A stretch of DNA of 63,900 nucleotides, the filler included, from Hausera hauseri (lineage: Eukaryota), in NCBI GenBank assembly GCA_046269625.1. It is 12 parts of 12 records of this genome, joined end to end, with 100 filler letters (N's around TTAATTAATTAA, not from the genome) between each part and the next. Parts side by side here need not be neighbours in the genome. Positions count along the whole stretch, not along the records: positions 31,346 to 36,482 come from JBJURY010324272.1; 11 more parts are not named here. One strand, 5' to 3'. Each line of letters starts with the position of its first letter. Positions within the stretch are counted from its first letter, which is position 1. This document shows positions 1-63,900 of the stretch, piece by piece. The notes under the pieces were generated by a model, which made no database searches, had not been told where the DNA came from, and worked only from the letters and a program-made list of their open reading frames with translations. Both the position numbers and the translations under genes were made by a program.

Positions 1-1312
1 GGAATCTTAATTTAAATTTAAAAATGTATCTGATTTAAATTTAGAACTTCTGTTCTCCGTTATATCCTCACAATCACAAACCCTGTTGAGATATTATACT
101 TATGTATTCCCCTCTATATACACGCGATGAAAGCAGTCGAATTTAGATTAAGTTATTCCAAACTTCTTTTACTTAGAAGTGCTTTTACACCCACGAAATA
201 TATGACACAAGGCCCATCCTTTATTTGTCATATACGGTCTCCAACCAACACCGAAGTAGCTACATTATCATCGTTATTTTCGCACGTAAAAGGTTTTTAT
301 GACAACCCTGCTACTCCTGTATGGCTACGCCAAAAGCACTGCTACAGGTCATATTGTAAATTTTAACGTCATAGTTGCCGACATAAAGTATTTACCGGTC
401 GAATTCCGAACACAGAAGTTATATTTACATGCAACTTCAAAAAAGCGTATCGCCAGGTTTTCCGATGAATTCGCTAACATTTTCTTTATGTGGGACACTT
501 CACCATTTGAAGGGTCAATATATGCATCAGGTTTAAACAGCGATGCGCAAAGTATCCTAAAATTTATAACGTGGACCGAGTCAGAATATCCAACATTAAT
601 GTTGATTGGAAACTTGCAGCAGCAAGGCCTTCAAGGTTATACGCAGTTAGTCAGCGGTTTGAAATCATGGTCCGCTAGAGTTTCGTTAATATTTCGCGAT
701 GGAAAAGCGACAAGTGTTATACACACAAGATATTAGGCTTCTACTCACGGCTAATGCTGCTTTACCGCCACAATGCGTATACTTGTTTTCTATCACTCAA
801 ATATCTTATAAAATGTACGTCCATAGTCAAGGATTATCTATAGAATTAAAACTTCTGAGCAATCAATATGTTCTCCAAGTCAACAACAATGACGCCACAG
901 TCCTTGACACTCTGCGCTCAACGGTTGCAACAAATAAATACGCCAAACTTTAGTTACACTTGACAAAAATACTGCAGATTAAGTCCGACACCCTTCACCA
1001 GTTTTATCCGTCGTTGAACCAGGATTCTTATTCTTTTATATCTCGCTGGCAGAGAATATGTGGGTTTTCCAAACGGGCAAAGAAAATATTTATACCCTGA
1101 CTGTGAAACAGTCTGATTACAATACTCGTCACGTATACATGCCTGATAATACGCGTCTTTAACCCACCATTTCTGCGGGGAACTCGATCACCCAAAAGTT
1201 TGGGATTTGCCGCGGTGAGACTGAGGTTCCGGTCGCCCTCCCTATGCTATTGGGTCGGACGGCACCGTTCCCTGACGCCCTACGACACGCCCCTGGCTAC
1301 ACGACCACTCCG

Positions 1313-1525
1313 TATTCCATCTTCTTTTTTCTAATTAATAAACATATTTACATAACTGCATCATCACATTTAAACACTGCGGCTATCCACAACCTCATCT
1401 CCACTTTGCTTCGCTCACCTGACTTTTACCTCACACACCACGGCTCCACGGTACCTCTCGTTTGGACCCTGCAACCTTCTTCAACTTATATCCACCTCAA
1501 CATACATTTCCGTATCCGCGGTGGC
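1313..1525 (+). other. Ubiquitin-like domain ending in di-glycine, fused N-terminally to Gag (copy 1)
   Basis: ~71 aa YSIFFFLINKHI...DFYLTHHG...HLNIHFRIRGG; resembles the ubiquitin C-terminus TLHLVLRLRGG and the Sde2-type UBL pattern FYLxxNG...PRLxGG. Confidence 0.72.
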
Positions 1526-2584
1526 ATGAACTCATCGCCAACCATGGACACCACGGATAAAACCACCATTAAACCAAAATCTGTAATACTGCCTCAAAAA
1601 CCCACCCCTACTTCCGTTAATAACCCTTCAACTACTACTTCTTCCGCTCCTTTCCCTCACTGCACCGAATTCTTCATTGACAACCAAGGCTCCAGCAAAA
1701 TTTGATTGCAATTCCATCAGTTGTGGCTACAGGCAAAATTATCACCGATTCTTTAACCAAGGCACACAGTCTTTTCTTCTTACTACCTAACAATATTAAA
1801 ACATGAATTCACAATATTCTTGAAATAGTTTAACTTCCTGACCCATACTCACAGCTCTCCAACGCTGTTCTTAAAACCACAGAACCCTTAATGGACACTA
1901 GCATACAACGCTTCTTTCACGACAATGCTATAAGCACACAACGACCATGAGAATTTTTACACACCTCTTTAACACATCTACAAACCCTCGGCGTTACTAA
2001 AGAACACAACCTAGAACTACTGCGCCACTACTTTCTCAACACATTACACATCAAAATTCAGGCCCTACTTACCGTGGTGGAGGACTCCACGGCTTTTGAA
2101 AAATGGGCGGAATTAGACGATAAAACACATGGCGTTCTACACTTAAACACCCCACCAATAGTTTCGGCGGCAGTTGTCACTACCGGTATCCAAAACAATA
2201 ACATCAATAGAGCAACAACTAAATAAGTAACGTGCCGAAAATGCAGCACTACAAGCAACAATTAACTATATAAAAAACAAATGAAACGAAATTTCCTTGT
2301 CCCGGCGAAGGAATTTTGTTGCTGACTGCGCCCGTTCTGCATCTAAAAACCGGTCACTATCGCCTGCGCGGTCGTCAATCTGCTATTATCACAGCAGATT
2401 CAATAAGAATGCCACGAAATTCTGCCTAGGGTGAAAGTTTTACAACAAAAGTTTTTCTTCAGACACCTTTGTTTGCATCTACCATGCAAGGAAAAAACCA
2501 AGCTCGTAGGTGCATTCCAGGCTACACTTTCAAACCAGATACGAACGACGGACGTACTACCTTCTCCTTTTCAAAAAAACTAAA
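1526..2584 (+). pseudogene. gag: Gag (capsid + two CHCC-type zinc knuckles), disrupted
   Basis: Homologous to the open gag frame at 56366-57574; knuckles at ~2381-2433 and ~2470-2525; A-rich slippery-like tract TCAAAAAAACTAA at the gag/pol overlap. Confidence 0.8.
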
Positions 2585-2599
2585 TTTGCCGACAGAAGT

Positions 2600-4700
2600 C
2601 ACGGCAAACTCTGGCAAAGGCACTACTTTACTTTGTGAATGCCGACACGCCTTTTTTGCAGTCTTTACTCTAAAGCCTGCAATCACCGCTCCTATAAAGC
2701 ACTCCGTTAATTTCCTCATTGATACAGGTGCAGCGATTTCCTTATTACCACAATGTTTCCTGTACAAAATTCATCAATCAGAATAAAGCCCTGATACACC
2801 GTTTCAGGTTAACCGCTGCACATTTTTGGCATGGCTAAACTATCTTTTATTTTACCAAAATTTCCTTCACCTTCCCAGTGGACGTTCATAGTTGCTAACG
2901 TCCAGATGGCAATTCTAGGGTCCGATTTTCTATCACATTATAATTTATTGGTTGACTGCAGTCAGCAATGTCTGAGGAGCGGCATCGCTGGCAGCATTTC
3001 TGGGTATGCCTATAGCATTTCGACTACCGTGCAGTCCATCGAGACGCGGAGATCAGTTTTGAGAAAACCAAGCAGTACTTTGAATTTTCGTAATATTTCA
3101 CTCCGTAAATTTTTAAATAAACATATTGATATTTAGTCGAGGTTTGATGTCGTCAACTGTGGTACTGTCACCAACGTTAATTCACTTGACGAAATCACTT
3201 CTTCCAACAGCATTTTCAATTTGACTATCTTACACCAAATACCACTTGAATGCCAGCACCAAGCAATTCACAAATTGCATCCGCTACTACTCAAGCCACT
3301 TCACCATCATCACCGAATATCTGACAGCTGCCTACAACTTTACAGCAATTCGTCAATACATCATGTCCACGAGTACTCAAAAAAGATCGTTCGTTTACTC
3401 CTGCAAACAGCACTGTAAATCACATAATTACAGCATCAACGACCAGTACGCCAAAAGGTACGACCACTGTCACCTCGTTTTAGGCATGCCGTAGAAGCCG
3501 AATTTCTTGAAATAGAATGCTCCGGTATTGTCCGCCGTTTTAAATCGCCTTGGTCGTCACCTTTACACGTTGTACAAAAAAGGACGGTATTTTAGACAAT
3601 GTGGTGACTACCGACAATTGAACAAGTTGACCATCATGGATGCGTACCCTCTGTCACTCATTATGGACATCCTGCATCGCCTTAATTCAACTACCATTTA
3701 TTTGACTATCGATTTGGCCAAAGCATACCACCAAGTACCGGGGACTGCCGAAGACAAAGAAGAAACTGCTGTTACTACTGCTTTTGGCCTCTACGAGTAC
3801 CCGTTTATGCCATTCGGTTTGAGAAATGCCACACAAACTTTTTAACAACATATAGACTCAATTCTCTCAGATTTTTCGTTTGCGCACCCCTACATTGATG
3901 GTATTCTGATCGTTTCCTCTTCGGCCAAACAACACGCGGAACACCTTAGCGCAATATTCGAACGCCTTCACAACAAAAATCTTCAAGTCAATTTTGAAAA
4001 ATGCCATTTTATCAAACAAACGCATCAACTTTTTGGGCCACGTTATTTCGCCAGATGGATACTCTCCCCAAACAGACCGAGTTGAAGCCCTTAAGAATAT
4101 CCAGTTTCCACGTGCGACCACTGAAATGCGCAGCTTCCTCGGCACACTACACATTGTACATAAATATGTACCATATTGCTCTTAATTGACAGCACCATTC
4201 TCACACTTAAGCGGTGACAAAAACATCAGCTAATGCAGTGGACACCTGAGTTGGTTGACAAGTTTGATAAGTTACGCGAAGGAATTAAGACCGTCGACAT
4301 TCTCGCTTTCCTCAAGCCTGATAAGGAACTCATTCTTACCACAGACGCTTCAACCACTGCAGTAAGTGCTGTGCTTCACCAAATCTACAAAGGAGAAAAT
4401 TAACCTCTAGAATTTTTCTCTCGCAAGCTAACATTCCCTGAAACCAGATATTCAACGTCCGATCGGGAGTTATTGGCTATCGTTCTTGCTTTAAAGCATT
4501 TCTCCCAACTACTTGTCGCTCGCCATTTTACTATACAAATCGATCACAAGCCTTTGCTTAACATCATGGCTATGAAACATCCTTCCACACTCCAAGAACG
4601 CCAGATATCATACTTGTCGACATATAACTTAGACATAAAACATATTAATGGGGTTAATAATTTAGTTGTCGATTTTTTATCTAGGTTGGTTAGTTCGATT
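2600..4700 (+). pseudogene. pol: Pol (PR-RT-RNase H), disrupted, integrase missing
   Basis: Motifs spread over ORFs 2469-2786, 2831-3136, 3528-3845, 3994-4185 and 4473-4808. Confidence 0.9.
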
Positions 4701-6171
4701 AATTTTTCACCGATTTTTACGCAAGCTCAAATTCAACAGAACCAGATGTTAAACGTCGTTATAAAAAATCAATTTTCAATTTCAACTGATAGACGATTAT
4801 GGAACTGAAACGCGAAAGAAATTCTAGTGATAATTATGCGGTCAAAATAATAGCCAAAATTCTGAATTAAAATTGCAGAAAATCAAAATGTCTAAAATCA
4901 AAATGGCAGGAGTTGTAAAAAAAATCAATTTATTTAAATTCAAATTTCGAAATGTAAAAGTCACTGTACAATATTAAAACGTTTTTTTTTGTTTTTTTTT
5001 TAATTTGGGGTTATTTGCATGTGAAACGGATGTCGGTAAATGACTCTTGTTTCAAAGGAATCTTGTTCACCTTCACTCCCGAACCATTCGTTTGTACAGA
5101 TATCACAGGCATTTAAATCTGTTTTCCGATGCCGCAAATCATAATGTAGAATTATTTGATGAAGCAGCAGAAAGCAATAAATTCCACGGATTTTCGTCAT
5201 TTACACGCATGGAGTGCATTCTACATAATCAGCGGATTGCCCTAAATTTATTACTACCGATAAAGTTCCACAAATTTACTATAGATAATTCTTAGAGAGA
5301 ATAAGCGGTGGAACATATTCAAACATATGCCAATCCATTGAAAACCATTTTATTTATTTGCAAAAATATTAAAATGAGGTAGCACTGAGTCCGATTTGAA
5401 AATATTTAAATTGCAAAGGACAAGAATTTCATTGCCTTCCGTATATTTAAGTACCATAGCTTTGTCGTCTGACGGACGTTTCATATACAATGTCACGGAC
5501 GGTGTAGTATCTGGCATCACTACAAAATCGCACAATTCTTGTAATTTTGCTCCATAAGGATTAAACCCGTACGATAGTATGAATCATGCATCGTCATCTT
5601 TCGTTCGTTTAAATGTAACGCGTAGCAATATTGAATAGTTAGATGGCAATACAGAAACTCGGTTATCTTCTTGGAATACCTTGCCAGTATACGGTGAATA
5701 TTTGAATAATGCATCCAATTCATCATTAAAAACGTATACATAGAAATTATCTGGCCAGTGAGATTTTCCAATCAAGTTTATATGCAATAGAACCCAATCG
5801 TTTGTTTGTAATTCGCTCATTGTTTTTCCATTTCTAATTTCATAACGCATTACAATCGTCGTGTCATCTTTTGCATGTTAGATATGCACGAAGGTGTACA
5901 AAACTGCAGAAAAGCAGAAAACTGCTTATCATCGTTCTAGATATAAATCGATTTAACTGAATTCTGAAAATTGCCATTATTTTACACTACTTTTCATTTT
6001 TGGTATGAATATTTTGACTGTCTTCTCGAAATTTCATGACATGAGAATAGAAACATACCGGAATGTTCAATTAATTAGGTTCGATAATGTCTGGGTAAAA
6101 TTAAAATTGCTCAAAAAGTTACTTCTGAAACTCGTTTAAGCCAGAGCTGTTTGATTCTTTAATCAGAATTC

Positions 6172-6353
6172 TGTAGTCTTCATTATCACTCTGAATTGTC
6201 GTCAACTTCTCCATTTTGATTTTGACGTCAGTTGGTTTCGGCTTTTAAGGTAGGAAATCGGGATTCGTTTATGTGCTTGACGCGTCGGCAGCAGAAAACC
6301 CTTCCGTGCCCAACCGAATTGGCCGGAGGGCAACGGTCGACGCGGGCACCACA
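6172..6353 (-). repeat. Short (~182 bp) 3' LTR of family A
   Basis: Starts TGTGGTGCCCGC right after the PPT (same start at 26048; TGTGGTACCGC at 52181 minus) and ends ...GACTACA, an imperfect terminal inverted repeat. Confidence 0.7.
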
Positions 6354-7807
6354 TCACCCCCCACCGTGGCAAAGTTAGAACTATAACAGATAAAAAAGAG
6401 AAAAAAGGCGCAAAACGAAAAGTGTGTGTGTTAGCTGAGCTTAGTGTGTATAAAGCGTTGAATACTTTCGACTGATTTTTCCCTACTATATTGACTGAAT
6501 GTGACTGCGTGTTGTGTGTTTATGCAATGTGTCTGTTTGCAGATATTGAGGTTGGGGAAAAAATTGTTAGATTTTAGTGTAGGTGTTGTGTCGTGCAAAG
6601 ATGAAGAGGAAGGTAAAGAAGGAAGAGTGATTGTTGAAGATAGAGGGTCAAAGGTATTGAGAAGAGTAGTAGAAGACGAAGGAGTGATGACAGGCGTAGT
6701 GGTGGATAAAGGAAGAGAAGAAAAGGTTGGAGGAGAGACTGGAGTTGTGTTGAGTGAAATAGTTGAAGAGGAAGATGATACAGAAGGAGTGGTAAAGATA
6801 GGAAGAGTGGTAGGGATAGAAGGAGGAAGTGTAAGAAATGATGAAGCAAGACTAAGCGCGGAAGAGGAAGGTGGAAATGGTATAGTAATAGATGTAGGGA
6901 TAGCAGCGAGTGGAGGAGTAAGAAAAGAAGTTGGTGTATCAGGTGGTAAAGTGTCGTCGACAAAGAAAGCTGGCTTTAGGTTGGTGATGTGTACAGTGAA
7001 GTCTTTACCGTCTTTGGAGATGATGGCATTATGCGAGTGGTGCTGTAAAAGTTTATAGGGCCCCAGATATCATGGCTGGAAACCGCAAGGAGCTTGATTT
7101 TTCAGCCAAACGAATTTAGCCGTGTACAAATCTTCAGGTAAGTATGTTTTATCTTTGTTAAGTATCCTGCAAAACGAGTCTTTGCTGACTTCGAAGAAGT
7201 GATTTTGCGCCGCCCGTATCGTCTCATCTGTTGGAGTGTCATCTACCGATGTTAGTTCGAATAATGAGCGGACAGGAGCTCCAAATAAGGCTTCGGGAGG
7301 TGAGCATCCTGTAGAAGTGGACGGAGTGTTCCGCCAGCCAAGCAGAACGAACGGAAGAAGATTGGCTCAACTACTGCTGGACTCTGCGAGAATGCGTAGT
7401 GACGTTTTCAGCGTGCGGTGGAAGCGTTCGAGAAGGCCGTTCGATTGGGGATGATAAGGCGTAGTATGAATGTGGTGGATCCCCAATCGGTTAACAAGGG
7501 ATATGAACAGGTTGGACTCAAACTGTGGACCCTGGTCCGTGATGATGAAGCGAAGCGATCCCAACCTGCTAATCCATGTGCGAATGAAAACGTCAGCTAT
7601 GGTATCGGTGTTAGTGCTCTACAGAGCGATGGCTTCTGGCCATCGCGAGGAACGGTACATCATGGTGAGGATGAATTGATGACCGTTGTCTGGAGGAAGA
7701 GGGCCAACGATGTCAATATGCACGGACTCAAAACGCGATGTGCAGGGAAAGTGGAATAGTGGTGGCTTTAAATGCTTAGTTGTTTTGTATTTTTGGCATG
7801 CCACACA
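6172..7807 (-). mobile_element. Family A copy 2: integrase, S/T/P-rich tail, PPT and 3' LTR
   Basis: IN motifs RFESVHIDIVGPLP, ITDQGPQFES, YHPQSNGLLERFHRTLK; GPY module; PPT CGGTGGGGGGTGA at 6354-6366. Confidence 0.92.
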
Positions 7808-7907
7808 NNNNNNNNNNNNNNNNNNNNNNNNNNNNNNNNNNNNNNNNNNNNTTAATTAATTAANNNNNNNNNNNNNNNNNNNNNNNNNNNNNNNNNNNNN
7901 NNNNNNN
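7808..7907. other. Artificial contig linker (first of 11)
   Basis: N44-TTAATTAATTAA-N44 (stops in all six frames), repeated identically at 13068, 17928, 22804, 26911, 31246, 36483, 40656, 45008, 49165 and 57576. Confidence 0.99.
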
Positions 7908-9596
7908 TGCCACGCGTAAAACCCACCACGGTGTTTCAATTCTTGCCATTCTCTACCCCGTTTTCCTGGTTTCTTGCCTGTGATGACTGGTTCTCGTTGC
8001 CTTTTCTTCTTAAAACACAGTCAATCGTGAAAATTTGTCTTTAACCTCGGTATAATTTTTTTTTCTTCATCACCTCGTGCATTACACCCTCACTTATTAT
8101 GTCATCCGTGAGATTTACATTTTTCCAAGAAGCTACATTATAAAGGGAGTTTACAAAAATCCCCACTAATAAAAGACACAACGATGATTTAATGTAAAAC
8201 GGAATATGGCCTAGTCTTCATTTTCATTTCATGGATAATTAATCAAAATTTAACTTTGATAATCGGATTTGTTTGAAGTAAATTGCTAAAATGGTCAAAC
8301 GACTTTTCGATAATGGAGAGGAAATATTAGCTATAACTGCGAAACGAAAAGAAAAGTTTATTTGAAATGAAGTTCTAGTTGATAAGAAGAATTATAAAAA
8401 TATTTTAATAATTACATGATAAATTTAAAATAAACAGCTACTATCAGAACTGCCACCATTAACATACGCATGTCATTCAGTGAGTTTTAGACGGGATTTT
8501 TAAACTCGATTTTCTCTCTCAATTACGTGTTTAAATTTCGAATTTATTTTGCTAAACAAGTGTTTGTCAAATGGTGAATACGTAAATTGCACCATTTGAC
8601 GTTGTAGCAAAGGGGCTACATTGTGTAAGATAAAAACTATTTTAATTTAATACATCCAGAGAATTCTTTCGAGTTACCAAATATAAGAAAAAGAAGAAAA
8701 ATTTCGAAAGTGCTATTAAGAATCAATGCAACTATGTTGAATATCATGAAGGGAAAATATTGACAAATATTTCTATTTTTGGTTCGTGGTCAATTCTATG
8801 TGATACCTATGTTTTGTTACGGTAATTTTGTCTATTGCAATTTACGCATTACGGAAAATGTGACTCTTGATCATACTTTTTCCACCTTCGAATTAGGTGA
8901 GGCCTTAGTGAATCCTAAAAAAATCTTTCTGCATTTCCTTCACATTACTCTTGAATTGTTTAAAAAATTTGTTAAAATTCTGCCTAATGATACTAAAGGA
9001 TTCATTATTTTCCAACGTATATTCAAGCCAGCCCTTACATTTGCAAAGTTTCCAGCAGGTGTCTTCACTACATCTTAGATTCGTGAAGTGGTTCGAGAAA
9101 CTGACTTTAAGTAACAGTTTGAACCCCTTGAATTTGAGGCTTGGGAGCGTTGTTTGTCGTGTGCAAAAGAAACCTTGTTGTGGGATGTCGTTCATATTCC
9201 ACTTTTGCATTTCCACCTCGTCTTTCCACCTAATCATGGTGTTTAGGCAACGAGCATGGTAAATGGTTTCACCAAGGCAAATCGATGATGGGTAATAGAT
9301 GTCAAGGAAGCATGCTATTTATCTGCTTAGTTTATTTGGGCGAATGATTTGATGTTTTGAAACAATAAGCTAAGCTATGTAACTTTACTCTTTGAAAAAT
9401 TGAAATAACTTCAAATTGTGAGGTGCTGCGCAAATTTCAATTACAAATTTGACGTCGGGAATCTAAAGTTAATCTGGTAGGCATGAACCTTACTCACAAG
9501 AGACATTATTTTACTTCTAAAAGCAGATTTCGGTAACATTCTGTAGAATACGGTGATTTAGAACGCCGAATTCAAACATGTAAATTATTTTTGCTC

Positions 9597-11095
9597 TTAA
9601 CCAAAGGCACCAGTTTTCATTAATTTTACATCAAATGCCTTTAAATTATCTATACCTCCAATGGCTTTGGGCCTGGTTGTTTTTACTACTGTCAATTCAA
9701 TCTTATGGACTTCAGCATCCCATTCCATTTTGACTTTTACCATCCCCAAACAACCATCACTTTTCAAAAACGCGCCACTCAATATTAAAACGCACTTTGC
9801 TTAGGTTGTCGTATCGCCTTGCAAATCTTTTTATTGATTGCTGACACATGAGCTTCACTATCCAACAACGCATCGTCACACTTGTTTAACTTCGCTTTAC
9901 TCCACCACCGTCCGTCTTTCCCCACTGCAATTGCTGCATCTCGATTTTGTAAATTTTCTACGCAACCTCCACCAACGACATGTTCACAGCAGAGTTTCTG
10001 GTGTTTAAAGTTTCCTACACGTCATCGTCATAGGGCACCATTTCATCCTCATGGTCTTTATACATCTCTTCCACACACACACACACACACACACACACCG
10101 GATTTACCTGTTGAAGTGTAAAACAGTTTCTAAATCCGTATCCACTTTTGCCACAGATCAAACATAAGTTGTTTAAAGGGCAGTTTCTTCTAATGTGTTT
10201 ATGTTTTCCACAGCAAGAACAATCTCCCTTAGATAGCACTTCCTCTTTCGGCACTGGTAACTGTTTCTCCAGGCAGTAGAGCTTTCTGGCTTCATAATAC
10301 GCAGAGTGCGTTGGAGCCTGTCTTCTCCCATCTGTGATTGGCCTGAAAGGTTGTCTCTTGTCTTGAGCAATATTATTGTTCATCGACATCTTCATACCTT
10401 TCTTTTCTCGGATATTCTGTTCCACATTTGTGTATGACCGGTCTTCTGTCATATTCCGTGAGTTTCACGCATGGTGCTCCGAGATCTCTGTTGCGAGCCT
10501 TTGCCGCATTCCGGAAGTTTTCCTCACAGGATGAACTTTTTTGTACTCCTCTACGGTTTGGCTATCCTCCAAAATTTTAGCCTCCTTCCTCATTTTTGGT
10601 TTGAAAACTAACCGCTCCCTTAACACTTTTGAGCTAATTCGTCTTCTCAGAACTCCTTGAACGAATTATTCTTTCTTCAACTCGAAAATATTATCGTTTG
10701 CTTGACGCACCCTGATCTCAAATGTCAAAAACTTTTCTCCTTCTTATTGACACGTTAGCCAATTCGACTACCTAATCGAGAGGGTTCACATTCCTCTTCG
10801 TCCGACGATTGATGTTCCTTTTTCGTTTAAAATCAGTCCACAGAATTCTGGCATGTTCCGTTAAATAGCCGTCGAAAAAAAATTGTTGGCTTGAATCATC
10901 TTCCAGCCATCGTTTTGTTTCATCCGTCAATGAACCATCAAATAGCAGAAGTGAAACATCATAGTATTGACGGAAATGTTCGTTATAGTCCGGAGGACCG
11001 GTATTACCCGGTTTCATGGCCCTGGCCTGGTCGCCAGTTACGATCGGTTTGCTCGACAAAATCGGCCCATCGAAATCCGAAGAATCACCTGACAT
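9597..11095 (-). pseudogene. Degenerate gag-protease of a third LTR retrotransposon
   Basis: Two CCHC-like knuckles CSCCGKHKHIRRNC and CLICGKSGYGFRNC; decayed protease ALLDSEAHVSA (~9840-9875) and AIGGIDNLKAF. Confidence 0.65.
10072..10097. repeat. (CA)13 microsatellite
   Basis: Perfect CA run read directly. Confidence 0.95.
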
Positions 11096-11349
11096 TATGG
11101 TTGTCCAGAAAACTTAAATTACTCGTATGATTCCAAATTGAATATTTCCCCATTGATATGTTAGCATTTAATGTAAAAACAATTTTTCCCATTTTTGTGA
11201 GTGTTCTGAGGTCCCTCAAAGCTCCGGAGCCTGTATACCCCAAAATATCTAAAATACACACGTTTAATTATGGTAATTTACAGTGTTTACACAATCAGAG
11301 TTGTTTTATATGCGTCAGGATACAACTACCCATGTCGCTGCACTGATTG

Positions 11350-13067
11350 TAGTAAAGAAGCTTTCTGAAGATGATCAGTAGTCGTACAGGTTACGAAGTC
11401 AGTCATCAATTTCACTCCTCGTTCAGCCGTATTGTTCACAACCTTCACCGAACAGACGGAATCTTGGACACTACAGAAGTCATTGGTTTGGTGAGCCATG
11501 TGGTAGTTACGTTGAGACTGCGAATCAGTATATTGGACTCTGGTCTCACTTAGTCTGCAAACCCTGTATCTTGCTTCAGTTCTTGGAATACCGATCTCCC
11601 TAATCGGAAATATTCTGGAACTGGAATACCGTCAAGCCTGGATTCTATGCCCTGTTTAGCACTGTCGGTAATTGTTGGCTGCTTACTCAATAGTACAAAA
11701 GGAACGATCTCTTGTGCTAAGTACCAACAATGCTTGGAAAGTTTATTCAGGACAATGTGGGCAACATCATGGTCAATCCATCTGTAATCCATCGTGTCAT
11801 GAATAATCTGTAAGTCAAGAACAGGGCATCAGCGGCGTAGCCGGCTTTCATGCACAATGGCACGTAGAATAGGCTGAGAAATGTGTTTAATCTGCGGAAC
11901 TTGACGACAGTTGTGACATCATGCTCCATCTGTTTGGTGAACATAAACATATTCATAGCGTATAAGTTGCAAGCCATCCACCGTGCTTGATGAAGGTCAC
12001 CGGGTTTCATAAAACGATTTCCCCGTGGTGACGTTGTCCCCAATATCATCAAAGCGTTTGCAGCACATTCACGAAGTCATCTCGTGTAAATTTTTTCGTA
12101 GAATTGCATGAAAGAAATGCAGTGATTTCAGTTCAGTCAGCTAATGATCGTCAAATTGTAACATCTCAACAGGAGCTTGAAGATTAAAATGACACCATGA
12201 TTTTTTTTAATTTGTCAAATAGGTTGTTATGTGATCCTACAACATTGCCGAACATAAGTTTCTACACATCGCATATGAGTAGTTCCAGAATATTGTTCCG
12301 ACAAGGTAAGCATAACAGTTTTTTCCCATTTTATCTTCAAGTAGCTTTGCTGCCCCTCTCTACACCACTGTTGTTGGTTGTGATGTTAAACACTAGCACT
12401 GTGTTGATGGGTGAAATTTCTCAATACTCGAGTAAATGAAATGTTGCATCAACCTGTCACTGGTCGGTCGAGTCTGATAGAATTGGTATGTCTAACAATT
12501 TTCCTTCATCGTAATCAGGAGCCCCTGACACAATAACATCATGGCGTTCACTGGCTGAACAGTATGAGACAGCATGGATTGCATGAGCCTGTCTGCTACA
12601 CTTTTTATGGCCTTGCAGTGCATTATCTTGGTATGTTGATCTTTACCTATTCCGATTTTCTCATTTTACACGCTGTTGGAATGAACTCGACATTATTTTG
12701 TGTCTCACATTCGTTCTCCGATTCTTTCACTTCATGACTATAAGTGATTATATTCAATCTTTGTATTGCTATCTTTTGCATGGAAAAAGATGTCCAAAAA
12801 AGACCGTATGTACAAAGCTTTCTGTCTTATTTCTTTACTTTCAACCTTAATTTAAAATATTTTGTCATGATCGGACGTCATTGCTGCCCTTTCACTCATT
12901 TGATCCAAATAGAAGTTTGTCTTCTCTTTTTTCTCTTCTGACAGCAACCGACATTTGATAATTTCATCCATATCATCTGGTGCACCAATATCAAAAAGAT
13001 TGTTCAGTTTTGAAGCGAAACTTGCTATTTTTCCACCGGGATCTCCTTCGCGTTTTCTATTCTTTGC
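11350..13067 (-). mobile_element. Degenerate hAT-superfamily (hATm-like) transposase
   Basis: Motifs VSGAPDYDEGKLLDIP, FNITTNNSG (cf. FDTTxxNTG), LLCLPCRNNILELL (cf. LACRHHILEL), PGDLHQARWMACNLY, HCWYLAQEIVPFVL; multiple stops. Confidence 0.7.
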
Positions 13068-15890
13068 NNNNNNNNNNNNNNNNNNNNNNNNNNNNNNNNN
13101 NNNNNNNNNNNTTAATTAATTAANNNNNNNNNNNNNNNNNNNNNNNNNNNNNNNNNNNNNNNNNNNNTTTTCGTAATATTTTTAGATTTTTACTATAGTC
13201 TCATTTATTCCGTTTAAATGTTACTAAATTCGGTCGTCCGAGTTAATTTTTTTATAAATTATTTAATATTTGCCAAGTATACAATATTCCTGATTATAAC
13301 GAAACATATTACAGATTTTTGTAAATCTGATTTCCGTGCCCTATTTACAATTTGCCGGTTGCTAATGATCCTTATTTACAACATATACAACAACAGTTTT
13401 TTCAATAAGGATACATTCGAGCAAAGGTTTTAAAATGACCTTCCCGTAATTGTGTATGCTTCAGATTCCCTTGCTTAAAGGAAGTGAGACACGCAACGAC
13501 CGTTCAATTTTACTATAAATCTGCGGGACTCCCGTTTTCTGGAATACGTTTCATTTCTTTATTGTTTCCCACAACATATTTAGGCTATATTAACCATTGT
13601 CAGGTGGATCTGTGAATTACGTGAACAAAATTAGATCTCGAATTTGTAAAAGATGTCGCTTTATTTTAAAATGATGCGCACTTTTTGTCTGTTTTTTATC
13701 AAAATACTTCAACCCAATTCAAGAACTCTAATTCAATATTTAAATTTGATTTTAGGTCCCTGATTCTCAGCGCTTCACGAATTACCTGTCATTTCAACTT
13801 TGAAAATTTGAATTTAAATTTTGAACTCTGTTAAATCAGTTTTCGTTTAACTATAAATTGATGTATTTCTACTCCTTTGACTGTGCTCTCCAACTTTAGG
13901 TAGTAGGTAGTGGTTTTTGTAGTCAATTTATAATCATACGGGCACTTACCGAAATATAAAATTTAAAGATATTCTCAGGGCAAAGACACTTAAAATGTTG
14001 TTTTATTATATCATATACTTTTTATTAAATTGTTCATGCAGCTTCGTAACCATTATGTACTTACAATTGTTAGCTAAAATATTATTTTTGAACTCCTACT
14101 AGTTAGAAAAGTTTCCAAGAATTTACCCATTCACTTTATCTAAACAGTAATTTCAATTTCACATCTACTGTCCATTTTAACGTTTACCAACTTATCGTAT
14201 TTCTTTATCCGTAGTTCATTAAATTTTTTCACAATATCTCTTTCGATAGTAATAAGATTACATTAAACAGTCTGCAGTATCGATGTATCATTATCATCGT
14301 CCGACTTGTAGCACTTAAATTCAAATCGTATTAGAAATGCGACGCATTATTTCCTTTACTAGTCAAATACTGATTTCAGTGACTAAAAGCAAAATTTAAA
14401 AAACAGAGATTTTCTTACGATAAATGTTTATAGTCATTGCAGAACGTGTAATTTCGTTGTGTATTTGTACTTCTAAACTTATGGCATGATATATACGATA
14501 TGTCGTTATATAAATGCATGAAAATGTAAATTTATATTTTTAAAGCATCGTTTTTGTACGTTATTTATAGAAATTATTATTTAAATGTCAAAGACGTACA
14601 TAAAATAGACACAAAAATAATAACTTAATTAAAGATGTGAATTCCTTGCATCATATTGTCGTGTTGTAACTAATATTATTTAATTTGTTTTTCTACAGTG
14701 GTATTTTGTTAGTTAAATTTATCATATATTCATCAACAATTTTCCTTTTAAATTTATTAAGTCAACAATTCAGTACAATGGTTAAAATGAATGGTAACGA
14801 TATGACAGGAGAAATAATAAATTCTGTGATTTTGTAATATATAATGGCCAACACACTTTCTGACAAAATAATAAGTTTCTTTTGGTCAATAATCACCACC
14901 ATTGATGGAATTAAAAGATCGACAAACAAAGGGGTTTAATTACAGCAACAAAGATTTTAGCAATCTCACTTCAAAATGTTATACAGTCAGCTAAATAATC
15001 GAAACTGTTCACAGAACCCTCTCCGACTATCTAACACAGACAAATTATTTTACTATCCAGACGAAATTTTAAAGCCTAAAAGGAAATTTTGTTTAAAACG
15101 ATATAACAATTAAGAAAAACTACAATACGAAATAACGTATGCCCACTTGAAAATTTACATGATCGATCCTTAGGCAAAATTCGTAGAGAAGGCCGAAATG
15201 CGGACCGAAATGTCTTTTGTTACGACTCTCCGAAAAGAAGGAAATTAATCTCTTGTTTATCTCGTCTTTTGTTCAATCTCCCTTCTCACCGCTTGTACCA
15301 ACGTTTAAATAAATTTATCAAGATCGCACAAAATATATTTCTCAATAACAAATTTATACCATTTTCACCCTTGTGCGGTACAAAAATCTTTCTACAATTA
15401 CATTAGGATCTGTGGTTTTTATACCTCTCAGTGTACTATGTAACAGTTTTACCAAAAATTCAATTATTTCTCAGAACAAACAATCAATTGTTGCGTCTCT
15501 ACAGAAAATTAGAAAAAAATACAATCTTACAGCAGATGTATAACTGCTTAATAATATTCCCGTCAATATCTCATTAAGATCAATTATAAAAATTACAGAG
15601 ATCCTCAGTAATAATAGAACATTGAATTTTGTTATTCCTTAGAATTTCATAGCAACCATCACAATACTATGTTGTTGACAAAACAGAAATTCAATAACTA
15701 TGTCATTGTGTGACAATGATGCAGTCTAAAACAGATGAGAAAAACGATAGGAAATCGATTTATCATGAAAGAGCAGAAAAATGATAATGATGATAATTTA
15801 ATTTCGACTATCGAGAGAAACAAGTTTCCAACTGCTTAACACAAGTGGAAGGCCAAGATATTATCTTCCACTGACAATTTGTGATTGGAA

Positions 15891-17484
15891 TTAGGGCAAC
15901 AGCAGGAAAATCGTATCGGTCCATGCTGAAAAATCCTCCTCTGATGAAAATCGAATCAGTTCAGGTGTTGCATGAGATGTTTCCACAGCCTTCTGGTGAA
16001 ACTTACTGAATGGTAAATTGCTCATTTGTTCGCAATCGGCATCCGTCGGTATTCCTGACGACATCAATGTGAAATCAAACAGGGTGTTTTCGGGTAACGA
16101 AAAATACAACCAATTGCCGTGTGGAATAGACGTAAGCAAGGCATTTGGCCGGTTTGTAATTAAATTGGGCAATGATTGTGGCCTCCATTGGCGTAGAAGC
16201 AAATTATACTTTTGTCTTTTTTATATAGGTCATGGGCAATAAGAGCTATGTATTCTGAAGTCATTTTACCTGGTATGTTGGAGAATGGATTAAATCCATG
16301 TTTGGATGAGCGAGGTCAATACAGCCGAGAAGGATTGTTGAGGGTAGGTGCCAGAAAAAAAGAAAAAAAGGTCAAATGTAACTAACCCTCTACCATATAT
16401 AGTACGGTGCAGTTGAGCCATACAAAGAGTAAAGTCTGATGCAGAGTCCACGTCATTCAATGAGATACTATGGGAACGTTTATCCACGTTATCGACTTTT
16501 TCTCGAGGTTTCACAAATTTTATATCTTATGGTAAGGGCATCATTAGGATCCATTTTAAGGTCAGCGAGGGTGACTTCAATAGGTAATGGGAGGCTACTA
16601 GAAAAGGCTAAAGCATAGCCTGCAAAAATAAGGTCCTTAATATAATAAGAGTTGGGTATTCTTATATACGACAAATTTGGTGGTTGTGGGAGCCAATCTA
16701 TTTCATTTAAGGATATTTGCCCGTTGGGTGAGTTTTCTAAATAATGGCGCCAGGATGGTACATCTGAGTACTCTAACTCGAAATACATGAAGGATGCTTT
16801 TCTGATAAATATAGAAAGCAATTGTGAGGCCCATGTTTTGACTGTCAGTAAAAGAGACATATAGGATGAAAGATACTATTTAAACCGAGGTAGGGGTGGT
16901 CTGTCTATTTCTAATGTAATGGATTCTTGAGCAACAGACAGTAACAAATCTGTAGGTTGTGTGGGAAAGTTTGGAATGGCAAACTCTTGTTCAAGAGTTG
17001 GACGTAAGGCCTGAGGCCCATAAGTGTGTGTCCAATGGAATACCAGAATGCACCGATCTTGAAGACTATTGCCATTACATTTATTCGGAATTGAAAATAC
17101 AGAAGGATATCGAGCTATAGTATGACGGAGGGAGGAATCCGTACGTATAGCCCCATAGATGGCACGAGAACGTAGCACTTCCGTAAGAAAAGTGATAGGT
17201 GAACCACTTGGTAAAAATATGGGTAAACGGGGCATTTGCTGTAAACTGGAAAATTGTAGGTTCTGGCCAATATTTTGAATTTCTGGTGCTTGGGTTAGAG
17301 TACAACATATAGTAAAGGAAGGCGAGGGTGCAAGAGATTGCAAAATCAAAGAAGGTTGTATGTCCGTCATGGAGCGTTCGACGAAGCACAAGACACTTAT
17401 ACCTTGAACGTGTCTCAAAGGATTGTTTTCAGAGGTGAAACAAGGCTCAGTAGCAAACGAATCTAACGACACGGTAATACTCAC
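15891..17484 (-). pseudogene. Intronless, frameshifted ~500-aa coding remnant of unknown, possibly RNA-viral origin
   Basis: Four collinear minus-strand ORFs (16876-17484, 16489-16860, 16290-16514, 15891-16202) in otherwise non-coding AT-rich DNA; methyltransferase-like stretch NEIDWLP...DLIFAGYALAF. Confidence 0.4.
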
Positions 17485-17487
17485 ACA

Positions 17488-17660
17488 CTATGATATGATC
17501 ATCATGTGACATATCCTTTGAGGAACGTCGCCCTCATCATTGCCCATCTGACAAATTCGCGTTCTCTAGTCAGCTCGCCTGTATCCCTCACGTTCATTTT
17601 CGAAGTCTCCTTGATGTCTTGCGTCCAGTGTCTTCTTGGTCGTCCTTTGCCTTGTGCCAG
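17488..17660 (-). mobile_element. 3' end of an RTE-clade non-LTR retrotransposon
   Basis: Translates GKGRPRRHWTQDIKE...TREREFVRWAMMRATFLKGYVT* (stop 17502-17504), the typical RTE C-terminus, followed by a short TGA/TCA-repeat tail. Confidence 0.75.
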
Positions 17661-18186
17661 GAATAATACATTTCATTACTGTTCTTTTCAGAACGTCCTG
17701 GCGTTTAAATTGGCATGATGTTGTTGTTGTTGCTCTCCTCATCGACGAGCGTCAGCTCGTGTTGACGGGCCTTGAGAAAAGGCCGTGGCCCTAAAAAGGA
17801 CCACAGGAGTGGTTTTATTGAGTATCCCTTCTTTCCCAGTGGAGTCTACCAGGGTGGGCCGGGGTCCTCCAGGCTTGAGTGCTATGCTTGGCCTCCCAGG
17901 ATGATCCACGTCTCAAAGTGGGGGATCNNNNNNNNNNNNNNNNNNNNNNNNNNNNNNNNNNNNNNNNNNNNTTAATTAATTAANNNNNNNNNNNNNNNNN
18001 NNNNNNNNNNNNNNNNNNNNNNNNNNNTTGGAATTATTAAGACAAAGGACTTAATTCCTGGTATTAGCAGTCATGCGGTAAGTTAAAAATAGATATAAGG
18101 ACTGCTTTGTTTAATTGTGATTAGTGCGCTAAAAATAGATTGTAGTCATCGTCTGCACTTTAATTAGTCTGGAAATAATTATTGCT

Positions 18187-18296
18187 TACTTACAATTGTA
18201 AGTAGTAAATTGCTGACTAATAATTAAAAGTGAAATTGGGTGCTGAATTTAATTTATAATTATTTAAATTTTCTAAACTACTTACAATTGTAAGTA
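18187..18296. repeat. Two copies of the perfect 18-bp palindrome TACTTACAATTGTAAGTA
   Basis: Read directly at 18187-18204 and 18279-18296, upstream of rep. Confidence 0.9.
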
Positions 18297-18835
18297 ATAT
18301 GTTGGCCCTAAATTTAATCTTAATTTTTATTCGTTGAATCGATATGAAATTTTCTACCCCTGTAAAACATGTTTTAATATTTGAGTCTCCAATAGGATTG
18401 AAGCTTGTGTGTCTTCTTTCTTATTGGTAACTCATTTTTTAATAAGAAAAATTAAGAAAAGGTTAAATTTTAATGCAGTTAAACAAACTGCACTACATAA
18501 AGTTAAATTAATGAAATTTAATCATTTTTTCTGTGCTAATTTTATCGATTAATGGCCAATGATTTCTCAGTTGACTTAGATGACCTGTGGAATACTATTT
18601 CCCAGGAGTCAGTGCAAGAGGAAATAAATCCTCAAAATGTAAATTTAATTATTATTTAATTATTAATAATTTTTAATTAGGAAATAGAAATTATAGATGT
18701 TGATAATATGCCAGATACGCCGCCTAATTTATTTGATCGTATTGTAGCCAATGTAATTTTAATTAATTATTTATTTTAATATTATTAATAGGTGCAAGAG
18801 GAAAAGGATATCAACCAATACAAAAGAATTTTCTC

Positions 18836-20017
18836 ATGTTGGGAGTTGATGATACTCCTTTATTGCCTACTTCCCTTGGTGAGAATGTATTTAATGCTTT
18901 GCAGACGAAATTTAAGGACTGCGTCCGTACTCTTGCTATGCCTCCTTTAGGTGCAACTTTTCGCCATTGGATGTTGGTGCATGAGTTGCGTAGTACTAAT
19001 GATGTCTTTGTTTATTTTCAATTTTATCTTGGGATTTATAAACAGCGTCACTGGTATATTCGTATGCAGGAGGAGAAGTCGCCTTCTGGCTTCCATCACC
19101 TGCATGTTCTGATTCATACTCCTTTTGCTTATCGTTTGTCTTTTATGTGTAAGCAACTTCAAAGTTATGTTGTACCCTTTAGGGCTGATGTGTACGCTGT
19201 GTACGCATATCATTTTAAGCCGTCTTTTGATGGGGCTATGATTCTTTCATGTGGTAATCCCCCAATAAATGTATATAAGGAAAATAATTCTCGTAAGGCT
19301 CTCTATAAGCTCTTTGATGATGCGCCTACGGTTGAAGATGCTCTCGCCATCATGAAGGATGGCGATCGAGCTGAGTATATTACACGTCATAATATGCTCA
19401 ATAAATATGTTCGAAATAAATTTAGGCCGAAGTTCACTCCTAATAGGGATTTAGTCTTTCTTATCCCTCCTATACCTTTCTATGTTAGAGATGGCCGGAA
19501 TAGTGCCGTTTTGTTTGGTTCTTCGAACATAGGGAAGACCTCTTATGCCCTTTCCCATGGCAATAACCCTCTTTTACTTCATTCCTTGCATGATACTCCT
19601 TCTGAGTGGACCGGGGAGTTTGACGTCATCATTTTCGATGATGTAGGTTTTCACGATTTGTCGCCGGATCTTTTCTTGTCTATCTTGCAGTGTAATCACG
19701 AATTGGACAATAGGTCCATTCGTGGATTATATAAATCTGTAGTTATTTCTTCTACGGTCCCTGTAATCTTTACTTATAATTGTGCACTCTCGTTTTGGCC
19801 AGCTCGTATGGATGGCTTCCAGAAGGAAGCATGTATTAAACGTTTATTTGTATATGATTGCGGGAACAATTTACTTTATCGATCGTCTGGTTCTCGTGAT
19901 CATTTCTTGTCTAGTAATGTAATTGATGTTAGGCGGTTAATTGAATCTAATGGACCCTGGAGTGCAAGTCAAATGCAAGTCGGTAGCAGTTCAAATGCAT
20001 ATGAACAAAGAAAATGA
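18836..20017 (+). CDS. rep: CRESS-DNA-virus replication-associated protein (HUH endonuclease + SF3 helicase), probably endogenous
   Basis: Intact 393-aa ORF: motif I-like RHWMLV, motif II SGFHHLHVL, motif III YHFK, Walker A GSSNIGKT, Walker B IIFDD, motif C IFTYN, Arg finger KRLF. Confidence 0.9.
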   Translation: MLGVDDTPLLPTSLGENVFNALQTKFKDCVRTLAMPPLGATFRHWMLVHELRSTNDVFVYFQFYLGIYKQRHWYIRMQEEKSPSGFHHLHVLIHTPFAYRLSFMCKQLQSYVVPFRADVYAVYAYHFKPSFDGAMILSCGNPPINVYKENNSRKALYKLFDDAPTVEDALAIMKDGDRAEYITRHNMLNKYVRNKFRPKFTPNRDLVFLIPPIPFYVRDGRNSAVLFGSSNIGKTSYALSHGNNPLLLHSLHDTPSEWTGEFDVIIFDDVGFHDLSPDLFLSILQCNHELDNRSIRGLYKSVVISSTVPVIFTYNCALSFWPARMDGFQKEACIKRLFVYDCGNNLLYRSSGSRDHFLSSNVIDVRRLIESNGPWSASQMQVGSSSNAYEQRK

Positions 20018-22483
20018 TTCTTTACTGTGATTGGCTGATTGTAATCCACCAATGATTCGATCTCAGTGCTGGGCATTTGACACTATGTTTTTTCTCGATC
20101 TGGCACTGTTACGTGGACCTTTATCAAAGAGTAAAACGTATCTACGCGATGCCCGATTGAAGAATGTCTATCCAAAGACGTATCGTGAACTAATGAATGC
20201 CAGTATTTCCCAGTGCAGCAAAGAGAAGAACAGAAAAACATTGAAGACACTTATGGACATTTTAGGAGGATTTCCACAGCCGCCGATTTGATTTCGAAAA
20301 TTTTACACACAAAAATTACACACAAAAATATAATGACAACGGCTCTCAATAAGATGAGAAAATTTGAACAAAGTTCTTTTTATCGGACGTTAAGTATAAA
20401 AGTGTGAAAAGTTTACGTTCTTATGACCGAAGTTCTACTATATGCGGAGTTCTAATATGAGATTCTTCCTATGATTAAAAAATTGGAAAAAAACGGAAAT
20501 CGTAAAACTGTGTTCTCCTATGTGGAGTCGATTGTATTTGGCAAATTATGCTTCTCCGTATTTGTATTTCTAGTGTTGATTTCAGCCATGATATTTGAGG
20601 ACGCATATTGAATTTGTCAGTCACTTGAGTTTGGGTTACCGCCTCCAAGAACATCGTTTACTGATCCATACTCTTCGATTCTGTTAAACCAATAGAATTC
20701 GATCACGATCTATTTTGATATTTCTTCTGGGTAAAATAACGTCGTGTCATTGTTTTTGTGTATATGTATTCCTTTATATAAACTCTGCTAATTTTATTGT
20801 ATAGTGAACCGAAACTTATATTGTATCGCCCCAAACTTTGAACATGCAAACAAGAATGTAACATACACACAAACAAATTCCCCTTAGCAATGATGCTGTT
20901 TACTTGTTATAGAATAATGCATATGGAAATTAAGGGGCGGTCTAAAAGTGTAGGTAATTTTTGGTTGTATGACAGAGGGGGTGATACTGTATCAGTGCCA
21001 GTAAACCTGATAAAATCACAGCTATTCGAAGAATAAATAACATTTCTAGTTAATAAAAATCAGTTTATTTATAATGGAAGATAAAACTTTCAATCCATAG
21101 TGGGTTCAATAAACTTAAACCATAACGTTTATTTTTCTGCATTTAAAATTTAGGATTAATATTTTATATACTTTATATCACTATAAGCAAAAGTCTATAG
21201 AAATGCACACATGGGAATACAATGTGTGGTCAATTCAGTGCATAATTGGGTACCTTGAACTCGCTTTATAAAAGTAAAATATTAATTTCATTTAGAGTTT
21301 TTCATTTACATTTAATCAATTTACTGGTTTTATGAAGCCCGACACATTCACCAAATAGTGCACTGAATAGGCAACATGCTGAAAACACAGTGATGGCGCA
21401 ATTCGTCGTCAAGTGATATTAAAGCAAATCGTAACAAATCTTTAAATTTTCGAATATATATAGTTTCTTTAAACACATGACGTGCGTTCACCAATAACGC
21501 AACTAAGTAATTTATTATACAACTAATATATAATCCTATAACAAATTCAATTCCAATTGACTTAGACAATTAATTTTGTGATAAAATCAGTTAGATTCAC
21601 TCAATTAACACATGAAATCTTGCACTAAATACATTTTGAAAATAGAAAAAAATCTACATATCATTTAATATATAACCACATGCGACATTAAGAACAAAGA
21701 TACCGTTACGTCCTTTAGACATAAATGCATGTTTAAACAATTTTAAATGACGCGGCGTCATGCACTGAAACAAATCGGGAATTTTCAGTTTATCCACCTA
21801 ATTGCCCGGTTCATTCGAGATTGTCATCAGAAATTTTGTACTATTGAGACAAAGTAAAATGAATCTCTACAAAATTACCTTATTATATTCATGAATAAAT
21901 GTTTCTTAAACATTGCTTTTTCAATGTCCTTTATGTCACATTTCTATTCGTTATCTAACATAAATCTAGTCTAAATAAGATTTCTCACCGGAGTAAACTC
22001 GAAAATTTCGATATTTCGTTGTATGTAGTCATCTTTTGAATTGCTAAAAAAGCTTGAATCCGATATGATAACGTCATTTATCTATATCCAATAGATGCAT
22101 GTAAATTAAAATTTTAATACGTACAATAGTTTTAAGATGTTTTGTGCAAAACGTGGAACAGTTTATAACATCTAAGATGACAATGTGACATTTATCCATA
22201 ATATAATGCTGGAAATGATAACTATTTTAAACTTTTAGAAGTAGGCTTATTTTTACGTAAGTTTTCATAAGAATTTTAAAACCCCACATAAATATATAAT
22301 GTTTTGCATTTTTAAAACAAATGTATTAAGATAGACTTCAAAAATTGTTAATACTTCTTTTGAATCCCCAACCATGTTTTAATCATATTTAATTGAAATT
22401 GTAAAGATTAGTGACAGAACATCAATAAACGATTGCTTGTCACCAAATAATGTCCAAATATTAATAGTACATGGATGTAATTG

Positions 22484-22803
22484 TTAACCCTAGTGTCACC
22501 ATACCGGTCAGTTGACCGCTGTTAAATGTTTTCACTGTTGTAGCGTTAGAGTATCGAAACATTATTATGCGACGTTTAGTAACTTTGTCACATATATCGA
22601 TCGATTTACGAGAGATTTGGTTTAATTAGTTTCTGTCCTTCAACACAACAGAAAAATCAGTTTATACTTAGGAATACCAAACCGGTCAACTCACCGGTCA
22701 ATTCACCGGTCAATCAAGAGATGAGATTGTAGTTGGCAGTAATTATCAAGCATCTTATGTTATCGTAAAGATACGTTATAATTTAGCAATTATTTAATAA
22801 ATC
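22484..22803 (+). mobile_element. piggyBac-type terminus
   Basis: TTAA (22484-22487) followed by CCCTAGTGTCACCATACCGGTCAGTTGACCG, and three tandem ACCGGTCAA subterminal repeats at 22681-22712. Confidence 0.6.
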
Positions 22804-22903
22804 NNNNNNNNNNNNNNNNNNNNNNNNNNNNNNNNNNNNNNNNNNNNTTAATTAATTAANNNNNNNNNNNNNNNNNNNNNNNNNNNNNNNNNNNNNNNNN
22901 NNN

Positions 22904-25900
22904 CGATATCCTTCACAGGCTTCATAATTCGACCATTTTTTCCTGCATTAATTTACACAAAGCATACCACCAAATTCAGGTGGCTCCAGCAGACATTCCG
23001 ACAATGGCTGTCTAACACCTTTCGGCCTTTTCGAATAATTTTCATGCCTTTTGTCTCCGTAGCGCTTCCCAGACCTTCCAAAGGCATATTGATACAGTTC
23101 TCTCACATATAGACTTTATTTATCCCTATATCGATGATATCCTAATTGCATCATTTTCCTCGAAAGAACACTCCGAGTACTTACGTTTAATTTTCCAGCG
23201 CTTGCACCAAAACAACTTGCAAATTAATTTCGCCAAATGCTTTTTTCCAACATAATATCAACTTCTTAGGACATGTTATTAGTTCCTCCGGACATTCACC
23301 TCAGCCAAAGCGCATCACACAGCTCAAAAACATACAACTACCACGTACATCAACAGAGATGCGTTTTTTCCTCGGAATCTTGCACTTTATTCATAAGTAT
23401 ATTCCACACTGCTCCACTCTAACCGTTCCATTTGTATCACTAAGCTCTGGCAAGAAAAAACAGCTTATTCAATGGACCGCCAAGCTAGTCAACGCTTTCG
23501 ATCACCTCAAAGATAATCTAAAAACCGTCGAAATCCTGGCCTATCCCGATTCCCATGCAGAACTCTTCTTAAACACGGATGCATCCACAACAGCTGCAGG
23601 TTCTGTTCTCCATCAAGTCAAAAATGGATTCCATGACCCATTAGAATTATGTTCTCGAAAATTCACGGCACAAGAGCAAAGATATTTCACCTTTTACAGA
23701 GAGTTGCTTGCAATGGTCCTTGTCATAAAGCACATTAAGCATCTGCTAATTGCACGAACCTTTACAATACAAATGGACCACAAGCCCTTGCTTCAAATTC
23801 TCACCATGAAATTGCCTTCTCCACGTCAGGAGAGTCAAATATCGTATTTGTCAACATTTAATTTTGAAACTAAACACCTAAATGGAGTCGACAATTTAGT
23901 AGCTGACTTTTTGTCCCGATTGGTCAGCTCGACTGATTTTACACCAATTTTCCGTCAATCCAAACTTTAACAAAACCAGCCACCTCCTGACATTATTAAA
24001 TCTTTTAAATCGTGCAAAACCATCGACGGTGTGGCCTTTGACACCTCCAAACCTAATAATTCTAAAGTCATCCTTTCTGAATCGCTTTAAAAAGAAGCAT
24101 TCTACAACATCCATTCGTTGCATCTCCCGGTACCAAGGCTACTTTTCGACTCTTACAAAGCCAAGTAGTATGGCCGTCGATGCGCTCTGACGTGCAGGCA
24201 TGGGTTAGGCAATGTGTGGCATGCCAAAAATACAAAGTTACTAAGCACTTAAAGCTATCACTATATCATTTTCCCTGCACGTCTCGTTTTGAATCTGTCC
24301 ACACTGACCTTGTATGCCCACTACCCTTAGACAACGTCCATCAGTTCATTCTCACAATGATGGACCGTTCCTCGCGATGGCCAAAGGCCGTCCCGTTTCG
24401 GAGAACCAACACAGAAACAATCCCAGACGTTTTCATCCGCACTTGGATCAGCATGTTTGGATCATCTCGCCACATCACTTCGGACCAAGGCCCACAGTTC
24501 GAATTCAACTTGTTTATAGCTCTTGTTAATCAATTGGGAATTAACCACATTCACACGTCACCATATCATCCTCAATCGAATGGCCTTCTCAGAACGCTTT
24601 CGCCGAACGATGAAAACGTCTCTCAAAATCCTTGCTGAGTCCAATCGCAGTTGGACTACTATCCTTCCGTACGTTCTTCTTGGCTGGCGGAACATACCAT
24701 CTACGTCTACAGTCTATTCACCTGCAGAAGCATTATTTGGTACTTCTATCAGACCATTATTCGATCTGGCTGAGCTGGACAATACTCCTACAGACGAAAC
24801 CATACTTCGTTGCGATTAGCAAAGACTCATTTTGTAGACTATTACACGGAAATAAACCTTACATGCCCGATGATCTATATACTGCCAAGTTCGTATGTCT
24901 GAAGAATCAGACGCCACGTGGTTTTCAACCTCAGTATGTTGGACCTTACAAAGTAATTCGTTTACACTCTCACAACATTATTCTCAAGGACGAAAAAGAA
25001 GTAACAGTCCACATCAACAACACTAAACCGGTGTTCTTCAATGACGATACGTCTCCCATCGAAACCACTTTTACACCAACATCTTTACATAACGCGCAGC
25101 AATCCAGCAATTAACCTCCCATCTCTGCTCAGTTCTTTAACCCACTTTTCCCTACTTTTTCTCCCAAGACATCTACTTCAATTTTTACTGACAGTTCGTC
25201 CTCCTTTTTCCCAACCCGATTTTGCACCCTCAAGCCTTTAACACCTCCTCCATCTCCTAGTGACAACTTTCTTTCTCCTGTTACAAGGCCTCCTCCGCCA
25301 GGCACCACTTCGACTTCACCAATCTCTCCATATACCCCTTTCATCATTCAGCCTCTTTCATACCACCTTCCAACTACTTTTCTTCGCCTTCTTCATCTTT
25401 TTTCTCTTTTCCGCTTTGTCCCTTTTCGCCGTCTTCTCTGGCTCTCTCTTTCTCCTTCCACACCTTCCTTATCTTGGGCATTTTCTTTCTCCATTTCTCC
25501 TCACATATCTTCTTTTACCCCTTTCATTTCCGCTTCGCAACTTCCTACTCTCTCTACTTCTATCCTTATCTCTTTTCCTCTCTCTACCACTAACTCTGTT
25601 TCATCTTCCACTTCCACTCTGTCGCCTAATACAATTCCAACTTCTATTTCAAATTTCCTCTCTTCTCATTCATTCTCTACTACACCTCTTGTTAGTCTCT
25701 TGTCTTCAAACACTCTCTTAAACACCTTCAACCATCCATCTACTACAATCTCTCTTCCTACTTCGCCTTCTTCTTCTTCTCTTTTTTCTGACTCGTCTTC
25801 GCATGACGCAACACTTACAACAAAGTCCGATAATGTTTTTCCACAACTTCAAACTCTTCAAGCAAACACATCGCATAAAGACAAAACACGCACAGTCACA

Positions 25901-26320
25901 TGTAGCAAGTATATCAGGGAAAAATCAGCAGAAGGCATCCAGCGTCTTGTTCACACTAAGACCAACTGACATAGATACTTTTTCGTTTTGCGATTTTTTC
26001 TTTCCGTCTCTTACTCTTTATAGTTTTCACTTTGCCACGGAGGGTGATGTGGTGCCCGCAGTAGCCGGTCTCCTTTGACCCATTTGGTTGGGCGCGGACG
26101 GGCGTCCGCTGCCGCCGCGCGGGCCCATAGGCGGGCTCTATCTTCTGCCTCAAAATTTCACAGTCCCTATCCTACTCAAAATATTCGTGCACAAAAAGTA
26201 TTAATTGTGAAATCATCAGAGACAATGAACGAAGCAAAAGCGACGACGTCGCCGAGAGAAAGCCGAAACTAGTCTGTTAAATGCGCAGCATCATTTTCTC
26301 TCAAACAATCACATCAACAA
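22904..26320 (+). mobile_element. Family A copy 3: RT-RH-IN, long S/T/P tail, PPT, 3' LTR (starts 26048, right end uncertain)
   Basis: PYIDDIL, NTDAS, MDHKPL, WVRQCVACQ, TSDQGPQF, YHPQSNG, YVGPYKV; PPT GGAGGGTGA then TGTGGTGCCCGC. Confidence 0.9.
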
Positions 26321-26555
26321 TCAAACCCATTCGAATTCAATGACAAGCAACAATACGTTTACATCTCACTGTCACGGTAACAATCAGATTTTTTACACAC
26401 TATCCGGTATTCCAGTCGAATGCATCGCATTGCAGCTCGAATTCTGTCAGAAACGCGGTTTGTAGCAGGTCAGAATAATCATCACTATTAAGGATCGTCA
26501 AAACCATTTCATGAAAAAGACATTTTTAAATTTGAAACTTCTTTGTTCGGCATAA

Positions 26556-26910
26556 AATGACAACAGCAGTAACAAAAAACGAGGTAGGCTCCTGCGCCGG
26601 TTTACTGAAGGAAGGCTAGTGCCAGAAAATGTTACAGAAAAGTGCAGGTCAGAAGGAAGAAAAGTACAACTGAAATCCAATTTCACAAATTTTAAGTTAG
26701 CATTAGAAAGTCCGTTTCATATGTATGACGTCAAAATCGAAAATAAAACTTTAAGAACAAAGCTTGAACCTTTTACTTAGTTATCAGCAAAAGTAGCAAA
26801 TGGACAGTCATTTTGTTATGACGGTCGTCGGTTGTTTACCACCACGAAATGGAATCAGACGGATATTGAAACGTTTACAGTAAATGATGTGCAAATATCA
26901 TTGAGATTGT
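26556..26910 (+). pseudogene. PIWI/Argonaute N-terminal domain fragment with in-frame stop, cut by the contig end
   Basis: RLVPENVTEKCRSEGRKVQLKSNFTNFKL...FHMYDVKIE...PFT*LSA...FCYDGRRLFTTTK matches the Argonaute N-domain pattern G..(I/V).L..N.F...Y.V...(Y/F)DG..LF; TAG at 26778-26780. Confidence 0.65.
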
Positions 26911-27083
26911 NNNNNNNNNNNNNNNNNNNNNNNNNNNNNNNNNNNNNNNNNNNNTTAATTAATTAANNNNNNNNNNNNNNNNNNNNNNNNNNNNNNNNNN
27001 NNNNNNNNNNAGATACTGGGATCGTTGAGTAGTGGTCAACAGTCGGATTATTTTAATGTGTCCTCCACTCATCAATTCTATAA

Positions 27084-28082
27084 TTAATTTAAATCGGCTT
27101 TCCACGGTCGGCGGTAGATAACCTTTTTTTCCTTGACTTTGATTTCCATTTGTTCCATTACAGTTGGATGAGTTTCTATCTCTCTTATTCCGGCTATGTG
27201 TGTTACTGGTATCTTAAATTTCTCTATCATTCTCTCTACTTGATACCCCACTATGACGTAACCGTATAGACAATGTTCTGCTTCCTCTTGCATTAATTTG
27301 GAATCTTTTCCTTAAATTAACTGTTCCCTTTTTAGTCCGGTTACTTCCGCATAGGTTTCCTGTACTTTCTTTCTTGGGTTAATGATTTTTGAATAGACTT
27401 TGGCCCCGTTTATTTCTCGTATAGATATTTCAATTGGGATATAATTTCCTTCGTCTCCTTCCCCATAATTTATCACGACAATTCTGATATTCCTGTCATC
27501 TGTTACTAGTCTATTTGAGTGTAGATGTGCGTTTTGTTCTTCTTCAGTGGGCCTTTGTCTGAACTCTAATGGCGGCAATGAAATGGTTGTTGTTTCCTCT
27601 TTGGTTATTTCAACCATTAGTTTCACGGATAAGGCAGCTATGCGAAATTCCAACTCATAGTTGTGGTCGAGGAAATCCTTGCTATTAAATACGAAGGTGC
27701 TATATCTACTTTGTCTACCTTGAAATGAGTCCCATTTTTGGTCCTTCAACCGATAATAAATTTCTCCGTCGGCTAGGTCTATGAATAATTTCTGTTCCTT
27801 GTCGATCTTGTAGTGGGCTAGCTTGCGTACATCATATGCTTTCGCATCTCCATCTTCTCGCCATGCATATAAATAAATGGTCCTAGCTTCTTCCGTAGTT
27901 CCCTTAAGACTATTCGGAATGTTATTGACTTTTTCGTATTGGATGAAGGTTTTCCCTTGTAATTCCGTGTTGATCTGCCTGTAAATAGATTTGGAATTTG
28001 GAATCCGGACGGTCACGTATTGTTGCAAGAATCTGTCGATACTGAATCGGCTCGTGTTCATATTGATTTGGTTACTTACCAA
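27084..28082 (-). pseudogene. Accessory ORF with catalytically dead DEDDh (REX4/ISG20-like) exonuclease domain
   Basis: IRIVVINYG...IEISIREINGAKVYSKIINPRKKVQETYAEVTGLKREQL...QEEAEHCLYGYVIVGY follows the REX4/ISG20 pattern but lacks the ExoI D-x-E. Confidence 0.6.
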
Positions 28083-28181
28083 TCTGAAAAAGAAAACATA
28101 AAAGTTAATCTTAAAACAAAGTAGGGCTTTAAACCAAAACCAAGTCTTTGTTTGATGACAGAATAACCTGATCTGTAATTA

Positions 28182-29596
28182 TTAGGTTATTTTATCATAC
28201 GGGTGTACAGGATTTTCCAATCCCCTTAATTCCCATTCTAATCTTTTAGGACGCTTAGAATAATGATTTTTGGCAACTAATCGAAAAACCGCAATTAATA
28301 TAATGAGGACAAACGTTGATAGTACTGCAATGGATACAATCGGTAAGACGGTTAATCCTAGCGGTGCTTTGGTAGTCACTGGAGTTGCAATTTCGTCGTC
28401 CCTATCCGCATATAAGTTCGGCTCTACACGAATTTCGTCTAGGGTACGTAATGTGATAGTTTGGTTTTGCTTATTCTCTGCATGCACTTGTACTATGTAT
28501 TCCGATTGTGGTTTTAGTAAATTGTACTTTGTTTTTTACATGTAGTTTTAAATAATGTTACAATTTGATTATTATACGTTGTTCGACAACTTATGTGTAT
28601 ATCTCAATTTTGTTTCCTTTCTACAAAAAAACACGATTTTAAATCGGTGTACCGAATATCTAATAGGTACGCTTTTCAACTTTGCTTTAGGTATGTTGCT
28701 CGCCGCCTCAATTCGGGTAGTTGGGCTAACCTTAGTGGTTGACTCTTTGGTCGTGGTTTCCACCAAAAATTTCCAAATTCTTTTTTCTTGATAGTAAGTT
28801 CGTAATTGTATACTTGGTTTATTGGGTCGTACCTCGTATAAGTCGAACTTTATTTTGAACTCCTGGTTTGTGGGTAGTTTGCAACAGGGGTGTTGTACAT
28901 CTTCACGAATAGAACAATACCCTATCTTCGGGGTTGGTCCTTTTATTGCTTCGAAGGGGATACTACTTTCTCGACTGACCGTCAGTTCTGTCTGGGCGTC
29001 TATTTGGATGCATCGTTTTCCCTTGTTTACAGAGATTCTCTGGATATTTTCATCTAATAGTTTTATATCGGGGTCAGTGGATAGTAACATTTCATTAGGA
29101 TTTATTCCATAATGTCTGTTCCACGCAGGGATGACTAATTGGAATTGTGGCTTTGTTTCGATGTAAACTTCGGTCGAGTCAGGTAGATATAGGCGATAAG
29201 TAAGATCATAAGTGCGTCCAAAATCTATGTCGCAACACTGCATATAGTCTCTCGGTTCTAAATCGCAATTTTTCACTTCTTTTTTGTTACATCATGTAAG
29301 GCAATTTGAAATCTTCCGAAATCGTGGTGTTGCCTCCAAACCTTAAATCCGACACATACGGAATGTGGTGAGAAATAATGGATTGTCATTGACTGCAATA
29401 ATTTAATATCTTTTCGTTTTTCAACTTCTTCCGGGGTTAATCCTTTCTTATCTGGTTTGTTCCTCGCCTTTATTCCACTTTTCCGAATTCCGTTTACATC
29501 TCTTAGCGTAGATTCATCGTGCCACCATTGAGTTTGTGTTCTCGGAATATAATAAGCAATTAACAATAATGCTAAAACTATTTGAACGTACGATAT
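28182..29596 (-). pseudogene. Type-I membrane protein (signal peptide, two Cys modules, Thr-rich linker, FN3-like domain, TM) fused in frame after integrase
   Basis: Signal-like ISYVQIVLALLLIAYYIPRTQT (29596-29531) in the GPY-containing ORF; CDLEPRDYMQCC and CSIREDVQHPCC; FN3-like YNLLKPQSEYIVQVHAEN; TM IVSIAVLSTFVLIILIAVF. Confidence 0.65.
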
Positions 29597-32500
29597 CGGT
29601 CTAGCAATTATTGAAGAAACTTTTAACTCGCGTTGGCGTAAATTATAACGTTTACTGGGCCGTATCTCTGTCTTGACAACTCTTTGTACTGACACGACTT
29701 CTTTCTTTCCATTTTTGTTGATATATACTGTGGTTGGCGTCGCTCTGGTAACTTCGTACGGTCCTCTGCCTGTACGAGTCAATTTTAGTGAGGTATCTTT
29801 CTTGGCTACTGGATAATGTAGATAAACCCAATTTCCCAGTTCCAAATCATGTGGTTTCGCTTTCTTATCATACTGATTTTTAAACTTCTCCTGATATTAT
29901 TGAGATAACGCCTTAGCGATTTCCCAACACTTTTTCAACCGCATCTGTAGCACTTCTGCAAAATTTTGTTCTAAGTCTTCGGGATTGACCGTGTATGGCG
30001 TCATTCCTAAATCCGTGGGTAACACGGTTCACGTCCATACATCGTGAAAATGGTGTAAATCCTGTTGCTGGATGTGGAGTGGTATTAATAGCAAACTGAG
30101 TTCCTTCTAAAAATTCGTCCCAATCTTTTTGGTCCTTCGCTACTACTGTTGATAGTATGAGTATGACGGTAGCATTCATCCGTTCGACCATTCCATTACA
30201 GTGAGGGTGATATGCGGTGGTATAAATCATGTTCCGACGTTAGCACTTTGGTTCGTAAACTTTTTGGAATAACTATCAATTTCCTTCCTTTCCGTTTGTA
30301 ATATAAATTATCCTCATTGCTCTTGCCATTTAAGACGCAGTATTAATGTCCATGTCTGTGTAAATGTTTCTTTAACTGTCGTCCCTTTGGTATGATATCT
30401 TTTTTAGCAAATTCTATAATCTGCTGAATAATTTTATCCTTTCTTTGTTCTGAGAGGATTTTAATTTCTTTATCCAGTGTTAAGGCACGTTGGCGATCTA
30501 CTATTGCTTCAAGTTGGCTTTTCTTCATTACCGTGATTGCGCTTGTTTTAGTCTTTAATCTCGATAGTGCATCGGCATCTACATGTTTATTTCCTAGCTT
30601 ATACTGGAATTCGATATTGTATCTCGATATTTCTTCAATCCATCGTTAAGTCTGCATGTCGAATTATTTGCCCGGCCTTTTAAGGTGGTAACGGCCTTGT
30701 GATCAGTGACAATTATAATTTTCTGTACGTATACGTAAACGTTGAAGTGGCGAAGTGCTTCTTTTACGGCTAGAGTTTCTAATTCTGTAACAGAATAATT
30801 TTTTTCGGCCTTCTTCAAGGAACGTCCTCCATAAGCAGCAGGATGTTCTAATTTTTTATCTTCTTTTTTCTGCGCTAACTCATATTCAATACCTTCTTTA
30901 TTGGCGTCTGTCTTGATTATAAAGCGTAAGTTAAAGTCTGGGTACCGTAAAACAGGTTTACTTGTTAATATCTTCTTCATCTCATCAAAAGCTTTCTGTT
31001 CGACGTCTGTCCATTTCCATTTATTCCCTTTTTTAAGTAGCCGATATAAACGTTCATTAATTTTCGAATTATCTGGCACATAGGTTGCGTAATATCCGCA
31101 TAGTCCTAGCCAGGGACTTAACTCTTTTTGGTTTTGTGGTGCCATGCAATCTGATATTTTGTTTAATAATGATTTATCTGGTTTCGATCCTCCTTCTCCA
31201 ACTATATGGCCAGGGTAGGATACTGCGTTCTGGGCCCATTTGCATNNNNNNNNNNNNNNNNNNNNNNNNNNNNNNNNNNNNNNNNNNNNTTAATTAATTA
31301 ANNNNNNNNNNNNNNNNNNNNNNNNNNNNNNNNNNNNNNNNNNNNCAAGTGTTGGGAAATAGCCAAGGAATTATCCAGGGAATAGCAATAACAATATAAA
31401 GGGCAATATGACAAAAAGGCTAAACCACACGACCTAGAACCAGGAAATTGGTTTTATGTACATTACCCAGTAGCAAAGAAATGCACGTCTCTTAAACTCA
31501 CCAGAACAGGCAGAGGACCTTACGAGGTTACCAAAACCACACCAACCACAGTTTATATAAACGAAAATGGCAAGAAGGAATTCATATAAGCCAGAGAGTA
31601 GTCAAAACGGAAATAAGGCCAAGTAAGCTTTATAATCTGCGTTCGGGAAAAGCAAAATTGGATTATACGAACAAAGAAAAGAAAACGTCGTCGATAGTGA
31701 TTAGACCAATATCGTATGTACAAACAGTCCTCACCTTATCGTTAATCGCTTCGTATATACCAAAGACAAGGTCGATAACCCTAACCGAAAAACTACAATA
31801 TGCGACAAGACGAAAGGATATGCAAAACTTACAGTCACGATATGGATTGGAGCAAACCATGTGCATGGCTTGAAGCAAGTGAACCTATTCAGAGTCATGT
31901 AAAATTTCAAATAATATTAAGATCCACGATGAAAACATGCGATTTCCCGTACGGAGCTCATAGGAAATGTTGTAATTTGGAACATACCGATACAAATTTC
32001 AAACGTTCTATTATAATCAGTCCGGAGCTCAAGCCTATATAATTACTGAATTCTTAATAAGAATGCCTCAACGAAATGACACGAATCGAGCGAAGACGGA
32101 TAAAATAATCCAAAATACTGACCCATTTAAAAGCTCTTAGATTATACTATTATTGGGATTTCCAAAGACTTAAAGAACCAATGTATTCGAATTGAGACCA
32201 AAATAGAACTGCTAGGAGACAGACAAATTTCTGTCCGATTTATACTACTGAACGCCTCGGTTCCTATTCCGGTGTATTGTTATATTGCACAACGGCGGTT
32301 TACTGCGTTCTGTAGATTACAGTTAGGACACAACTACCAGTTACAGTTCGATCAGTACAACACTTAACCTAAAGAATCGAGTACTCACTTACGAGGATAC
32401 CACCCAAAAATCGGAATATGGAAGCTTCCGTTTCCAACCACTACGAGGAAACCTTACATTGTTCCAAGTACAACTCTCACTACTGCGATCGTCACTTCGG

Positions 32501-33107
32501 ATGAAATGATCGAAAAAAAACTAGGGAGCATACCGGTTAAGATTTTGGCAAAAGTAATAAAATTCTATTTTACGCTGAAGAAACCTTAAATCAAGACGTC
32601 AAAATTGAATGACGCACCCTGCACACCAATCAAATTATAATCCTAAGAAAGAATAGTCAGGAAACCGAATGAAAATCATTACGACCGCAGCATAACTATC
32701 TAATCCGAATCACCGCGAAAGGTAATAAACTTTAAATTTTTATAGTACGAACTCTTGACAACAAAATTGAGGTAATGCGGTATGAAGATCTTAGTACTCA
32801 AAATGCGTTTACTACGAAGGGTTCTATTGAGCCAAACAATTTAACAAAAATAGGTATATTTAGTTTGTCAATTTTCGTTCTTGTCACATTAACGGCGATG
32901 ATTTACCTAGCTTCCAAAAATTGTAATAAACGCGGTGAAAATCGAAATGGAGATAAACGGGTGAAAGGGTGCCGAGACGGACTTTATGATAGCATAACCT
33001 AACAATTACAGATCAGGTTATCCTGTCATCAGACAAAGAAAATTTTTTGCTTCAAAACGATAATCTGTCTTAGGACTGACATTTATTTTTATTTTAGCAG
33101 AATAAGT

Positions 33108-35569
33108 ATGGCCGAAAAGGCGAAGAATTCAGCAATCACCTCCAGTCGTGACATAGACGATTTCCTGCAACAACATGTAACAGCCCTCAAGCCAACATCT
33201 AAAAGCTTATATCGCCAAATTGAAGAAAATCTGAAAAACAAAACATACGTTGAAATCGATCAGGAAAGTAAAATACCAATTGGGTTGAAATGGGGTTTAG
33301 AGGAAAATCGACTGATTCGGTTATACGTAATGCGAAGCTTCAGAGATGCACGAGCATACCTCTTGAGAGATATGATTCCATATGAACCGACACATCAGCA
33401 ATTGTACATACATGTCGCTGATGTAGAAATTCAGCACAGGATCGTAGGAAAATCCTGGAGCACAAAAAAGGGACAACAATGGAAATTTAGCACTTATGAG
33501 TTATGTTGCTATAGTCTTATGAACTATGCCTTGGAATTCAGAATCGCAGAACTTCCAACCAAACTCATGTTCGAAATGACCTGGCGGACAGAAGTAATGA
33601 GACCGCTACCACCATTACTATGCATACAAAATCCTTCAGAATATGAGATAGAACAGAATGGAAAATTTTAAAGGCTAGTTCCAGACGGCCGAAACACTTG
33701 AATTTTAGCCGTGAACTATGGAAAAAAGGATGACGTATGGTATACACCAATCGAAGTTTCTATCCAAAGTACTAAGGGGGAAGAACTTATAAACAAAATA
33801 CTTGCAACTAGTACTATGGTGAAGGATACCTTTCCCGATGTTACCGGAATTATGAAAGTGCAACTCGAAAAAGGGAAAGATTCCTTGGAAATCCAGGAAG
33901 ATAAAAGCCATTGCTATATGGATGTATTGTAACCGGATTTCGAGTACACAAAATGTTAGAAAGACTAGGAGTTAGACAAGACTATATAGCCGGAATTAGT
34001 GAACTGGGTCGAAATCCAGCGGTTTTAAGCCAAGTAGAAAACACCTTAATGAAGAAAAGAGGATGCCTTCTTCCGTCAGCATTACGTGAATAACTGTTCA
34101 AAATTATGCTAGAATCCATGAATGGTGAGCGATTCAGATTTCCTAAATTGATGTCAACTAGTCAACGAACGAGGCTTATAAAAGATATTTATGCCTCACT
34201 ACGAACGGAACATGAGTGGAAACCTAGGAACCCTACACAAAATGTGATGCCAGACAACAATCCAAGAATTTTATTACAAAAATTCCGAAAAGTATTTAAC
34301 AAATACCCAACATATAGACAAGTTGAGCCTCAAGGACACAACAGATGTCAAGTAACCGTTCACAACAGCTCAGTTAGAACGGCCTGCACCCAACACAAAC
34401 CGTCTACCAGCTAAGCTCGAAATGAAATGGAAATGGTCCTCAAAAGAACAATATAAAGTCTAAAACCGAATATCAGAAAAGTTCTAAGAGGACAAAAGAT
34501 GAAAACTTCCTTTTTGGAGTACATTAGCAAGAAGAGAAGTAAAACCAGTAAGAACCTGAACGAAGAAATGAAACCATCTGCTAACCTTCTCACGCTCTAC
34601 GAACAAGCAAACGGATCTAAGGACGAACCCAAAATAGCGGAAGTCGAAAATTCCGACGACATCAAGATGAGAACTGCTGATACAAAGCCCCGTAAGACAG
34701 AAGTAAACGTTCTTCGGAAGAATTGGGAAGAAGATGAACCGATCATAGTCATGGAATTTGGCCAAGTAAAGGAATATACCAGAATGCTCGTCATGGCCGA
34801 ATATTACAGCAAAGGCAAGATCAAGGAAACCGTATTCTACGTATCCACTGTTCCTAGGAGAATCGTAAGTGGGAATGGATACGCTCGGGAGGACATAACC
34901 ATTGGCAAATACTTAGTCCCAATATTCCAGTCGAAAAACGGTACAAATAGATTAACCATTCCGGTAGATACCCAAGTCCGAATACAATTAAAAAGGCAAT
35001 ATAAGAAAACCGGAATACCAGACTTAGACCAACAAGAAATCGTTGAATGGACGTTAGTCACCGTGTCAGATAACCCCAAGAAAAGCTCTATAGATCCGAA
35101 ACAAAAACGACTATATGGATACCTATATCAAGATAAAAAGGGACTAGTATTTGAACGAATAGAAGTTGACGAAAACCTCGTAGACATAGACGAAGGGGCG
35201 AAAGAAGAGTGCCTTGTTTGTGATGCCAATCTCTACCAAGGATTCGTAGTGTTGGATAATAAAGACTGTACCCACAAGTACTGCCGGTACCGTTTAGAAA
35301 CGTGGACCCTTAAAAATGGGAGGACGACCTGCCCCGTATGTAGAGCTGAGGCCAAAAGACTGAGGTATTACGTCAATGGAATAAATAAAAAGGTAGTGGA
35401 GATATTGCCCCAAAAACCCACTACATCCTACCACTTTGACCCGCAATCACCGCAAGACGAATCGTATTCGGAAGCGGACCTACGTGAACGAATGAACCGA
35501 TTACGCGGCACCTCTTCTGACGGAGTGGGCATATCCGAGAGTGCCGTTCAGGGAGGAGAAATGTTGTAA
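33108..35569 (+). pseudogene. ~820-aa accessory ORF: unknown N-domain, dead DEDDh domain (~33680-34220), unknown domain, C3HC4 RING finger
   Basis: ORFs 33108 and 33711 share one frame; 33911, 34106 and 34499 share a second, so one frameshift plus a few stops. RING CLVC...CTHKYCRYR...W...CPVCR (one Cys lost) at ~35210-35345. Confidence 0.7.
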
Positions 35570-36039
35570 GAGATAGATTAAAGAAACTATGTACAAAGTG
35601 TAAATAACCACAAACGAAAGCGAAACTAGAAATGGAAATTGAAACTGAATTAGTGTTAATTCCAAATGCAATCGATGTAATTATTTAGACACAGAAATCT
35701 GATAGAAAATTGCATGCAAATCAGCAGAGAAATAGGAATTCCAGTCACCAGAAATTAAATAAAAAAAGAAATTCTGAACAAATTGCATGAAATTCTCTCT
35801 CACCGAAAACTCAGTCGCTATTAGACGTATAAATACTGCAGCTTAATGTACAAGAGGGAGAGTGATACACTGTCGCGAAATTTAATTCAGTAGCTGAAGA
35901 AAAGACTTAAACCGACTTGATATTGATTGATTCTTGTGCTGATATTCTACTGTTATTGAGTATATTTTATTTGTTAATAAATTGCCTTGTTTCAATTTGC
36001 ATAGTTTTCCGTCGCTCCTTACGAGGATCTAGTACTACA
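35562..36039 (+). repeat. 3' LTR of family B (~478 bp)
   Basis: Preceded by purine tract AGGGAGGAGAAA; TGTTGTA...TACTACA termini (6/7 inverted match); TATAAATA at ~35828 and AATAAA at ~35975 in the expected order. Confidence 0.7.
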
Positions 36040-36582
36040 TTAAAGTTAAACTGAAATTAAACTTCATAGCTAAGTCGAGAATTTTCTAAACTACGCAAGG
36101 CACAGCACGCAGTACACGCATCCTAAACTAGTGCAAACATTCTAACGAGAACGTTGGAACTTATCTGCTAAACCAATATTGTTAAAACTGAGTTTCATAA
36201 TTGTTATAGTTGGGTGTTGAATAGGACCCACTTTCAACTACTGACGTGTTCTTTTAATTATCGATTTATGGTGGTTTATTCACGCAATTAATATCATCTA
36301 ATATTTGGCGTATAGTCTGTGATCACTCATGCAATTGTTAATTAGACTAATCCGTTTTAGATTGACAGAACTTTTTCGTAGCACTATACAAAGAATATTA
36401 AAAAACACTGATTCGAGAAAAGAAGCGAATTTTTTGACAAAGTTCAAAATTCCTATTAGTAGTTGGGGAGACTTGAACATCTNNNNNNNNNNNNNNNNNN
36501 NNNNNNNNNNNNNNNNNNNNNNNNNNTTAATTAATTAANNNNNNNNNNNNNNNNNNNNNNNNNNNNNNNNNNNNNNNNNNNN

Positions 36583-37534
36583 AGCGGCCTGTGTGAGCCG
36601 CGTAGTAGCGCACCGGGACAGGCAGCTTGCCCCGCCCAGCGATGTCGATGAACCGCTGTGTGCGGGTCTCCTCGAGCGTAGACTTCACCCCGAGCCGTGC
36701 GGCAGCCAGCGCCTGCACCTGCGGGTCGTCATCTTCCAGCAGGTCCTTCATGCCCTGATCGCTCTTAGCCAGTGCGTAGGTCATGTTGCCCGTGGTGGGG
36801 CTGATCTTCATGGGGCAGGGCACCCCGAACTTACCGAGCAGTGCGGCAAACTTCGGGTTCGACATGAGGTCGGCCTTGTCCTCGACGCCAGCAGACTTGA
36901 GCAGGTCTTCCTTCATCATCTGCGTCTTACTGAGGTGCTCCTCGAGCCGCTCCCGGTCCAGCTCCAACGTAGGCTCAGTGAACATACGCAGGGTCAGGTC
37001 GATCAGCTTGAGCTCCGACTTCGGGAACCCCCGAGACAGCATGATGTTGAAGATGTCGTAGGTCAGGTCTACGTCATTGACACAGTAGCGCCCGTAGGCC
37101 GACAGCTCTTCCGGCGTGAAGTCGTTGCGGCGTTTCCCCTTGGCGTCCAGCACCTCGGTGCCTTTCTCCCCTACCCCGTAGTTTTCGGCGAGAGCCTTGA
37201 GGCTGGCACTCTTCTCGACGCCGTGGATCGCACGAGCCATGCAGAGCGTATCGAACAGCACCTTCGGACGGATGCCGAACCGCCAAGACATGATCGCACC
37301 ATCGAACATCATGTTGTGCGCCAGCACCGCAGAGTTGGCCCAGTCGTATGATGCCAGTGCTTGCTTGATCGCACCGTGCGTCCCGGTGATCCACGCAGTC
37401 TCGCCGTCGTTGACCTTCACCCCCACCCCAATGACTTGGAAGCGAGGGTCACGGATATATTCTTCCGTGGTGATCTTAGACAGCGAGTAGTCTTTGTCGT
37501 AGTAGGTCTCCGTGTCTATAGTAATTACGTCCAT
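36583..37534 (-). CDS. Phage family-A DNA polymerase, N-terminal part (3'-5' exonuclease + start of polymerase domain), truncated by contig end
   Basis: ExoI IDTET, ExoII AHNMMFDG, ExoIII YCVNDV, phage PolA motifs KSTLEETRTQRF and YYAAHTGR. Confidence 0.9.
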
Positions 37535-38082
37535 CAGAGAAAATTCCTACCCTTGTTGATTTCAAGCAGGTGCTTAGCCTGAGAGATTGCATCGTCGAGG
37601 GCGTTGTGGTGCGTACCGCTACGTTCCATAGGAACGTCAGGATACATGGATTTCACGGTGCGGTAGCACCGATCCTTCCAGAAGGGCCACGGTGGCGTCA
37701 TACCCACACGCTTGTAGGTTTCGGCGAGGATCGTGTTATCGAAGCTCGCACCGTTGCCCCATACACCGTCCAGCATCAAATCCACGGCGTCCGAACCGCC
37801 GCTTACCTCGCTAAACCATGCGTCGAGTTTGAGCAGTGCGGTCACCACTTCTACACCTTTGGTATCAAAGGCGGCACGTGCTTCGCTGCTTTGCTTCATC
37901 CACCACAGAACCGTGCTCGGGTCGATCTTTGCGCCGGTGGTAACCGCGCTCTGCAGGTCCACGTTCAGATAAAAGTGTTGCCACTTCCAGTCCGGGTCCA
38001 CGTCAAAAGACACAGCCCCGATGGCGATAATCGGTGCGTCCGGGCGGGTTCCCATAGTCTCAAGGTCGATCATGATGTGCAT
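37534..38082 (-). CDS. DEDDh 3'-5' exonuclease (Rv2179c/exonuclease VIII-like)
   Basis: MIDLETMG...IIAIGAV...WGNGASFDNTIL...DRCYRT...HHNALDDA. Confidence 0.9.
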   Translation of the reverse strand: MHIMIDLETMGTRPDAPIIAIGAVSFDVDPDWKWQHFYLNVDLQSAVTTGAKIDPSTVLWWMKQSSEARAAFDTKGVEVVTALLKLDAWFSEVSGGSDAVDLMLDGVWGNGASFDNTILAETYKRVGMTPPWPFWKDRCYRTVKSMYPDVPMERSGTHHNALDDAISQAKHLLEINKGRNFL

Positions 38083-38093
38083 GATGGTTCTCC

Positions 38094-38705
38094 TTACTCC
38101 CCGTCAGCCAGCGGTGTGTCGAGGTGGTCGTAGAGCACGTCCACGTTCTTGGCGTAGTAGACTGCGCTGGCGTTCTGCTGGTCACCCCGGGCATAGACCT
38201 TGACGCAGGCTACGTCGCCGCTCTTGTGCAGGGTGTGCAGGCGACCACCCACCTTCTGGATCAGGTCGGGCATACCCGACAGCGGCAGGCTGGCCTTGGC
38301 GATGGCATGGGTCAGCTCATTGACCGACCACGGGCGCGGCTCCTTCATCAGGGTATCCATCACCCCAACGAAATCGGTGATGTGGGGTTTGGGCGGGGCA
38401 GCCGGTGCAGCAGGGGCCGGTGCGGTGTTAGTCGTGTCCCTAACAATGTCGTCCACCCGGGTAGCGACCTCGACGCGCACAGCCCGCCAGCGGGAGGCGT
38501 AGTGCGCCGTGTGCGGCGAAGCAAAGTTGTCTGTGGCCCAGACACGGATCATGTCGCCGACGATAAGGTTAAGGCGCTCTACCTCACGTGCAGGGATAAA
38601 GACTTGCTCATTGTCTGGGGTGATGGCGAAGCCCAAGCCCGCACGGGCGGTGTAGTTGTAGGTGGCTTCGATCTGTCTCAGATCGGCAGGAGTGAAGTAG
38701 TTCAT
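38094..38705 (-). CDS. Phage hypothetical protein (possible OB-fold/cold-shock-like N-terminus + winged helix)
   Basis: GLGFAITPDNEQVFIP resembles a cold-shock RNP motif; Pro/Ala linker; fits the operon packing. Confidence 0.7.
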   Translation of the reverse strand: MNYFTPADLRQIEATYNYTARAGLGFAITPDNEQVFIPAREVERLNLIVGDMIRVWATDNFASPHTAHYASRWRAVRVEVATRVDDIVRDTTNTAPAPAAPAAPPKPHITDFVGVMDTLMKEPRPWSVNELTHAIAKASLPLSGMPDLIQKVGGRLHTLHKSGDVACVKVYARGDQQNASAVYYAKNVDVLYDHLDTPLADGE

Positions 38706-38707
38706 GG

Positions 38708-39241
38708 TTATTTCTTGTCCTCTTCCATTTGAATTTCACGGCACTCTCCGGCGATGGCGGAGTAGGCAGCCGCGTCAGTGTAGTTGTCTGGGTGGTAGCC
38801 GTATTGGAAAGAGCGGGTCATCTTTACCAAGGTCATCAGCCACGCAACGTCCTCGGCCTTGAGGTTTACCCGGTAGCTCCCGTCGGCGGTCACCTCGATG
38901 CAGCCCCACTTAGTGTTGATGTAGGCGTTCCACAGCGCTGCACAGTCCGACAGGTTGTCAAAGGGCGGGCCATAGGACTTGTTGCGGTCTCCCCCTGTCA
39001 GCTTGATCGCGGTCTCTAGGGTCTGCACCCGTGTGGGCTTCACCTCACGCTGCCGCTCTTCCCGCTCAAACACCTCACGCGGGGTGCCGATGCGGTCGAT
39101 GCAGCGCTGGGCCATCTCGATAGGGACATCACAGTTGAGCCCGACCTCGATGGCATCCGCCGTGCGGTTGTTCAGAAGGTAGGCCCAGATACGCCGCTCT
39201 TCTTCGGAAATCTCTGTCATTCGCATCTCCATTTCATACAC
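38708..39241 (-). CDS. DUF6378-like phage protein with N-terminal HTH-like segment
   Basis: LETAIKLTGGDRNKSYGPPFDNL..AALWNAY...EDVAWLMTLVKMTR...HPDNYTDAAAYSAI. Confidence 0.8.
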   Translation of the reverse strand: MYEMEMRMTEISEEERRIWAYLLNNRTADAIEVGLNCDVPIEMAQRCIDRIGTPREVFEREERQREVKPTRVQTLETAIKLTGGDRNKSYGPPFDNLSDCAALWNAYINTKWGCIEVTADGSYRVNLKAEDVAWLMTLVKMTRSFQYGYHPDNYTDAAAYSAIAGECREIQMEEDKK

Positions 39242-39250
39242 GCATTAGCG

Positions 39251-39658
39251 TTATTTATCGCCGTTTGACGTGGTTTTCAAGTATTTATCACGCTGCATTT
39301 TCTCGAGCGCCCGCTCGATTGCAGCAGGGCTTGCCGACCAGACAGCGCCGGTCTTCTTCTTTTTCGGCGGCGTGTCGGGGATGTTGTCCTCATACACGAT
39401 GCTAGGTCTCCGCCTAGCAGATGGCATCTGTTTAGCTCTGTCGGTCATTTCAGCAATCCCCCCCTTTGCCAGCGCCTGCGCATAACGATCCCGAAAGGAC
39501 GGCGGACTGTCCTGCACTATAGCCGCAATCCCCGTGCGAATTGCGATGTCGGCTTGGTTGTGAAAACTGCCGTTCCGGGCTTCGGTAAATGCGAGCAACA
39601 TGTCGAAGGTTTCTGTCAAGAGCCACACCTTGATTTCTTTTGTTGAGATGTCGGTCAT
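39251..39658 (-). CDS. Phage hypothetical protein (135 aa)
   Basis: Start MTDISTKEIK at 39658 with GGAGGG RBS, ATGA-coupled to the upstream gene. Confidence 0.65.
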   Translation of the reverse strand: MTDISTKEIKVWLLTETFDMLLAFTEARNGSFHNQADIAIRTGIAAIVQDSPPSFRDRYAQALAKGGIAEMTDRAKQMPSARRRPSIVYEDNIPDTPPKKKKTGAVWSASPAAIERALEKMQRDKYLKTTSNGDK

Positions 39659-39786
39659 TCCACCCTCCACAAATCCGTCGCCGGGTCGCTGTAGAGCGTG
39701 ACGCAGGTGCGGCTGGCATTCGTGACCCTGCCGCTGATCTGGTCCGCCACGGCTACGCACCAACCTTTCAAGGGCATTGACCTCAT
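39655..39786 (-). CDS. Small phage protein (43 aa), absent from the ORF track
   Basis: MRSMPLKGWCVAVADQISGRVTNASRTCVTLYSDPATDLWRVE*; ATGA overlaps at both ends exactly fill the gap. Confidence 0.6.
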   Translation of the reverse strand: MRSMPLKGWCVAVADQISGRVTNASRTCVTLYSDPATDLWRVE

Positions 39787-40286
39787 TCCCCGCCCTCCGC
39801 GATGCGCCGCAGGGCGGCTTCCAGTTCATACATTCCACGGATCACACCGTCAGACTGATACCAATAGCTGTCGCGGACAGTCCGCGCCGCCTCCACCAGC
39901 GCCTTTATCTCCGGCAGTTCCAGCGCCTCGGCCAGCGTGGGGGCGGGCTTGATCCTTTCGATCATCCAAGAGACGAAATCCGCCTCGCCGCGTATGAAGG
40001 CGGCGGCCTGTTCGTGCGTCCCGCCATGCCGCAGGGTGTTGACGCGAATGGTCGCGGCAATCGTGTTGAGGTGCAGCACCTCGGCCTCGGCCTTGTCGAG
40101 CATGTCGCGGACGGCCTTGGTGTCCAGCGCCAACGTCAACGTGTGCGTGGGGGCGGGCTTCACGGCGGGGATGTCTACAATGCGATCTGCAATGACATTC
40201 CCTCCAAATTTCGCCATTTCGAGGCTGTCGGCTTCATGCACAGCGTCCAGCGCATCCCCGCGCCGGATCAGATCGTTGTCACTCAT
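39783..40286 (-). CDS. Phage hypothetical protein (167 aa)
   Basis: Start MSDNDLIRRGDALDAV with AAGGAG RBS, a common phage early-gene N-terminus. Confidence 0.7.
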   Translation of the reverse strand: MSDNDLIRRGDALDAVHEADSLEMAKFGGNVIADRIVDIPAVKPAPTHTLTLALDTKAVRDMLDKAEAEVLHLNTIAATIRVNTLRHGGTHEQAAAFIRGEADFVSWMIERIKPAPTLAEALELPEIKALVEAARTVRDSYWYQSDGVIRGMYELEAALRRIAEGGE

Positions 40287-40614
40287 GGCTCTCTCCTTTG
40301 ATCTCTGCGAGGGCGGCGCGAGAAATCTCCGCAGCCCTGTGTCCATTCGGCGTGTCTCCAAATTCGCGGACGATTTGCAGGTGCCCATCCCGTAGCCGCG
40401 CCACCTCGGCCTTCTGCACGTCCAGATCGGCCATGAACGCCCGCATGGCCTCCTGCGTCTCAAGATGCATTTCGCGTTCGGCGGTGAGGTCGGCCTCGGC
40501 CTCCACCTTCTCGCGGGCCAGCCGCTCGATCAGGTTGGCGGCGGCGCACATCGCTGTATAAGCGGCGGGATCACGGCAAAAGGTGCCGCGCAAAGTTGCC
40601 ACCATATCCGCCAC
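40279..40614 (-). CDS. Phage coiled-coil hypothetical protein (5' end may lie beyond the contig)
   Basis: AANLIERLAREK... coiled-coil; overlaps the downstream start. Confidence 0.6.
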   Translation of the reverse strand: MADMVATLRGTFCRDPAAYTAMCAAANLIERLAREKVEAEADLTAEREMHLETQEAMRAFMADLDVQKAEVARLRDGHLQIVREFGDTPNGHRAAEISRAALAEIKGESHE

Positions 40615-40755
40615 CTCCGCATCTAGCGCGGGCTGCGGCGACAGGGGAAGGGCGCNNNNNNNNNNNNNNNNNNNNNNNNNNNNNNNNNNNNNNNNNNNNT
40701 TAATTAATTAANNNNNNNNNNNNNNNNNNNNNNNNNNNNNNNNNNNNNNNNNNNN

Positions 40756-41655
40756 GTAATTTGATTGAGCTTATGTGATGGCCGTGATTTTTTGTCGTCG
40801 TGCAACATTCTCTGCGTGCAATGATTGAAGCTGATTATCAATGTTTGATATTGTGTTTTGATTGTGTATTGTTGGTGTTTTCAGTGATGCTGCAATTGTG
40901 GGTTGAGTTTGACTGTGTAGTATATCAAAGCTTTTGTCAGCCAACTGTGCCAATTTTTCCAGTGACGCACTGTCCTCAACGACAGTTAGAAGAGCTCGAA
41001 TTTCCTTGGGCAAGGATTGCAGAAAGTAGCGTCTCAAGACGAGCAAGCTATTGACTTTAAGAAACAGATCAGTGAGTTTGTGTGAATTGAACCAGCGGGC
41101 GTGAAAATCTAACCAGGTACGAGGTGAGCTTTGATTGTCAAGGAAAAAATCTACGTATTTGAAAGTAGTGTTGGTGGTGGATTTGGTGAGATGGACGATT
41201 CGAATTGTATGTGTCTTTTTCGTTTCGGAAGTGTCGGAATTAATATCAGAGCCACCAAAAAGTCTGGGTGTGATGCGAATAATGGAGGAAACAGATCGGA
41301 AAGGCATGGAAAGAGGTGAATCGTCTGTTGGATGAAGAAGAAAACCGTTGAGATGGAGGTAGAAGTTTTTAAAAGATAGTTGTTTTGTGATGAATGAATG
41401 GAGGTATTGTGATGTTGTGTATGCGTATGTGTAATATGCATATAGATGTTTATTTTGGTAGAAAAAGGAAACGAAAGTGTGCACATTGGTGTCAGAGGCA
41501 TGATTTGGTGGCCCCGAGCTCCACGTATCCTGACCTACGACCCTGGAACTAGGAACCGGGAATGGAACCGCACCACGGTGGCACTGACATATTAGAGGTC
41601 GAAAAGCCTCACTAAAATAGTGCTGTATGAATTGCAGACTCTTGAATAATTTCAA
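40756..41655 (-). pseudogene. gag: Family A copy 4: leader-UBL-gag with internal deletion
   Basis: UBL at 41251-41481 ending IIRITPRLFGG, then YVDFFLDNQSSPRTWLDFH...LRRYFLQSLPKEIRALL...LEKLAQLADKS. Confidence 0.85.
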
Positions 41656-42689
41656 TCGGAACTGTTTCCTTTTTTATTGGGCTTTTAAAATATATCAACA
41701 GGAGCTCGAGCTCATGAGAATTGGGTAACTCTTCAATAGGTTCTAATTCGACAACATATGTAAGAAAATACTCAGCATCTCTTATTAATTCGATCACAAA
41801 ATTTGCAAAATTTCCAGAAGAATGCTTTGAAGACAACGTTGTACTACTTAAAACGTTCGACACAGAGTTTCGGCAAAAATATTTTTGCAAAGTGATCAGT
41901 CTGAAAAGCATCTGATGAGGCATGATAAAAATTGATCCAACATCCGAAAATATTTCCATTTGTCCTTCTAATTAGTTCAATGAGAAGTTCTTCCGTCGCC
42001 ACAATATCGTCGTTAATGATGAAGTTATCATCCGAGTGAAAAACCGTTTCGAAACACTATTCTAGATTTGAATTCAATTTCGTTATATCTGCATCACTTA
42101 AAGCGAGAGGTTTCCTTCGCGTATTGCTGATGGATGCCAAACCAAAGGATAAGTTTGCAATTTTGAAAGATTTCGAATTTTTTAAGAAATGATTAGCCAG
42201 ACTTAAGAGTTTTTTGAATATTTTAAACCACCAAAATCGAACACCGAAGCAGTCTTTTGTTGGAGTTCCCGAAAAATGTTGTCAAGTGATATTGGAAATT
42301 TGTTTTGAAACGATATTAACATGCAAAGTATGCTTTGTAACGATTTACTAAATATAGTTTCAGACAATTCAATTAAAGTTGAATATCTAGAATATTTGAA
42401 AAGCAATGGAAAATGTCTGCATGACAAACTGTGGACAGCCATGAAGAATTCTGTATTTTCTATACATAAATAACTAGCATCAATAAATAAATTGATCGTT
42501 TTCAACATGTATATATTGTTGTATAAAATAACTAAAGTTATCCGAATTCTTCAAAGAAATCAAATTCCCGATAAGCGAGAACAAACCCCAACACACGGCA
42601 AAAGACGGGCAAGGCTACCGTGCCCGATTGTTCCCGGTCAAAAAGCTAGTCCGCCGCAACACCCGGGGCACCACAATAAAAATATACAA

Positions 42690-43400
42690 AACTGATCCAA
42701 TTTTGAACTATCTTAGAAAAAAATTCAACTTTTTATACGTATCAGATATGGAAATATCGGTAGATGAGTCTCTTGCTATGGAAAGTATGATTATCATGGA
42801 AACAGTACATTCCATCAAAAAGAAGCCGATTTGGTGTTAAATTGTAGGTAAATCAGGATATAAGTAATTTCCTTATATACAGGTTAAAATACGCAGTATG
42901 GTTGAAAATATCTAGAAGAAAAAGGAATAAGTCGTATTACTTTTGAATTGTGCCACGATTTATTGGATATAGGATATAGGTTATTTATCGATAATTGGTA
43001 TACTAACATTGATCTTGCTGAGAAATTGTGCAAGAAAAAAACCGATGTTGTAGGAACAAAGCGGAAGAATAAAAGAGGAATACTATTTGATATTACATCT
43101 AGTCTTTTGAAAAATGGTGAGTATATTACTAGGTACATAGACAAAATAATGATTGTAAAATGGAGAAGCAAAATGTATGTAATTATATTGAGTACTATCC
43201 ACCATCTAGGCTTATTGAAAGGCATTTTGCAGATTACATACCATCCGACATTTTTAGAATAAACGTAATCAAGACATACGAAATATGTTACTCAAAAGGT
43301 TTTAGGAAAGAAGCGAGATTTTGGTGTACAGACTGTAGTGTTGCTTGGTGTATGCCGCGTTGTCTCAAAATCCATAATACTTTTAGGGTTTCTTACTTGA
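42690..43400 (+). mobile_element. Degenerate piggyBac (PGBD4-like) transposase
   Basis: ISVDESL, LFIDNWYT, VVGTKRKNKRG, C-terminal Cys-rich FWCTDCSVAWCMPRC. Confidence 0.8.
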
Positions 43401-43779
43401 TTCAGAACCCGAATTGCAAAGAATAACCAAAATCATAAAAATCAAACACAACAAGAAATAACAATTCAATCCGAATTCCGAGAATTCGAACCGAATCAAA
43501 AACGAAACGTACTGACATTTATTCGTGATTCAAAAATAACAATAACATATATAGATGAGAATTCAAGGGAGATCACAAAATGTTGAAGCAAATAGCACCA
43601 GCAATATCAGTAAAAGAAACTTGCTAAAATGGTATGTGTGGTTGTGATTTTATGCTGTTTTGTAATTTAAAATTTTTACGGTTTGTACACAATAAGTACT
43701 GCTTGAAGGAGTAAACTGACAGTCTTTTGCTTGAATTCCATTCAAAAATTAGCAAGAAAGTGTCGTGCTTACAATGTAG

Positions 43780-45007
43780 TAGAAAGCCAATCAGGTTTGA
43801 GTTTAAAGTATGGTGCCTAGACACATAATTGGGATACCTGGTACAGTGTGAACCATACCACGGAACCAATGAAAACTATGATAAGGAGTTTGGCTAGGGT
43901 GGTTCAGTGGTAACAAGTTTGATGTCTGTTATGAGAGAGAGGATAAATTACCATCTCTATACCGACAATTTCTTTACCTCACCTAAGCTGATTCAATGCT
44001 TGGCTGAGAAAGGGGTGTTCATGACTGGTACTGCAAGAGCCAATCGTGCTGATGCCTGCCCATTGCTGCATGTTGATAGTATGAAAAAGACTACACGAGG
44101 TACCTATGATTATCGTCAGGACAGAAGAACGGGATTTGTTTGCGGTGAAGAGGAATGACAATAGTGTTTTTATTTTCATGTCCAATGGATTTGGAATTCA
44201 ACCAATTTAACTCTCGCAATGATGACACTTACTTTACACGAAATTCCAACGTGGGTCCTTCCAGACCTGTGCAACAAATTCAAACGGAAGACACTCATGT
44301 TTGCAAATTTGTTTATTTCATTAAATGCGACACTTAATTACTAGAAAACACGTAACATCAATGTAATGCATAATAGTAATTGTTAATGTTCATTATAATG
44401 CTTAATAATAATAATTGCAATCATAATTAAATGCTAAATCATCATTAGCGTAATCTCAAGGCTTACGGAAAAACTTCCAACTAACAGTCCTTGTAAGTAA
44501 TTTTTGTCTGAAAATAGTCTGGGCACACGTGACGGCCGCATGTGCAGCACACACTTCTCACTTGCCTACCAATCGCTGATGAACAAAAGGAACATATCCG
44601 TTTTAGTACTCCGCTTGGATCGTCTAAGTTTTCTGAATCTGTCGATCCGGTAAATCAACATTTTTCTTCAGCATCACGAATTGGCTTCTGAAGAGTAAGT
44701 GTTGTTGTGGTTAACATGACACACACTGGTCAGTATCTCAAAAGAAGCGGGTATTAATTGATCAGCCTCACGTTGTGCCAAAGTAAAACTATAGAATGAA
44801 AGGTACTGATAGGATGGACCAGAGCACGCCAAATACAGGATAAAAGTGGTAGTGGGCACTTTTCTATTTTGCCGTTAATGCTGCCGTGCAAAACTCTTGG
44901 CATCTGTACAGAACAATGGAGGGAAATAGGACGCCTCTAGATTTTCGTCAAGAAGTGGCCATGACTTACATAATGAATACAGATGTCGTACGACGCTTGA
45001 TCATCCC
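43780..45007 (+). mobile_element. Degenerate piggyBac (PGBD3-like) transposase interrupted by an inverted piggyBac fragment (44211-44710)
   Basis: HLYTDNFFTSPKL, GTARANR, then after the insert IDQPHVV...GTDRMDQ...NAAVQNSWHLY; TTAA on both sides of the insert. Confidence 0.75.
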
Positions 45008-45107
45008 NNNNNNNNNNNNNNNNNNNNNNNNNNNNNNNNNNNNNNNNNNNNTTAATTAATTAANNNNNNNNNNNNNNNNNNNNNNNNNNNNNNNNNNNNN
45101 NNNNNNN

Positions 45108-46300
45108 ACTCGTCTTATGATCCACTGTTCAAGACTCGACCACTCCTTGTAAAATCACGTCATCAGTTTCTCCATGTAGCTCCAGAACAGAGACAGTCCA
45201 TTGATGAACAGATGATTACCTTTAAGGGTAAAAATAGACTTATACAATATTTACCCAACAAGCCTAAGAGATGGGGTTTTAAAGTGTTGACCAGGTGTTG
45301 TGCACATACTGGCTTTACACACGACTTTGTTGTACATGAAGACAAAGCTCCACAATTGGCAGAAGAAGAAAGTGTTGGCTATCAGCCTACCGACTTCGTC
45401 ACTCTCTTATGCAAGACACTTCAATAACAGAAGAACCAAATCATATATTTTGACAACTGGTTCAACGTTGCAGAACTTCAGTTGAAACTGAAACATTTCA
45501 GCTTCCATTCAGTTGGGACAAAGAACAAACAAACTTCGAGGCTGCAATCTGAAATCTGAAGCAGAATTACGCAAGAAGGGATGTTAGTCCTATGATGTAA
45601 AAGTGGATACAAACAGTGAAATGTGTATCATTCGATGACTTGATAACCATGCAGTTCAAATCTCATCGTCAACGTTGGGATTGAAGCCGTAAAGATGGTG
45701 AAACGATGGGATAGTAAGGCAAAGAAGTTTATTGAAATGCAATGTCCAGCTGCTGCGGCCGAGTACAACACAAACATGGATGGCGTAGACCTGTTCGACA
45801 TGTTGGCTGCCATGTATCGTGTAGATCACAAGAGTTTCAAGTAGTACCGGAGCATTTTCTACTGGGTCCTGAACGTTGCCTGTGTTAACAGCTGGATTCT
45901 TTACCGTCGGCACTTTAGTCAATTTGGTGTTCCAGGAAAAGGTGTATTGGATCTCCTTGAATTTGTGACGAACGTATTACAAGTCTTGATCATTGTCAAC
46001 AAGCCAGGACCCACATTGGAGCACAAGCGTGGACGTTCGTCTCTTACAACAGCAGTAGATAATGAGGAACCAGACATGGAAAAGCCACGACAGAAAACAA
46101 CTGTGATAGCTGCACCTTTGACAGAGGTTCGGCTTGACAATATAGTACATCTGCCGCAGCATAAANNNNNNNNNNCTGACAATAAGGTGCCGTCGACTGT
46201 GTAAAGCATCAATAATTCCTACTTCGAGCGTAAAATGTGGAATTTTCTTGTGCCTGACTGCAGATAAACAGTGCTGCATTGACTGTCATACAAAGTCATA
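45108..46300 (+). mobile_element. Degenerate piggyBac (PGBD2/3-like) transposase
   Basis: QSIDEQMITFKG, PNKPKRWGFKV, YFDNWF, YNTNMDGVDLFD, C-terminal Cys-rich domain. Confidence 0.85.
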
Positions 46301-47445
46301 AGCTTTAAGAACCGAAAAATTATCAGAATTGTTTTGAAGAACTCTCACTGTCTCATTTTATGTTCATTTGATCATTATTTTGCACATTTAACTAATGAAA
46401 TTTAGTGTAAACATGAGATTACTGATTTGTCCCATACCAACGGCATTTACACTACATATTTAAAATAACTGATGTTAGTGAATTGTTTTGCGTATCAGTC
46501 TTTTCATATAATGTGCTAATGTAATATTGTATATACCGTATTACTGTCGGTATTGTTCATCGTACCCCTGTCAGTGTTGTCAATAATTTATATTTTATGC
46601 ACAACTGTCTTTTGAAAAACTGTTGAGTTGTTGTGTACGTAAGTATAGTGCATTTACTATGTATAGTTTGTTTGTTCGTCAGGTAGTTGTATCTTCAATT
46701 TTTACTCCATACGTGACCATTGTTGCCATATGGCAACATTGAATAATTTGCATGATAATGATAATACACAGTTTTTCCGGAAAATTCCCGGAGTGGTGCA
46801 TTATAAAAGATCTGCAGAAGGTACCAATCTTTATATATTTTAGTTTTCAACATAATCACCTCCCCTTTGTATACATAGCTCACATCGTTCATAAAACTTT
46901 TACAACACTGGCGAATTCTTCTTTGGGAACACTTTTCAGCTGTATGCAAAACAAAATCATTAACCATTCATGAACTGTTAATACTACATAACTAAAAATT
47001 TTACTGTATGTCAACAACAGTTCATAGTTCATAACAAGTGTATGACTAATTATATTATCATACAAGCATTACTGATACACAATCATTCCGGTCACTTTTC
47101 GGACAAACTATGTATATCATAGCCGATAGCTCACACACATAAGGTTAAGTAGAAAATTTTTTTCTCATCACAAACAGTTTGGACAAGAAAGGTATATAAA
47201 ATTTTTAAATTTTATTTTTTATGTCAAGTAAGGAACAAAGCTAAGATTATGCAATATGAGCTTCTACATGCTACGTCATTTTGAACGTCTTCAATTTCTC
47301 CCTAACATGAAGAATTTTGTGAATTGCCAAAAATTTTTGCTCTATTTCGACCATTACTATTTGACTAATTGTATTTTTGTGATGTTTCGTCGATCTAATA
47401 AATATCCGTCTAATATTTGGCTCAAAACATCATCGTTCATGTGTA

Positions 47446-48659
47446 CTAGGTTGAGTTAAAAGTTATTCATGTTTTTTACTTAATTAAAGTTATTGTTTTA
47501 CCAGACCATTTAAGCATAACATTTGTATGTAACATTTGGTATCATTTTAAAGCCCATAAAACGGTAAATCTAAATACACTTTAAAATTTAAATTTTTAAA
47601 ACGCCATTTAGTTAATTTTGCATTTTAAAATGATTGAAGAAAAAACAGTATTTCATGTCTTATTATGACATTATTGGAAAAAGGCCTAACATTAGTAGTT
47701 GTGACTCGAGAAATCTGCAACGTGGAAGGCAGGGATGTGCTCAAGAAAAATACAACTCAGTGGTGGTTTTGTTGCTTTAATCAAGGCGATACCAGTCTTG
47801 AAGATCAGGAACGTTCAGGTTGACCATCAGTGGTGAACAAAGAGGGGTTTCGTGTCCTATTGGAGCATCAGCCCTGTACTAGCACCCGTAAGCTCTCAGA
47901 TGAGCTCGGCCATTCTCAAATCACCATTCAAGCCCAGCGTCGAGTTGACCTTTGAGGCGAACTACTCAGTAACCACAGACAACCGATTTTGGAACCGAAT
48001 TATTACAGGAGATGAAAAGCGTGTTTTCTTCCGTAATTCTGGTGGATGTAAGCAGTGGCCTTAGGCTGGCCAGCCACCTCAGCAAGTTGTTTCTCCTAGT
48101 CGCTTCGAAAAGAAGGTGATATTGGTTGTTTGGTGGAATTATGAAGGACCCGTGCACTGGGAACTTGTTCCAGATGGTCGATCTGTCGATGTTTACCTTT
48201 ATGCTGAACAACTGCAGCGAGTTCATGATGCTTTGAGCACTCGTTACCCTTAACTGTTGAATTGAGGCAGAGCAATCCTACAGTACGACAATGCCGTAGT
48301 TTATACATCACGAAGGGTTAAGCAGAAAATTCAGGAACTGCAAGGCATCGAAGTCATCTCCCACCCAGCCTGTAGCACGGACCTTGCCCCTTCAGATTAC
48401 CATCTGTTTCAATTTCTTACATTTTTTACAAGGGAAACGCTTAGGTTCAGAAGATGGGGTCTAAACCGGAATCGCCGAACTTTTTGCCTCCAAGATTCTT
48501 GAATTGTATCGCCATGGTATTGAGCAATTGGCAGAAAGATGGTTTCAAGTCATTGAAAATGATGGACTGTATTTCGAAAATTAATATGACCAGTATTATA
48601 ACAATTTATGTAAATAAAATACTTGCATAAATACATGAATAACTTTTGACTCAACCTGC
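47446..48659 (+). mobile_element. Near full-length mariner (DD34D) element with dead transposase
   Basis: TIRs AGGTTGAGT(T/C)AAAAGTTATTCATGT at both ends, TA flanks (47444-45, 48660-61), ~1.2 kb; NRIITGDEKRV and HPACSTDLAPSDYHLF. Confidence 0.92.
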
Positions 48660-49264
48660 TAAATCTAATATTTATATAGAAGGAAGAAATAATAATGATG
48701 TAACTGATAATTAGACGAATACATTGTACTTTGACATAACATGAATGACAAACTGGAAATTTGACCTTTGTAAAATATTGGTTGTAAAAATGAAAAATTT
48801 ATGAAATTTCAAAATTCCTCCTCAAGTAAGGGGACATTGAAGAAGGGCCAAATGGCACAGCCCATGAAGAAGCCCATTTTGCATACTGAACATGAAATTT
48901 TGTACTTGTTGAACCTGTAGAACTTGTAAAACTCTGATTAGCAGTAATGTGTTCTTGTATTTAGACACCATTATGTTCAAGTCGCTGTTTGTTTATGATA
49001 TATTCTTTTCCAAGTCTATTGTAACCTAGCAAACTAATGATTCCGGAATAAAACATTTTCTAATCAACAATCAAATATCGAATTTAACAAAGATATACTT
49101 TTTCAAAAATTACTTATCTTTAATTGATTAAAATTTTATTTTGTCATCATTGTAGTTTTATTCANNNNNNNNNNNNNNNNNNNNNNNNNNNNNNNNNNNN
49201 NNNNNNNNTTAATTAATTAANNNNNNNNNNNNNNNNNNNNNNNNNNNNNNNNNNNNNNNNNNNN

Positions 49265-50040
49265 TAACTTTTGCTCAGCTCGTCACGCGCTATCGATATC
49301 ACTCGGTCCGAAGTCCATTGCTCGACCTCCTTTTCGGCCGGAGGGAGGTCATCTAAAAAATTTTAGTGAAATGTTCGAAATAGCCAATCAGGTGGGGAAA
49401 AGTGGTTAACGGACCAATCAGAGAAGTGCGGTGGAGTGGACACTTCTACCTACTATCATATTGACATAGACTTTTAACATATGATTTTTAACATAGTTTT
49501 TACAGTTCGTTTGTTCGTTCGGTTGCATTTTTCACCTGGATCCTTTCGTCTGATCGTGAGGCGGCTATATTATGAAATGCTCAACTTTTGATGGGCTACA
49601 TGCTCAACCCATTTCCACTGCCGTTTGATTTGTTTAAGGGGAAATTTTTCCCCTTCGAAATTTTCCCATTGACTTTTCCCCATGTTCCCATGGTCTGATT
49701 GAGTTGCAGCAGTGTTCATTGAATTCGCCGACATCGATTTACCTTTTGCAAACATTTTCTCAGTGCTAGCAACATGTTTCTCGTTACGCGTGACGCATTT
49801 CCTGTTTTGCTTGTTCCTCTTCTAGCGTCTCTCCCTTACATTTCTGTAAGCCGCACCGCTATTAACTTTTGCTCAGCTCGTTGAGCTCTACCGATTTGAG
49901 TCGGTCTAATGTCCAAAGCTTTCCCCCGGGGAGGGGGTTGAGAAAATTCGCGAAATGTGTGCATTGACCAATGAGATGCGGAGAATTGGTCGATTGACCA
50001 ATCAGAGAAGTGGGGTAGGGCTGACAGTTCTACCTACTTA
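49265..50040. repeat. Two diverged ~180-190-bp direct repeats with paired CCAAT motifs
   Basis: TAACTTTTGCTCAGCTCGT...ACCAATCAGAGAAGTG...TTCTACCTACT at ~49265-49454 and ~49863-50038. Confidence 0.7.
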
Positions 50041-50279
50041 CATGGCATGGTGCGCCATCTTATTGTAGGTACCATGGATTACTATTAGCAAAATAAATCT
50101 TCAGCTTGCGGAACTATTCTATACCTAATAACGTTACAATAAATTCCCTAATTCATGGACCCTTCACATTCATGAAGTCGTCCCGAATCCTGTCATGAAA
50201 TGCAACCCAAAATATAACTTTAATGGGTGTTTAACTGTTTGAACTATGTAACAGTGGTTAGTTTTTCACCCAGGAACCG

Positions 50280-50780
50280 TCGGAAAAAATGTGGAGTACG
50301 AGCTGACAATTGAGTACAGGTTTCATCATTGAAGATGACTTGTCTCCTATGCTTGTTGAATATTGAATATTCTATGGTTCAATTTTTTCGGTTACTAATA
50401 TGTTCGAGTAAATAGCTGCTTCCTTGCATGACGTCTAGCTGATCGGTTATTTTTGAACGAAACATTGCGTATTGTTCTCGTTGTAACTTGAGGGAGACAG
50501 GGTAAATCTTGTTGGATTTCTCTGGAAGTCAGATGTGGATTCATTTTGCTTTTCCTTATCATTATTTTGTCATGCCCACTAAGTTTTCCTTACGACCACA
50601 TCTCCTTCTTCCGTTTGAAACCATTGTGCCTTCATTTTTGAATTTGTGTATTAACTGTGTCACTGTGTGTTTGGGAATAGACAACCGTCTGTAAATGTCA
50701 TCTCCAGTCAATGCAAATTTATGTAACTCTTTGATTTCAGCTCGTTTTTCAACTGAAGTATCCCTTCTTCACAAAAAGAA
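50280..50780 (-). mobile_element. Tc1-like transposase N-terminal (HTH) remnant
   Basis: RRDTSVEKRAEIKELHK...IYRRLSIPKHTVTQLIHKFKNEG...RRRCGRK paired-like HTH pattern. Confidence 0.55.
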
Positions 50781-51999
50781 CAAGAATAACAAAAACTACT
50801 ACACTTGAACGTAAATAATCTATTACAAAGACAAGAAAAATCAAAATTTAGTACACTGCTTCGATTCATTTCAGTTTAATGCGAGGAGGCCAATGGTAAA
50901 AGAGATGTACCCGAGTTTTATCATGTTTATAAATATTTTTTTCAAAGTGAATTGTTAGTTAAATGTCCAACACCATTATTCAAGTACAAATAGGAATAAT
51001 TTTAAGGTGTTACCCATTTGCAATATATTAATACAAAATAAAGTGAACTATCTATCACATGTTTATAAATTCTATAACAAATTGTAATTGTAATTAGAGT
51101 AATTTCACAACCACCAGTAGACTGAATAACCATACAGTGTGTGTTAACTTGCAAGTTAACTTAAAATCCAAACAGTTGTCATGTTGTTTTTTTACATTGT
51201 AAAGAAAAACGACATTCGTTTCTTGCATTGTGAATTCAGCTTAATTTGAAATGTAGATGCAATATGTTAATTCTAATATTTAACATTTCAATGAAAAAGA
51301 AGGAATATATTCAGTTCTACGGAGTGTCTAAAAATTACGGTGACGCTTTTTTTTAACAATTTTACATAATAACATGTTTAAATCAATCAAAACAACATTC
51401 AAAGTACAAAATGGCCACTATTGATGTGAAATTCTGGGTTGTTCTTCTGATACCAATTGTTATTTTCTTTGTTGTATCCGAATAGTTCCTGAATTGACTT
51501 AGTTTTGAAGAATGAAACCACTATACCAGGGTTTATTGGGAGAGTTAACCCACCCCCAAAAAGGGTCGCATTCCTCCCAATACTGATAGCATAAATCATC
51601 GAGGGGGATTTGATTTTTAACGCCGGTACCATTCCAAATAAATTCTACGGTATAAAAAATCAGCTCTGGTAAAACGAATCGAATAAGTATCGCCAAAATT
51701 TTATTTCCGAAAACAGCGTAAAAATGGAGGTTTAAAATTCTCGAAGCAAAAATCTTTTTGCGAATTGAAACAAAATTTTTCTTTAGGTTTCTTTTCTGTT
51801 TTTTTAAAGAAAAAAATAGGTCGGGTAAATCGGTTGTGCAACACGTCTGCACTCGTCTATTATATACACTGAGCCTGAAATTACTGAAACTACTTTTTTT
51901 ATCTTTTTTGTTAATTGCGAACTTACGATACAACGTGATTCGGGTACAATTTAAAAAAATACAACGGTTAAATTTGTCATGAATTTTTGCAATTGAGCA

Positions 52000-54900
52000 A
52001 ATAATTTAAAGCAAATAAAATATTTTATTTCTTGAGTGAAATTGATTAATTAATTTTTTCTTTTGTCATTGATCTAAAACTAAAACTGAAGCTGAACCAA
52101 TTTCGAACATCTGTCCGAAAGGCACCCAGCCGCCAAACGTTTGTCGTCAGTGATGGCAGCGCCCGCAGCAGCGGTACCACATTACCCCCCCCCCTCTCGT
52201 AGCAAAAAGGCATTATCATAGGGAGCGGGAATGTGAAAAGAAAATCGCGAAAAGAATATGGGTTTGTGTTCTACTCGATTTTTGTGTGTACTATGCGTTG
52301 TACTTTGTCGATATATTGCTCTCTACTGTACTTTCTGTTTTTCTGTGGTGTGTTCATTTGCGGAGATGTACGTAGGGGTGAGAGCTTTGTCGTATTTCTG
52401 GGTTGATTGTTTGGTATTATTTTGGTTGAGGGAAGTGATCGTTGTGAAGAACGATTAATTGAGAAAGAAGTAGGGGAAGAAGGTAAGGAGTGAGAAGTTG
52501 AACATGACGAGTGAGGAGTAGAAAGTGGAGAATGTGAAGTGGAGTTGGAAAATGAGAGAAAGGGAGTAGGAACTGAGACGAGAGAAGCAGAAAGTGATGA
52601 ATGTGAAGTGGTGGATGGGACGTTAGTTGTAGAAGATGAGATGTGAGAGGTAACAGGTAAAGAATTGGAAGTAGGGGTGGAAACATTAGAAAGAAAAGTG
52701 GGAATTGGACCAGATGGTGGTTGATGATTTGTTGATTTAGCAGGGAACGGAGTAGAAACAAAAGAATCGAGAAAAGTGCCAGTGAAATTGGGGTTGTTTT
52801 GTGTATTATGAGGAGAATCATCCACGAAAAAGGCAGGTTTTAAATTGGTGATGTGAACGGTTTGTTCTTTACCGCTTCTAAGAATTGTAGCTGTGTGAGA
52901 CCATAACGAAAGCTGTTTGAATGGCCCAACGTATTGTGGTTGAAAACCACCAGCTGAAGAATTTCGAAACCAAACAAACTTGGCAGTATATGAATCATTT
53001 GGTATGTTTGATTTGTTATTGTTTACTATTTTGCAAAATGAGTCTTTGTTTAGTGACGAAGTCATTTTGGACATTTCGACTTAGTTCGTCTGTTGGTGAT
53101 TCGTCTAGATCAGTTAACTCAAAAAGTGCTGGAATTGGTGTACCAAACAATGCTTCCGCTGGTGCACAACCCGTGGTGGCGGAGGGTATGTTTCGGTAGC
53201 CAAGCAAAACAAGAGGTAGAAGAGTTGTCCAGTTGCTGTGTGATTCAGTTAGGATTTTAAGTGAGGTTTTCATTGTGTGGTGGAATCTTTCTAGAAAACC
53301 TTTCGCTTGGGGATGATATAGGGAGGTGTGTATGTGTTTGATTCCCAAACGATTGACTAAGGATTTAAAGAGGTTTGACTCAAATTGTGGACCTTGATCC
53401 GTGATTATGAAGCGAGGAGAGCCAAATCTGCTGATCCACATTTTGATGAAAACCTCAGCGATAGTGTTTGTCTTGGTGGAACGTAATAGAACGGCTTCTG
53501 GTTATCGAGAAGAACGGTCCGTCATGGTGAGTATGAATTGATGACCGTTGTCTGGACGAAGAGGGCCGACTAGGTCTATATGAACGGATTCAAAACGCGA
53601 CGTACAGGGGAAGTGATATAATGGTGGCTTCAGATGCTTGAGAGTTTTGAATTTTTGACATGCCACGCATTCCTTAACCCACGCCTGTACGTCTGATCTC
53701 ATCGACGGCCATATAACACTACGTTGCAGGAGCCGAAAAGTTGCTTTGGCACCCGGATGATGAAGAGAATGTACGTTATGAAATGCAATTTTCTGCAAAG
53801 ATGAAGACAAAATTGGTTTGCGATTACCGGGTTTAGAAGTGTCATAGGCAATGCCGTCAATGATTTGGTGTGATTTAAAGGATTTAAGAATATCCTGCAT
53901 TGATACATTTTGCTGAAGTACTGCTTGTGAGAAAATCGGACTGACTCCAATGATATTAACCGATCTCGACAAAAAATTGGCGACCAAATTGTCAGTGCCT
54001 GAAATATGTGCCATTTTAAAATTGAATGTCGACAAGTACGATATGTGACGTTCTTGTCGAGGTGAAGGAGTTTTCATATCCATGATGTGAATAAGAGGTT
54101 TGTAGTCAGTTTGGATTGTAAAGGACCTGGCAATTAACAAATGCGAGAAGTATTTTAAAGCTAATACTATCGCTAAGAGCTCTCTATCCAAGGTTGAATA
54201 ACGACTTTCTGGTGATGTAAGTTTCCGAGAATAAAATTCCAGAGGCTCGTTAACGCCAATAGAAATTTGATGCAGTATTGCGCCGACTGCTGTGGTAGAG
54301 GCATCTCTGGTTAATATTAGCTATGCGTCAGATTTGGGTTACGCTAGAATTTCTACAGTTTTTAAACTTTCACGTAAATGGTCAAACTGGTTGACACGTT
54401 CGGAAGTCCAGTGAATTAGTTGTTTCTTCTTTCCAGACGATAAAGAAGCAAAAGGTGCGGTTAACTCAGAGCAATGTGGCACATATTTGTGAACAAAGTG
54501 GAGTGTGCCAAGAAAAGAGCGCATTTTAGTTGTTGTTTGCGGCAATTGGATGTTCTTAAGCTGAGTTATGCGGTCTTGCTGAGGAGAGTGGCCAAATTTG
54601 GTGATAACATGACCAAGGAAATGGATTTTGTGTTGGAAAAATGGAACACTTGGCGAAATTTACTTCTAAATTATTTTGGTGGAGGCATTGAAAAACTATG
54701 CGTAAGTGCTCAGAATGTTGTTTGGGCGATGACAAAACGATGAGAATATCATCTATGTAAGGAAATGCAAAGTTTAGACCAGCGAGAATCATGTCTATGT
54801 GCCTTTGAAATGTTTGAGAGACACTACGTAGACCAAACGGCATGAAAACATACTCAAAAAGGCCGAAAGGTGTTGTCACAATTGTTTTTGGTATGTCAGC

Positions 54901-57575
54901 ATGTGAAACAGGAATCTGATGGTAGGCTTTATAAAGATCGATGGATGAAAATATGGTGTTGCCATTGAGTCTGTGTAGGATATCGCTGATGAGCGGTAGT
55001 GGATATGCGTCCATTACCGTAATGGTGTTCAATTGGCGATAATCGCCACAGGGCCTAAAGGTACCGTCCTTCTTGGGTACTACGTGTAGATGTAAGGCCC
55101 AATGTGACTTTGATCTTCTTATAATTCCTGTTTTTTCTAATTCATTGAACTCCGATTCCATAGCTTTACGTCTGCGTGGAGAAAGTGGCTAACCTTCTGC
55201 TTAACTGGTCTCTGGTGTTCAGTGACGATGTGATGGTACATCATAGAAGCAGGCTTGAAATTTGGGTCTTTCTTCAATGTTCTAGGACAAGAAATTGTGA
55301 TGTAGTCACGAAGAGCTGTATCTAGTTGCATTAATGGTGAGGTGAGATGAGAGGTTGTGTCGGTGTTGGCAACTATTTGTGTTGTTACTGTATGAATGGA
55401 GGCGTTACAATCGGAGTTATCAACAGTCAATTTATCTGATATGATAAAAAATTTCTTTAATATAGATTTCGGCGCTACATCCAACTGCGCAACAAGTGGT
55501 GCAACATTTTGTGCTCTTCTATGATTGATTGTACTTTTAATCACACGGTGCTGCCTGCAATAAACTAATAAGTTGTAGTGCAATAAAAAATCAGACCCTA
55601 AAATTGATGTTTTAATATCTGCAACAATGAACTTCCATTGAAAAACATCAGAAAAATGTGGCAGGGTGAAAGACATTTCTGCGGCACCAAAGATAAGTAA
55701 TGCTTGGCCATTTGCGGTGAAAGGTTTAGTAGACGTAGGGAGCATTTTTAGTGATGTGAAAGATGAAGGTAGTAATGAAACAGCTGCACCGGAATCGATC
55801 ATGAATTTGGTGTGATAAGGAAAAGATGTGAGTGCAGCATCTAATAAGAAAACGCTATTGGTAGAGGTACGGCAGTCAAAACGGAAAGAATGGCCTTTGC
55901 CAGAATTTGCCGTGGTTTCTGGCGGCTTTAGGCGTTTATTTAAATAGATGAAGATGTTGGAGTTTTCTTAGTGTAAAATTTGCATCCGAATAAGCAGCGT
56001 TCTGCATTGTCTTTAAACTTATTGTGATAGATGCAGACCGCATCATCTGACTGGAAACCTTGTGTATGGAACTAGCAGCCTATACAGCATTTTTTGGCAT
56101 TTCGATTGAATTTGGTGTGATAATGGCGCACCATTTGACGCGAAGGTGACTGGGCGTGCCTAGAGTTTGCAGACGATTGTCTGCTTCGATCCGCTATAAA
56201 ACGACTGCGACGCGGTAGAGCCAAAGCGTCAATTTTGCTAGAGATGGCCGATATGGCTTGATGTAGTGCCGCATTTTCGGCTTGCAGATTTTGAATTTGA
56301 CAGACTCTACTGTTCTCATTGTTTGGTGAGTTTACTGATTGTAGATGTGCAACTATTGGTGGTGATTACGTTGCTTGCGGAGCTGAAATCGATTTATGTG
56401 TATTATTGTTATGACAAATTTCGTAACTTTTGTCCGCAAGTTGCGCCAGTTTGTTGAGCGACGTAGTGTCCTTTACAACAGTAAGGAGTACACGGATTTG
56501 GATTGGCAGGGATGATAAAAAATAACGTCGAAGAAGATTTGCGTTATTTTGTTGGTTTATTCCTAGTGAGTTTAGTTGTGAAAGTGAGGTGCGAAGAAAT
56601 TCAGAGGGCTTTTGCTGGCCAAGAGCGTTTTCGTTGAAGTATTTTTGTATTATTGAGTTTAATGAAGGCTCGGTTGATTTAGTTACGGAGTCAAGTAGTG
56701 ATTTGTATGGATCAGCATAATTAAAAATGTCAGAAACTTTAGTTATGCCGGATTTGATATTAGGTGGCAGATGAAGAAGTAGACTGTTGGCCTTTTGAAA
56801 CAAATCAGTGATTTTATGTGAGGTTAGCCACTTTGTGTGGAAGTCTAGCCATGTTCTGCAAGAGTTTTGACTATCGAAGAAAAAATCAACACATTGAAAA
56901 TGTGAGAAAGAAGATGGAGTTGGAGAAACAAAAGTTATGTTTGGGGATTGTTTTATGTCCTCAGAGTTGGGGTCAGAACCACCACGAAGTTTAGGAATTA
57001 GATGAAGCGAGAGAGATGAAGAATGTGGTTGAAAAGGGCATAGCAGATCGTCGGGGTGAATAATGAGTCCATTTAGAAATAGAGAGAAACGAGAAAAATG
57101 GACGTCATTGCGGATTGAGGTGTATATATGTTGACCTAATGTTTTGTGATTTCCGATGTGTGTATGAATATGTCTATTTAAAAAAAAGATGAAAATAGTA
57201 AAGGAATTGATCAGTAAGCTTGGGGTACAGTGCGCCGTAACGAGCGCGGGCGCACCAAGACTTCCAGCGAGGCAACACTCGGGCCCCACAACAGGTACGC
57301 CACGAGTCCAGACAGCCACCCGACAACTTCCGATCGGTCGGAACTCGTGTTTATATAAATTTTTCGCCAATGGATTTTTTAGTGACATCTTTAACTTGGA
57401 CTTCCTATTATACTTTAATAAACTCTTGTATAAATGAATATTTTCTGGAAAACGACTCAAAAAATAACATGTGGTTGAATGAATGCTTGAAAATAACGTG
57501 TAGAAGATATTCTGGGAGTTTTGACTTTGGAGACCATCGCTATATAACGGAAGCAAAATTAGAACTTTGAGCATA
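52000..57575 (-). mobile_element. Family A copy 5, most complete: leader-UBL-gag-PR-RT-RH-IN-tail-PPT-3' LTR (LTR starts 52181, far end uncertain)
   Basis: All domains in Ty3/gypsy order: IDSGAAVSLLP, CGDYRQLN, PYIDDIL, DRELLAI, H..HHPG / CVAC, ITDQGPQFES, YVGPFK; G-run PPT at 52184-52197. Confidence 0.95.
56366..57574 (-). CDS. gag: Open frame: leader - UBL (56978-57202) - Gag capsid; frame open essentially to the contig end
   Basis: FTIFIFFLNRHI...FSLFLNG...SLSLHLIPKLRGG followed by Gag LGQQKPSEFLR...LLRRYFLSSLP...LNKLAQLADK (CsRn1-type). Confidence 0.85.
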   Translation of the reverse strand: MLKVLILLPLYSDGLQSQNSQNIFYTLFSSIHSTTCYFLSRFPENIHLYKSLLKYNRKSKLKMSLKNPLAKNLYKHEFRPIGSCRVAVWTRGVPVVGPECCLAGSLGAPALVTAHCTPSLLINSFTIFIFFLNRHIHTHIGNHKTLGQHIYTSIRNDVHFSRFSLFLNGLIIHPDDLLCPFQPHSSSLSLHLIPKLRGGSDPNSEDIKQSPNITFVSPTPSSFSHFQCVDFFFDSQNSCRTWLDFHTKWLTSHKITDLFQKANSLLLHLPPNIKSGITKVSDIFNYADPYKSLLDSVTKSTEPSLNSIIQKYFNENALGQQKPSEFLRTSLSQLNSLGINQQNNANLLRRYFLSSLPIQIRVLLTVVKDTTSLNKLAQLADKSYEICHNNNTHKSISAPQAT

Positions 57576-57675
57576 NNNNNNNNNNNNNNNNNNNNNNNNN
57601 NNNNNNNNNNNNNNNNNNNTTAATTAATTAANNNNNNNNNNNNNNNNNNNNNNNNNNNNNNNNNNNNNNNNNNNN

Positions 57676-59705
57676 CGTTGGATTATTGGCTCTACCCTTT
57701 AAAGTCATAACGGCCTTATGGTCAGTTACAATTATGATCCTCTGCCCGTAAACATAAACGTTAGAATGTCTAAGTGCTTCCTTTACTGCTAGAGTCTCTA
57801 ATTCCGTAACAGAATAATTTTTCTCAGTCTTTTTCAAGGAACGTCCTCCATAAGCAATCGGATGTTCTAATTCTTCATCTTCTCTTTTCTACGCTAATTC
57901 GTATCCGATACCTTCTTTACTGGCGTCTGTCTTGATTATAAATGGTAACTTAAAATCTGGGTATCGTAAAACAGGTTCGCTTGTTAGTATTTCCTTCATT
58001 TCATCAAAAGCTTTCTGTTCGACGTCTGTCCATTTCCATTTAATCCCTTTTTTAAGCAGACGATATAGAGGTGCATTAATTTTTGAATTATCTGGTGCGT
58101 AGGTTGCGTAGTATCCGCAAAGCCCTAGCCAGTGTCTTAGTTCTTTCTGATTTTGCGGTTCCATGCAGTCGGATATTTTATTCAAGAGTGATCTATCTGG
58201 TTTCGATCCTCCTTCTCCAACTATATGGCCCAGGTAGGATACGGCATTTTGGGCCCATTTGCATTTCTTTGGATTTAATTTTAACCCGGCCTGTTCCAGT
58301 CTCATTAGTGTGTGCTCGATATCTTTTAAGTGTTCCTCTTCAGTTCTAGACGCTATCATTACGTCTTCCAGGTACGCGAAAGCATGGTCCAATCCCATTA
58401 GCATTTTGTTCATCATTCTCGTAAATATGGCTGGCCCAGTAGTAATACCGAACGGCATGACGTTAAATTCGTAAACACCGTCGTGTGTCTTGAACGCCGT
58501 TTTATAGCGATCTTCGTCTTCTATTTCCACTTGCCAATATCCGGATTGTAGGTCCAGAGTAGTAAACCATTTTGCTCCTGAGAGTCTGTCTAAGGCTTCT
58601 TTCACAGATGGTAAGGGGAAAGAGTCTTTCATCATAAGATTATTTAGAGCCCTGTAGTCGATACAGAACCGGTGCTTCGTAGTGCCTTTCTTTTTCACCA
58701 TGAGGATAGGCGAGTACCAAGATCGGTAACTGGACCTAATTATATCCGCCTTCAGCATCCGTTCGACTTCTTTTGTTATCTCCGGTCTTAACGAATGTGG
58801 TGGAGTGTACCATTTCGGCATTTTCTGATCTTCTAAATCTATTTCTTCATTTGAACCAGTTTTCTTCTTGAGCGAAATAGTTAATTTTAGTGCTATTGCT
58901 CTACCAATATCCTCTTCATCCTTAGCAATAATAGATTCATAAGGGCATAATAATTCATAAAATTGACAGTAAGACTCCGGTGAAAACTTGGTGTCGACGT
59001 GCGGTGGAAATTCGGCACATTTATAAGGTTTTTCTTCGATAGTTATCGAGGATACTCTATATGTATCGCCCAGATTGGTGTAAGCATGGAGTTTGAAGGG
59101 AGTCGGTGCATTGTTCGCTATTCGCATCGGTATGCGACCGGAGTGTACTCTCGTAAGTACGTTACTAAGTGTTATATTCGGATTTAACGTTTCATTTGGT
59201 TCAAAATATACTGGCTAATCGTCGTCTTGCTGGATTTGTGCGTAAATTATTATTTCTGTTCTTGGTGGGATATTCTCGTCTACTGGTATCCATACTTCTC
59301 CAAACTTTCTATCCTTAGCGTTTTTTACGCCTTTTTTAATCTAGTTCCGATTAACTTCCCTGTTTGTAAGTCAATCGCTATATTCGGTAGCCTTTTTAAT
59401 AAATCGCATCCTAGGACAACGTCATCGGTTAGATGTTCCATGATTGCAAATTCGTGTCGAAATGTCTGTCCAACTAACTGGACTTCCGGATTCCATTTAA
59501 ACATTGGTTTTGACATTTGACCAAAAGCTCCTGTACTACCTGGATCTTCCGTAGATGGGAGGTATAAGTGTCCTCTTAGCGTTTGAGGTATTGAGTCATT
59601 TTTGAGGTAAGATATCTCGGATCCTGTATCGATTAATGCATAAAGTTCCCAATTCTCAATAATAATTTTGACGAAAGGCCTTCTTCGATCACGGTTCCAG
59701 AACAA
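57676..59705 (-). pseudogene. pol: Family B Pol (PR-RT-RH)
   Basis: ORFs 59325-59705, 57889-59127 and 57676-57837. Confidence 0.92.
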
Positions 59706-62193
59706 TTCGTTGCTGCCCTTAAACGTCTAGTAGCCGATATTCTGTATCCGTTTATTGTTACTTCTGGGGCGGATACTGTTTGTTCCGATAAGTGTCTTAA
59801 TTCTCCGTTCGGATATAATTCATTATTTCCTACCTGAAATTCTTCCATTTCATGAGTACTAATTAGAGGTTCCCGATTATTAGTATGTAATTCAGTATGT
59901 TGGAAGGTTTTAAATCTTGAGTTATCCCAAACTGTCGATCTAGTTTCGATATTCTTCGTTTCTCTTGGTGAGTATATCATTTTAGGGTCCTCCGCGGATT
60001 GGCGGTAACACATTTTCCTTAAAATTCCATATCGTTTTGTTCCTTCATAGGGATCCTTTACATTAATTGTCCTTTTATAAATTTCTGTCTGATATGAGCT
60101 CATGGACCGTTTGTCACAATCATCGTAGAATGGAGCGGTAGGGGGTAGCATAGGCAATGGTGCTTTAACGACAGAGTACATCTTATGTCTACCTATTCCC
60201 GGAAGTGCTTCTCCTCCCTTAGGCTCGTCATCATCGGAGTTTTTCCTTCGTGTAACGGTTTTTACAGATTTTCGTTTCCGTAGGAATATCGGTCTTCCTC
60301 TTCGTTTACGATTATAGTAACCGACGTGGCGTTCTACGCCCGATTTCCATCTACTCTTTTCGTATGCTTTCAGGAATTTTCCACAAGGCGTTATGATCGC
60401 GGTCAATATCTTACAAGAAAATCCAGTTAGTGTGAATATTTCGTATCCGTTTATTACAGCTTGGATGACTGCCTTAATCATTTGGATCAGAAAATATATC
60501 GCCAAAAATCCTGATGCGGCCTGTCCGAATATCAAAAATCTTCCCCAAATTTTGTAGAGTATTTCTGTTGTTACTCTCTTATAGTGATTTACGCCAAGTA
60601 ATGATTCCCATTTAGCCTGATATCTGGTGTCGTCTACTACAGATGCCATTGCTCCATTTAGCTCATGTGTTCGTTACCGTGGAAAAGCGAGGAATTGTCT
60701 GAAAGCCTCGATTTCCTTTGGCCTGTATATGTACCTTTCGTTGAGGTGTCCTGAAATTTGTCATCTGTAATCCCTTTTGCTAGATTTGTTCCTGTCAACT
60801 TGTTGGGAGCGGTAGTAATGCCTCCATTAGGTAGACTAACCCAGTCGGTTTCGCTGCATCTAAACATTGGCTCTCCTAAGCTCGCTTTACAATCCTTAAG
60901 AAGGGTCGGTTGTGTCGCATTGTCTAATAACACTCTCGTCAATGGCGTAGCTAATCTTGGAATATTTTGATAAATAACGGGAAGCTCTTGGATGCAACGT
61001 TTTTCTTCTACGTTGATAGGTACTTCTCTCTTTTCGCATTCATAGGTTAGCAGTACTTCGCCCGTAACTCGACCGAAAATTCCTTCTCTCATGGGAATTA
61101 TTGGGGAAGCCAATTCTGGGTTTGCATATATAAGAGCCATTTTGGTTCTCATAACTTCCGTATCTAGTTTACAGTCATTCATTATCATCTTGTGATATAA
61201 TTCTGTTATTCCGACTTGTCCTTTATAATAGAAGTAATCGTCTCTGTTTTTCAGATAATCTTCAATCCGAACATCCTGCGTTTCCAATTTGTAAGTTCTT
61301 GCGTTTATCTCTGTTTCGGCCACAAAGAACGCTTCATAGTTTGTAGCGAACATTACTACATCGCAGCGAGTCATCATTTCTTTTTTTATAAATTTTAATC
61401 CATGCGGGTCTGAGATTAATATAGTCGGTGTATGGTGTTCCGATACATCTTTGCGTGTCCTTGTGTTAGTTTCTGATTTATCTACATATCTTTTCCCTGT
61501 AGTTTCGTTAAATTTGAGTTCTTTAATTTTAATAAAATTACAATTTCTTCCTGAAGGAGGTTCCCATATTACAATCGAGCTCCTAAAAGCACAGGTTCCG
61601 TCTTGTAAGTGACATTTTTGATTCTCAGTGTATAACTTAGTGACGCTATGGAACATTACCTTTTGTGACCGAATTTCTGATTCGTAGAAATCTACAACCA
61701 CAACGTTTGATTCTAACCCTTTTCCAGTGTCGTATTCTGCTCCATTACAGTGTCAGCTATGCATATCTAGACTTCCAGCTACTACTTTGTATGCCCTAAT
61801 TATTTTTCCGGATTGCATTTCTAATTGCATACTATCCCATTGTATTCTTCCAGTTTCCTTAGCTTGTTTGCAATGTTGACGTTATAAGTTCATTGGGATT
61901 AATGGAGTTGTTGGTTTAATTATAGATGAATGTCCATGAATTAACCCACAGTGAAAAATACTACGTGATCGTTTCAGCACACATTTCACTCCATCCAACG
62001 ATATCAGTTCTTGTTGTTGATATAGGAAGTAACTTTTCTCTCTTGTTTTTAGTTTGTGCGGTATGGCACCCTCGCATACTTCTACATCCATTAAGGAATA
62101 TCTCTGTCCTAACTTAAACTTTTCGCAATCATATACGGTTACCGCACTTATATGCTTTATTAGCATTAATAAGGTAAGCAAGCTAATTAGCCA
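59633..62193 (-). pseudogene. env: Chuvirus-type (class III-like) envelope glycoprotein with signal peptide, TM region and long cytoplasmic tail, upstream of protease
   Basis: Signal WLISLLTLLMLIKHISA (62193-62143); VYDC..YSLMDVEVC..YQQ..KCVLKR..FHCGLIHGHSS; HCNGAEY; FGRVTGEVLLTYEC; CIQELPV; TPLTRVL; KIWGRFLIFGQAASGFLAIY..IKAVIQAVINGY.. These follow the recalled chuviral G pattern. Two stops and one frameshift. Confidence 0.8.
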
Positions 62194-62913
62194 ATTTGAT
62201 TCATTTTTCCGACCTCCAACGTCTAATGTCGTCAGGTTGCGCAACATCTCATCGGGTTTGTTATTGTTTCGTTTGTCTTTTTCTTTGTCAAGTAGTTTTG
62301 TCCAATTTACTTCGCAAGGCATTCTTCTTGCTGCTTTTCGTGCTAAGCTTATAGCCCGATTAATTTCATTTTCTCGGTTGGGGTTTATTTTAATAGTTAA
62401 GTATAGTACTACCTTCCTCAATTCCTCATTCGTATTTTCTACCATAATCTTTTCGATTACCGTTTCTTCAGTTAAATTGCTTTTCGATAGTTTGAAACGT
62501 GAACTCCGCATCGCTTTGGCTGCATCGAAAATTATCTTTTCTTTATCATCTAAAACGTCTCCTCGAAAACTAGAATAATTCACAATTCGTATTAAATTTT
62601 TCATCAACTCACTTAATTCCTCATTTTCGGTGTTAAGGGTCGGAATCGACATCTGCCTCAATTCCTTAATTAGCTCTCCGTTGTAATCCACTTCTTCTCG
62701 CACCTTCCTAGGTCTGCCTACTGGACGTTTTGGTCTTGGGCCTTTAGGGGTTGCTTCGCTTAGCGGTACCAAATTTATGTCGTACTGTGCTTTATCTTCG
62801 TCCGTTTGTAGATACTCAAAATATAGTGCGGCGTCTCGGACTCCCATGATTTGTCCTACGCATTGTTCTGTTTCGGTTTTACGTACAGCTTCTTCTTTCG
62901 TCTGTTCGTTCGC

Positions 62914-63138
62914 AATTACTACCACTATCCGATTTGTTTCGTCAGGAATAATCCCGACGTCTATTAATTGTTCCAATTCATCTAATATTCTACCTCTAAA
63001 ATAGAATCTATAGTTTAACTCGTTCGTTTCACCATTGTTTACTAGCCATTCTCTTACGTCCCTTACGTAGGAGTATGTAGTCAACTCGCATTCTTTTTCG
63101 TCCATTCATTCGGATGACACCATTATTTTTATCGTCAT
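62914..63138 (-). other. Integral ubiquitin-like domain (no di-Gly) in family B polyprotein
   Basis: MTIKIMVSSE*MDEKECELTTYSYVRDVREWLVNNGETNELNYRFYFRGRILDELEQLIDVGIIPDETNRIVVVI aligns by eye with ubiquitin ([21 protein letters not shown]). Confidence 0.7.
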
Positions 63139-63900
63139 CTCAGGTTTAGCCTTTAAGATTTTAGCGTATTTCCTTATCAAAAGTTTCGGTACCGTACTGT
63201 AAATCGTGTTTTCGCTAGACAATTTAGTTAAAGTTGGAATAAGTTGTCGTAGTTTATTCTTAGTAATATTTATGTTAATTAATTCAATGAAATCCTTTTC
63301 AGTTAGCTCTGAATCTAGTAGCATCTCCACATTGAATCTCCTGTCTCGCGGACATGTTTCGATTTCGTTTAGTTGTACTGGAGTCATAGGTTTTCCGGCA
63401 AGTATTTTGTCAAAGTATGAATCCCATTCGGGTTCGTTTCCGACATTTGGGAGTCGGTAGTCCACTAAATCTGTGTTGGCTTTTTGAATGCTTTCTCGAA
63501 TTTCCCTTAATCTAGATTGTATTTCTTTCATTTGCGTAGTTCGGAAACCTACTCCATTTCCACAGGCACATTGAATCATTTTTAGTAGTTCGCCGAATTC
63601 GTTCGGGCCAACCAGCCCTTTCTGGTGATATTCTGTCAATTCTTTTACCATCTTTGCACAAATTCTCGTTTATTCTTAATCTCTAATTCGGTGAAAGCAC
63701 ATTTGTTTAGATAGACTTCGAGCTCCTTTGTTATTTCCTCTAACTTTGTCGCTCTATGTTTCGTCTTGATATATGTTTCTTCTACTTTCTGTATCTTGGG
63801 ATTAATTGCCAAATCTCCTCATCACTGATTGCCGCCATTTCCACCAATAAATAGGCTAACTCATACAGCTCATTTATAACCTTCGAATCAGGGTCCATTG

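Follow-up and report, generated by a model that had tools for sequence, protein, structure and literature searches.

The DNA analysed here, a window of 63,900 nucleotides made of 12 joined contigs, carries a Ty3/gypsy element in which the integrase is followed by a real, element-encoded type I membrane glycoprotein with a signal, three FN3-like domains, a Thr-rich spacer, a stalk, a transmembrane (TM) helix and a tail of about 30 amino acids. Comparison of the copies demonstrated the anatomy and homology of this protein, purifying selection on it and the continuity of its frame with the integrase end. The overall best explanation, which in our judgement could go either way, is a Pol-fused FN3-like membrane protein with a role in attachment or adhesion beside a separate fusogen.

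Copies of the element in the window

Three of the contigs carry pieces of related Ty3/gypsy copies, A, B and C. Copies A (contig 27011-31245, minus strand) and B (contig 31346-36482, plus strand) each hold the 3' part of the element on one contig. Copy C, 85% identical to copy A in nucleotides over 583 nt of RT/RNase H, is ordered as an ORF in the gag position, a class III fusogen (PF24664), protease and RT:

62196..63900 (-): broken ORF in the gag position, with no match to a Pfam gag family
60300..62193 (-): internal signal (62193-62143), class III fusogen ectodomain, TM (~60508-60452) and tail; broken
57676..59720 (-): protease (LIDTGS at ~59630, identified by motif reading), RT (RVT_1, E 3.5e-37) and RNase H (RT_RNaseH_2, E 2.4e-13); the contig stops before the integrase

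The internal signal, called from hydropathy like the other signal and TM segments of the window copies, is in frame with the gag-position ORF. Monjiviricetes_fusion (PF24664) is matched above the cut-off by three copy C pieces (E 2.8e-8, 1.8e-24 and 4.2e-16), which puts an env of class III (gB/chuvirus-like) after the gag-position ORF and before the protease. The family therefore has the upstream fusogen that the original prediction assumed, on a different contig and in a related copy; fusogen and FN3 tail lie on separate contigs here, and the link between them is the match of copy C to copy A. A four-letter env motif recurs in one Schmidtea element among 230 supplement rows, and is a lead only.

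The Pol order PR-RT-RNase H-IN fits Ty3/gypsy (Metaviridae), pieced together across copies C (PR-RT-RH) and A (RT-RH-IN) and found on no single contig. A GPY/F module (GRGPYEV) stands at the integrase C-terminus of both A and B and aligns with the integrase C-termini of gypsy Pol relatives. Troyka LTR retrotransposons, which are without env and without a GPF/Y motif (PMC12440569), were rejected because GPY is present here and the family has a fusogen. No long direct repeat was found within any of the three contigs, which span 4-6 kb and hold parts of the element only, and Rfam gave no matches in the window. All three copies are decayed, each with stops and frame changes, and the inclusion rule of PMC13524379 is for uninterrupted ORFs. 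We take A, B and C to be decayed copies of a Ty3/gypsy element of GAG-ENV-POL type from an invertebrate animal.

An FN3-like membrane protein after the integrase

The order after GPY and RYNLR is a signal-like stretch, three FN3-like beta-sandwiches, a Thr-rich linker, a TM helix and a short tail. The features of copy A are:

30657..31245 (-): RT end and RNase H, the region matching copy C (87% in amino acids over 195 codons)
29916..30239 (-): integrase core piece (Pfam rve_3, E 0.019, weak)
29618..29932 (-): integrase C-terminal region with GPY (~29764-29756) and RYNLR (29650-29636); 80% identical in amino acids to copy B and matching gypsy Pol integrase C-termini
29528..29602 (-): internal signal-like sequence in frame with RYNLR; 11-residue hydropathy 2.97; the equivalent stretch is residues 12-35 of the relative P0004
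29125..29410 (-), limits approximate: FN3-like domain 1, four Cys; maps to P0004 residues 76-165; frame change near 29280
28762..29063 (-): FN3-like domain 2, four Cys; 33% amino acid identity to copy B; pLDDT ~62 in the P0004 model
28715..28760 (-): Thr-rich linker, from sequence; also in B, P0004 and P0005
28440..28680 (-): FN3-like domain 3 with an LxPxxxY motif; 37% amino acid identity to copy B; pLDDT ~45; frame changes near 28620 and 28540
28284..28340 (-): TM helix; 19-residue hydropathy 3.03; a long helix in both models
28182..28283 (-): basic cytosolic tail ending in YDKIT and a stop

The corresponding features of copy B are:

31347..31660 (+): integrase C-terminal region (GPY, LYNLR)
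31703..33002 (+): signal, three FN3-like domains, Thr linker, TM (~32856-32912) and tail ending in YDSIT and a stop at 33002; several breaks; tblastn of P0004 E 4.5e-32 and 8e-20

The motifs quoted in the original prediction were found in both copies where it had put them. The signal-like stretch is RPISYVQIVLALLLIAYYIP at 29602-29543 (-) in copy A and starts with RPISYVQTVL at 31703 (+) in copy B, and the FN3 motif is LLKPQSEYIVQVHAEN at 28520-28473 (-) in copy A and SLRPQHNYLIRITAK at 32676-32720 (+) in copy B. Two C-x9-CC modules lie between the signal and the Thr-rich run of copy A. These modules are themselves FN3-like domains, hence three domains and not one.

The fold was modelled on P0004, an intact natural homologue of 479 aa (E 4.8e-46), using a 9-row alignment; a single-sequence AlphaFold run of a window copy, with X at the stops, was discarded (pLDDT 34, only the TM helix formed). 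The P0004 model has three sandwiches at a mean pLDDT of 50. Domain 1 is a 7-strand sandwich (pLDDT 53-82), and domain 2 is an internal repeat of it, none of 1000 shuffles scoring as well. In Foldseek against the PDB the top matches of this intact relative were FN3 fragments of three domains each, from fibronectin, Tie2 and gp130 (best E 6e-6; 60 matches at E<=1e-3). VIA placed domain 1 at Z 6-7 to cytokine-receptor and FN3 domains, with a maximum of 7.2 (rmsd 3.0 A over 89 residues) and no match at Z 8 or more; LIF-receptor (Z 7.2) and IL-31-receptor (Z 6.7) complexes were among these matches, but bacterial Ig-like domains and further FN3 proteins scored equally. In the structure search of BFVD, phages and large DNA viruses contributed FN3/Ig matches of a generic kind (best E 1.2e-4), and no specific relative appeared.

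Sequence and language-model searches gave weak hints of the fold. Pfam fn3 (PF00041, cut-off 25 bits) reached 13 bits (E 0.12) on P0005 and gave nothing on P0004 or the window pieces. PDB sequence searches returned only matches at E~0.3-1, which included tenascin-R and contactin-1 for domain 3 (E~1) as well as an irrelevant glycine receptor and designed kelch proteins. In Atlas features all 10 best family-bearing matches fell in the FN3 family or its clan, with a score of 0.87 for the top named one, at the level of a lead. The P0004 model, of moderate to low confidence, points to an FN3-like ectodomain, best supported for domains 1-2. The original prediction of an FN3-type domain was right about the fold and wrong about the number. 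No fusogen match for this protein was found in Pfam, and none is named among the listed PDB or BFVD matches; the modelled FN3-like architecture argues against its being a viral fusogen and agrees with the earlier reading of a second membrane protein distinct from the fusogen.

Relatives of the tail and of Pol

A search of 1.84 billion representatives with no length limit found two homologues of the FN3-like tail only, and no host donor gene for the ectodomain. A profile of three sequences returned P0004 alone and a word-index search of proteins of 647-2000 aa gave no match; both searches, and the one for RT relatives (proteins of 773-2205 aa), are blind to a full gag-env-pol-tail polyprotein of ~3000 aa.

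The RT relatives are all 33-47% identical. In a quick tree of 120 database relatives, with weak support and long branches, P0007, the best RT match by blastp, is the sister of copy C (SH-aLRT 82). P0007 is an uninterrupted Pol in which GPY and PYNFR are followed by a hydrophobic signal-like stretch, then by a Cys-rich module, and finally by a TM and a tail; no other of the 120 Pol relatives has a TM-like segment beyond GPY/F. Homology between its ectodomain and the FN3-like one is undetectable (134 of 1000 shuffles score as well).

Probable translation as the end of Pol

The frame from RYNLR to the signal is open in both copies, with no stop and no Met in between, and the linker differs in length by 27 nt between A and B with the frame kept. 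The open frame extends back to GPY only in copy A (207 codons), where the open stretch upstream of the signal has no Met; in copy B there is a frame change between GPY and LYNLR. The proposal that the membrane protein is translated in frame with the integrase C-terminus is therefore upheld from RYNLR to the signal in both copies and from GPY in copy A. The stops upstream of GPY, at ~29898 in copy A and at ~31384 and ~31390 in copy B, fall at different aligned codons and so are not a conserved terminator. Nor was an acceptor-like splice site found upstream of the signal, the best pyrimidine fraction being 0.73 (A) and 0.67 (B), and the single strong acceptor of each contig sits just after the FN3-like ORF. 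With no stop, Met or acceptor between RYNLR and the signal and a strong acceptor after the ORF, the likeliest product is a polyprotein fused to Pol that signal peptidase cuts, and we consider it probable that the FN3-like protein is made as the C-terminal part of Pol.

The internal signal would thread the FN3 domains into the ER lumen, where signal peptidase would release them, just as the fusogen would be freed by the internal signal that follows the gag-position ORF. The predicted product would change sides of the membrane in register: Gag in the cytosol, Env in the lumen, PR-RT-IN back in the cytosol, the FN3 domains again in the lumen and the tail in the cytosol.

Perhaps the same protein is instead made from a separate ORF3, with its own start codon or a spliced leader, and the continuity of frame is a relic of capture. 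P0004 suggests this, being a stand-alone deposited ORF that starts with Met and has three Met in its first ten residues, one of them placed for a textbook N-terminal signal peptide. That Met stands two residues before RPISY, in a signal stretch nearly the same as that of the window copies; copy A has Ile and copy B Val there, each codon one base from ATG. However, the decay of the copies is estimated at ~0.08 (A) and ~0.22 (B) substitutions per codon, with 3 and 8 stops among 641 aligned codons; on this rough estimate, for both copies to lose a start codon independently would be a ~2% event. The missing acceptor upstream of the signal, the frame-keeping indel in the linker and the uninterrupted Pol-tail fusion of P0007 also argue against a separate ORF, which we regard as somewhat unlikely beside the Pol fusion.

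Selection on the FN3-like tail

The tails of A and B are joined by tblastx in the coding frame at 33-41% amino acid identity, and alignment in the other two frames gave only 21%. Selection was checked as pN/pS: the pooled 205 codons gave pS 0.75, with synonymous sites saturated, pN 0.40 and pN/pS 0.52 (bootstrap 0.43-0.64). By this comparison the FN3-like tail is under purifying selection, though both copies are broken.

That the tail is a passenger, a recent host gene fragment behind pol with no role in the element, or a chance ORF, is very improbable. Its narrow distribution (two relatives) and the broken state of both window copies would suit a passenger, but it has been kept through synonymous saturation in at least four diverged sequences, with a codon-position signature and a fixed place in the element, and no close host gene was found.

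The original prediction that the tail diverges faster than the integrase is real (33-41% versus 80% amino acid identity) but unspecific: the accessory ORF that follows, in which no TM was noted, has diverged just as far (42%). Given this equal divergence and the purifying selection, the fast divergence is no sign of an immune arms race. Conservation is uneven along the tail, the signal stretch being 65% identical in amino acids (pN 0.21) and the ectodomain 33-37%. This could mean that the selected function is a signal-anchor kept on the Pol C-terminus, tying Pol to the membrane of Gag-Env assembly, with the FN3 part secondary; the near identity of the P0004 signal and the layout of P0007, kept with an unrelated ectodomain, would agree. 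It is nonetheless quite unlikely, as all three FN3 domains, the Cys pattern and the TM are under purifying selection and needless for an anchor alone.

The tail end and the downstream accessory ORF

Beyond the FN3-like domains both copies carry further conserved features:

28155..28198 (-), copy A: conserved RNA hairpin over the last codons and stop; 13 pairs identical in A and B
32986-33029 (+), copy B: conserved hairpin
28084..28108 (-), copy A: splice-acceptor-like site (branch point, pyrimidine tract, CAG), the one of 119 YAG sites in the contig with a pyrimidine fraction of at least 0.8
33076-33100 (+), copy B: splice-acceptor-like site with a branch-point motif, the one of 145 YAG sites with a pyrimidine fraction of at least 0.8
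27016..28061 (-), copy A: start of the downstream accessory ORF, 42% identical in amino acids to copy B (E 2e-40); cut off by the end of the contig
33108..35569 (+), copy B: long broken accessory ORF with an unknown domain, a dsRNA-binding-like stretch and a RING finger

The hairpin is identical at 43 of 48 nt between A and B, and the 121-nt regions around it gave z -2.9 and -3.4. The Yxx(I)T end of the tail, read earlier as endocytosis-like, is kept in all four sequences, but the YxxI codons form one arm of the hairpin, so a constraint on the RNA may explain their conservation.

The downstream ORF had no notable Pfam match in copy A. In copy B the RING finger reached E 2e-4 in Pfam, below the cut-off, and the dsRBD-like stretch matched the TARBP2 dsRBD at E 0.67, a lead only; RNase III homology, suspected by eye, was unsupported by searches. 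We considered stop-codon readthrough from the FN3-like ORF. In copy B the stop is followed by CAA-TTA, which corresponds to the CAR-YYA signal in the available part of PMC2194720 (chance ~0.003), and the frame stays open as far as the downstream ATG. However, copy A has a second stop past that of the FN3-like ORF, the hairpin covers codons that a translating ribosome would unwind, and a strong acceptor precedes the downstream ATG in both copies. On these grounds the sequences favour splicing over readthrough as the route to the accessory ORF.

Possible function

Herpesvirus gD/gB and the paramyxovirus attachment protein with F are two-protein entry systems, and herpesvirus gB depends on separate receptor-binding proteins. 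Envelope-bearing retroelements are generally described with one env for both binding and fusion. For the element in the window we propose the same split of receptor binding and fusion as in those viruses, by analogy only, with no homology. The FN3-like protein may well reach the plasma or particle membrane and act there as an attachment or adhesion protein, a reading we hold about as firmly as we doubt it. It would bring the particle or producer cell to the target cell, and the separate class III fusogen would then fuse the membranes.

The FN3-like protein could alternatively be a host-modulating decoy on expressing cells, a mimic of a cytokine or adhesion receptor, or a block to superinfection, with no role in entry. 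Its disulfide-bearing FN3 domains, the LIF- and IL-31-receptor matches of domain 1 in VIA, gp130 in Foldseek and the RING and dsRBD-like parts of the downstream ORF, which suggest a host-interfering cassette, would fit such a role. The tied Z values, the divergence equal to that of the downstream ORF with no sign of positive selection, and a tail too short for a signalling domain make it unlikely.

Fibronectin, Tie2, the gp130 family, contactin and tenascin likewise have tandem FN3-type sandwiches above a TM helix. The FN3-like protein differs from animal FN3 receptors in its low identity (8-13%), its Pfam fn3 score below cut-off, its intronless fusion to integrase and its short tail. The element probably took its ectodomain from a host receptor or adhesion gene, and such ectodomains seem open to exchange between lineages. 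A tentative and rather doubtful generalisation is that one lineage of invertebrate endogenous retroviruses has two-component entry. A virus-derived class III fusogen between gag and pol would work together with a host-derived, exchangeable receptor-binding protein at the Pol end, made up of three FN3 domains in the present element and of a Cys-rich module in P0007; all would be released by cleavage of one polyprotein of alternating topology, and a spliced accessory gene of RING/dsRBD type would follow. If true, the element would count as a complex retroelement in which attachment and fusion fall to different proteins. The conserved receptor-like FN3 protein in a gB-type element is a concrete candidate tropism determinant, the tail would be a case of capture of a host-type ectodomain into Pol via an internal signal, and an overlooked class of Pol C-terminal membrane tails is predicted, which could be screened for in existing GAG-ENV-POL collections.

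Comparison with known elements

We found no description in the literature of such an FN3-bearing Pol tail. The nematode ERVs of Sacco et al. 2022 reportedly group with the GAG-ENV-POL HSV/gB-type errantiviruses. In the available text of Chary and Hayashi (PMC13524379), errantiviruses of this type from Nematoda, Bryozoa and Platyhelminthes have, as here, a Ty3/gypsy Pol and a class III fusogen between gag and pol. The available main text mentions no second membrane protein or FN3 after the integrase ('fibronectin', 'accessory' and 'attachment' have 0 occurrences), and the sole integrase C-terminal addition found discussed there is the chromodomain.

The giant planarian gypsy element Burro/GYPSM1 (PMC6431247, available part) also has a mononegavirus-like env in frame between gag and pol, a very long polyprotein and host-derived accessory domains including a RING-type motif. 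The extra domains listed for it, however, are intracellular (MATH, BIR, BCL2, ankyrin, SUMO-like, dUTPase), and those given a place are in ORF1, either before pol or inside it; that part mentions no FN3 membrane protein after the integrase.

The bdelloid rotifer elements Vesta4 and Vesta6c (PMC5408684, available part) resemble the present element in having small TM proteins with Cys downstream of pol. Unlike here, these are separate ORF3s of 210-230 aa, called env-like or env remnants, and the text available mentions no further fusogen and has 0 occurrences of 'fibronectin'. In the accessible part of PMC10309623, C. elegans Cer1 expresses a gypsy 3' accessory protein, CERV, from a spliced mRNA, as we infer for the ORF downstream of the FN3-like protein. 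CERV is a nuclear RNA-export factor and not a membrane protein, and is likened to the downstream ORF by its mode of expression.

A selected membrane protein behind the integrase

Three related Ty3/gypsy copies lie on separate contigs of the window. Its 12 contigs, joined by N-spacers, are short, mainly transposon fragments and of 33-42% GC with one exception at 60%.

27011-31245, minus strand: copy A, site of the FN3 tail, the predicted membrane protein after integrase (IN)
31346-36482, plus strand: copy B, homologous 3' region
57676-63900, minus strand: copy C, 5' part of a related element

Nucleotide identity is 85% between A and C (583 nt overlap in RT/RNase H) and 76% between A and B (291 nt of integrase). 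These are different insertions, and therefore contig adjacency in the window carries no meaning. The presence of gypsy and piggyBac-like fragments side by side points to an animal host. The motifs quoted in the original prediction were all located at their positions, and tblastx aligned the tails of A and B in the coding frame. Decay since selection has left 3 stops in A and 8 in B among 641 aligned codons, and frame changes in A near 29280, 28620 and 28540.

Divergence between A and B was followed by codon counts, region by region. Amino acid identity was 80% in the IN C-terminus (pN 0.12, pS 0.77), 65% in the signal stretch (pN 0.21, pS 0.71), 33% in Cys module 2, 37% in domain 3 and 41% in the TM region. 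For the pooled tail of 205 codons pN/pS was 0.52 (bootstrap 0.43-0.64, with pS saturated), and shifted frames of the alignment gave just 21% identity; purifying selection has thus acted on the tail as a protein. It does diverge faster than IN, as had been claimed, though not more quickly than the accessory ORF behind it (42%). The conservation of the signal-like stretch, at 29528-29602 (minus) and 31703-31774 (plus), lies far above that of the ectodomain behind it, which is unusual in a plain signal peptide.

Domains and modelled fold

A phmmer search of 1.84 billion representatives found two relatives of the tail, both ENA singletons: P0004, an intact protein of 479 aa with 33% identity (E 4.8e-46), and the shorter P0005 (189 aa). 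P0004 spans the tail of both copies in full, starting with RPISY and finishing with YxxIT, and holds three repeats with four, four and two cysteines. Domains 1 and 2 align better than any of 1000 shuffles, domains 2 and 3 weakly (29/1000 shuffles as good), and between domains 1 and 3 there was no alignment signal (725/1000).

An AlphaFold model of P0004, built from a 9-row alignment, predicts three beta-sandwiches (about 76-165, 191-261 and 334-402) followed by a TM helix (430-463), with a mean pLDDT of 50 (domain 1 mostly 65-82, domain 2 ~62, domain 3 ~45). Foldseek against the PDB returned 60 matches at E<=0.001, with three-domain FN3 fragments on top (fibronectin 10-12, E 6e-6; Tie2; gp130). 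In VIA-align, domain 1 matched a LIF-receptor complex chain (Z 7.2, rmsd 3.0 A, 89 residues), a score on a par with those of other FN3 domains and of Ig-like domains from bacteria, and no match reached Z 8; a BFVD structure search gave generic matches only. Further weak hints pointed the same way: Pfam fn3 on P0005 (E 0.12), tenascin-R and contactin-1 (E~1), and Atlas features, which scored 0.87 against FN3 proteins although recognition was low. Pfam did not assign the tail to FN3. The models thus support an FN3-like fold, as originally suggested, with three domains and not the single one proposed.

Probable translation with Pol and a probably spliced downstream ORF

In copy A the frame stays open, free of stops and of Met, over a stretch that begins ahead of GPY and takes in the signal. 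In copy B it is continuous from LYNLR onward, with a frame change between GPY and LYNLR, and a 27-nt length difference from A in the LYNLR/RYNLR-signal stretch keeps the frame. Continuity with the integrase end is thus borne out from GPY in A and from LYNLR in B. No conserved stop separates IN from the tail, and stops upstream of GPY fall at different codons in the two copies. Separate translation of the FN3 protein, a rival on expression only, would agree with P0004, read apart from its DNA context, which stands in the database as a separate ORF and carries Met in place of the Ile of A and the Val of B; we consider it unlikely, as independent Met loss in both copies would be a ~2% event by a rough decay estimate.

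Every YAG site was scored for pyrimidine fraction. A fraction of at least 0.8 was reached by 1/119 sites in A and 1/145 in B, at a homologous position ~100 nt past the tail stop, directly before the next ATG and with a branch-point motif in both; no YAG site upstream of the signal reached it in either copy. The downstream ORF is therefore probably spliced, resembling in this the Cer1 CERV (available text of PMC10309623), and the FN3 protein probably not. The ORF has the following parts.

33108-35569, plus strand (B) and 27016-28061, minus strand (A): long accessory ORF that follows the FN3 protein; N-terminal domain without assignment, 42% between copies
~34250-34450, plus strand: dsRBD-like stretch, TARBP2 E 0.67
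~35207-35345, plus strand: C-terminal RING finger, Pfam E 2e-4

It is a candidate modulator of RNA silencing or the ubiquitin pathway.

The end of the tail ORF

The 120 nt around the tail stop share 76% identity in the two copies (43/48 in the first 48 nt), and synonymous sites are conserved there (pS 0.34 after the stop).

28155-28198, minus strand (A) and 32986-33029, plus strand (B): RNA hairpin of 13 pairs across the YDxIT codons and stop, z -2.9 and -3.4

Its pairs are invariant, with no covariation between A and B. The Yxx-hydrophobic end, described earlier as endocytosis-like, is conserved in 4/4 sequences, but its codons lie inside the hairpin, which weakens the endocytosis reading; the motif may be held partly by the RNA element. 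The stop in B is followed by an open frame in a CAR-YYA context, the readthrough consensus in the available text of PMC2194720; A has a second stop instead. A branch-point-like CTAAY overlaps the tail stop in both.

Proposed processing and role

Copy C has the same device nearer the front of the element: its gag-position ORF, with no change of frame, leads to a hydrophobic signal and then the class III fusogen (PF24664). At ~59600-59730 (minus) its env-tail frame overlaps the protease frame, a different one, for ~36 codons, which may reflect a programmed frameshift or decay. The most likely product is a polyprotein whose topology alternates; signal peptidase and the viral protease would cut from it the class III fusogen and also a receptor-like protein for the surface, the latter perhaps at Pol-level abundance. 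The anatomy, selection and frame of the tail are observed and its fold is modelled, whereas processing, localisation and ligand are inferred. We prefer an attachment or adhesion role, at about an even chance, because gB-type class III fusogens can rely on other proteins for binding and because a tail of this length leaves no room for signalling. Service as a decoy seems improbable, and as a Pol anchor more doubtful still.

Of 627 Pol relatives the best 120 were compared, and in this set P0007, the top RT match, is the only one with a TM-like segment after GPY/F. A quick tree with long branches places it next to copy C with weak support (SH-aLRT 82). At residues ~1060-1349 its intact gypsy Pol runs on without a change of frame into a signal-like stretch, then a Cys-rich module, a TM and a tail rich in Tyr. 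The layout is the same as in the FN3 tail and the ectodomain is unrelated to that of P0004, so the signal-ectodomain-TM layout may be older than its FN3 cargo.

GAG-ENV-POL elements with a gB-type env have been described (PMC13524379), as has planarian Burro (PMC6431247), and rotifer elements carry small TM ORF3s (PMC5408684), according to the portions available of these papers; Troyka does not fit from the accessible part of its report (PMC12440569). Full-text searches of literature outside most subscription papers and Repbase turned up neither an integrase with an FN3 membrane protein fused to it nor a gypsy element that carries two envelope proteins. The FN3 tail is a real feature; the consulted text of PMC13524379 mentions no such protein, and that paper's GitHub data and figures may bear on its novelty. 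The weight of the finding is limited by the few relatives, the putative function and a fusogen link that runs across contigs.

Other contents of the window

36583-40655: contig of 60% GC, against 33-42% elsewhere
18767-20017, plus strand: 416-aa ORF with HUH-like (HHLHVLI) and Walker A/B-like (GSSNIGKTS, IIFDD) motifs
1-7807, 22904-26910, 49265-57575 and, weakly, 40756-45007: second gypsy family, 66-72% nucleotide identity between contigs
25115-25969 and 52271-53080: Ser/Thr/Pro-rich ORF of that family
42500-46300: piggyBac-like transposase fragments

The 60% GC contig is probably from another organism, so the assembly may be mixed. By its motifs we take the 416-aa ORF to resemble a CRESS-DNA virus Rep; Pfam gave no match to it. 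In the second gypsy family the integrase frame runs on into the long, pyrimidine-skewed Ser/Thr/Pro-rich ORF, for which Pfam gave nothing of note. The fragments at 42500-46300, from motifs read by eye, resemble piggyBac-type transposases.

Follow-up and report, generated by a model that had tools for sequence, protein, structure and literature searches.

In the bdelloid LTR retrotransposons Juno and Vesta, the third open reading frame (ORF3) is a captured exonuclease of the DEDDy type and is intact (PMC5408684; published accounts are cited here from partial text). Among host proteins, PML carries a RING together with a pseudo-exonuclease that binds nucleic acid (PMC13659232, PMC10123124). CERV, of the Caenorhabditis elegans element Cer1, is a spliced accessory protein (PMC10309623), and AGO1 is the target of a polerovirus suppressor that has an F-box-like motif (PMC6593998). 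The counter-measures of animal LTR retroelements to small-RNA and RNA-decay surveillance remain largely open, with few accessory proteins that have recognisable domains. In the main text of a survey of metazoan errantiviruses, as far as its partial text extends, the words 'RING', 'accessory' and 'exonuclease' do not occur (PMC13524379).

Here we describe an accessory gene of a Ty3/Gypsy element found in a window of 63,900 nucleotides, filler included, from Hausera hauseri (assembly GCA_046269625.1). Its predicted protein places a dioxygenase-fold domain and a REX4/ISG20-type nuclease, both without their catalytic residues, ahead of a C-terminal RING, and we hold this architecture and the pseudo-enzyme status, taken together, with high confidence.

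Host element and gene order

The window is made up of 12 contigs of 4–8 kb linked by 11 spacers of the form N44-TTAATTAATTAA-N44 (for example 31246-31345 and 36483-36582); it is a pseudo-scaffold of unplaced contigs, in which adjacency across spacers has no meaning. Two copies of the accessory gene, A and B, and a putative ubiquitin-like domain (UBL) therefore sit on three different contigs, at 31346-36482 (+), 27011-31245 (-) and 57676-63900 (-) respectively. The contig of copy A begins in the C-terminal tail of a Gypsy integrase (31346..31607, +), which carries a motif that we take to be GPY and is 82% identical in amino acid sequence to that of copy B over 77 codons. From there the order is that of the copy B contig, where the accessory gene comes after RT/RH, integrase and a membrane-protein ORF and runs into the contig end. 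The RT-RH-IN order by which Ty3/Gypsy elements (Metaviridae) are recognised is present in copy B, and copy A is assigned to the same group because its integrase tail links it to copy B. The RT of the third contig has Ty3 RT as its best match (E 4.7e-61) and is 87% identical to the copy B RT where the two overlap, with dS 0.70. Copy A, copy B and the third contig represent three related, distinct Gypsy families, and we read the accessory gene as that of an envelope-type Ty3/Gypsy retroelement.

An earlier interpretation of this DNA, referred to below as the sequence-only reading, had credited the element with two ubiquitin-system modules, the second being a UBL at 62914-63138. The short domain concerned (62866-63105, -), whose look we take to be ubiquitin-like, starts an ORF that leads into a glycoprotein. 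The proposed UBL gave no Pfam ubiquitin match, its best UBL-bearing PDB match had E 0.46, and it lies on the third contig, at the RT divergence given above; the claim of two modules was therefore abandoned. The glycoprotein on that contig is a Monjiviricetes-type fusion protein (PF24664, E down to 1.8e-24) encoded between a presumed gag and protease, and a survey, in its partial text, reports no clear case of a Gypsy element having captured such a glycoprotein (PMC10084718). Elsewhere in the window, contig 36583-40655 has 60% GC and phage-like genes (a PolA-type exonuclease, a Rv2179c-like exoribonuclease and DUF6378) and is probably not from the host genome. A 416-aa ORF at 18767-20017 (+), in which both an HxH and a P-loop-like motif occur, presumably resembles a rolling-circle Rep; Pfam and PDB gave it no support. 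Fragments of another, unrelated Gypsy family, with RT, RH and integrase matches and a long S/T/P-rich tail after the integrase, occupy 22904-26910 (+), 49265-57575 (-), 1-7807 and 40756-45007.

Downstream of the integrase, translations and tblastn to copy B delineated an interrupted ORF encoding a type-I membrane protein in copy A (31700..33002, +, start approximate), with its counterpart in copy B at 28182-29700 (-). The copy A product has a hydrophobic leader, a Cys-rich part, a T/S-rich stalk and a transmembrane segment near 32850. We take these ORFs to have an FN3-like look; no family in Pfam or PDB matched them, and an attachment protein is possible. The non-coding stretch that follows (32985-33100, +, against 28199-28088, -) is 79% identical between the copies. 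A conserved stem-loop is predicted over the membrane-ORF stop codon (32986..33029, +), with the same stem in both copies and 27 of 28 cells paired; the two copies showed no covariation or compensatory change in it, and an Rfam search of the window returned 0 matches. A branch-point-like CTGAC, a pyrimidine tract and an AG (33074..33097, +), with an equivalent tract in copy B, would probably serve as the splice acceptor of the accessory mRNA, and a GT at 33017 with the AG at 33096-33097 would delimit a possible intron of ~81 nt upstream of the gene. Copy B has a GTAAGT donor-like site four bases past the acceptor.

At the other end of the gene, a polypurine tract (35550..35561, +) underlies the last codons and adjoins a 3' LTR-like segment of 478 bp (35562..36039, +; TG...CA, TATA at 35828, AATAAA at 35976). 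No second LTR was found in the window, the contig of copy A not including the 5' end of the element, and the LTR call is thus based on these motifs.

The accessory gene and its uninterrupted relative

The accessory gene lies between the membrane-protein ORF and the 3' LTR. Copy A (33108..35569, +) contains five in-frame stops (33669, 33699, 34091, 34412 and 34454) and one frame change near 33910-33916, by which we class it as a pseudogene. Copy B (27011..28061, -), also broken, takes in the N-terminal domain and the greater part of the pseudo-exonuclease before it ends with its contig at 27011; the two copies are 41% identical (E 1e-61). A homologue search with the 3' two-thirds of copy A, over 5,225 candidates, found a single protein, P0004, of 870 residues and uninterrupted (38% identity, E 6.6e-106). 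Both halves of copy A align in order with P0004, which has the same final eight residues; at the protein level this suggests that the P0004 gene likewise runs over a purine tract into the start of an LTR. In copy A the stop codon (35567-35569) falls just past the purine tract and the LTR-opening TG, so that the gene ends inside the LTR-like segment, as the sequence-only reading had held. A further homologue search, with P0004 residues 55-440, returned P0004 alone.

A profile search of 1.84 billion representatives gave 50 proteins; the 30 that matched through the RING only were dropped and the other 20 match the exonuclease region, with 7 more added by a second search. The five catalytic columns could be read in 26 proteins: 13 are intact, of which 12 belong to the family and one is a host-like REX4 outgroup, 11 are degenerate and 2 partial. 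Members of the family, 12 of them intact and 11 degenerate, combine a dioxygenase-fold domain with a REX4/ISG20-type nuclease. Intact members, among them P0012, P0014, P0025, P0037, P0055 and P0057-P0061, are ~500 aa long and consist of the dioxygenase-fold domain and a DEDDh nuclease; Pfam misses most of them. Several independent losses of catalysis were considered and not adopted: trees, from which P0053 (a multi-domain match) and P0062 (a C-terminal fragment) were left out, ask for 3-4 changes, yet placing the degenerate members in one clade is compatible with the AU test (p 0.377), and long branches meet. Searches of open-licence PMC and bioRxiv papers found neither this domain combination nor the parent family described; unannotated elements of this kind may be present in Repbase or in the supplementary element tables of PMC13524379.

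The pseudo-exonuclease domain

The nuclease domain occupies 33693..34222 (+) in copy A. A profile built from 17 family members matched ISG20L2 (E 1.4e-26), ISG20 (E 2.9e-19) and SDN1 (E 2.2e-12). A structural model of P0004 was obtained from an alignment and is confident for residues ~55-415 only (a single-sequence model reached pLDDT 31); with this model Foldseek returned ISG20 as the top match (E 4.4e-8) and VIA-align gave ISG20 a Z of 20.0 (rmsd 2.5, 161 residues aligned), the next entry having Z 15.3. As modelled, the domain is a DnaQ-like RNase H fold closest to ISG20, and together with the profile this upholds the REX4/ISG20-type DEDDh fold proposed in the sequence-only reading.

The catalytic residues D, E, D, H and D, at 33708, 33714, 33953, 34151 and 34166, are all replaced: copy A has A, N, M, M, R there and P0004 has A, N, M, L, C (0 of 5 retained in each). 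Copy B has V, N and M at the three positions alignable in frame (0 of 3), and its last, out-of-frame residues also lack the His and Asp. Loss of the acidic ligands in both copies, first noticed in the motifs AVNYG (33708-33722), STSQRTRLIKDIY (34154-34192) and, in copy B, VINYG (27476-27462, -), is thus borne out. At ExoI both acids are indeed gone, but the register had been set two residues off: the Asp corresponds to Ala in copy A or Val in copy B and the Glu to Asn, rather than to Asn and Gly.

Recognition of the domain was also assessed with an HMM trained on the 12 catalytically intact relatives alone, against 300 shuffles per piece (239, 228 and 221 of which gave a score). Copy B scored 64.4 bits and the two pieces of copy A 11.4 and 12.1 bits, the best shuffles reaching 4.6, 4.4 and 2.4. 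The pieces in the window are recognised far above their shuffles, and the likeness is more than chance. Pfam did not detect the dead exonuclease in the window copies or in P0004; PHROGs and NCBIfam gave weak DnaQ-type matches, for P0004 only.

The N-terminal domain

A domain missing from the sequence-only reading precedes the nuclease. The first ~150 residues of copy A (33150..33584, +) correspond to a double-stranded beta-helix domain in the model of P0004 (residues 50-205), with 45% identity between the two sequences, and the domain can be aligned across 20 family sequences, intact and dead. Over P0004 residues 60-210 the model has pLDDT 80-95 and shows a double-stranded beta-helix core with an N-terminal extension. 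Its best structural matches were Ofd2 (Z 9.9, 138 residues aligned, rmsd 3.9), vCPH (Z 9.2) and OsALKBH1 (Z 9.1), values that are middling, tied within 1 and drawn from a single 870-residue model, and that do not separate subfamilies. Foldseek matches of the domain also included dioxygenases, cupins and plant-virus replicases, the last of which carry AlkB domains.

The HxD/E...H iron triad is absent in 17 of the 20 N-terminal domains, including those of copies A and B and P0004, and in the other three the pattern falls at positions not shared across the family. An AlkB profile, narrow in that it was built from 81 closely related bacterial sequences, gave a probability of 0.3-0.5% and a score of 15.8, where 30 shuffles reached up to 15.1. 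The ESM Atlas returned no usable match for this domain or for the exonuclease domain. The model thus suggests a 2OG-Fe(II) dioxygenase fold without catalytic residues, AlkB-like at best.

Selection between the copies

Between copies A and B identity is 53-69% at codon positions 1 and 2 and 33-43% at position 3, in the N-terminal domain and the dead nuclease alike, on a protein-guided alignment that favours positions 1 and 2 and without a shuffled control. In the exonuclease dN is 0.45-0.54 and dS 1.6-2.8. The codon-position pattern points to purifying selection on the accessory gene, the dead domain included. Since the uninterrupted P0004 has the same dead site, catalytic loss predates the decay of copies A and B, and shared losses and codon-position constraint together mark the exonuclease domain as an old pseudo-enzyme. 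The earlier view of a pseudo-enzyme rather than decay is upheld in this way, and the question it had raised, whether intact copies retain the DEDDh residues, is answered by the 0 of 5 in P0004.

It is very unlikely that the gene is functionless cargo, either a decayed captured nuclease hitch-hiking with the element or a nuclease with a rebuilt active site. Such a reading would fit the broken state of both window copies, and the ORF3 copies of rotifers show no clear departure from neutrality (PMC5408684, partial text). Against it are the uninterrupted 870-aa frame at ~40% identity, the Asn and Met conserved at two of the replaced catalytic positions in three lineages, and the saturated third codon positions; nor was an alternative acidic cluster found at the aligned catalytic positions.

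Amino acid sites have changed ~four times faster in the accessory gene (dN 0.45-0.57) than in the tail of the integrase (dN 0.12). Divergence of this order, frequent in host-facing proteins, would suit a protein-only decoy or substrate receptor, in which the dead folds, having given up contact with nucleic acid, mimic host RNA-processing enzymes, bind the partners of these and bring them to the RING for degradation. The neutral charge of both folded domains (24 K+R and 24 D+E in the exonuclease region of P0004) agrees with this idea, as do the apoptosis and ubiquitination domains of planarian Burro elements (PMC6431247, partial text). However, divergence is equally fast in the membrane-protein ORF (dN 0.60), so it is not specific to the accessory gene, and dead DEDDh domains described so far often still bind nucleic acid (PMC5408684, PMC13659232, PMC10123124). 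We regard a protein-only role as a serious rival reading, though not a likely one.

Linker and RING

The pseudo-exonuclease is followed by a basic, poorly conserved linker (34223..34780, +), which is probably disordered (32-33% identity to P0004, low pLDDT). K/R clusters occur in the linkers of both full-length sequences, in copy A at 34526-34543, and might act as a nuclear localisation signal. They would also suit a Rev- or CERV-like factor, which would bind the genomic RNA of the element in unspliced form inside the nucleus and help its export or packaging, with the RING as a dimerisation or adaptor module rather than an anti-silencing weapon; the conserved stem-loop just upstream of the gene could be the binding site. 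That stem-loop is without covariation, though, an active-looking nuclease in 12 relatives would be an odd start for an export factor, and the protein has no domain in common with CERV, whose domains are G-protein-like and M (PMC10309623, partial text). An export factor of this kind is a serious rival reading, though not a likely one.

Beyond the linker lies a conserved pre-RING domain (34781..35167, +; 56% identity to P0004 over 134 residues), which lies outside the confident range of the P0004 model and gave no Pfam or PDB match. Homology of this domain to the C-terminal tails of other family members was considered and rejected: an HMM of six tails had no match there, its best score being 0.9 bits, outside the pre-RING region, with shuffles up to 6.7.

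A C3HC4-type RING follows at 35210..35341 (+), represented by two sequences, that of P0004 and the damaged one of copy A (62% identity between them). All eight zinc ligands are present with RING spacing in P0004, which scores 30.8 bits against PF00097 (cut-off 21); copy A has seven of the eight, with Arg at the sixth, and at 16.2 bits stays below the cut-off. The RING has a Trp in its helix and a P-x-C-R end, marks of E2-binding RINGs. No B-box was among the 24 Pfam families listed, and the RING is C-terminal, unlike the N-terminal RING-B-box-coiled coil of PML and TRIM RBCC proteins. A RING motif was found in 1 of 25 proteins screened, several of them fragments, from which we conclude that the RING was added in this lineage and that the family normally works without it. 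The sequence-only reading had joined this RING to the pseudo-exonuclease, and P0004 confirms that both reside in one protein. In copy A the last exonuclease motif and the RING are in the same frame, as it had stated, but two stops are crossed between them. The RING recurs, complete, in P0004, but not in the family at large.

Proposed function

The family ancestor would have had two domains, the dioxygenase fold and an active REX4/ISG20-type 3'-5' exonuclease. In the present lineage the five catalytic residues would have been lost while selection kept the nuclease fold, and a further domain and the RING would have been added. The accessory gene is probably expressed from a spliced mRNA, to judge from the acceptor motifs. 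We propose that the two dead enzyme folds hold RNA without cutting it, perhaps the 3' end or the RNP of the element's own transcript, while the RING, on its flexible linker, would ubiquitylate nearby host decay or silencing proteins, with the outcome that the RNA of the element is protected. This full mechanism, an RNA-binding adaptor with E3 activity, is our preferred reading and is put forward tentatively, at somewhat less than an even chance. The sequence-only reading's proposal of an RNA-end-binding or decoy domain tied to an E3 ligase, as a candidate suppressor of small-RNA or innate defence, is likewise conjectural, and the exonuclease region of P0004 is charge-neutral. It draws support from the PXL of PML, a dead DEDDh domain beside a RING that binds nucleic acid (PMC13659232), and from the exonuclease and AlkB ORFs known to have been captured by Gypsy elements (PMC5408684, PMC9289625), all in partial text. 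Against it stand the neutral charge of both folded domains, a family that mostly lacks the RING, and a dioxygenase fold drawn from one model with middling Z values and without AlkB profile support.

A more specific version of the adaptor, an RNA-recruited ligase, is speculative and we think it unlikely. Here the dead AlkB-like domain would read a base modification as a self or non-self mark, the dead ISG20-like domain would cap the 3' end, and the RING would destroy piRNA, siRNA or decay effectors. If true, this would be the mirror image of host PML, derived from a mobile dioxygenase-fold and nuclease family whose active members would still be trimming RNA. With three recognisable domains, and with relatives in nature that include active as well as dead forms, the accessory protein makes binding, nuclease and ligase activities each testable on natural proteins.

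Relation to described systems

ORF3 of Juno and Vesta, like the accessory gene, is a separate 3' ORF of a Gypsy-type element with a captured DnaQ-like 3'-5' exonuclease fold. It is DEDDy/RNase D-like and intact and has no RING, a word absent from the paper, whereas the accessory gene combines a dead REX4/ISG20-type DEDDh domain with a dioxygenase fold and a RING (PMC5408684). PML-I resembles the accessory protein in having a RING and a dead DEDDh fold in one chain, and the two families each include active and dead members (PMC13659232, PMC10123124, partial text). PML-I is, however, a host restriction factor with a TREX-like fold and an N-terminal RBCC, whereas the accessory protein is element-encoded and ISG20-like, with its RING at the C-terminus; the P0004 model gives ISG20 Z 20.0 against Z 13.1 for Plex9.1. 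We consider the two convergent and not homologous as a whole.

The AlkB/2-ODD ORF of orchid Ty3/Gypsy elements is likewise an extra Gypsy ORF with a 2OG-dioxygenase fold, and encodes an active m6A demethylase that acts on RNA and is near plant AlkB (PMC9289625, partial text). Unlike it, the accessory N-terminal domain lacks the metal triad, and its sequence shows no detectable similarity to AlkB. CERV shares with the accessory gene a large ORF situated between pol and 3' LTR and a pseudo-enzyme domain; its domains are otherwise different, and its function has been shown, whereas that proposed for the accessory protein is inferred (PMC10309623, partial text). Burro, the giant planarian Gypsy elements, carry ubiquitin-related accessory domains and resemble the third contig in that their envelope gene stands between gag and pol; their domains are in one polyprotein, with no exonuclease described in the partial text, whereas the third-contig glycoprotein is of the Monjiviricetes type (PF24664) (PMC6431247).

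The REX4, ISG20 and ISG20L2 exonucleases are alike in fold and profile, but the accessory domain has all five catalytic residues replaced and is accompanied by extra domains. By its catalytic residues, as read from the sequence, the accessory protein is neither a REX4/ISG20 nor an AlkB enzyme. By analogy it may work at most like the dead nuclease of PML or like CERV, and it belongs to neither. Captured-enzyme accessory ORFs of LTR retroelements are already known; none described in the papers searched combines a dead nuclease, a dioxygenase fold and a RING.

What the first reader, a model, noticed from the sequence alone, without database searches (positions are those of the whole stretch)
56978..57202. 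Family A Gag is fused behind a ubiquitin-like domain ending in di-glycine: candidate DUB-processed retrotransposon polyprotein
Seen in three strongly diverged copies on separate contigs: a 71-77-aa unit with a hydrophobic first strand (SIFFFLINKH / TIFIFFLNRH / TFVSFFYQNKH), a central F-x-L-x-x-(N/H)-G and termini HLNIHFRIRGG (GG ends 1525), SLHLIPKLRGG (56978) and IRITPRLFGG (41251), each followed directly by a Ser/Thr linker and Gag capsid. Known: linear ubiquitin/UBL fusions (ribosomal fusions, Sde2) are cut after GG by deubiquitinases, and pestiviruses use captured ubiquitin/UBL inserts as processing signals. Inference: the element uses a host DUB rather than its own protease to release Gag with a defined N-terminus (S or M), and the freed leader-UBL-GG might be conjugatable or act as a decoy. 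Retention of GG amid high divergence argues for selection.
Basis: partly seen in the sequence, partly recalled or inferred. Interest (0 to 1): 0.9.

Follow-up and report, generated by a model that had tools for sequence, protein, structure and literature searches.

The report
Ubiquitin-derived module fused before retrotransposon Gag
A decayed Ty3/gypsy retrotransposon carries a 76-residue, strongly diverged copy of ubiquitin ending in Gly-Gly directly in front of its capsid protein, and the same fusion is found throughout a whole clade of related elements, which suggests these elements rely on host ubiquitin-cutting enzymes to release their capsid.

Summary
On the minus strand, window 57205..56978 encodes a 76-aa unit ending KLRGG. 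It lies in one 402-codon open frame, followed by a disordered Ser/Pro linker and an all-helical Gag. Downstream lie broken PR, RT, RNase H and IN genes.

The unit alone matches nothing in Pfam or PDB. Its Gag relatives settle the question:
- 35 of 39 with enough upstream sequence carry the same unit.
- All 51 non-redundant units end in GG, with tail consensus (R/K)-(L/I)-x-G-G, and Pro never follows.
- Some relatives carry near-canonical ubiquitin at this position. L004's unit aligns with ubiquitin without gaps over 76 residues.
- A profile of only the diverged units finds the canonical-like ones at about 1e-11.
- A profile built without the window unit or its close kin scores the window unit at 19.4 bits; shuffled versions reach at most 6.7.
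- AlphaFold2 predicts a beta-grasp, and the best Foldseek matches are ubiquitin (TM about 0.8).

The most likely mechanism is a linear ubiquitin fusion cut after GG by host deubiquitinases. This frees Gag from a stop-free but otherwise unconstrained leader. Cleavage is inferred, not shown.

I found no report of this architecture in LTR retrotransposons. I rate it a new variant of a known kind.

The parts
57206..57574 (-). Leader: 123 codons in the Gag frame, open up to the edge of the piece. In-frame ATGs at 57574 and 57387. Start codon unknown.
   Evidence: no stop in this frame, against 6 and 4 stops in the other two frames of the same stretch. No Pfam match. No similarity to the region after the polypurine tract, so it is not shown to be LTR.
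56978..57205 (-). Ubiquitin-derived unit (UBL), 76 codons, ending KLRGG.
   Evidence: alignment in register with ubiquitin-like units of relatives; 19.4 bits against a leave-out profile; beta-grasp, pLDDT 80-95; Foldseek ubiquitin, TM about 0.8, rmsd about 2 A; 20 of 76 residues identical to the real ubiquitin of L004.
56978..56983 (-). The Gly-Gly codons: the proposed cleavage junction, with Ser as the next residue.
   Evidence: G75 and G76 are two of only six invariant columns in alignment A1. 51 of 51 non-redundant units end in GG.
56897..56977 (-). Ser/Pro/Thr-rich linker between GG and the Gag core.
   Evidence: AlphaFold2 pLDDT below 50 for model residues 83-102. The length varies from 13 to 47 residues among relatives.
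56369..56896 (-). Gag capsid core (all-helical, FFxD box at its start), closed by an in-frame stop at 56368..56366.
   Evidence: 254 homologues; DUF7041 weak in the window, strong in relatives; ten helices, pLDDT above 90.
56072..56224 (-). Remnant of the nucleocapsid zinc knuckle (HxKFxxxAKKCCIGC), in another frame. The first Cys position of CX2HX9CX3C reads Arg.
   Evidence: Relatives have two CX2HX9CX3C knuckles. This is the CsRn1-clade signature per PMC2582038.
55137..55802 (-). Protease-region ORF (by position; no Pfam match).
   Evidence: It is collinear with the L003 pol ORF.
54556..55161 (-). Reverse transcriptase.
   Evidence: Pfam RVT_1, 4e-29.
53502..54191 (-). RNase H end plus integrase zinc-binding domain.
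   Evidence: Pfam RT_RNaseH 5.5e-11 and Integrase_H2C2 4.2e-16.
52271..53441 (-). Integrase core and Ser/Thr/Pro-rich C-terminal tail, in two overlapping ORFs.
   Evidence: Pfam rve and rve_3 below cut-off. The tail contains 47-nt direct repeats (D1).
52185..52198 (-). Polypurine tract (GAGAGGGGGGGGGG), followed by TAATGTGG; possible start of a 3' LTR.
   Evidence: Read directly. Inferred only: no matching 5' LTR is present in the piece.

Best explanation
The unit is a captured and strongly diverged ubiquitin, built into the first open reading frame of a CsRn1-like (CHCC-Gag) Ty3/gypsy retrotransposon as leader - UBL - GG - linker - Gag. Shown: the homology to ubiquitin, the fold prediction, the fusion architecture across a whole Gag clade, the invariance of GG, and the ubiquitin-like tail (R/K)-(L/I)-x-G-G. 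Inferred: host deubiquitinases that normally process polyubiquitin and ubiquitin-ribosomal fusions cut the peptide bond after GG. That would release Gag with a small N-terminal residue (Ser here) without needing the element's own aspartic protease. It would also discard the leader, which has to stay stop-free but is otherwise almost unconstrained. The window copy itself is a dead copy with pol broken in several places, but it still shows the design.
For: The window unit is in frame and in register with the units of its relatives.

Link to ubiquitin:
- Relatives with the same Gag carry Pfam-significant ubiquitin at the same junction: P0081 80 bits, P0063 37 bits, P0014 31 bits.
- L004's unit aligns with ubiquitin without gaps over 76 residues (110 bits).
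- The family profile hits PDB ubiquitin at about 4e-11.
- A profile without the canonical-like rows still finds them at 1e-10 to 4e-12, and a leave-out profile finds the window unit at 19.4 bits.
- AlphaFold2 predicts a beta-grasp with and without the canonical rows, and the best Foldseek matches are all ubiquitin.

Distribution and junction:
- 35 of 39 relatives with at least 110 residues upstream have the unit, always ending GG 13-47 residues before the Gag core.
- Over 51 non-redundant units, P1 and P2 are Gly in 51 of 51, P4 is L/I/V in 50, P5 is R/K in 44, and P1' is never Pro although Pro is common at P3'-P5'.
- UBL dN/dS is 0.13-0.5, so the unit is under purifying selection, but less so than Gag at 0.03-0.13.
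- UBL-bearing Gags form a clade with support 0.92.
- L003 shows the complete order IN-end, LTR, PBS, leader, Ub-Gag, PR-RT-RH-IN.

Leader: its frame is open for 63-268 codons in 14 of 18 copies, while the other frames carry 4-28 stops.

Precedent: ubiquitin inserted in pestivirus polyproteins, even with an N-terminal extension, is cut by cellular ubiquitin C-terminal hydrolases (PMC8310069).
Against: - No cleavage has been observed; this is sequence inference only.
- The window unit has lost most of ubiquitin's lysines and much of the Ile44 surface (20 of 76 identities to a real ubiquitin). Recognition by a ubiquitin-specific DUB is therefore not guaranteed.
- The start codon is not identified. 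Most copies lack Met at ubiquitin position 1.
- The window copy is decayed, so nothing can be said about present activity.
- The relatives come from unnamed metagenome or ENA contigs, so host taxa are unknown.
Confidence: 0.72

Rival explanations
1. The UBL is a permanent, uncleaved domain of Gag, like the UBL of Ddi1 or Rad23. It would dock Gag or its precursor onto ubiquitin receptors (proteasome, ESCRT, shuttle factors), and GG would be kept for structural reasons.
For: The fold is retained under purifying selection. The ubiquitin surface residues are poorly kept in the diverged units, as in many integral UBL domains. From general knowledge (not checked here), ubiquitin fused in cis to retroviral Gag can substitute for a late domain.
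Against: To my knowledge, integral UBL domains do not as a rule keep a C-terminal GG. Here GG is 51 of 51, the tail keeps the R72/L73-like residues, Pro is absent at P1', and a disordered linker follows. Canonical ubiquitin at the same junction would be cut by ordinary DUBs.
Confidence: 0.12
2. Cleavage occurs, but the selected product is the released leader-UBL-GG. It would be an element-encoded ubiquitin variant that is conjugated to targets, or that acts as a decoy for host E1, DUBs or ubiquitin receptors, as proposed for baculovirus ubiquitin.
For: The R72-like and L73-like positions and GG, which matter for E1 and DUB recognition, are kept. The lineage seems to have renewed the module with fresh ubiquitin.
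Against: The UBL evolves fast and the leader is nearly neutral. Lysines and the Ile44 patch are not kept in the window unit. The one constant is the junction with Gag, which points to processing rather than to a conserved interaction surface.
Confidence: 0.1
3. The unit is untranslated 5' leader that happens to be open in the Gag frame, and the GG and the ubiquitin resemblance are coincidence.
For: The unit alone has no Pfam or PDB match. There is no ATG at its start. The only direct PDB hit was inflated by a vector tail.
Against: Profile and leave-out tests, the fold prediction, 51 of 51 GG, dN/dS below 1, real ubiquitin at the same site in relatives, and the stop-free frame.
Confidence: 0.02

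Closest known systems
Ubiquitin or UBL insertions in cytopathogenic pestivirus polyproteins (BVDV Osloss, CP1, CP Rit)
   Same: A host ubiquitin sequence captured by an RNA-templated replicon sits directly upstream of a viral protein and serves as a processing signal cut by cellular ubiquitin C-terminal hydrolases. In CP Rit the ubiquitin also carries an N-terminal extension (PMC8310069).
   Different: In pestiviruses these are sporadic, recent recombinants with unaltered ubiquitin. They release a non-structural protein and attenuate the virus. Here the module is an old, fixed and strongly diverged part of a whole retrotransposon clade, and it precedes the structural protein Gag.
Cellular linear ubiquitin fusions (polyubiquitin, Ub-eL40, Ub-eS31)
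   Same: 76-residue ubiquitin with an RLRGG tail fused head-on to a cargo. The family profile aligns to these chains over the whole unit. Release by DUBs is established knowledge.
   Different: The cargo is a retroelement capsid. The unit is preceded by a variable leader instead of starting the protein. The sequence has drifted to about 26% identity.
Sde2 (UBL-GG precursor cut by DUBs)
   Same: A diverged UBL ending in GG is removed from the N-terminus of a functional protein by DUBs (general knowledge; not checked here).
   Different: No sequence relation was tested. After cleavage Sde2 exposes a Lys that is used by the N-end rule pathway, whereas here P1' is mostly Ser, Ala, Gly or Asn.
CsRn1 clade of Ty3/gypsy retrotransposons (CsRn1, PwRn1, Boudicca, Kabuki)
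   Same: Gag with the unusual CX2HX9CX3C knuckle, and a Gag that matches no cellular protein (PMC2582038). The relatives of the window Gag carry this signature twice.
   Different: The description of that clade read here mentions no ubiquitin-like leader. The clade's tRNA-Trp PBS is not demonstrable in the window, and the metagenome relatives use a tRNA-Leu-like PBS.
Ddi1/Ddi2 (UBL plus retropepsin-like protease)
   Same: A ubiquitin-like domain joined to a retroelement-type protein.
   Different: In Ddi1 the UBL is an integral domain next to a protease, not a GG-terminated unit in front of Gag.

Membership tests
Ubiquitin family (beta-grasp, Pfam PF00240) | Significant sequence similarity to ubiquitin | tested here: met
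   Not met by the window unit alone (Pfam and PDB blank). Met through the family: A1 profile against PDB ubiquitin at about 4e-11; the diverged-only profile finds canonical-like units at 1e-10 to 4e-12, and a leave-out profile finds the window unit at 19.4 bits.
Ubiquitin family (beta-grasp, Pfam PF00240) | Beta-grasp fold (b-b-a-b-b-b) | tested here: met
   AlphaFold2 gives strands 2-8, 11-18, 40-44, 47-49, 64-71 and helix 24-35, with pLDDT about 90. The topology is the same without canonical rows. Foldseek finds ubiquitin at TM 0.79-0.84 and rmsd 1.8-2.6 A. This is a prediction, not a solved structure.
Ubiquitin family (beta-grasp, Pfam PF00240) | About 76 residues ending in Gly-Gly | tested here: met
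   76 codons, KLRGG.
DUB-processed linear ubiquitin fusions | Ub/UBL directly N-terminal of the cargo with GG at the junction | tested here: met
   Window; 35 of 39 relatives; 51 of 51 units end in GG.
DUB-processed linear ubiquitin fusions | Ubiquitin-type tail (Arg72, Leu73) and no Pro after GG | tested here: met
   The window has K-L-R-G-G then S. In the family, P5 is R/K in 44 of 51, P4 is L/I/V in 50 of 51, and P1' is Pro in 0 of 51.
DUB-processed linear ubiquitin fusions | Actual cleavage after GG by a deubiquitinase | not testable with these tools
   Needs expression or in-vitro cleavage.
CsRn1 clade of Ty3/gypsy elements | CHCC Gag signature CX2HX9CX3C | tested here: inconclusive
   Relatives have it, mostly twice. 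In the window only one remnant is left, in another frame, with Arg at the first Cys position.
CsRn1 clade of Ty3/gypsy elements | tRNA-Trp primer binding site TGGTGA(G/C)CCCG(T/A) | tested here: inconclusive
   One match with 2 mismatches at 57257..57246, but about one such match is expected by chance, and no LTR pair was found.
CsRn1 clade of Ty3/gypsy elements | Placement by RT/pol phylogeny with named members | not tested
   No named reference sequences were available from the tools.
Integral UBL-domain proteins (Ddi1/Rad23 type) | UBL kept as part of the mature protein, with no conserved terminal GG | tested here: not met
   GG is invariant and followed by a disordered linker.

The most novel reading that the evidence does not exclude
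A whole lineage of LTR retrotransposons has outsourced the N-terminal maturation of Gag to host deubiquitinases and has taken up host ubiquitin more than once. Evidence for repeated uptake: near-canonical ubiquitin is nested among elements whose UBLs are about 20% identical to it, and there is a separate UBL-bearing pair in the DUF7041-type Gag clade. The released leader-UBL-GG would itself be active on the host ubiquitin system, either as a conjugatable variant or as a decoy.
Probability: 0.15. Interest if true: 0.9.

Novelty: new variant of a known kind. Interest (0 to 1): 0.78.

Why it matters
Gag of LTR retrotransposons and retroviruses is thought to be matured by the element's own aspartic protease. 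A fixed ubiquitin-GG junction in front of Gag would mean that a large group of elements depends on a host enzyme for this step. That is a new point of host-element dependence and of possible host control.

It also provides a natural series of ubiquitin variants, from about 80% down to about 20% identity, that all keep (R/K)-(L/I)-x-G-G. Such a series is a ready-made test of what DUBs minimally need in a substrate. It would also explain how an element can begin translation in sequence dictated by nucleic-acid signals (LTR, PBS) and still make a clean capsid protein.

The prediction is directly testable with simple expression constructs.

Tried and rejected
- Pfam and PDB searches with the window unit or the whole ORF alone gave nothing usable. 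The single weak PDB hit to ubiquitin was boosted by a chance match of DPNS to a vector tail.
- The search for homologous proteins with the 402-aa ORF found nothing. With alignment A1 it returned only one already known protein.
A2 worked.
- LTR search: there is no direct repeat between the 5' 370-700 nt and the rest of the piece by repeat finder, blastn with word size 7, or local alignment (score 28 against a shuffle maximum of 31). The 5' LTR is therefore not in the piece, and the leader is not shown to be LTR.
- The candidate tRNA-Trp PBS is no better than chance.
- No tRNA genes.
- The G+C-rich stretch in the leader folds no better than shuffles (z = +1.27).
- The codon-phase test of the leader chose the UBL frame in 14 of 14 loci, but stop-free random sequences do the same. 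It adds nothing beyond the absence of stops, and I rejected it as evidence.
- Monophyly of the canonical-ubiquitin elements on the Gag tree is not rejected (AU p = 0.29). More than one renewal within that group cannot be claimed.
- Eight literature searches found no earlier description.
Full report
**What is in the piece.** The piece 49265-57575 carries one Ty3/gypsy-type retrotransposon on the minus strand, cut off at its 5' side by the edge of the piece. From the edge downward it contains:
- a 402-codon ORF (57574..56369, stop at 56368..56366);
- a zinc-knuckle remnant in another frame (56224..56072);
- a protease-region ORF;
- reverse transcriptase (Pfam RVT_1, 4e-29);
- the RNase H end plus the integrase zinc domain;
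- the integrase core and a Ser/Thr/Pro-rich tail ending at 52271.

All pol parts lie in separate frames, so pol is broken in several places. A polypurine run at 52198..52185 follows the integrase stop. No LTR pair is present in the piece.

**The observation.** It ends in KLRGG, and the Gly codons are at 56983..56978. The Gag frame is open for 402 codons, while the other two frames of the same 1.3 kb hold 27 and 24 stops. After GG comes a Ser/Pro/Thr-rich stretch, and then the Gag core.

**Is it ubiquitin-like?** On its own the unit matches nothing in Pfam or in PDB sequences. The one weak PDB hit of the whole ORF aligns LHLIPKLRGG with ubiquitin's LHLVLRLRGG, but it owes part of its score to a chance match to a vector tail.

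The decisive evidence comes from relatives. An exhaustive HMMER search with the ORF found 254 Gag homologues. Those that extend far enough upstream show the same kind of unit, always ending in GG just before Gag. In several relatives the unit is recognisable ubiquitin by Pfam's own threshold, directly upstream of the same Gag domain (DUF7041): P0081 at 80 bits, P0063 at 37 bits and P0014 at 31 bits.

A scan of metagenome contigs with a sub-family alignment returned 18 loci. All 17 in which the region is present have a 76-residue unit ending in GG. In L004 the unit aligns with ubiquitin over 76 residues without a gap (110 bits, Met1 present).

The profile results are:
- The profile of alignment A1 (window unit plus Gag with 28 relatives) hits single ubiquitin chains in PDB at about 4e-11.
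- As a control, a profile of the diverged units without the canonical-like rows still finds those rows at 1e-10 to 4e-12.
- A profile without the window unit and its three closest kin scores the window unit at 19.4 bits (E 0.009 for a PDB-sized database), against at most 6.7 bits for 500 shuffles.

**Fold.** AlphaFold2 on A1 gives a beta-grasp for residues 1-76 (strands 2-8, 11-18, 40-44, 47-49, 64-71; helix 24-35; pLDDT about 90). It gives a disordered linker (residues 83-102, pLDDT below 50) and an all-helical Gag with pLDDT above 90. Rebuilding the alignment without the near-canonical ubiquitin rows gives the same topology with pLDDT 80-92. Foldseek against PDB returns ubiquitin chains as the best matches (target-normalised TM 0.79-0.84, rmsd 1.8-2.6 A, about 76 columns, about 20% identity).

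**How general, and how constrained?**
- Among the 156 proteins held, 39 have a complete Gag N-terminus and at least 110 residues upstream. Of these, 35 carry the unit, each ending in GG 13-47 residues before the Gag core.
- Over 51 non-redundant units, P1 and P2 are Gly in all 51. P4 is Leu/Ile/Val in 50, P5 is Arg/Lys in 44, and P3 is free.
- The residue after GG is Ser 23, Asn 6, Ala 6, Gly 5, Met 5, Thr 3, and never Pro, although Pro is frequent three to five residues further on. P2' is Asp in 27.
- This is ubiquitin's own R-L-R-G-G tail reduced to the part that DUBs need.
- Between related loci the unit changes faster than Gag (23-66% against 61-86% identity), but dN/dS stays below 1 wherever dS is not saturated: 0.13-0.5 for the unit against 0.03-0.13 for Gag.
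- On a Gag tree the UBL-bearing sequences fall into one clade (support 0.92; 53 with UBL, none clearly without). That clade includes the window copy with P0001, P0002, P0003, P0005 and P0006.
- The other large clade has short N-termini and no UBL, except the sister pair P0032/P0063.

**Anatomy of an intact relative.** L003 reads: integrase end, LTR, a tRNA-Leu-like PBS (TGGTGTCAGAAG...), leader, ubiquitin-Gag with a single in-frame stop, then PR-RT-RNase H-integrase in one 817-codon ORF. In most loci the Gag ORF runs 293-294 codons beyond GG.

**The leader.** In the window the frame is open for 123 codons upstream of the unit, up to the edge, against 6 and 4 stops in the other frames. In 14 of 18 copies it is open for 63-268 codons, against 4-28 stops in the other frames. 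In several loci the open frame runs through the PBS.

Most copies have no Met at ubiquitin position 1. It is Phe or Ile in the canonical-like ones and Met only in L004. The leader has no Pfam match and evolves almost neutrally (dN/dS 0.3-0.9). A codon-phase test that seemed to favour the UBL frame in 14 of 14 loci proved uninformative once it was compared with stop-free random sequence.

My reading, which is inference, is that translation starts at variable upstream AUGs, that the leader only has to remain stop-free, and that the ubiquitin junction removes it.

**Mechanism.** The best-supported model is a linear ubiquitin fusion processed by host deubiquitinases after GG. The architecture, homology, predicted fold and junction conservation are shown. 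The cleavage itself, and the purpose of the design, are inferred. That purpose would be release of Gag independently of the element's protease, removal of an arbitrary leader, and possibly the expression-enhancing effect known for N-terminal ubiquitin fusions.

The closest documented case is the ubiquitin insertion of cytopathogenic pestiviruses. There cellular ubiquitin C-terminal hydrolases create the N-terminus of NS3, also when ubiquitin carries an N-terminal extension (PMC8310069).

Three rivals were weighed and are listed with their odds: a permanent UBL domain, a released UBL that is itself the effector, and chance.

**Renewal of the module.** Identity of the units to the real ubiquitin of L004 is bimodal: 38-50 of 76 residues for L001, L003, L009, P0028 and P0081, and 13-23 of 76 for all others, with the window unit at 20. 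On a careful Gag tree rooted with P0024, P0027 and P0041, the canonical-like elements sit in a nested clade (90/93). Elements with diverged units branch off below them, and those units share the derived FYLSxxxKYLNxS motif. One origin of the canonical-like state is not rejected (AU p = 0.29).

This pattern suggests that an old, diverged UBL was replaced at least once by fresh host ubiquitin. The P0032/P0063 pair in the other Gag clade suggests a further independent acquisition. Both remain inferences that depend on the rooting.

**Family assignment.** The relatives carry the CX2HX9CX3C knuckle that defines CsRn1-clade Gag (PMC2582038), mostly twice. The window keeps only a damaged remnant. The clade's tRNA-Trp PBS cannot be shown in the window. 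The paper read on that clade states that no relative of its Gag could be found and mentions no ubiquitin-like part.

**Novelty.** Follow-up reading of four of those papers added none. The library does not cover subscription journals or Repbase notes, so I allow roughly a one-in-five chance that it has been noted somewhere. The principle of ubiquitin as a host-cleaved processing signal is known. Its fixed use in front of a retroelement Gag appears to be new, so I rate it a new variant of a known kind.

**Limits.**
- The host organisms of all relatives are unnamed.
Broken genes were read through only with X at the breaks (L003).

Noticed in passing
L004:193-420, L001:1491-1718, L003:2015-2242, L009:4500-4727: Near-canonical ubiquitin (38-76 of 76 identities to L004's unit) sits at the same junction in elements nested, on the Gag tree, among elements whose units are only 13-23 of 76 identical. 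The distribution is bimodal, which suggests that an old UBL was replaced by fresh host ubiquitin.
   Followed up: partly
proteins P0032 and P0063: A sister pair inside the otherwise UBL-free DUF7041-type Gag clade also has a GG-terminated ubiquitin-like unit (Pfam 18 and 37 bits) before Gag. This may be an independent acquisition.
   Followed up: partly
L001:1274, L003:1598, L007:1979, L013:706, L014:2759 and others: A conserved tRNA-Leu-like primer binding site (TGGTGTCAGAAGTGGGAT...) lies 186-500 nt upstream of the ubiquitin unit. In several loci it is inside the open frame, so the frame that leads into ubiquitin-Gag runs through the PBS.
   Followed up: partly
window 57206-57574 (-) and the leaders of L001-L018: The frame upstream of the unit is stop-free for 63-268 codons in 14 of 18 copies, although its amino-acid sequence is almost unconstrained and most copies lack Met at ubiquitin position 1. 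The true start codon is unknown.
   Followed up: partly
window 50395-50562 (-): A short ORF with a weak, below-threshold match to the Tc3-type transposase HTH (PF01498, E 0.0014). It is probably a fragment of a Tc1/mariner element downstream of the retrotransposon.
   Followed up: partly
window 49265-49459 and 49863-50043: Two pairs of direct repeats (58 and 97 nt, 74-78% identical) spaced about 590 nt apart at the far end of the piece. They are an unidentified repeat unit, unrelated to the finding.
   Followed up: no
window 52475-52674: Four copies of a 47-nt direct repeat inside the Ser/Thr/Pro-rich C-terminal tail of the integrase ORF.
   Followed up: no
proteins P0002/P0151, P0014, P0020, P0022: Long ENA gene models join unrelated upstream parts (for example CNOT1 and Rrp44 domain pieces in P0002) to the UBL-Gag. 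These look like chimeric gene predictions that swallow the retrotransposon ORF.
   Followed up: no
window 56366-56368 and 56225-56365 (-): In this copy Gag is closed by an in-frame stop, after which similarity to relatives continues in the same frame. The zinc-knuckle remnant lies in a different frame, so the capsid-nucleocapsid region is broken at least twice.
   Followed up: partly
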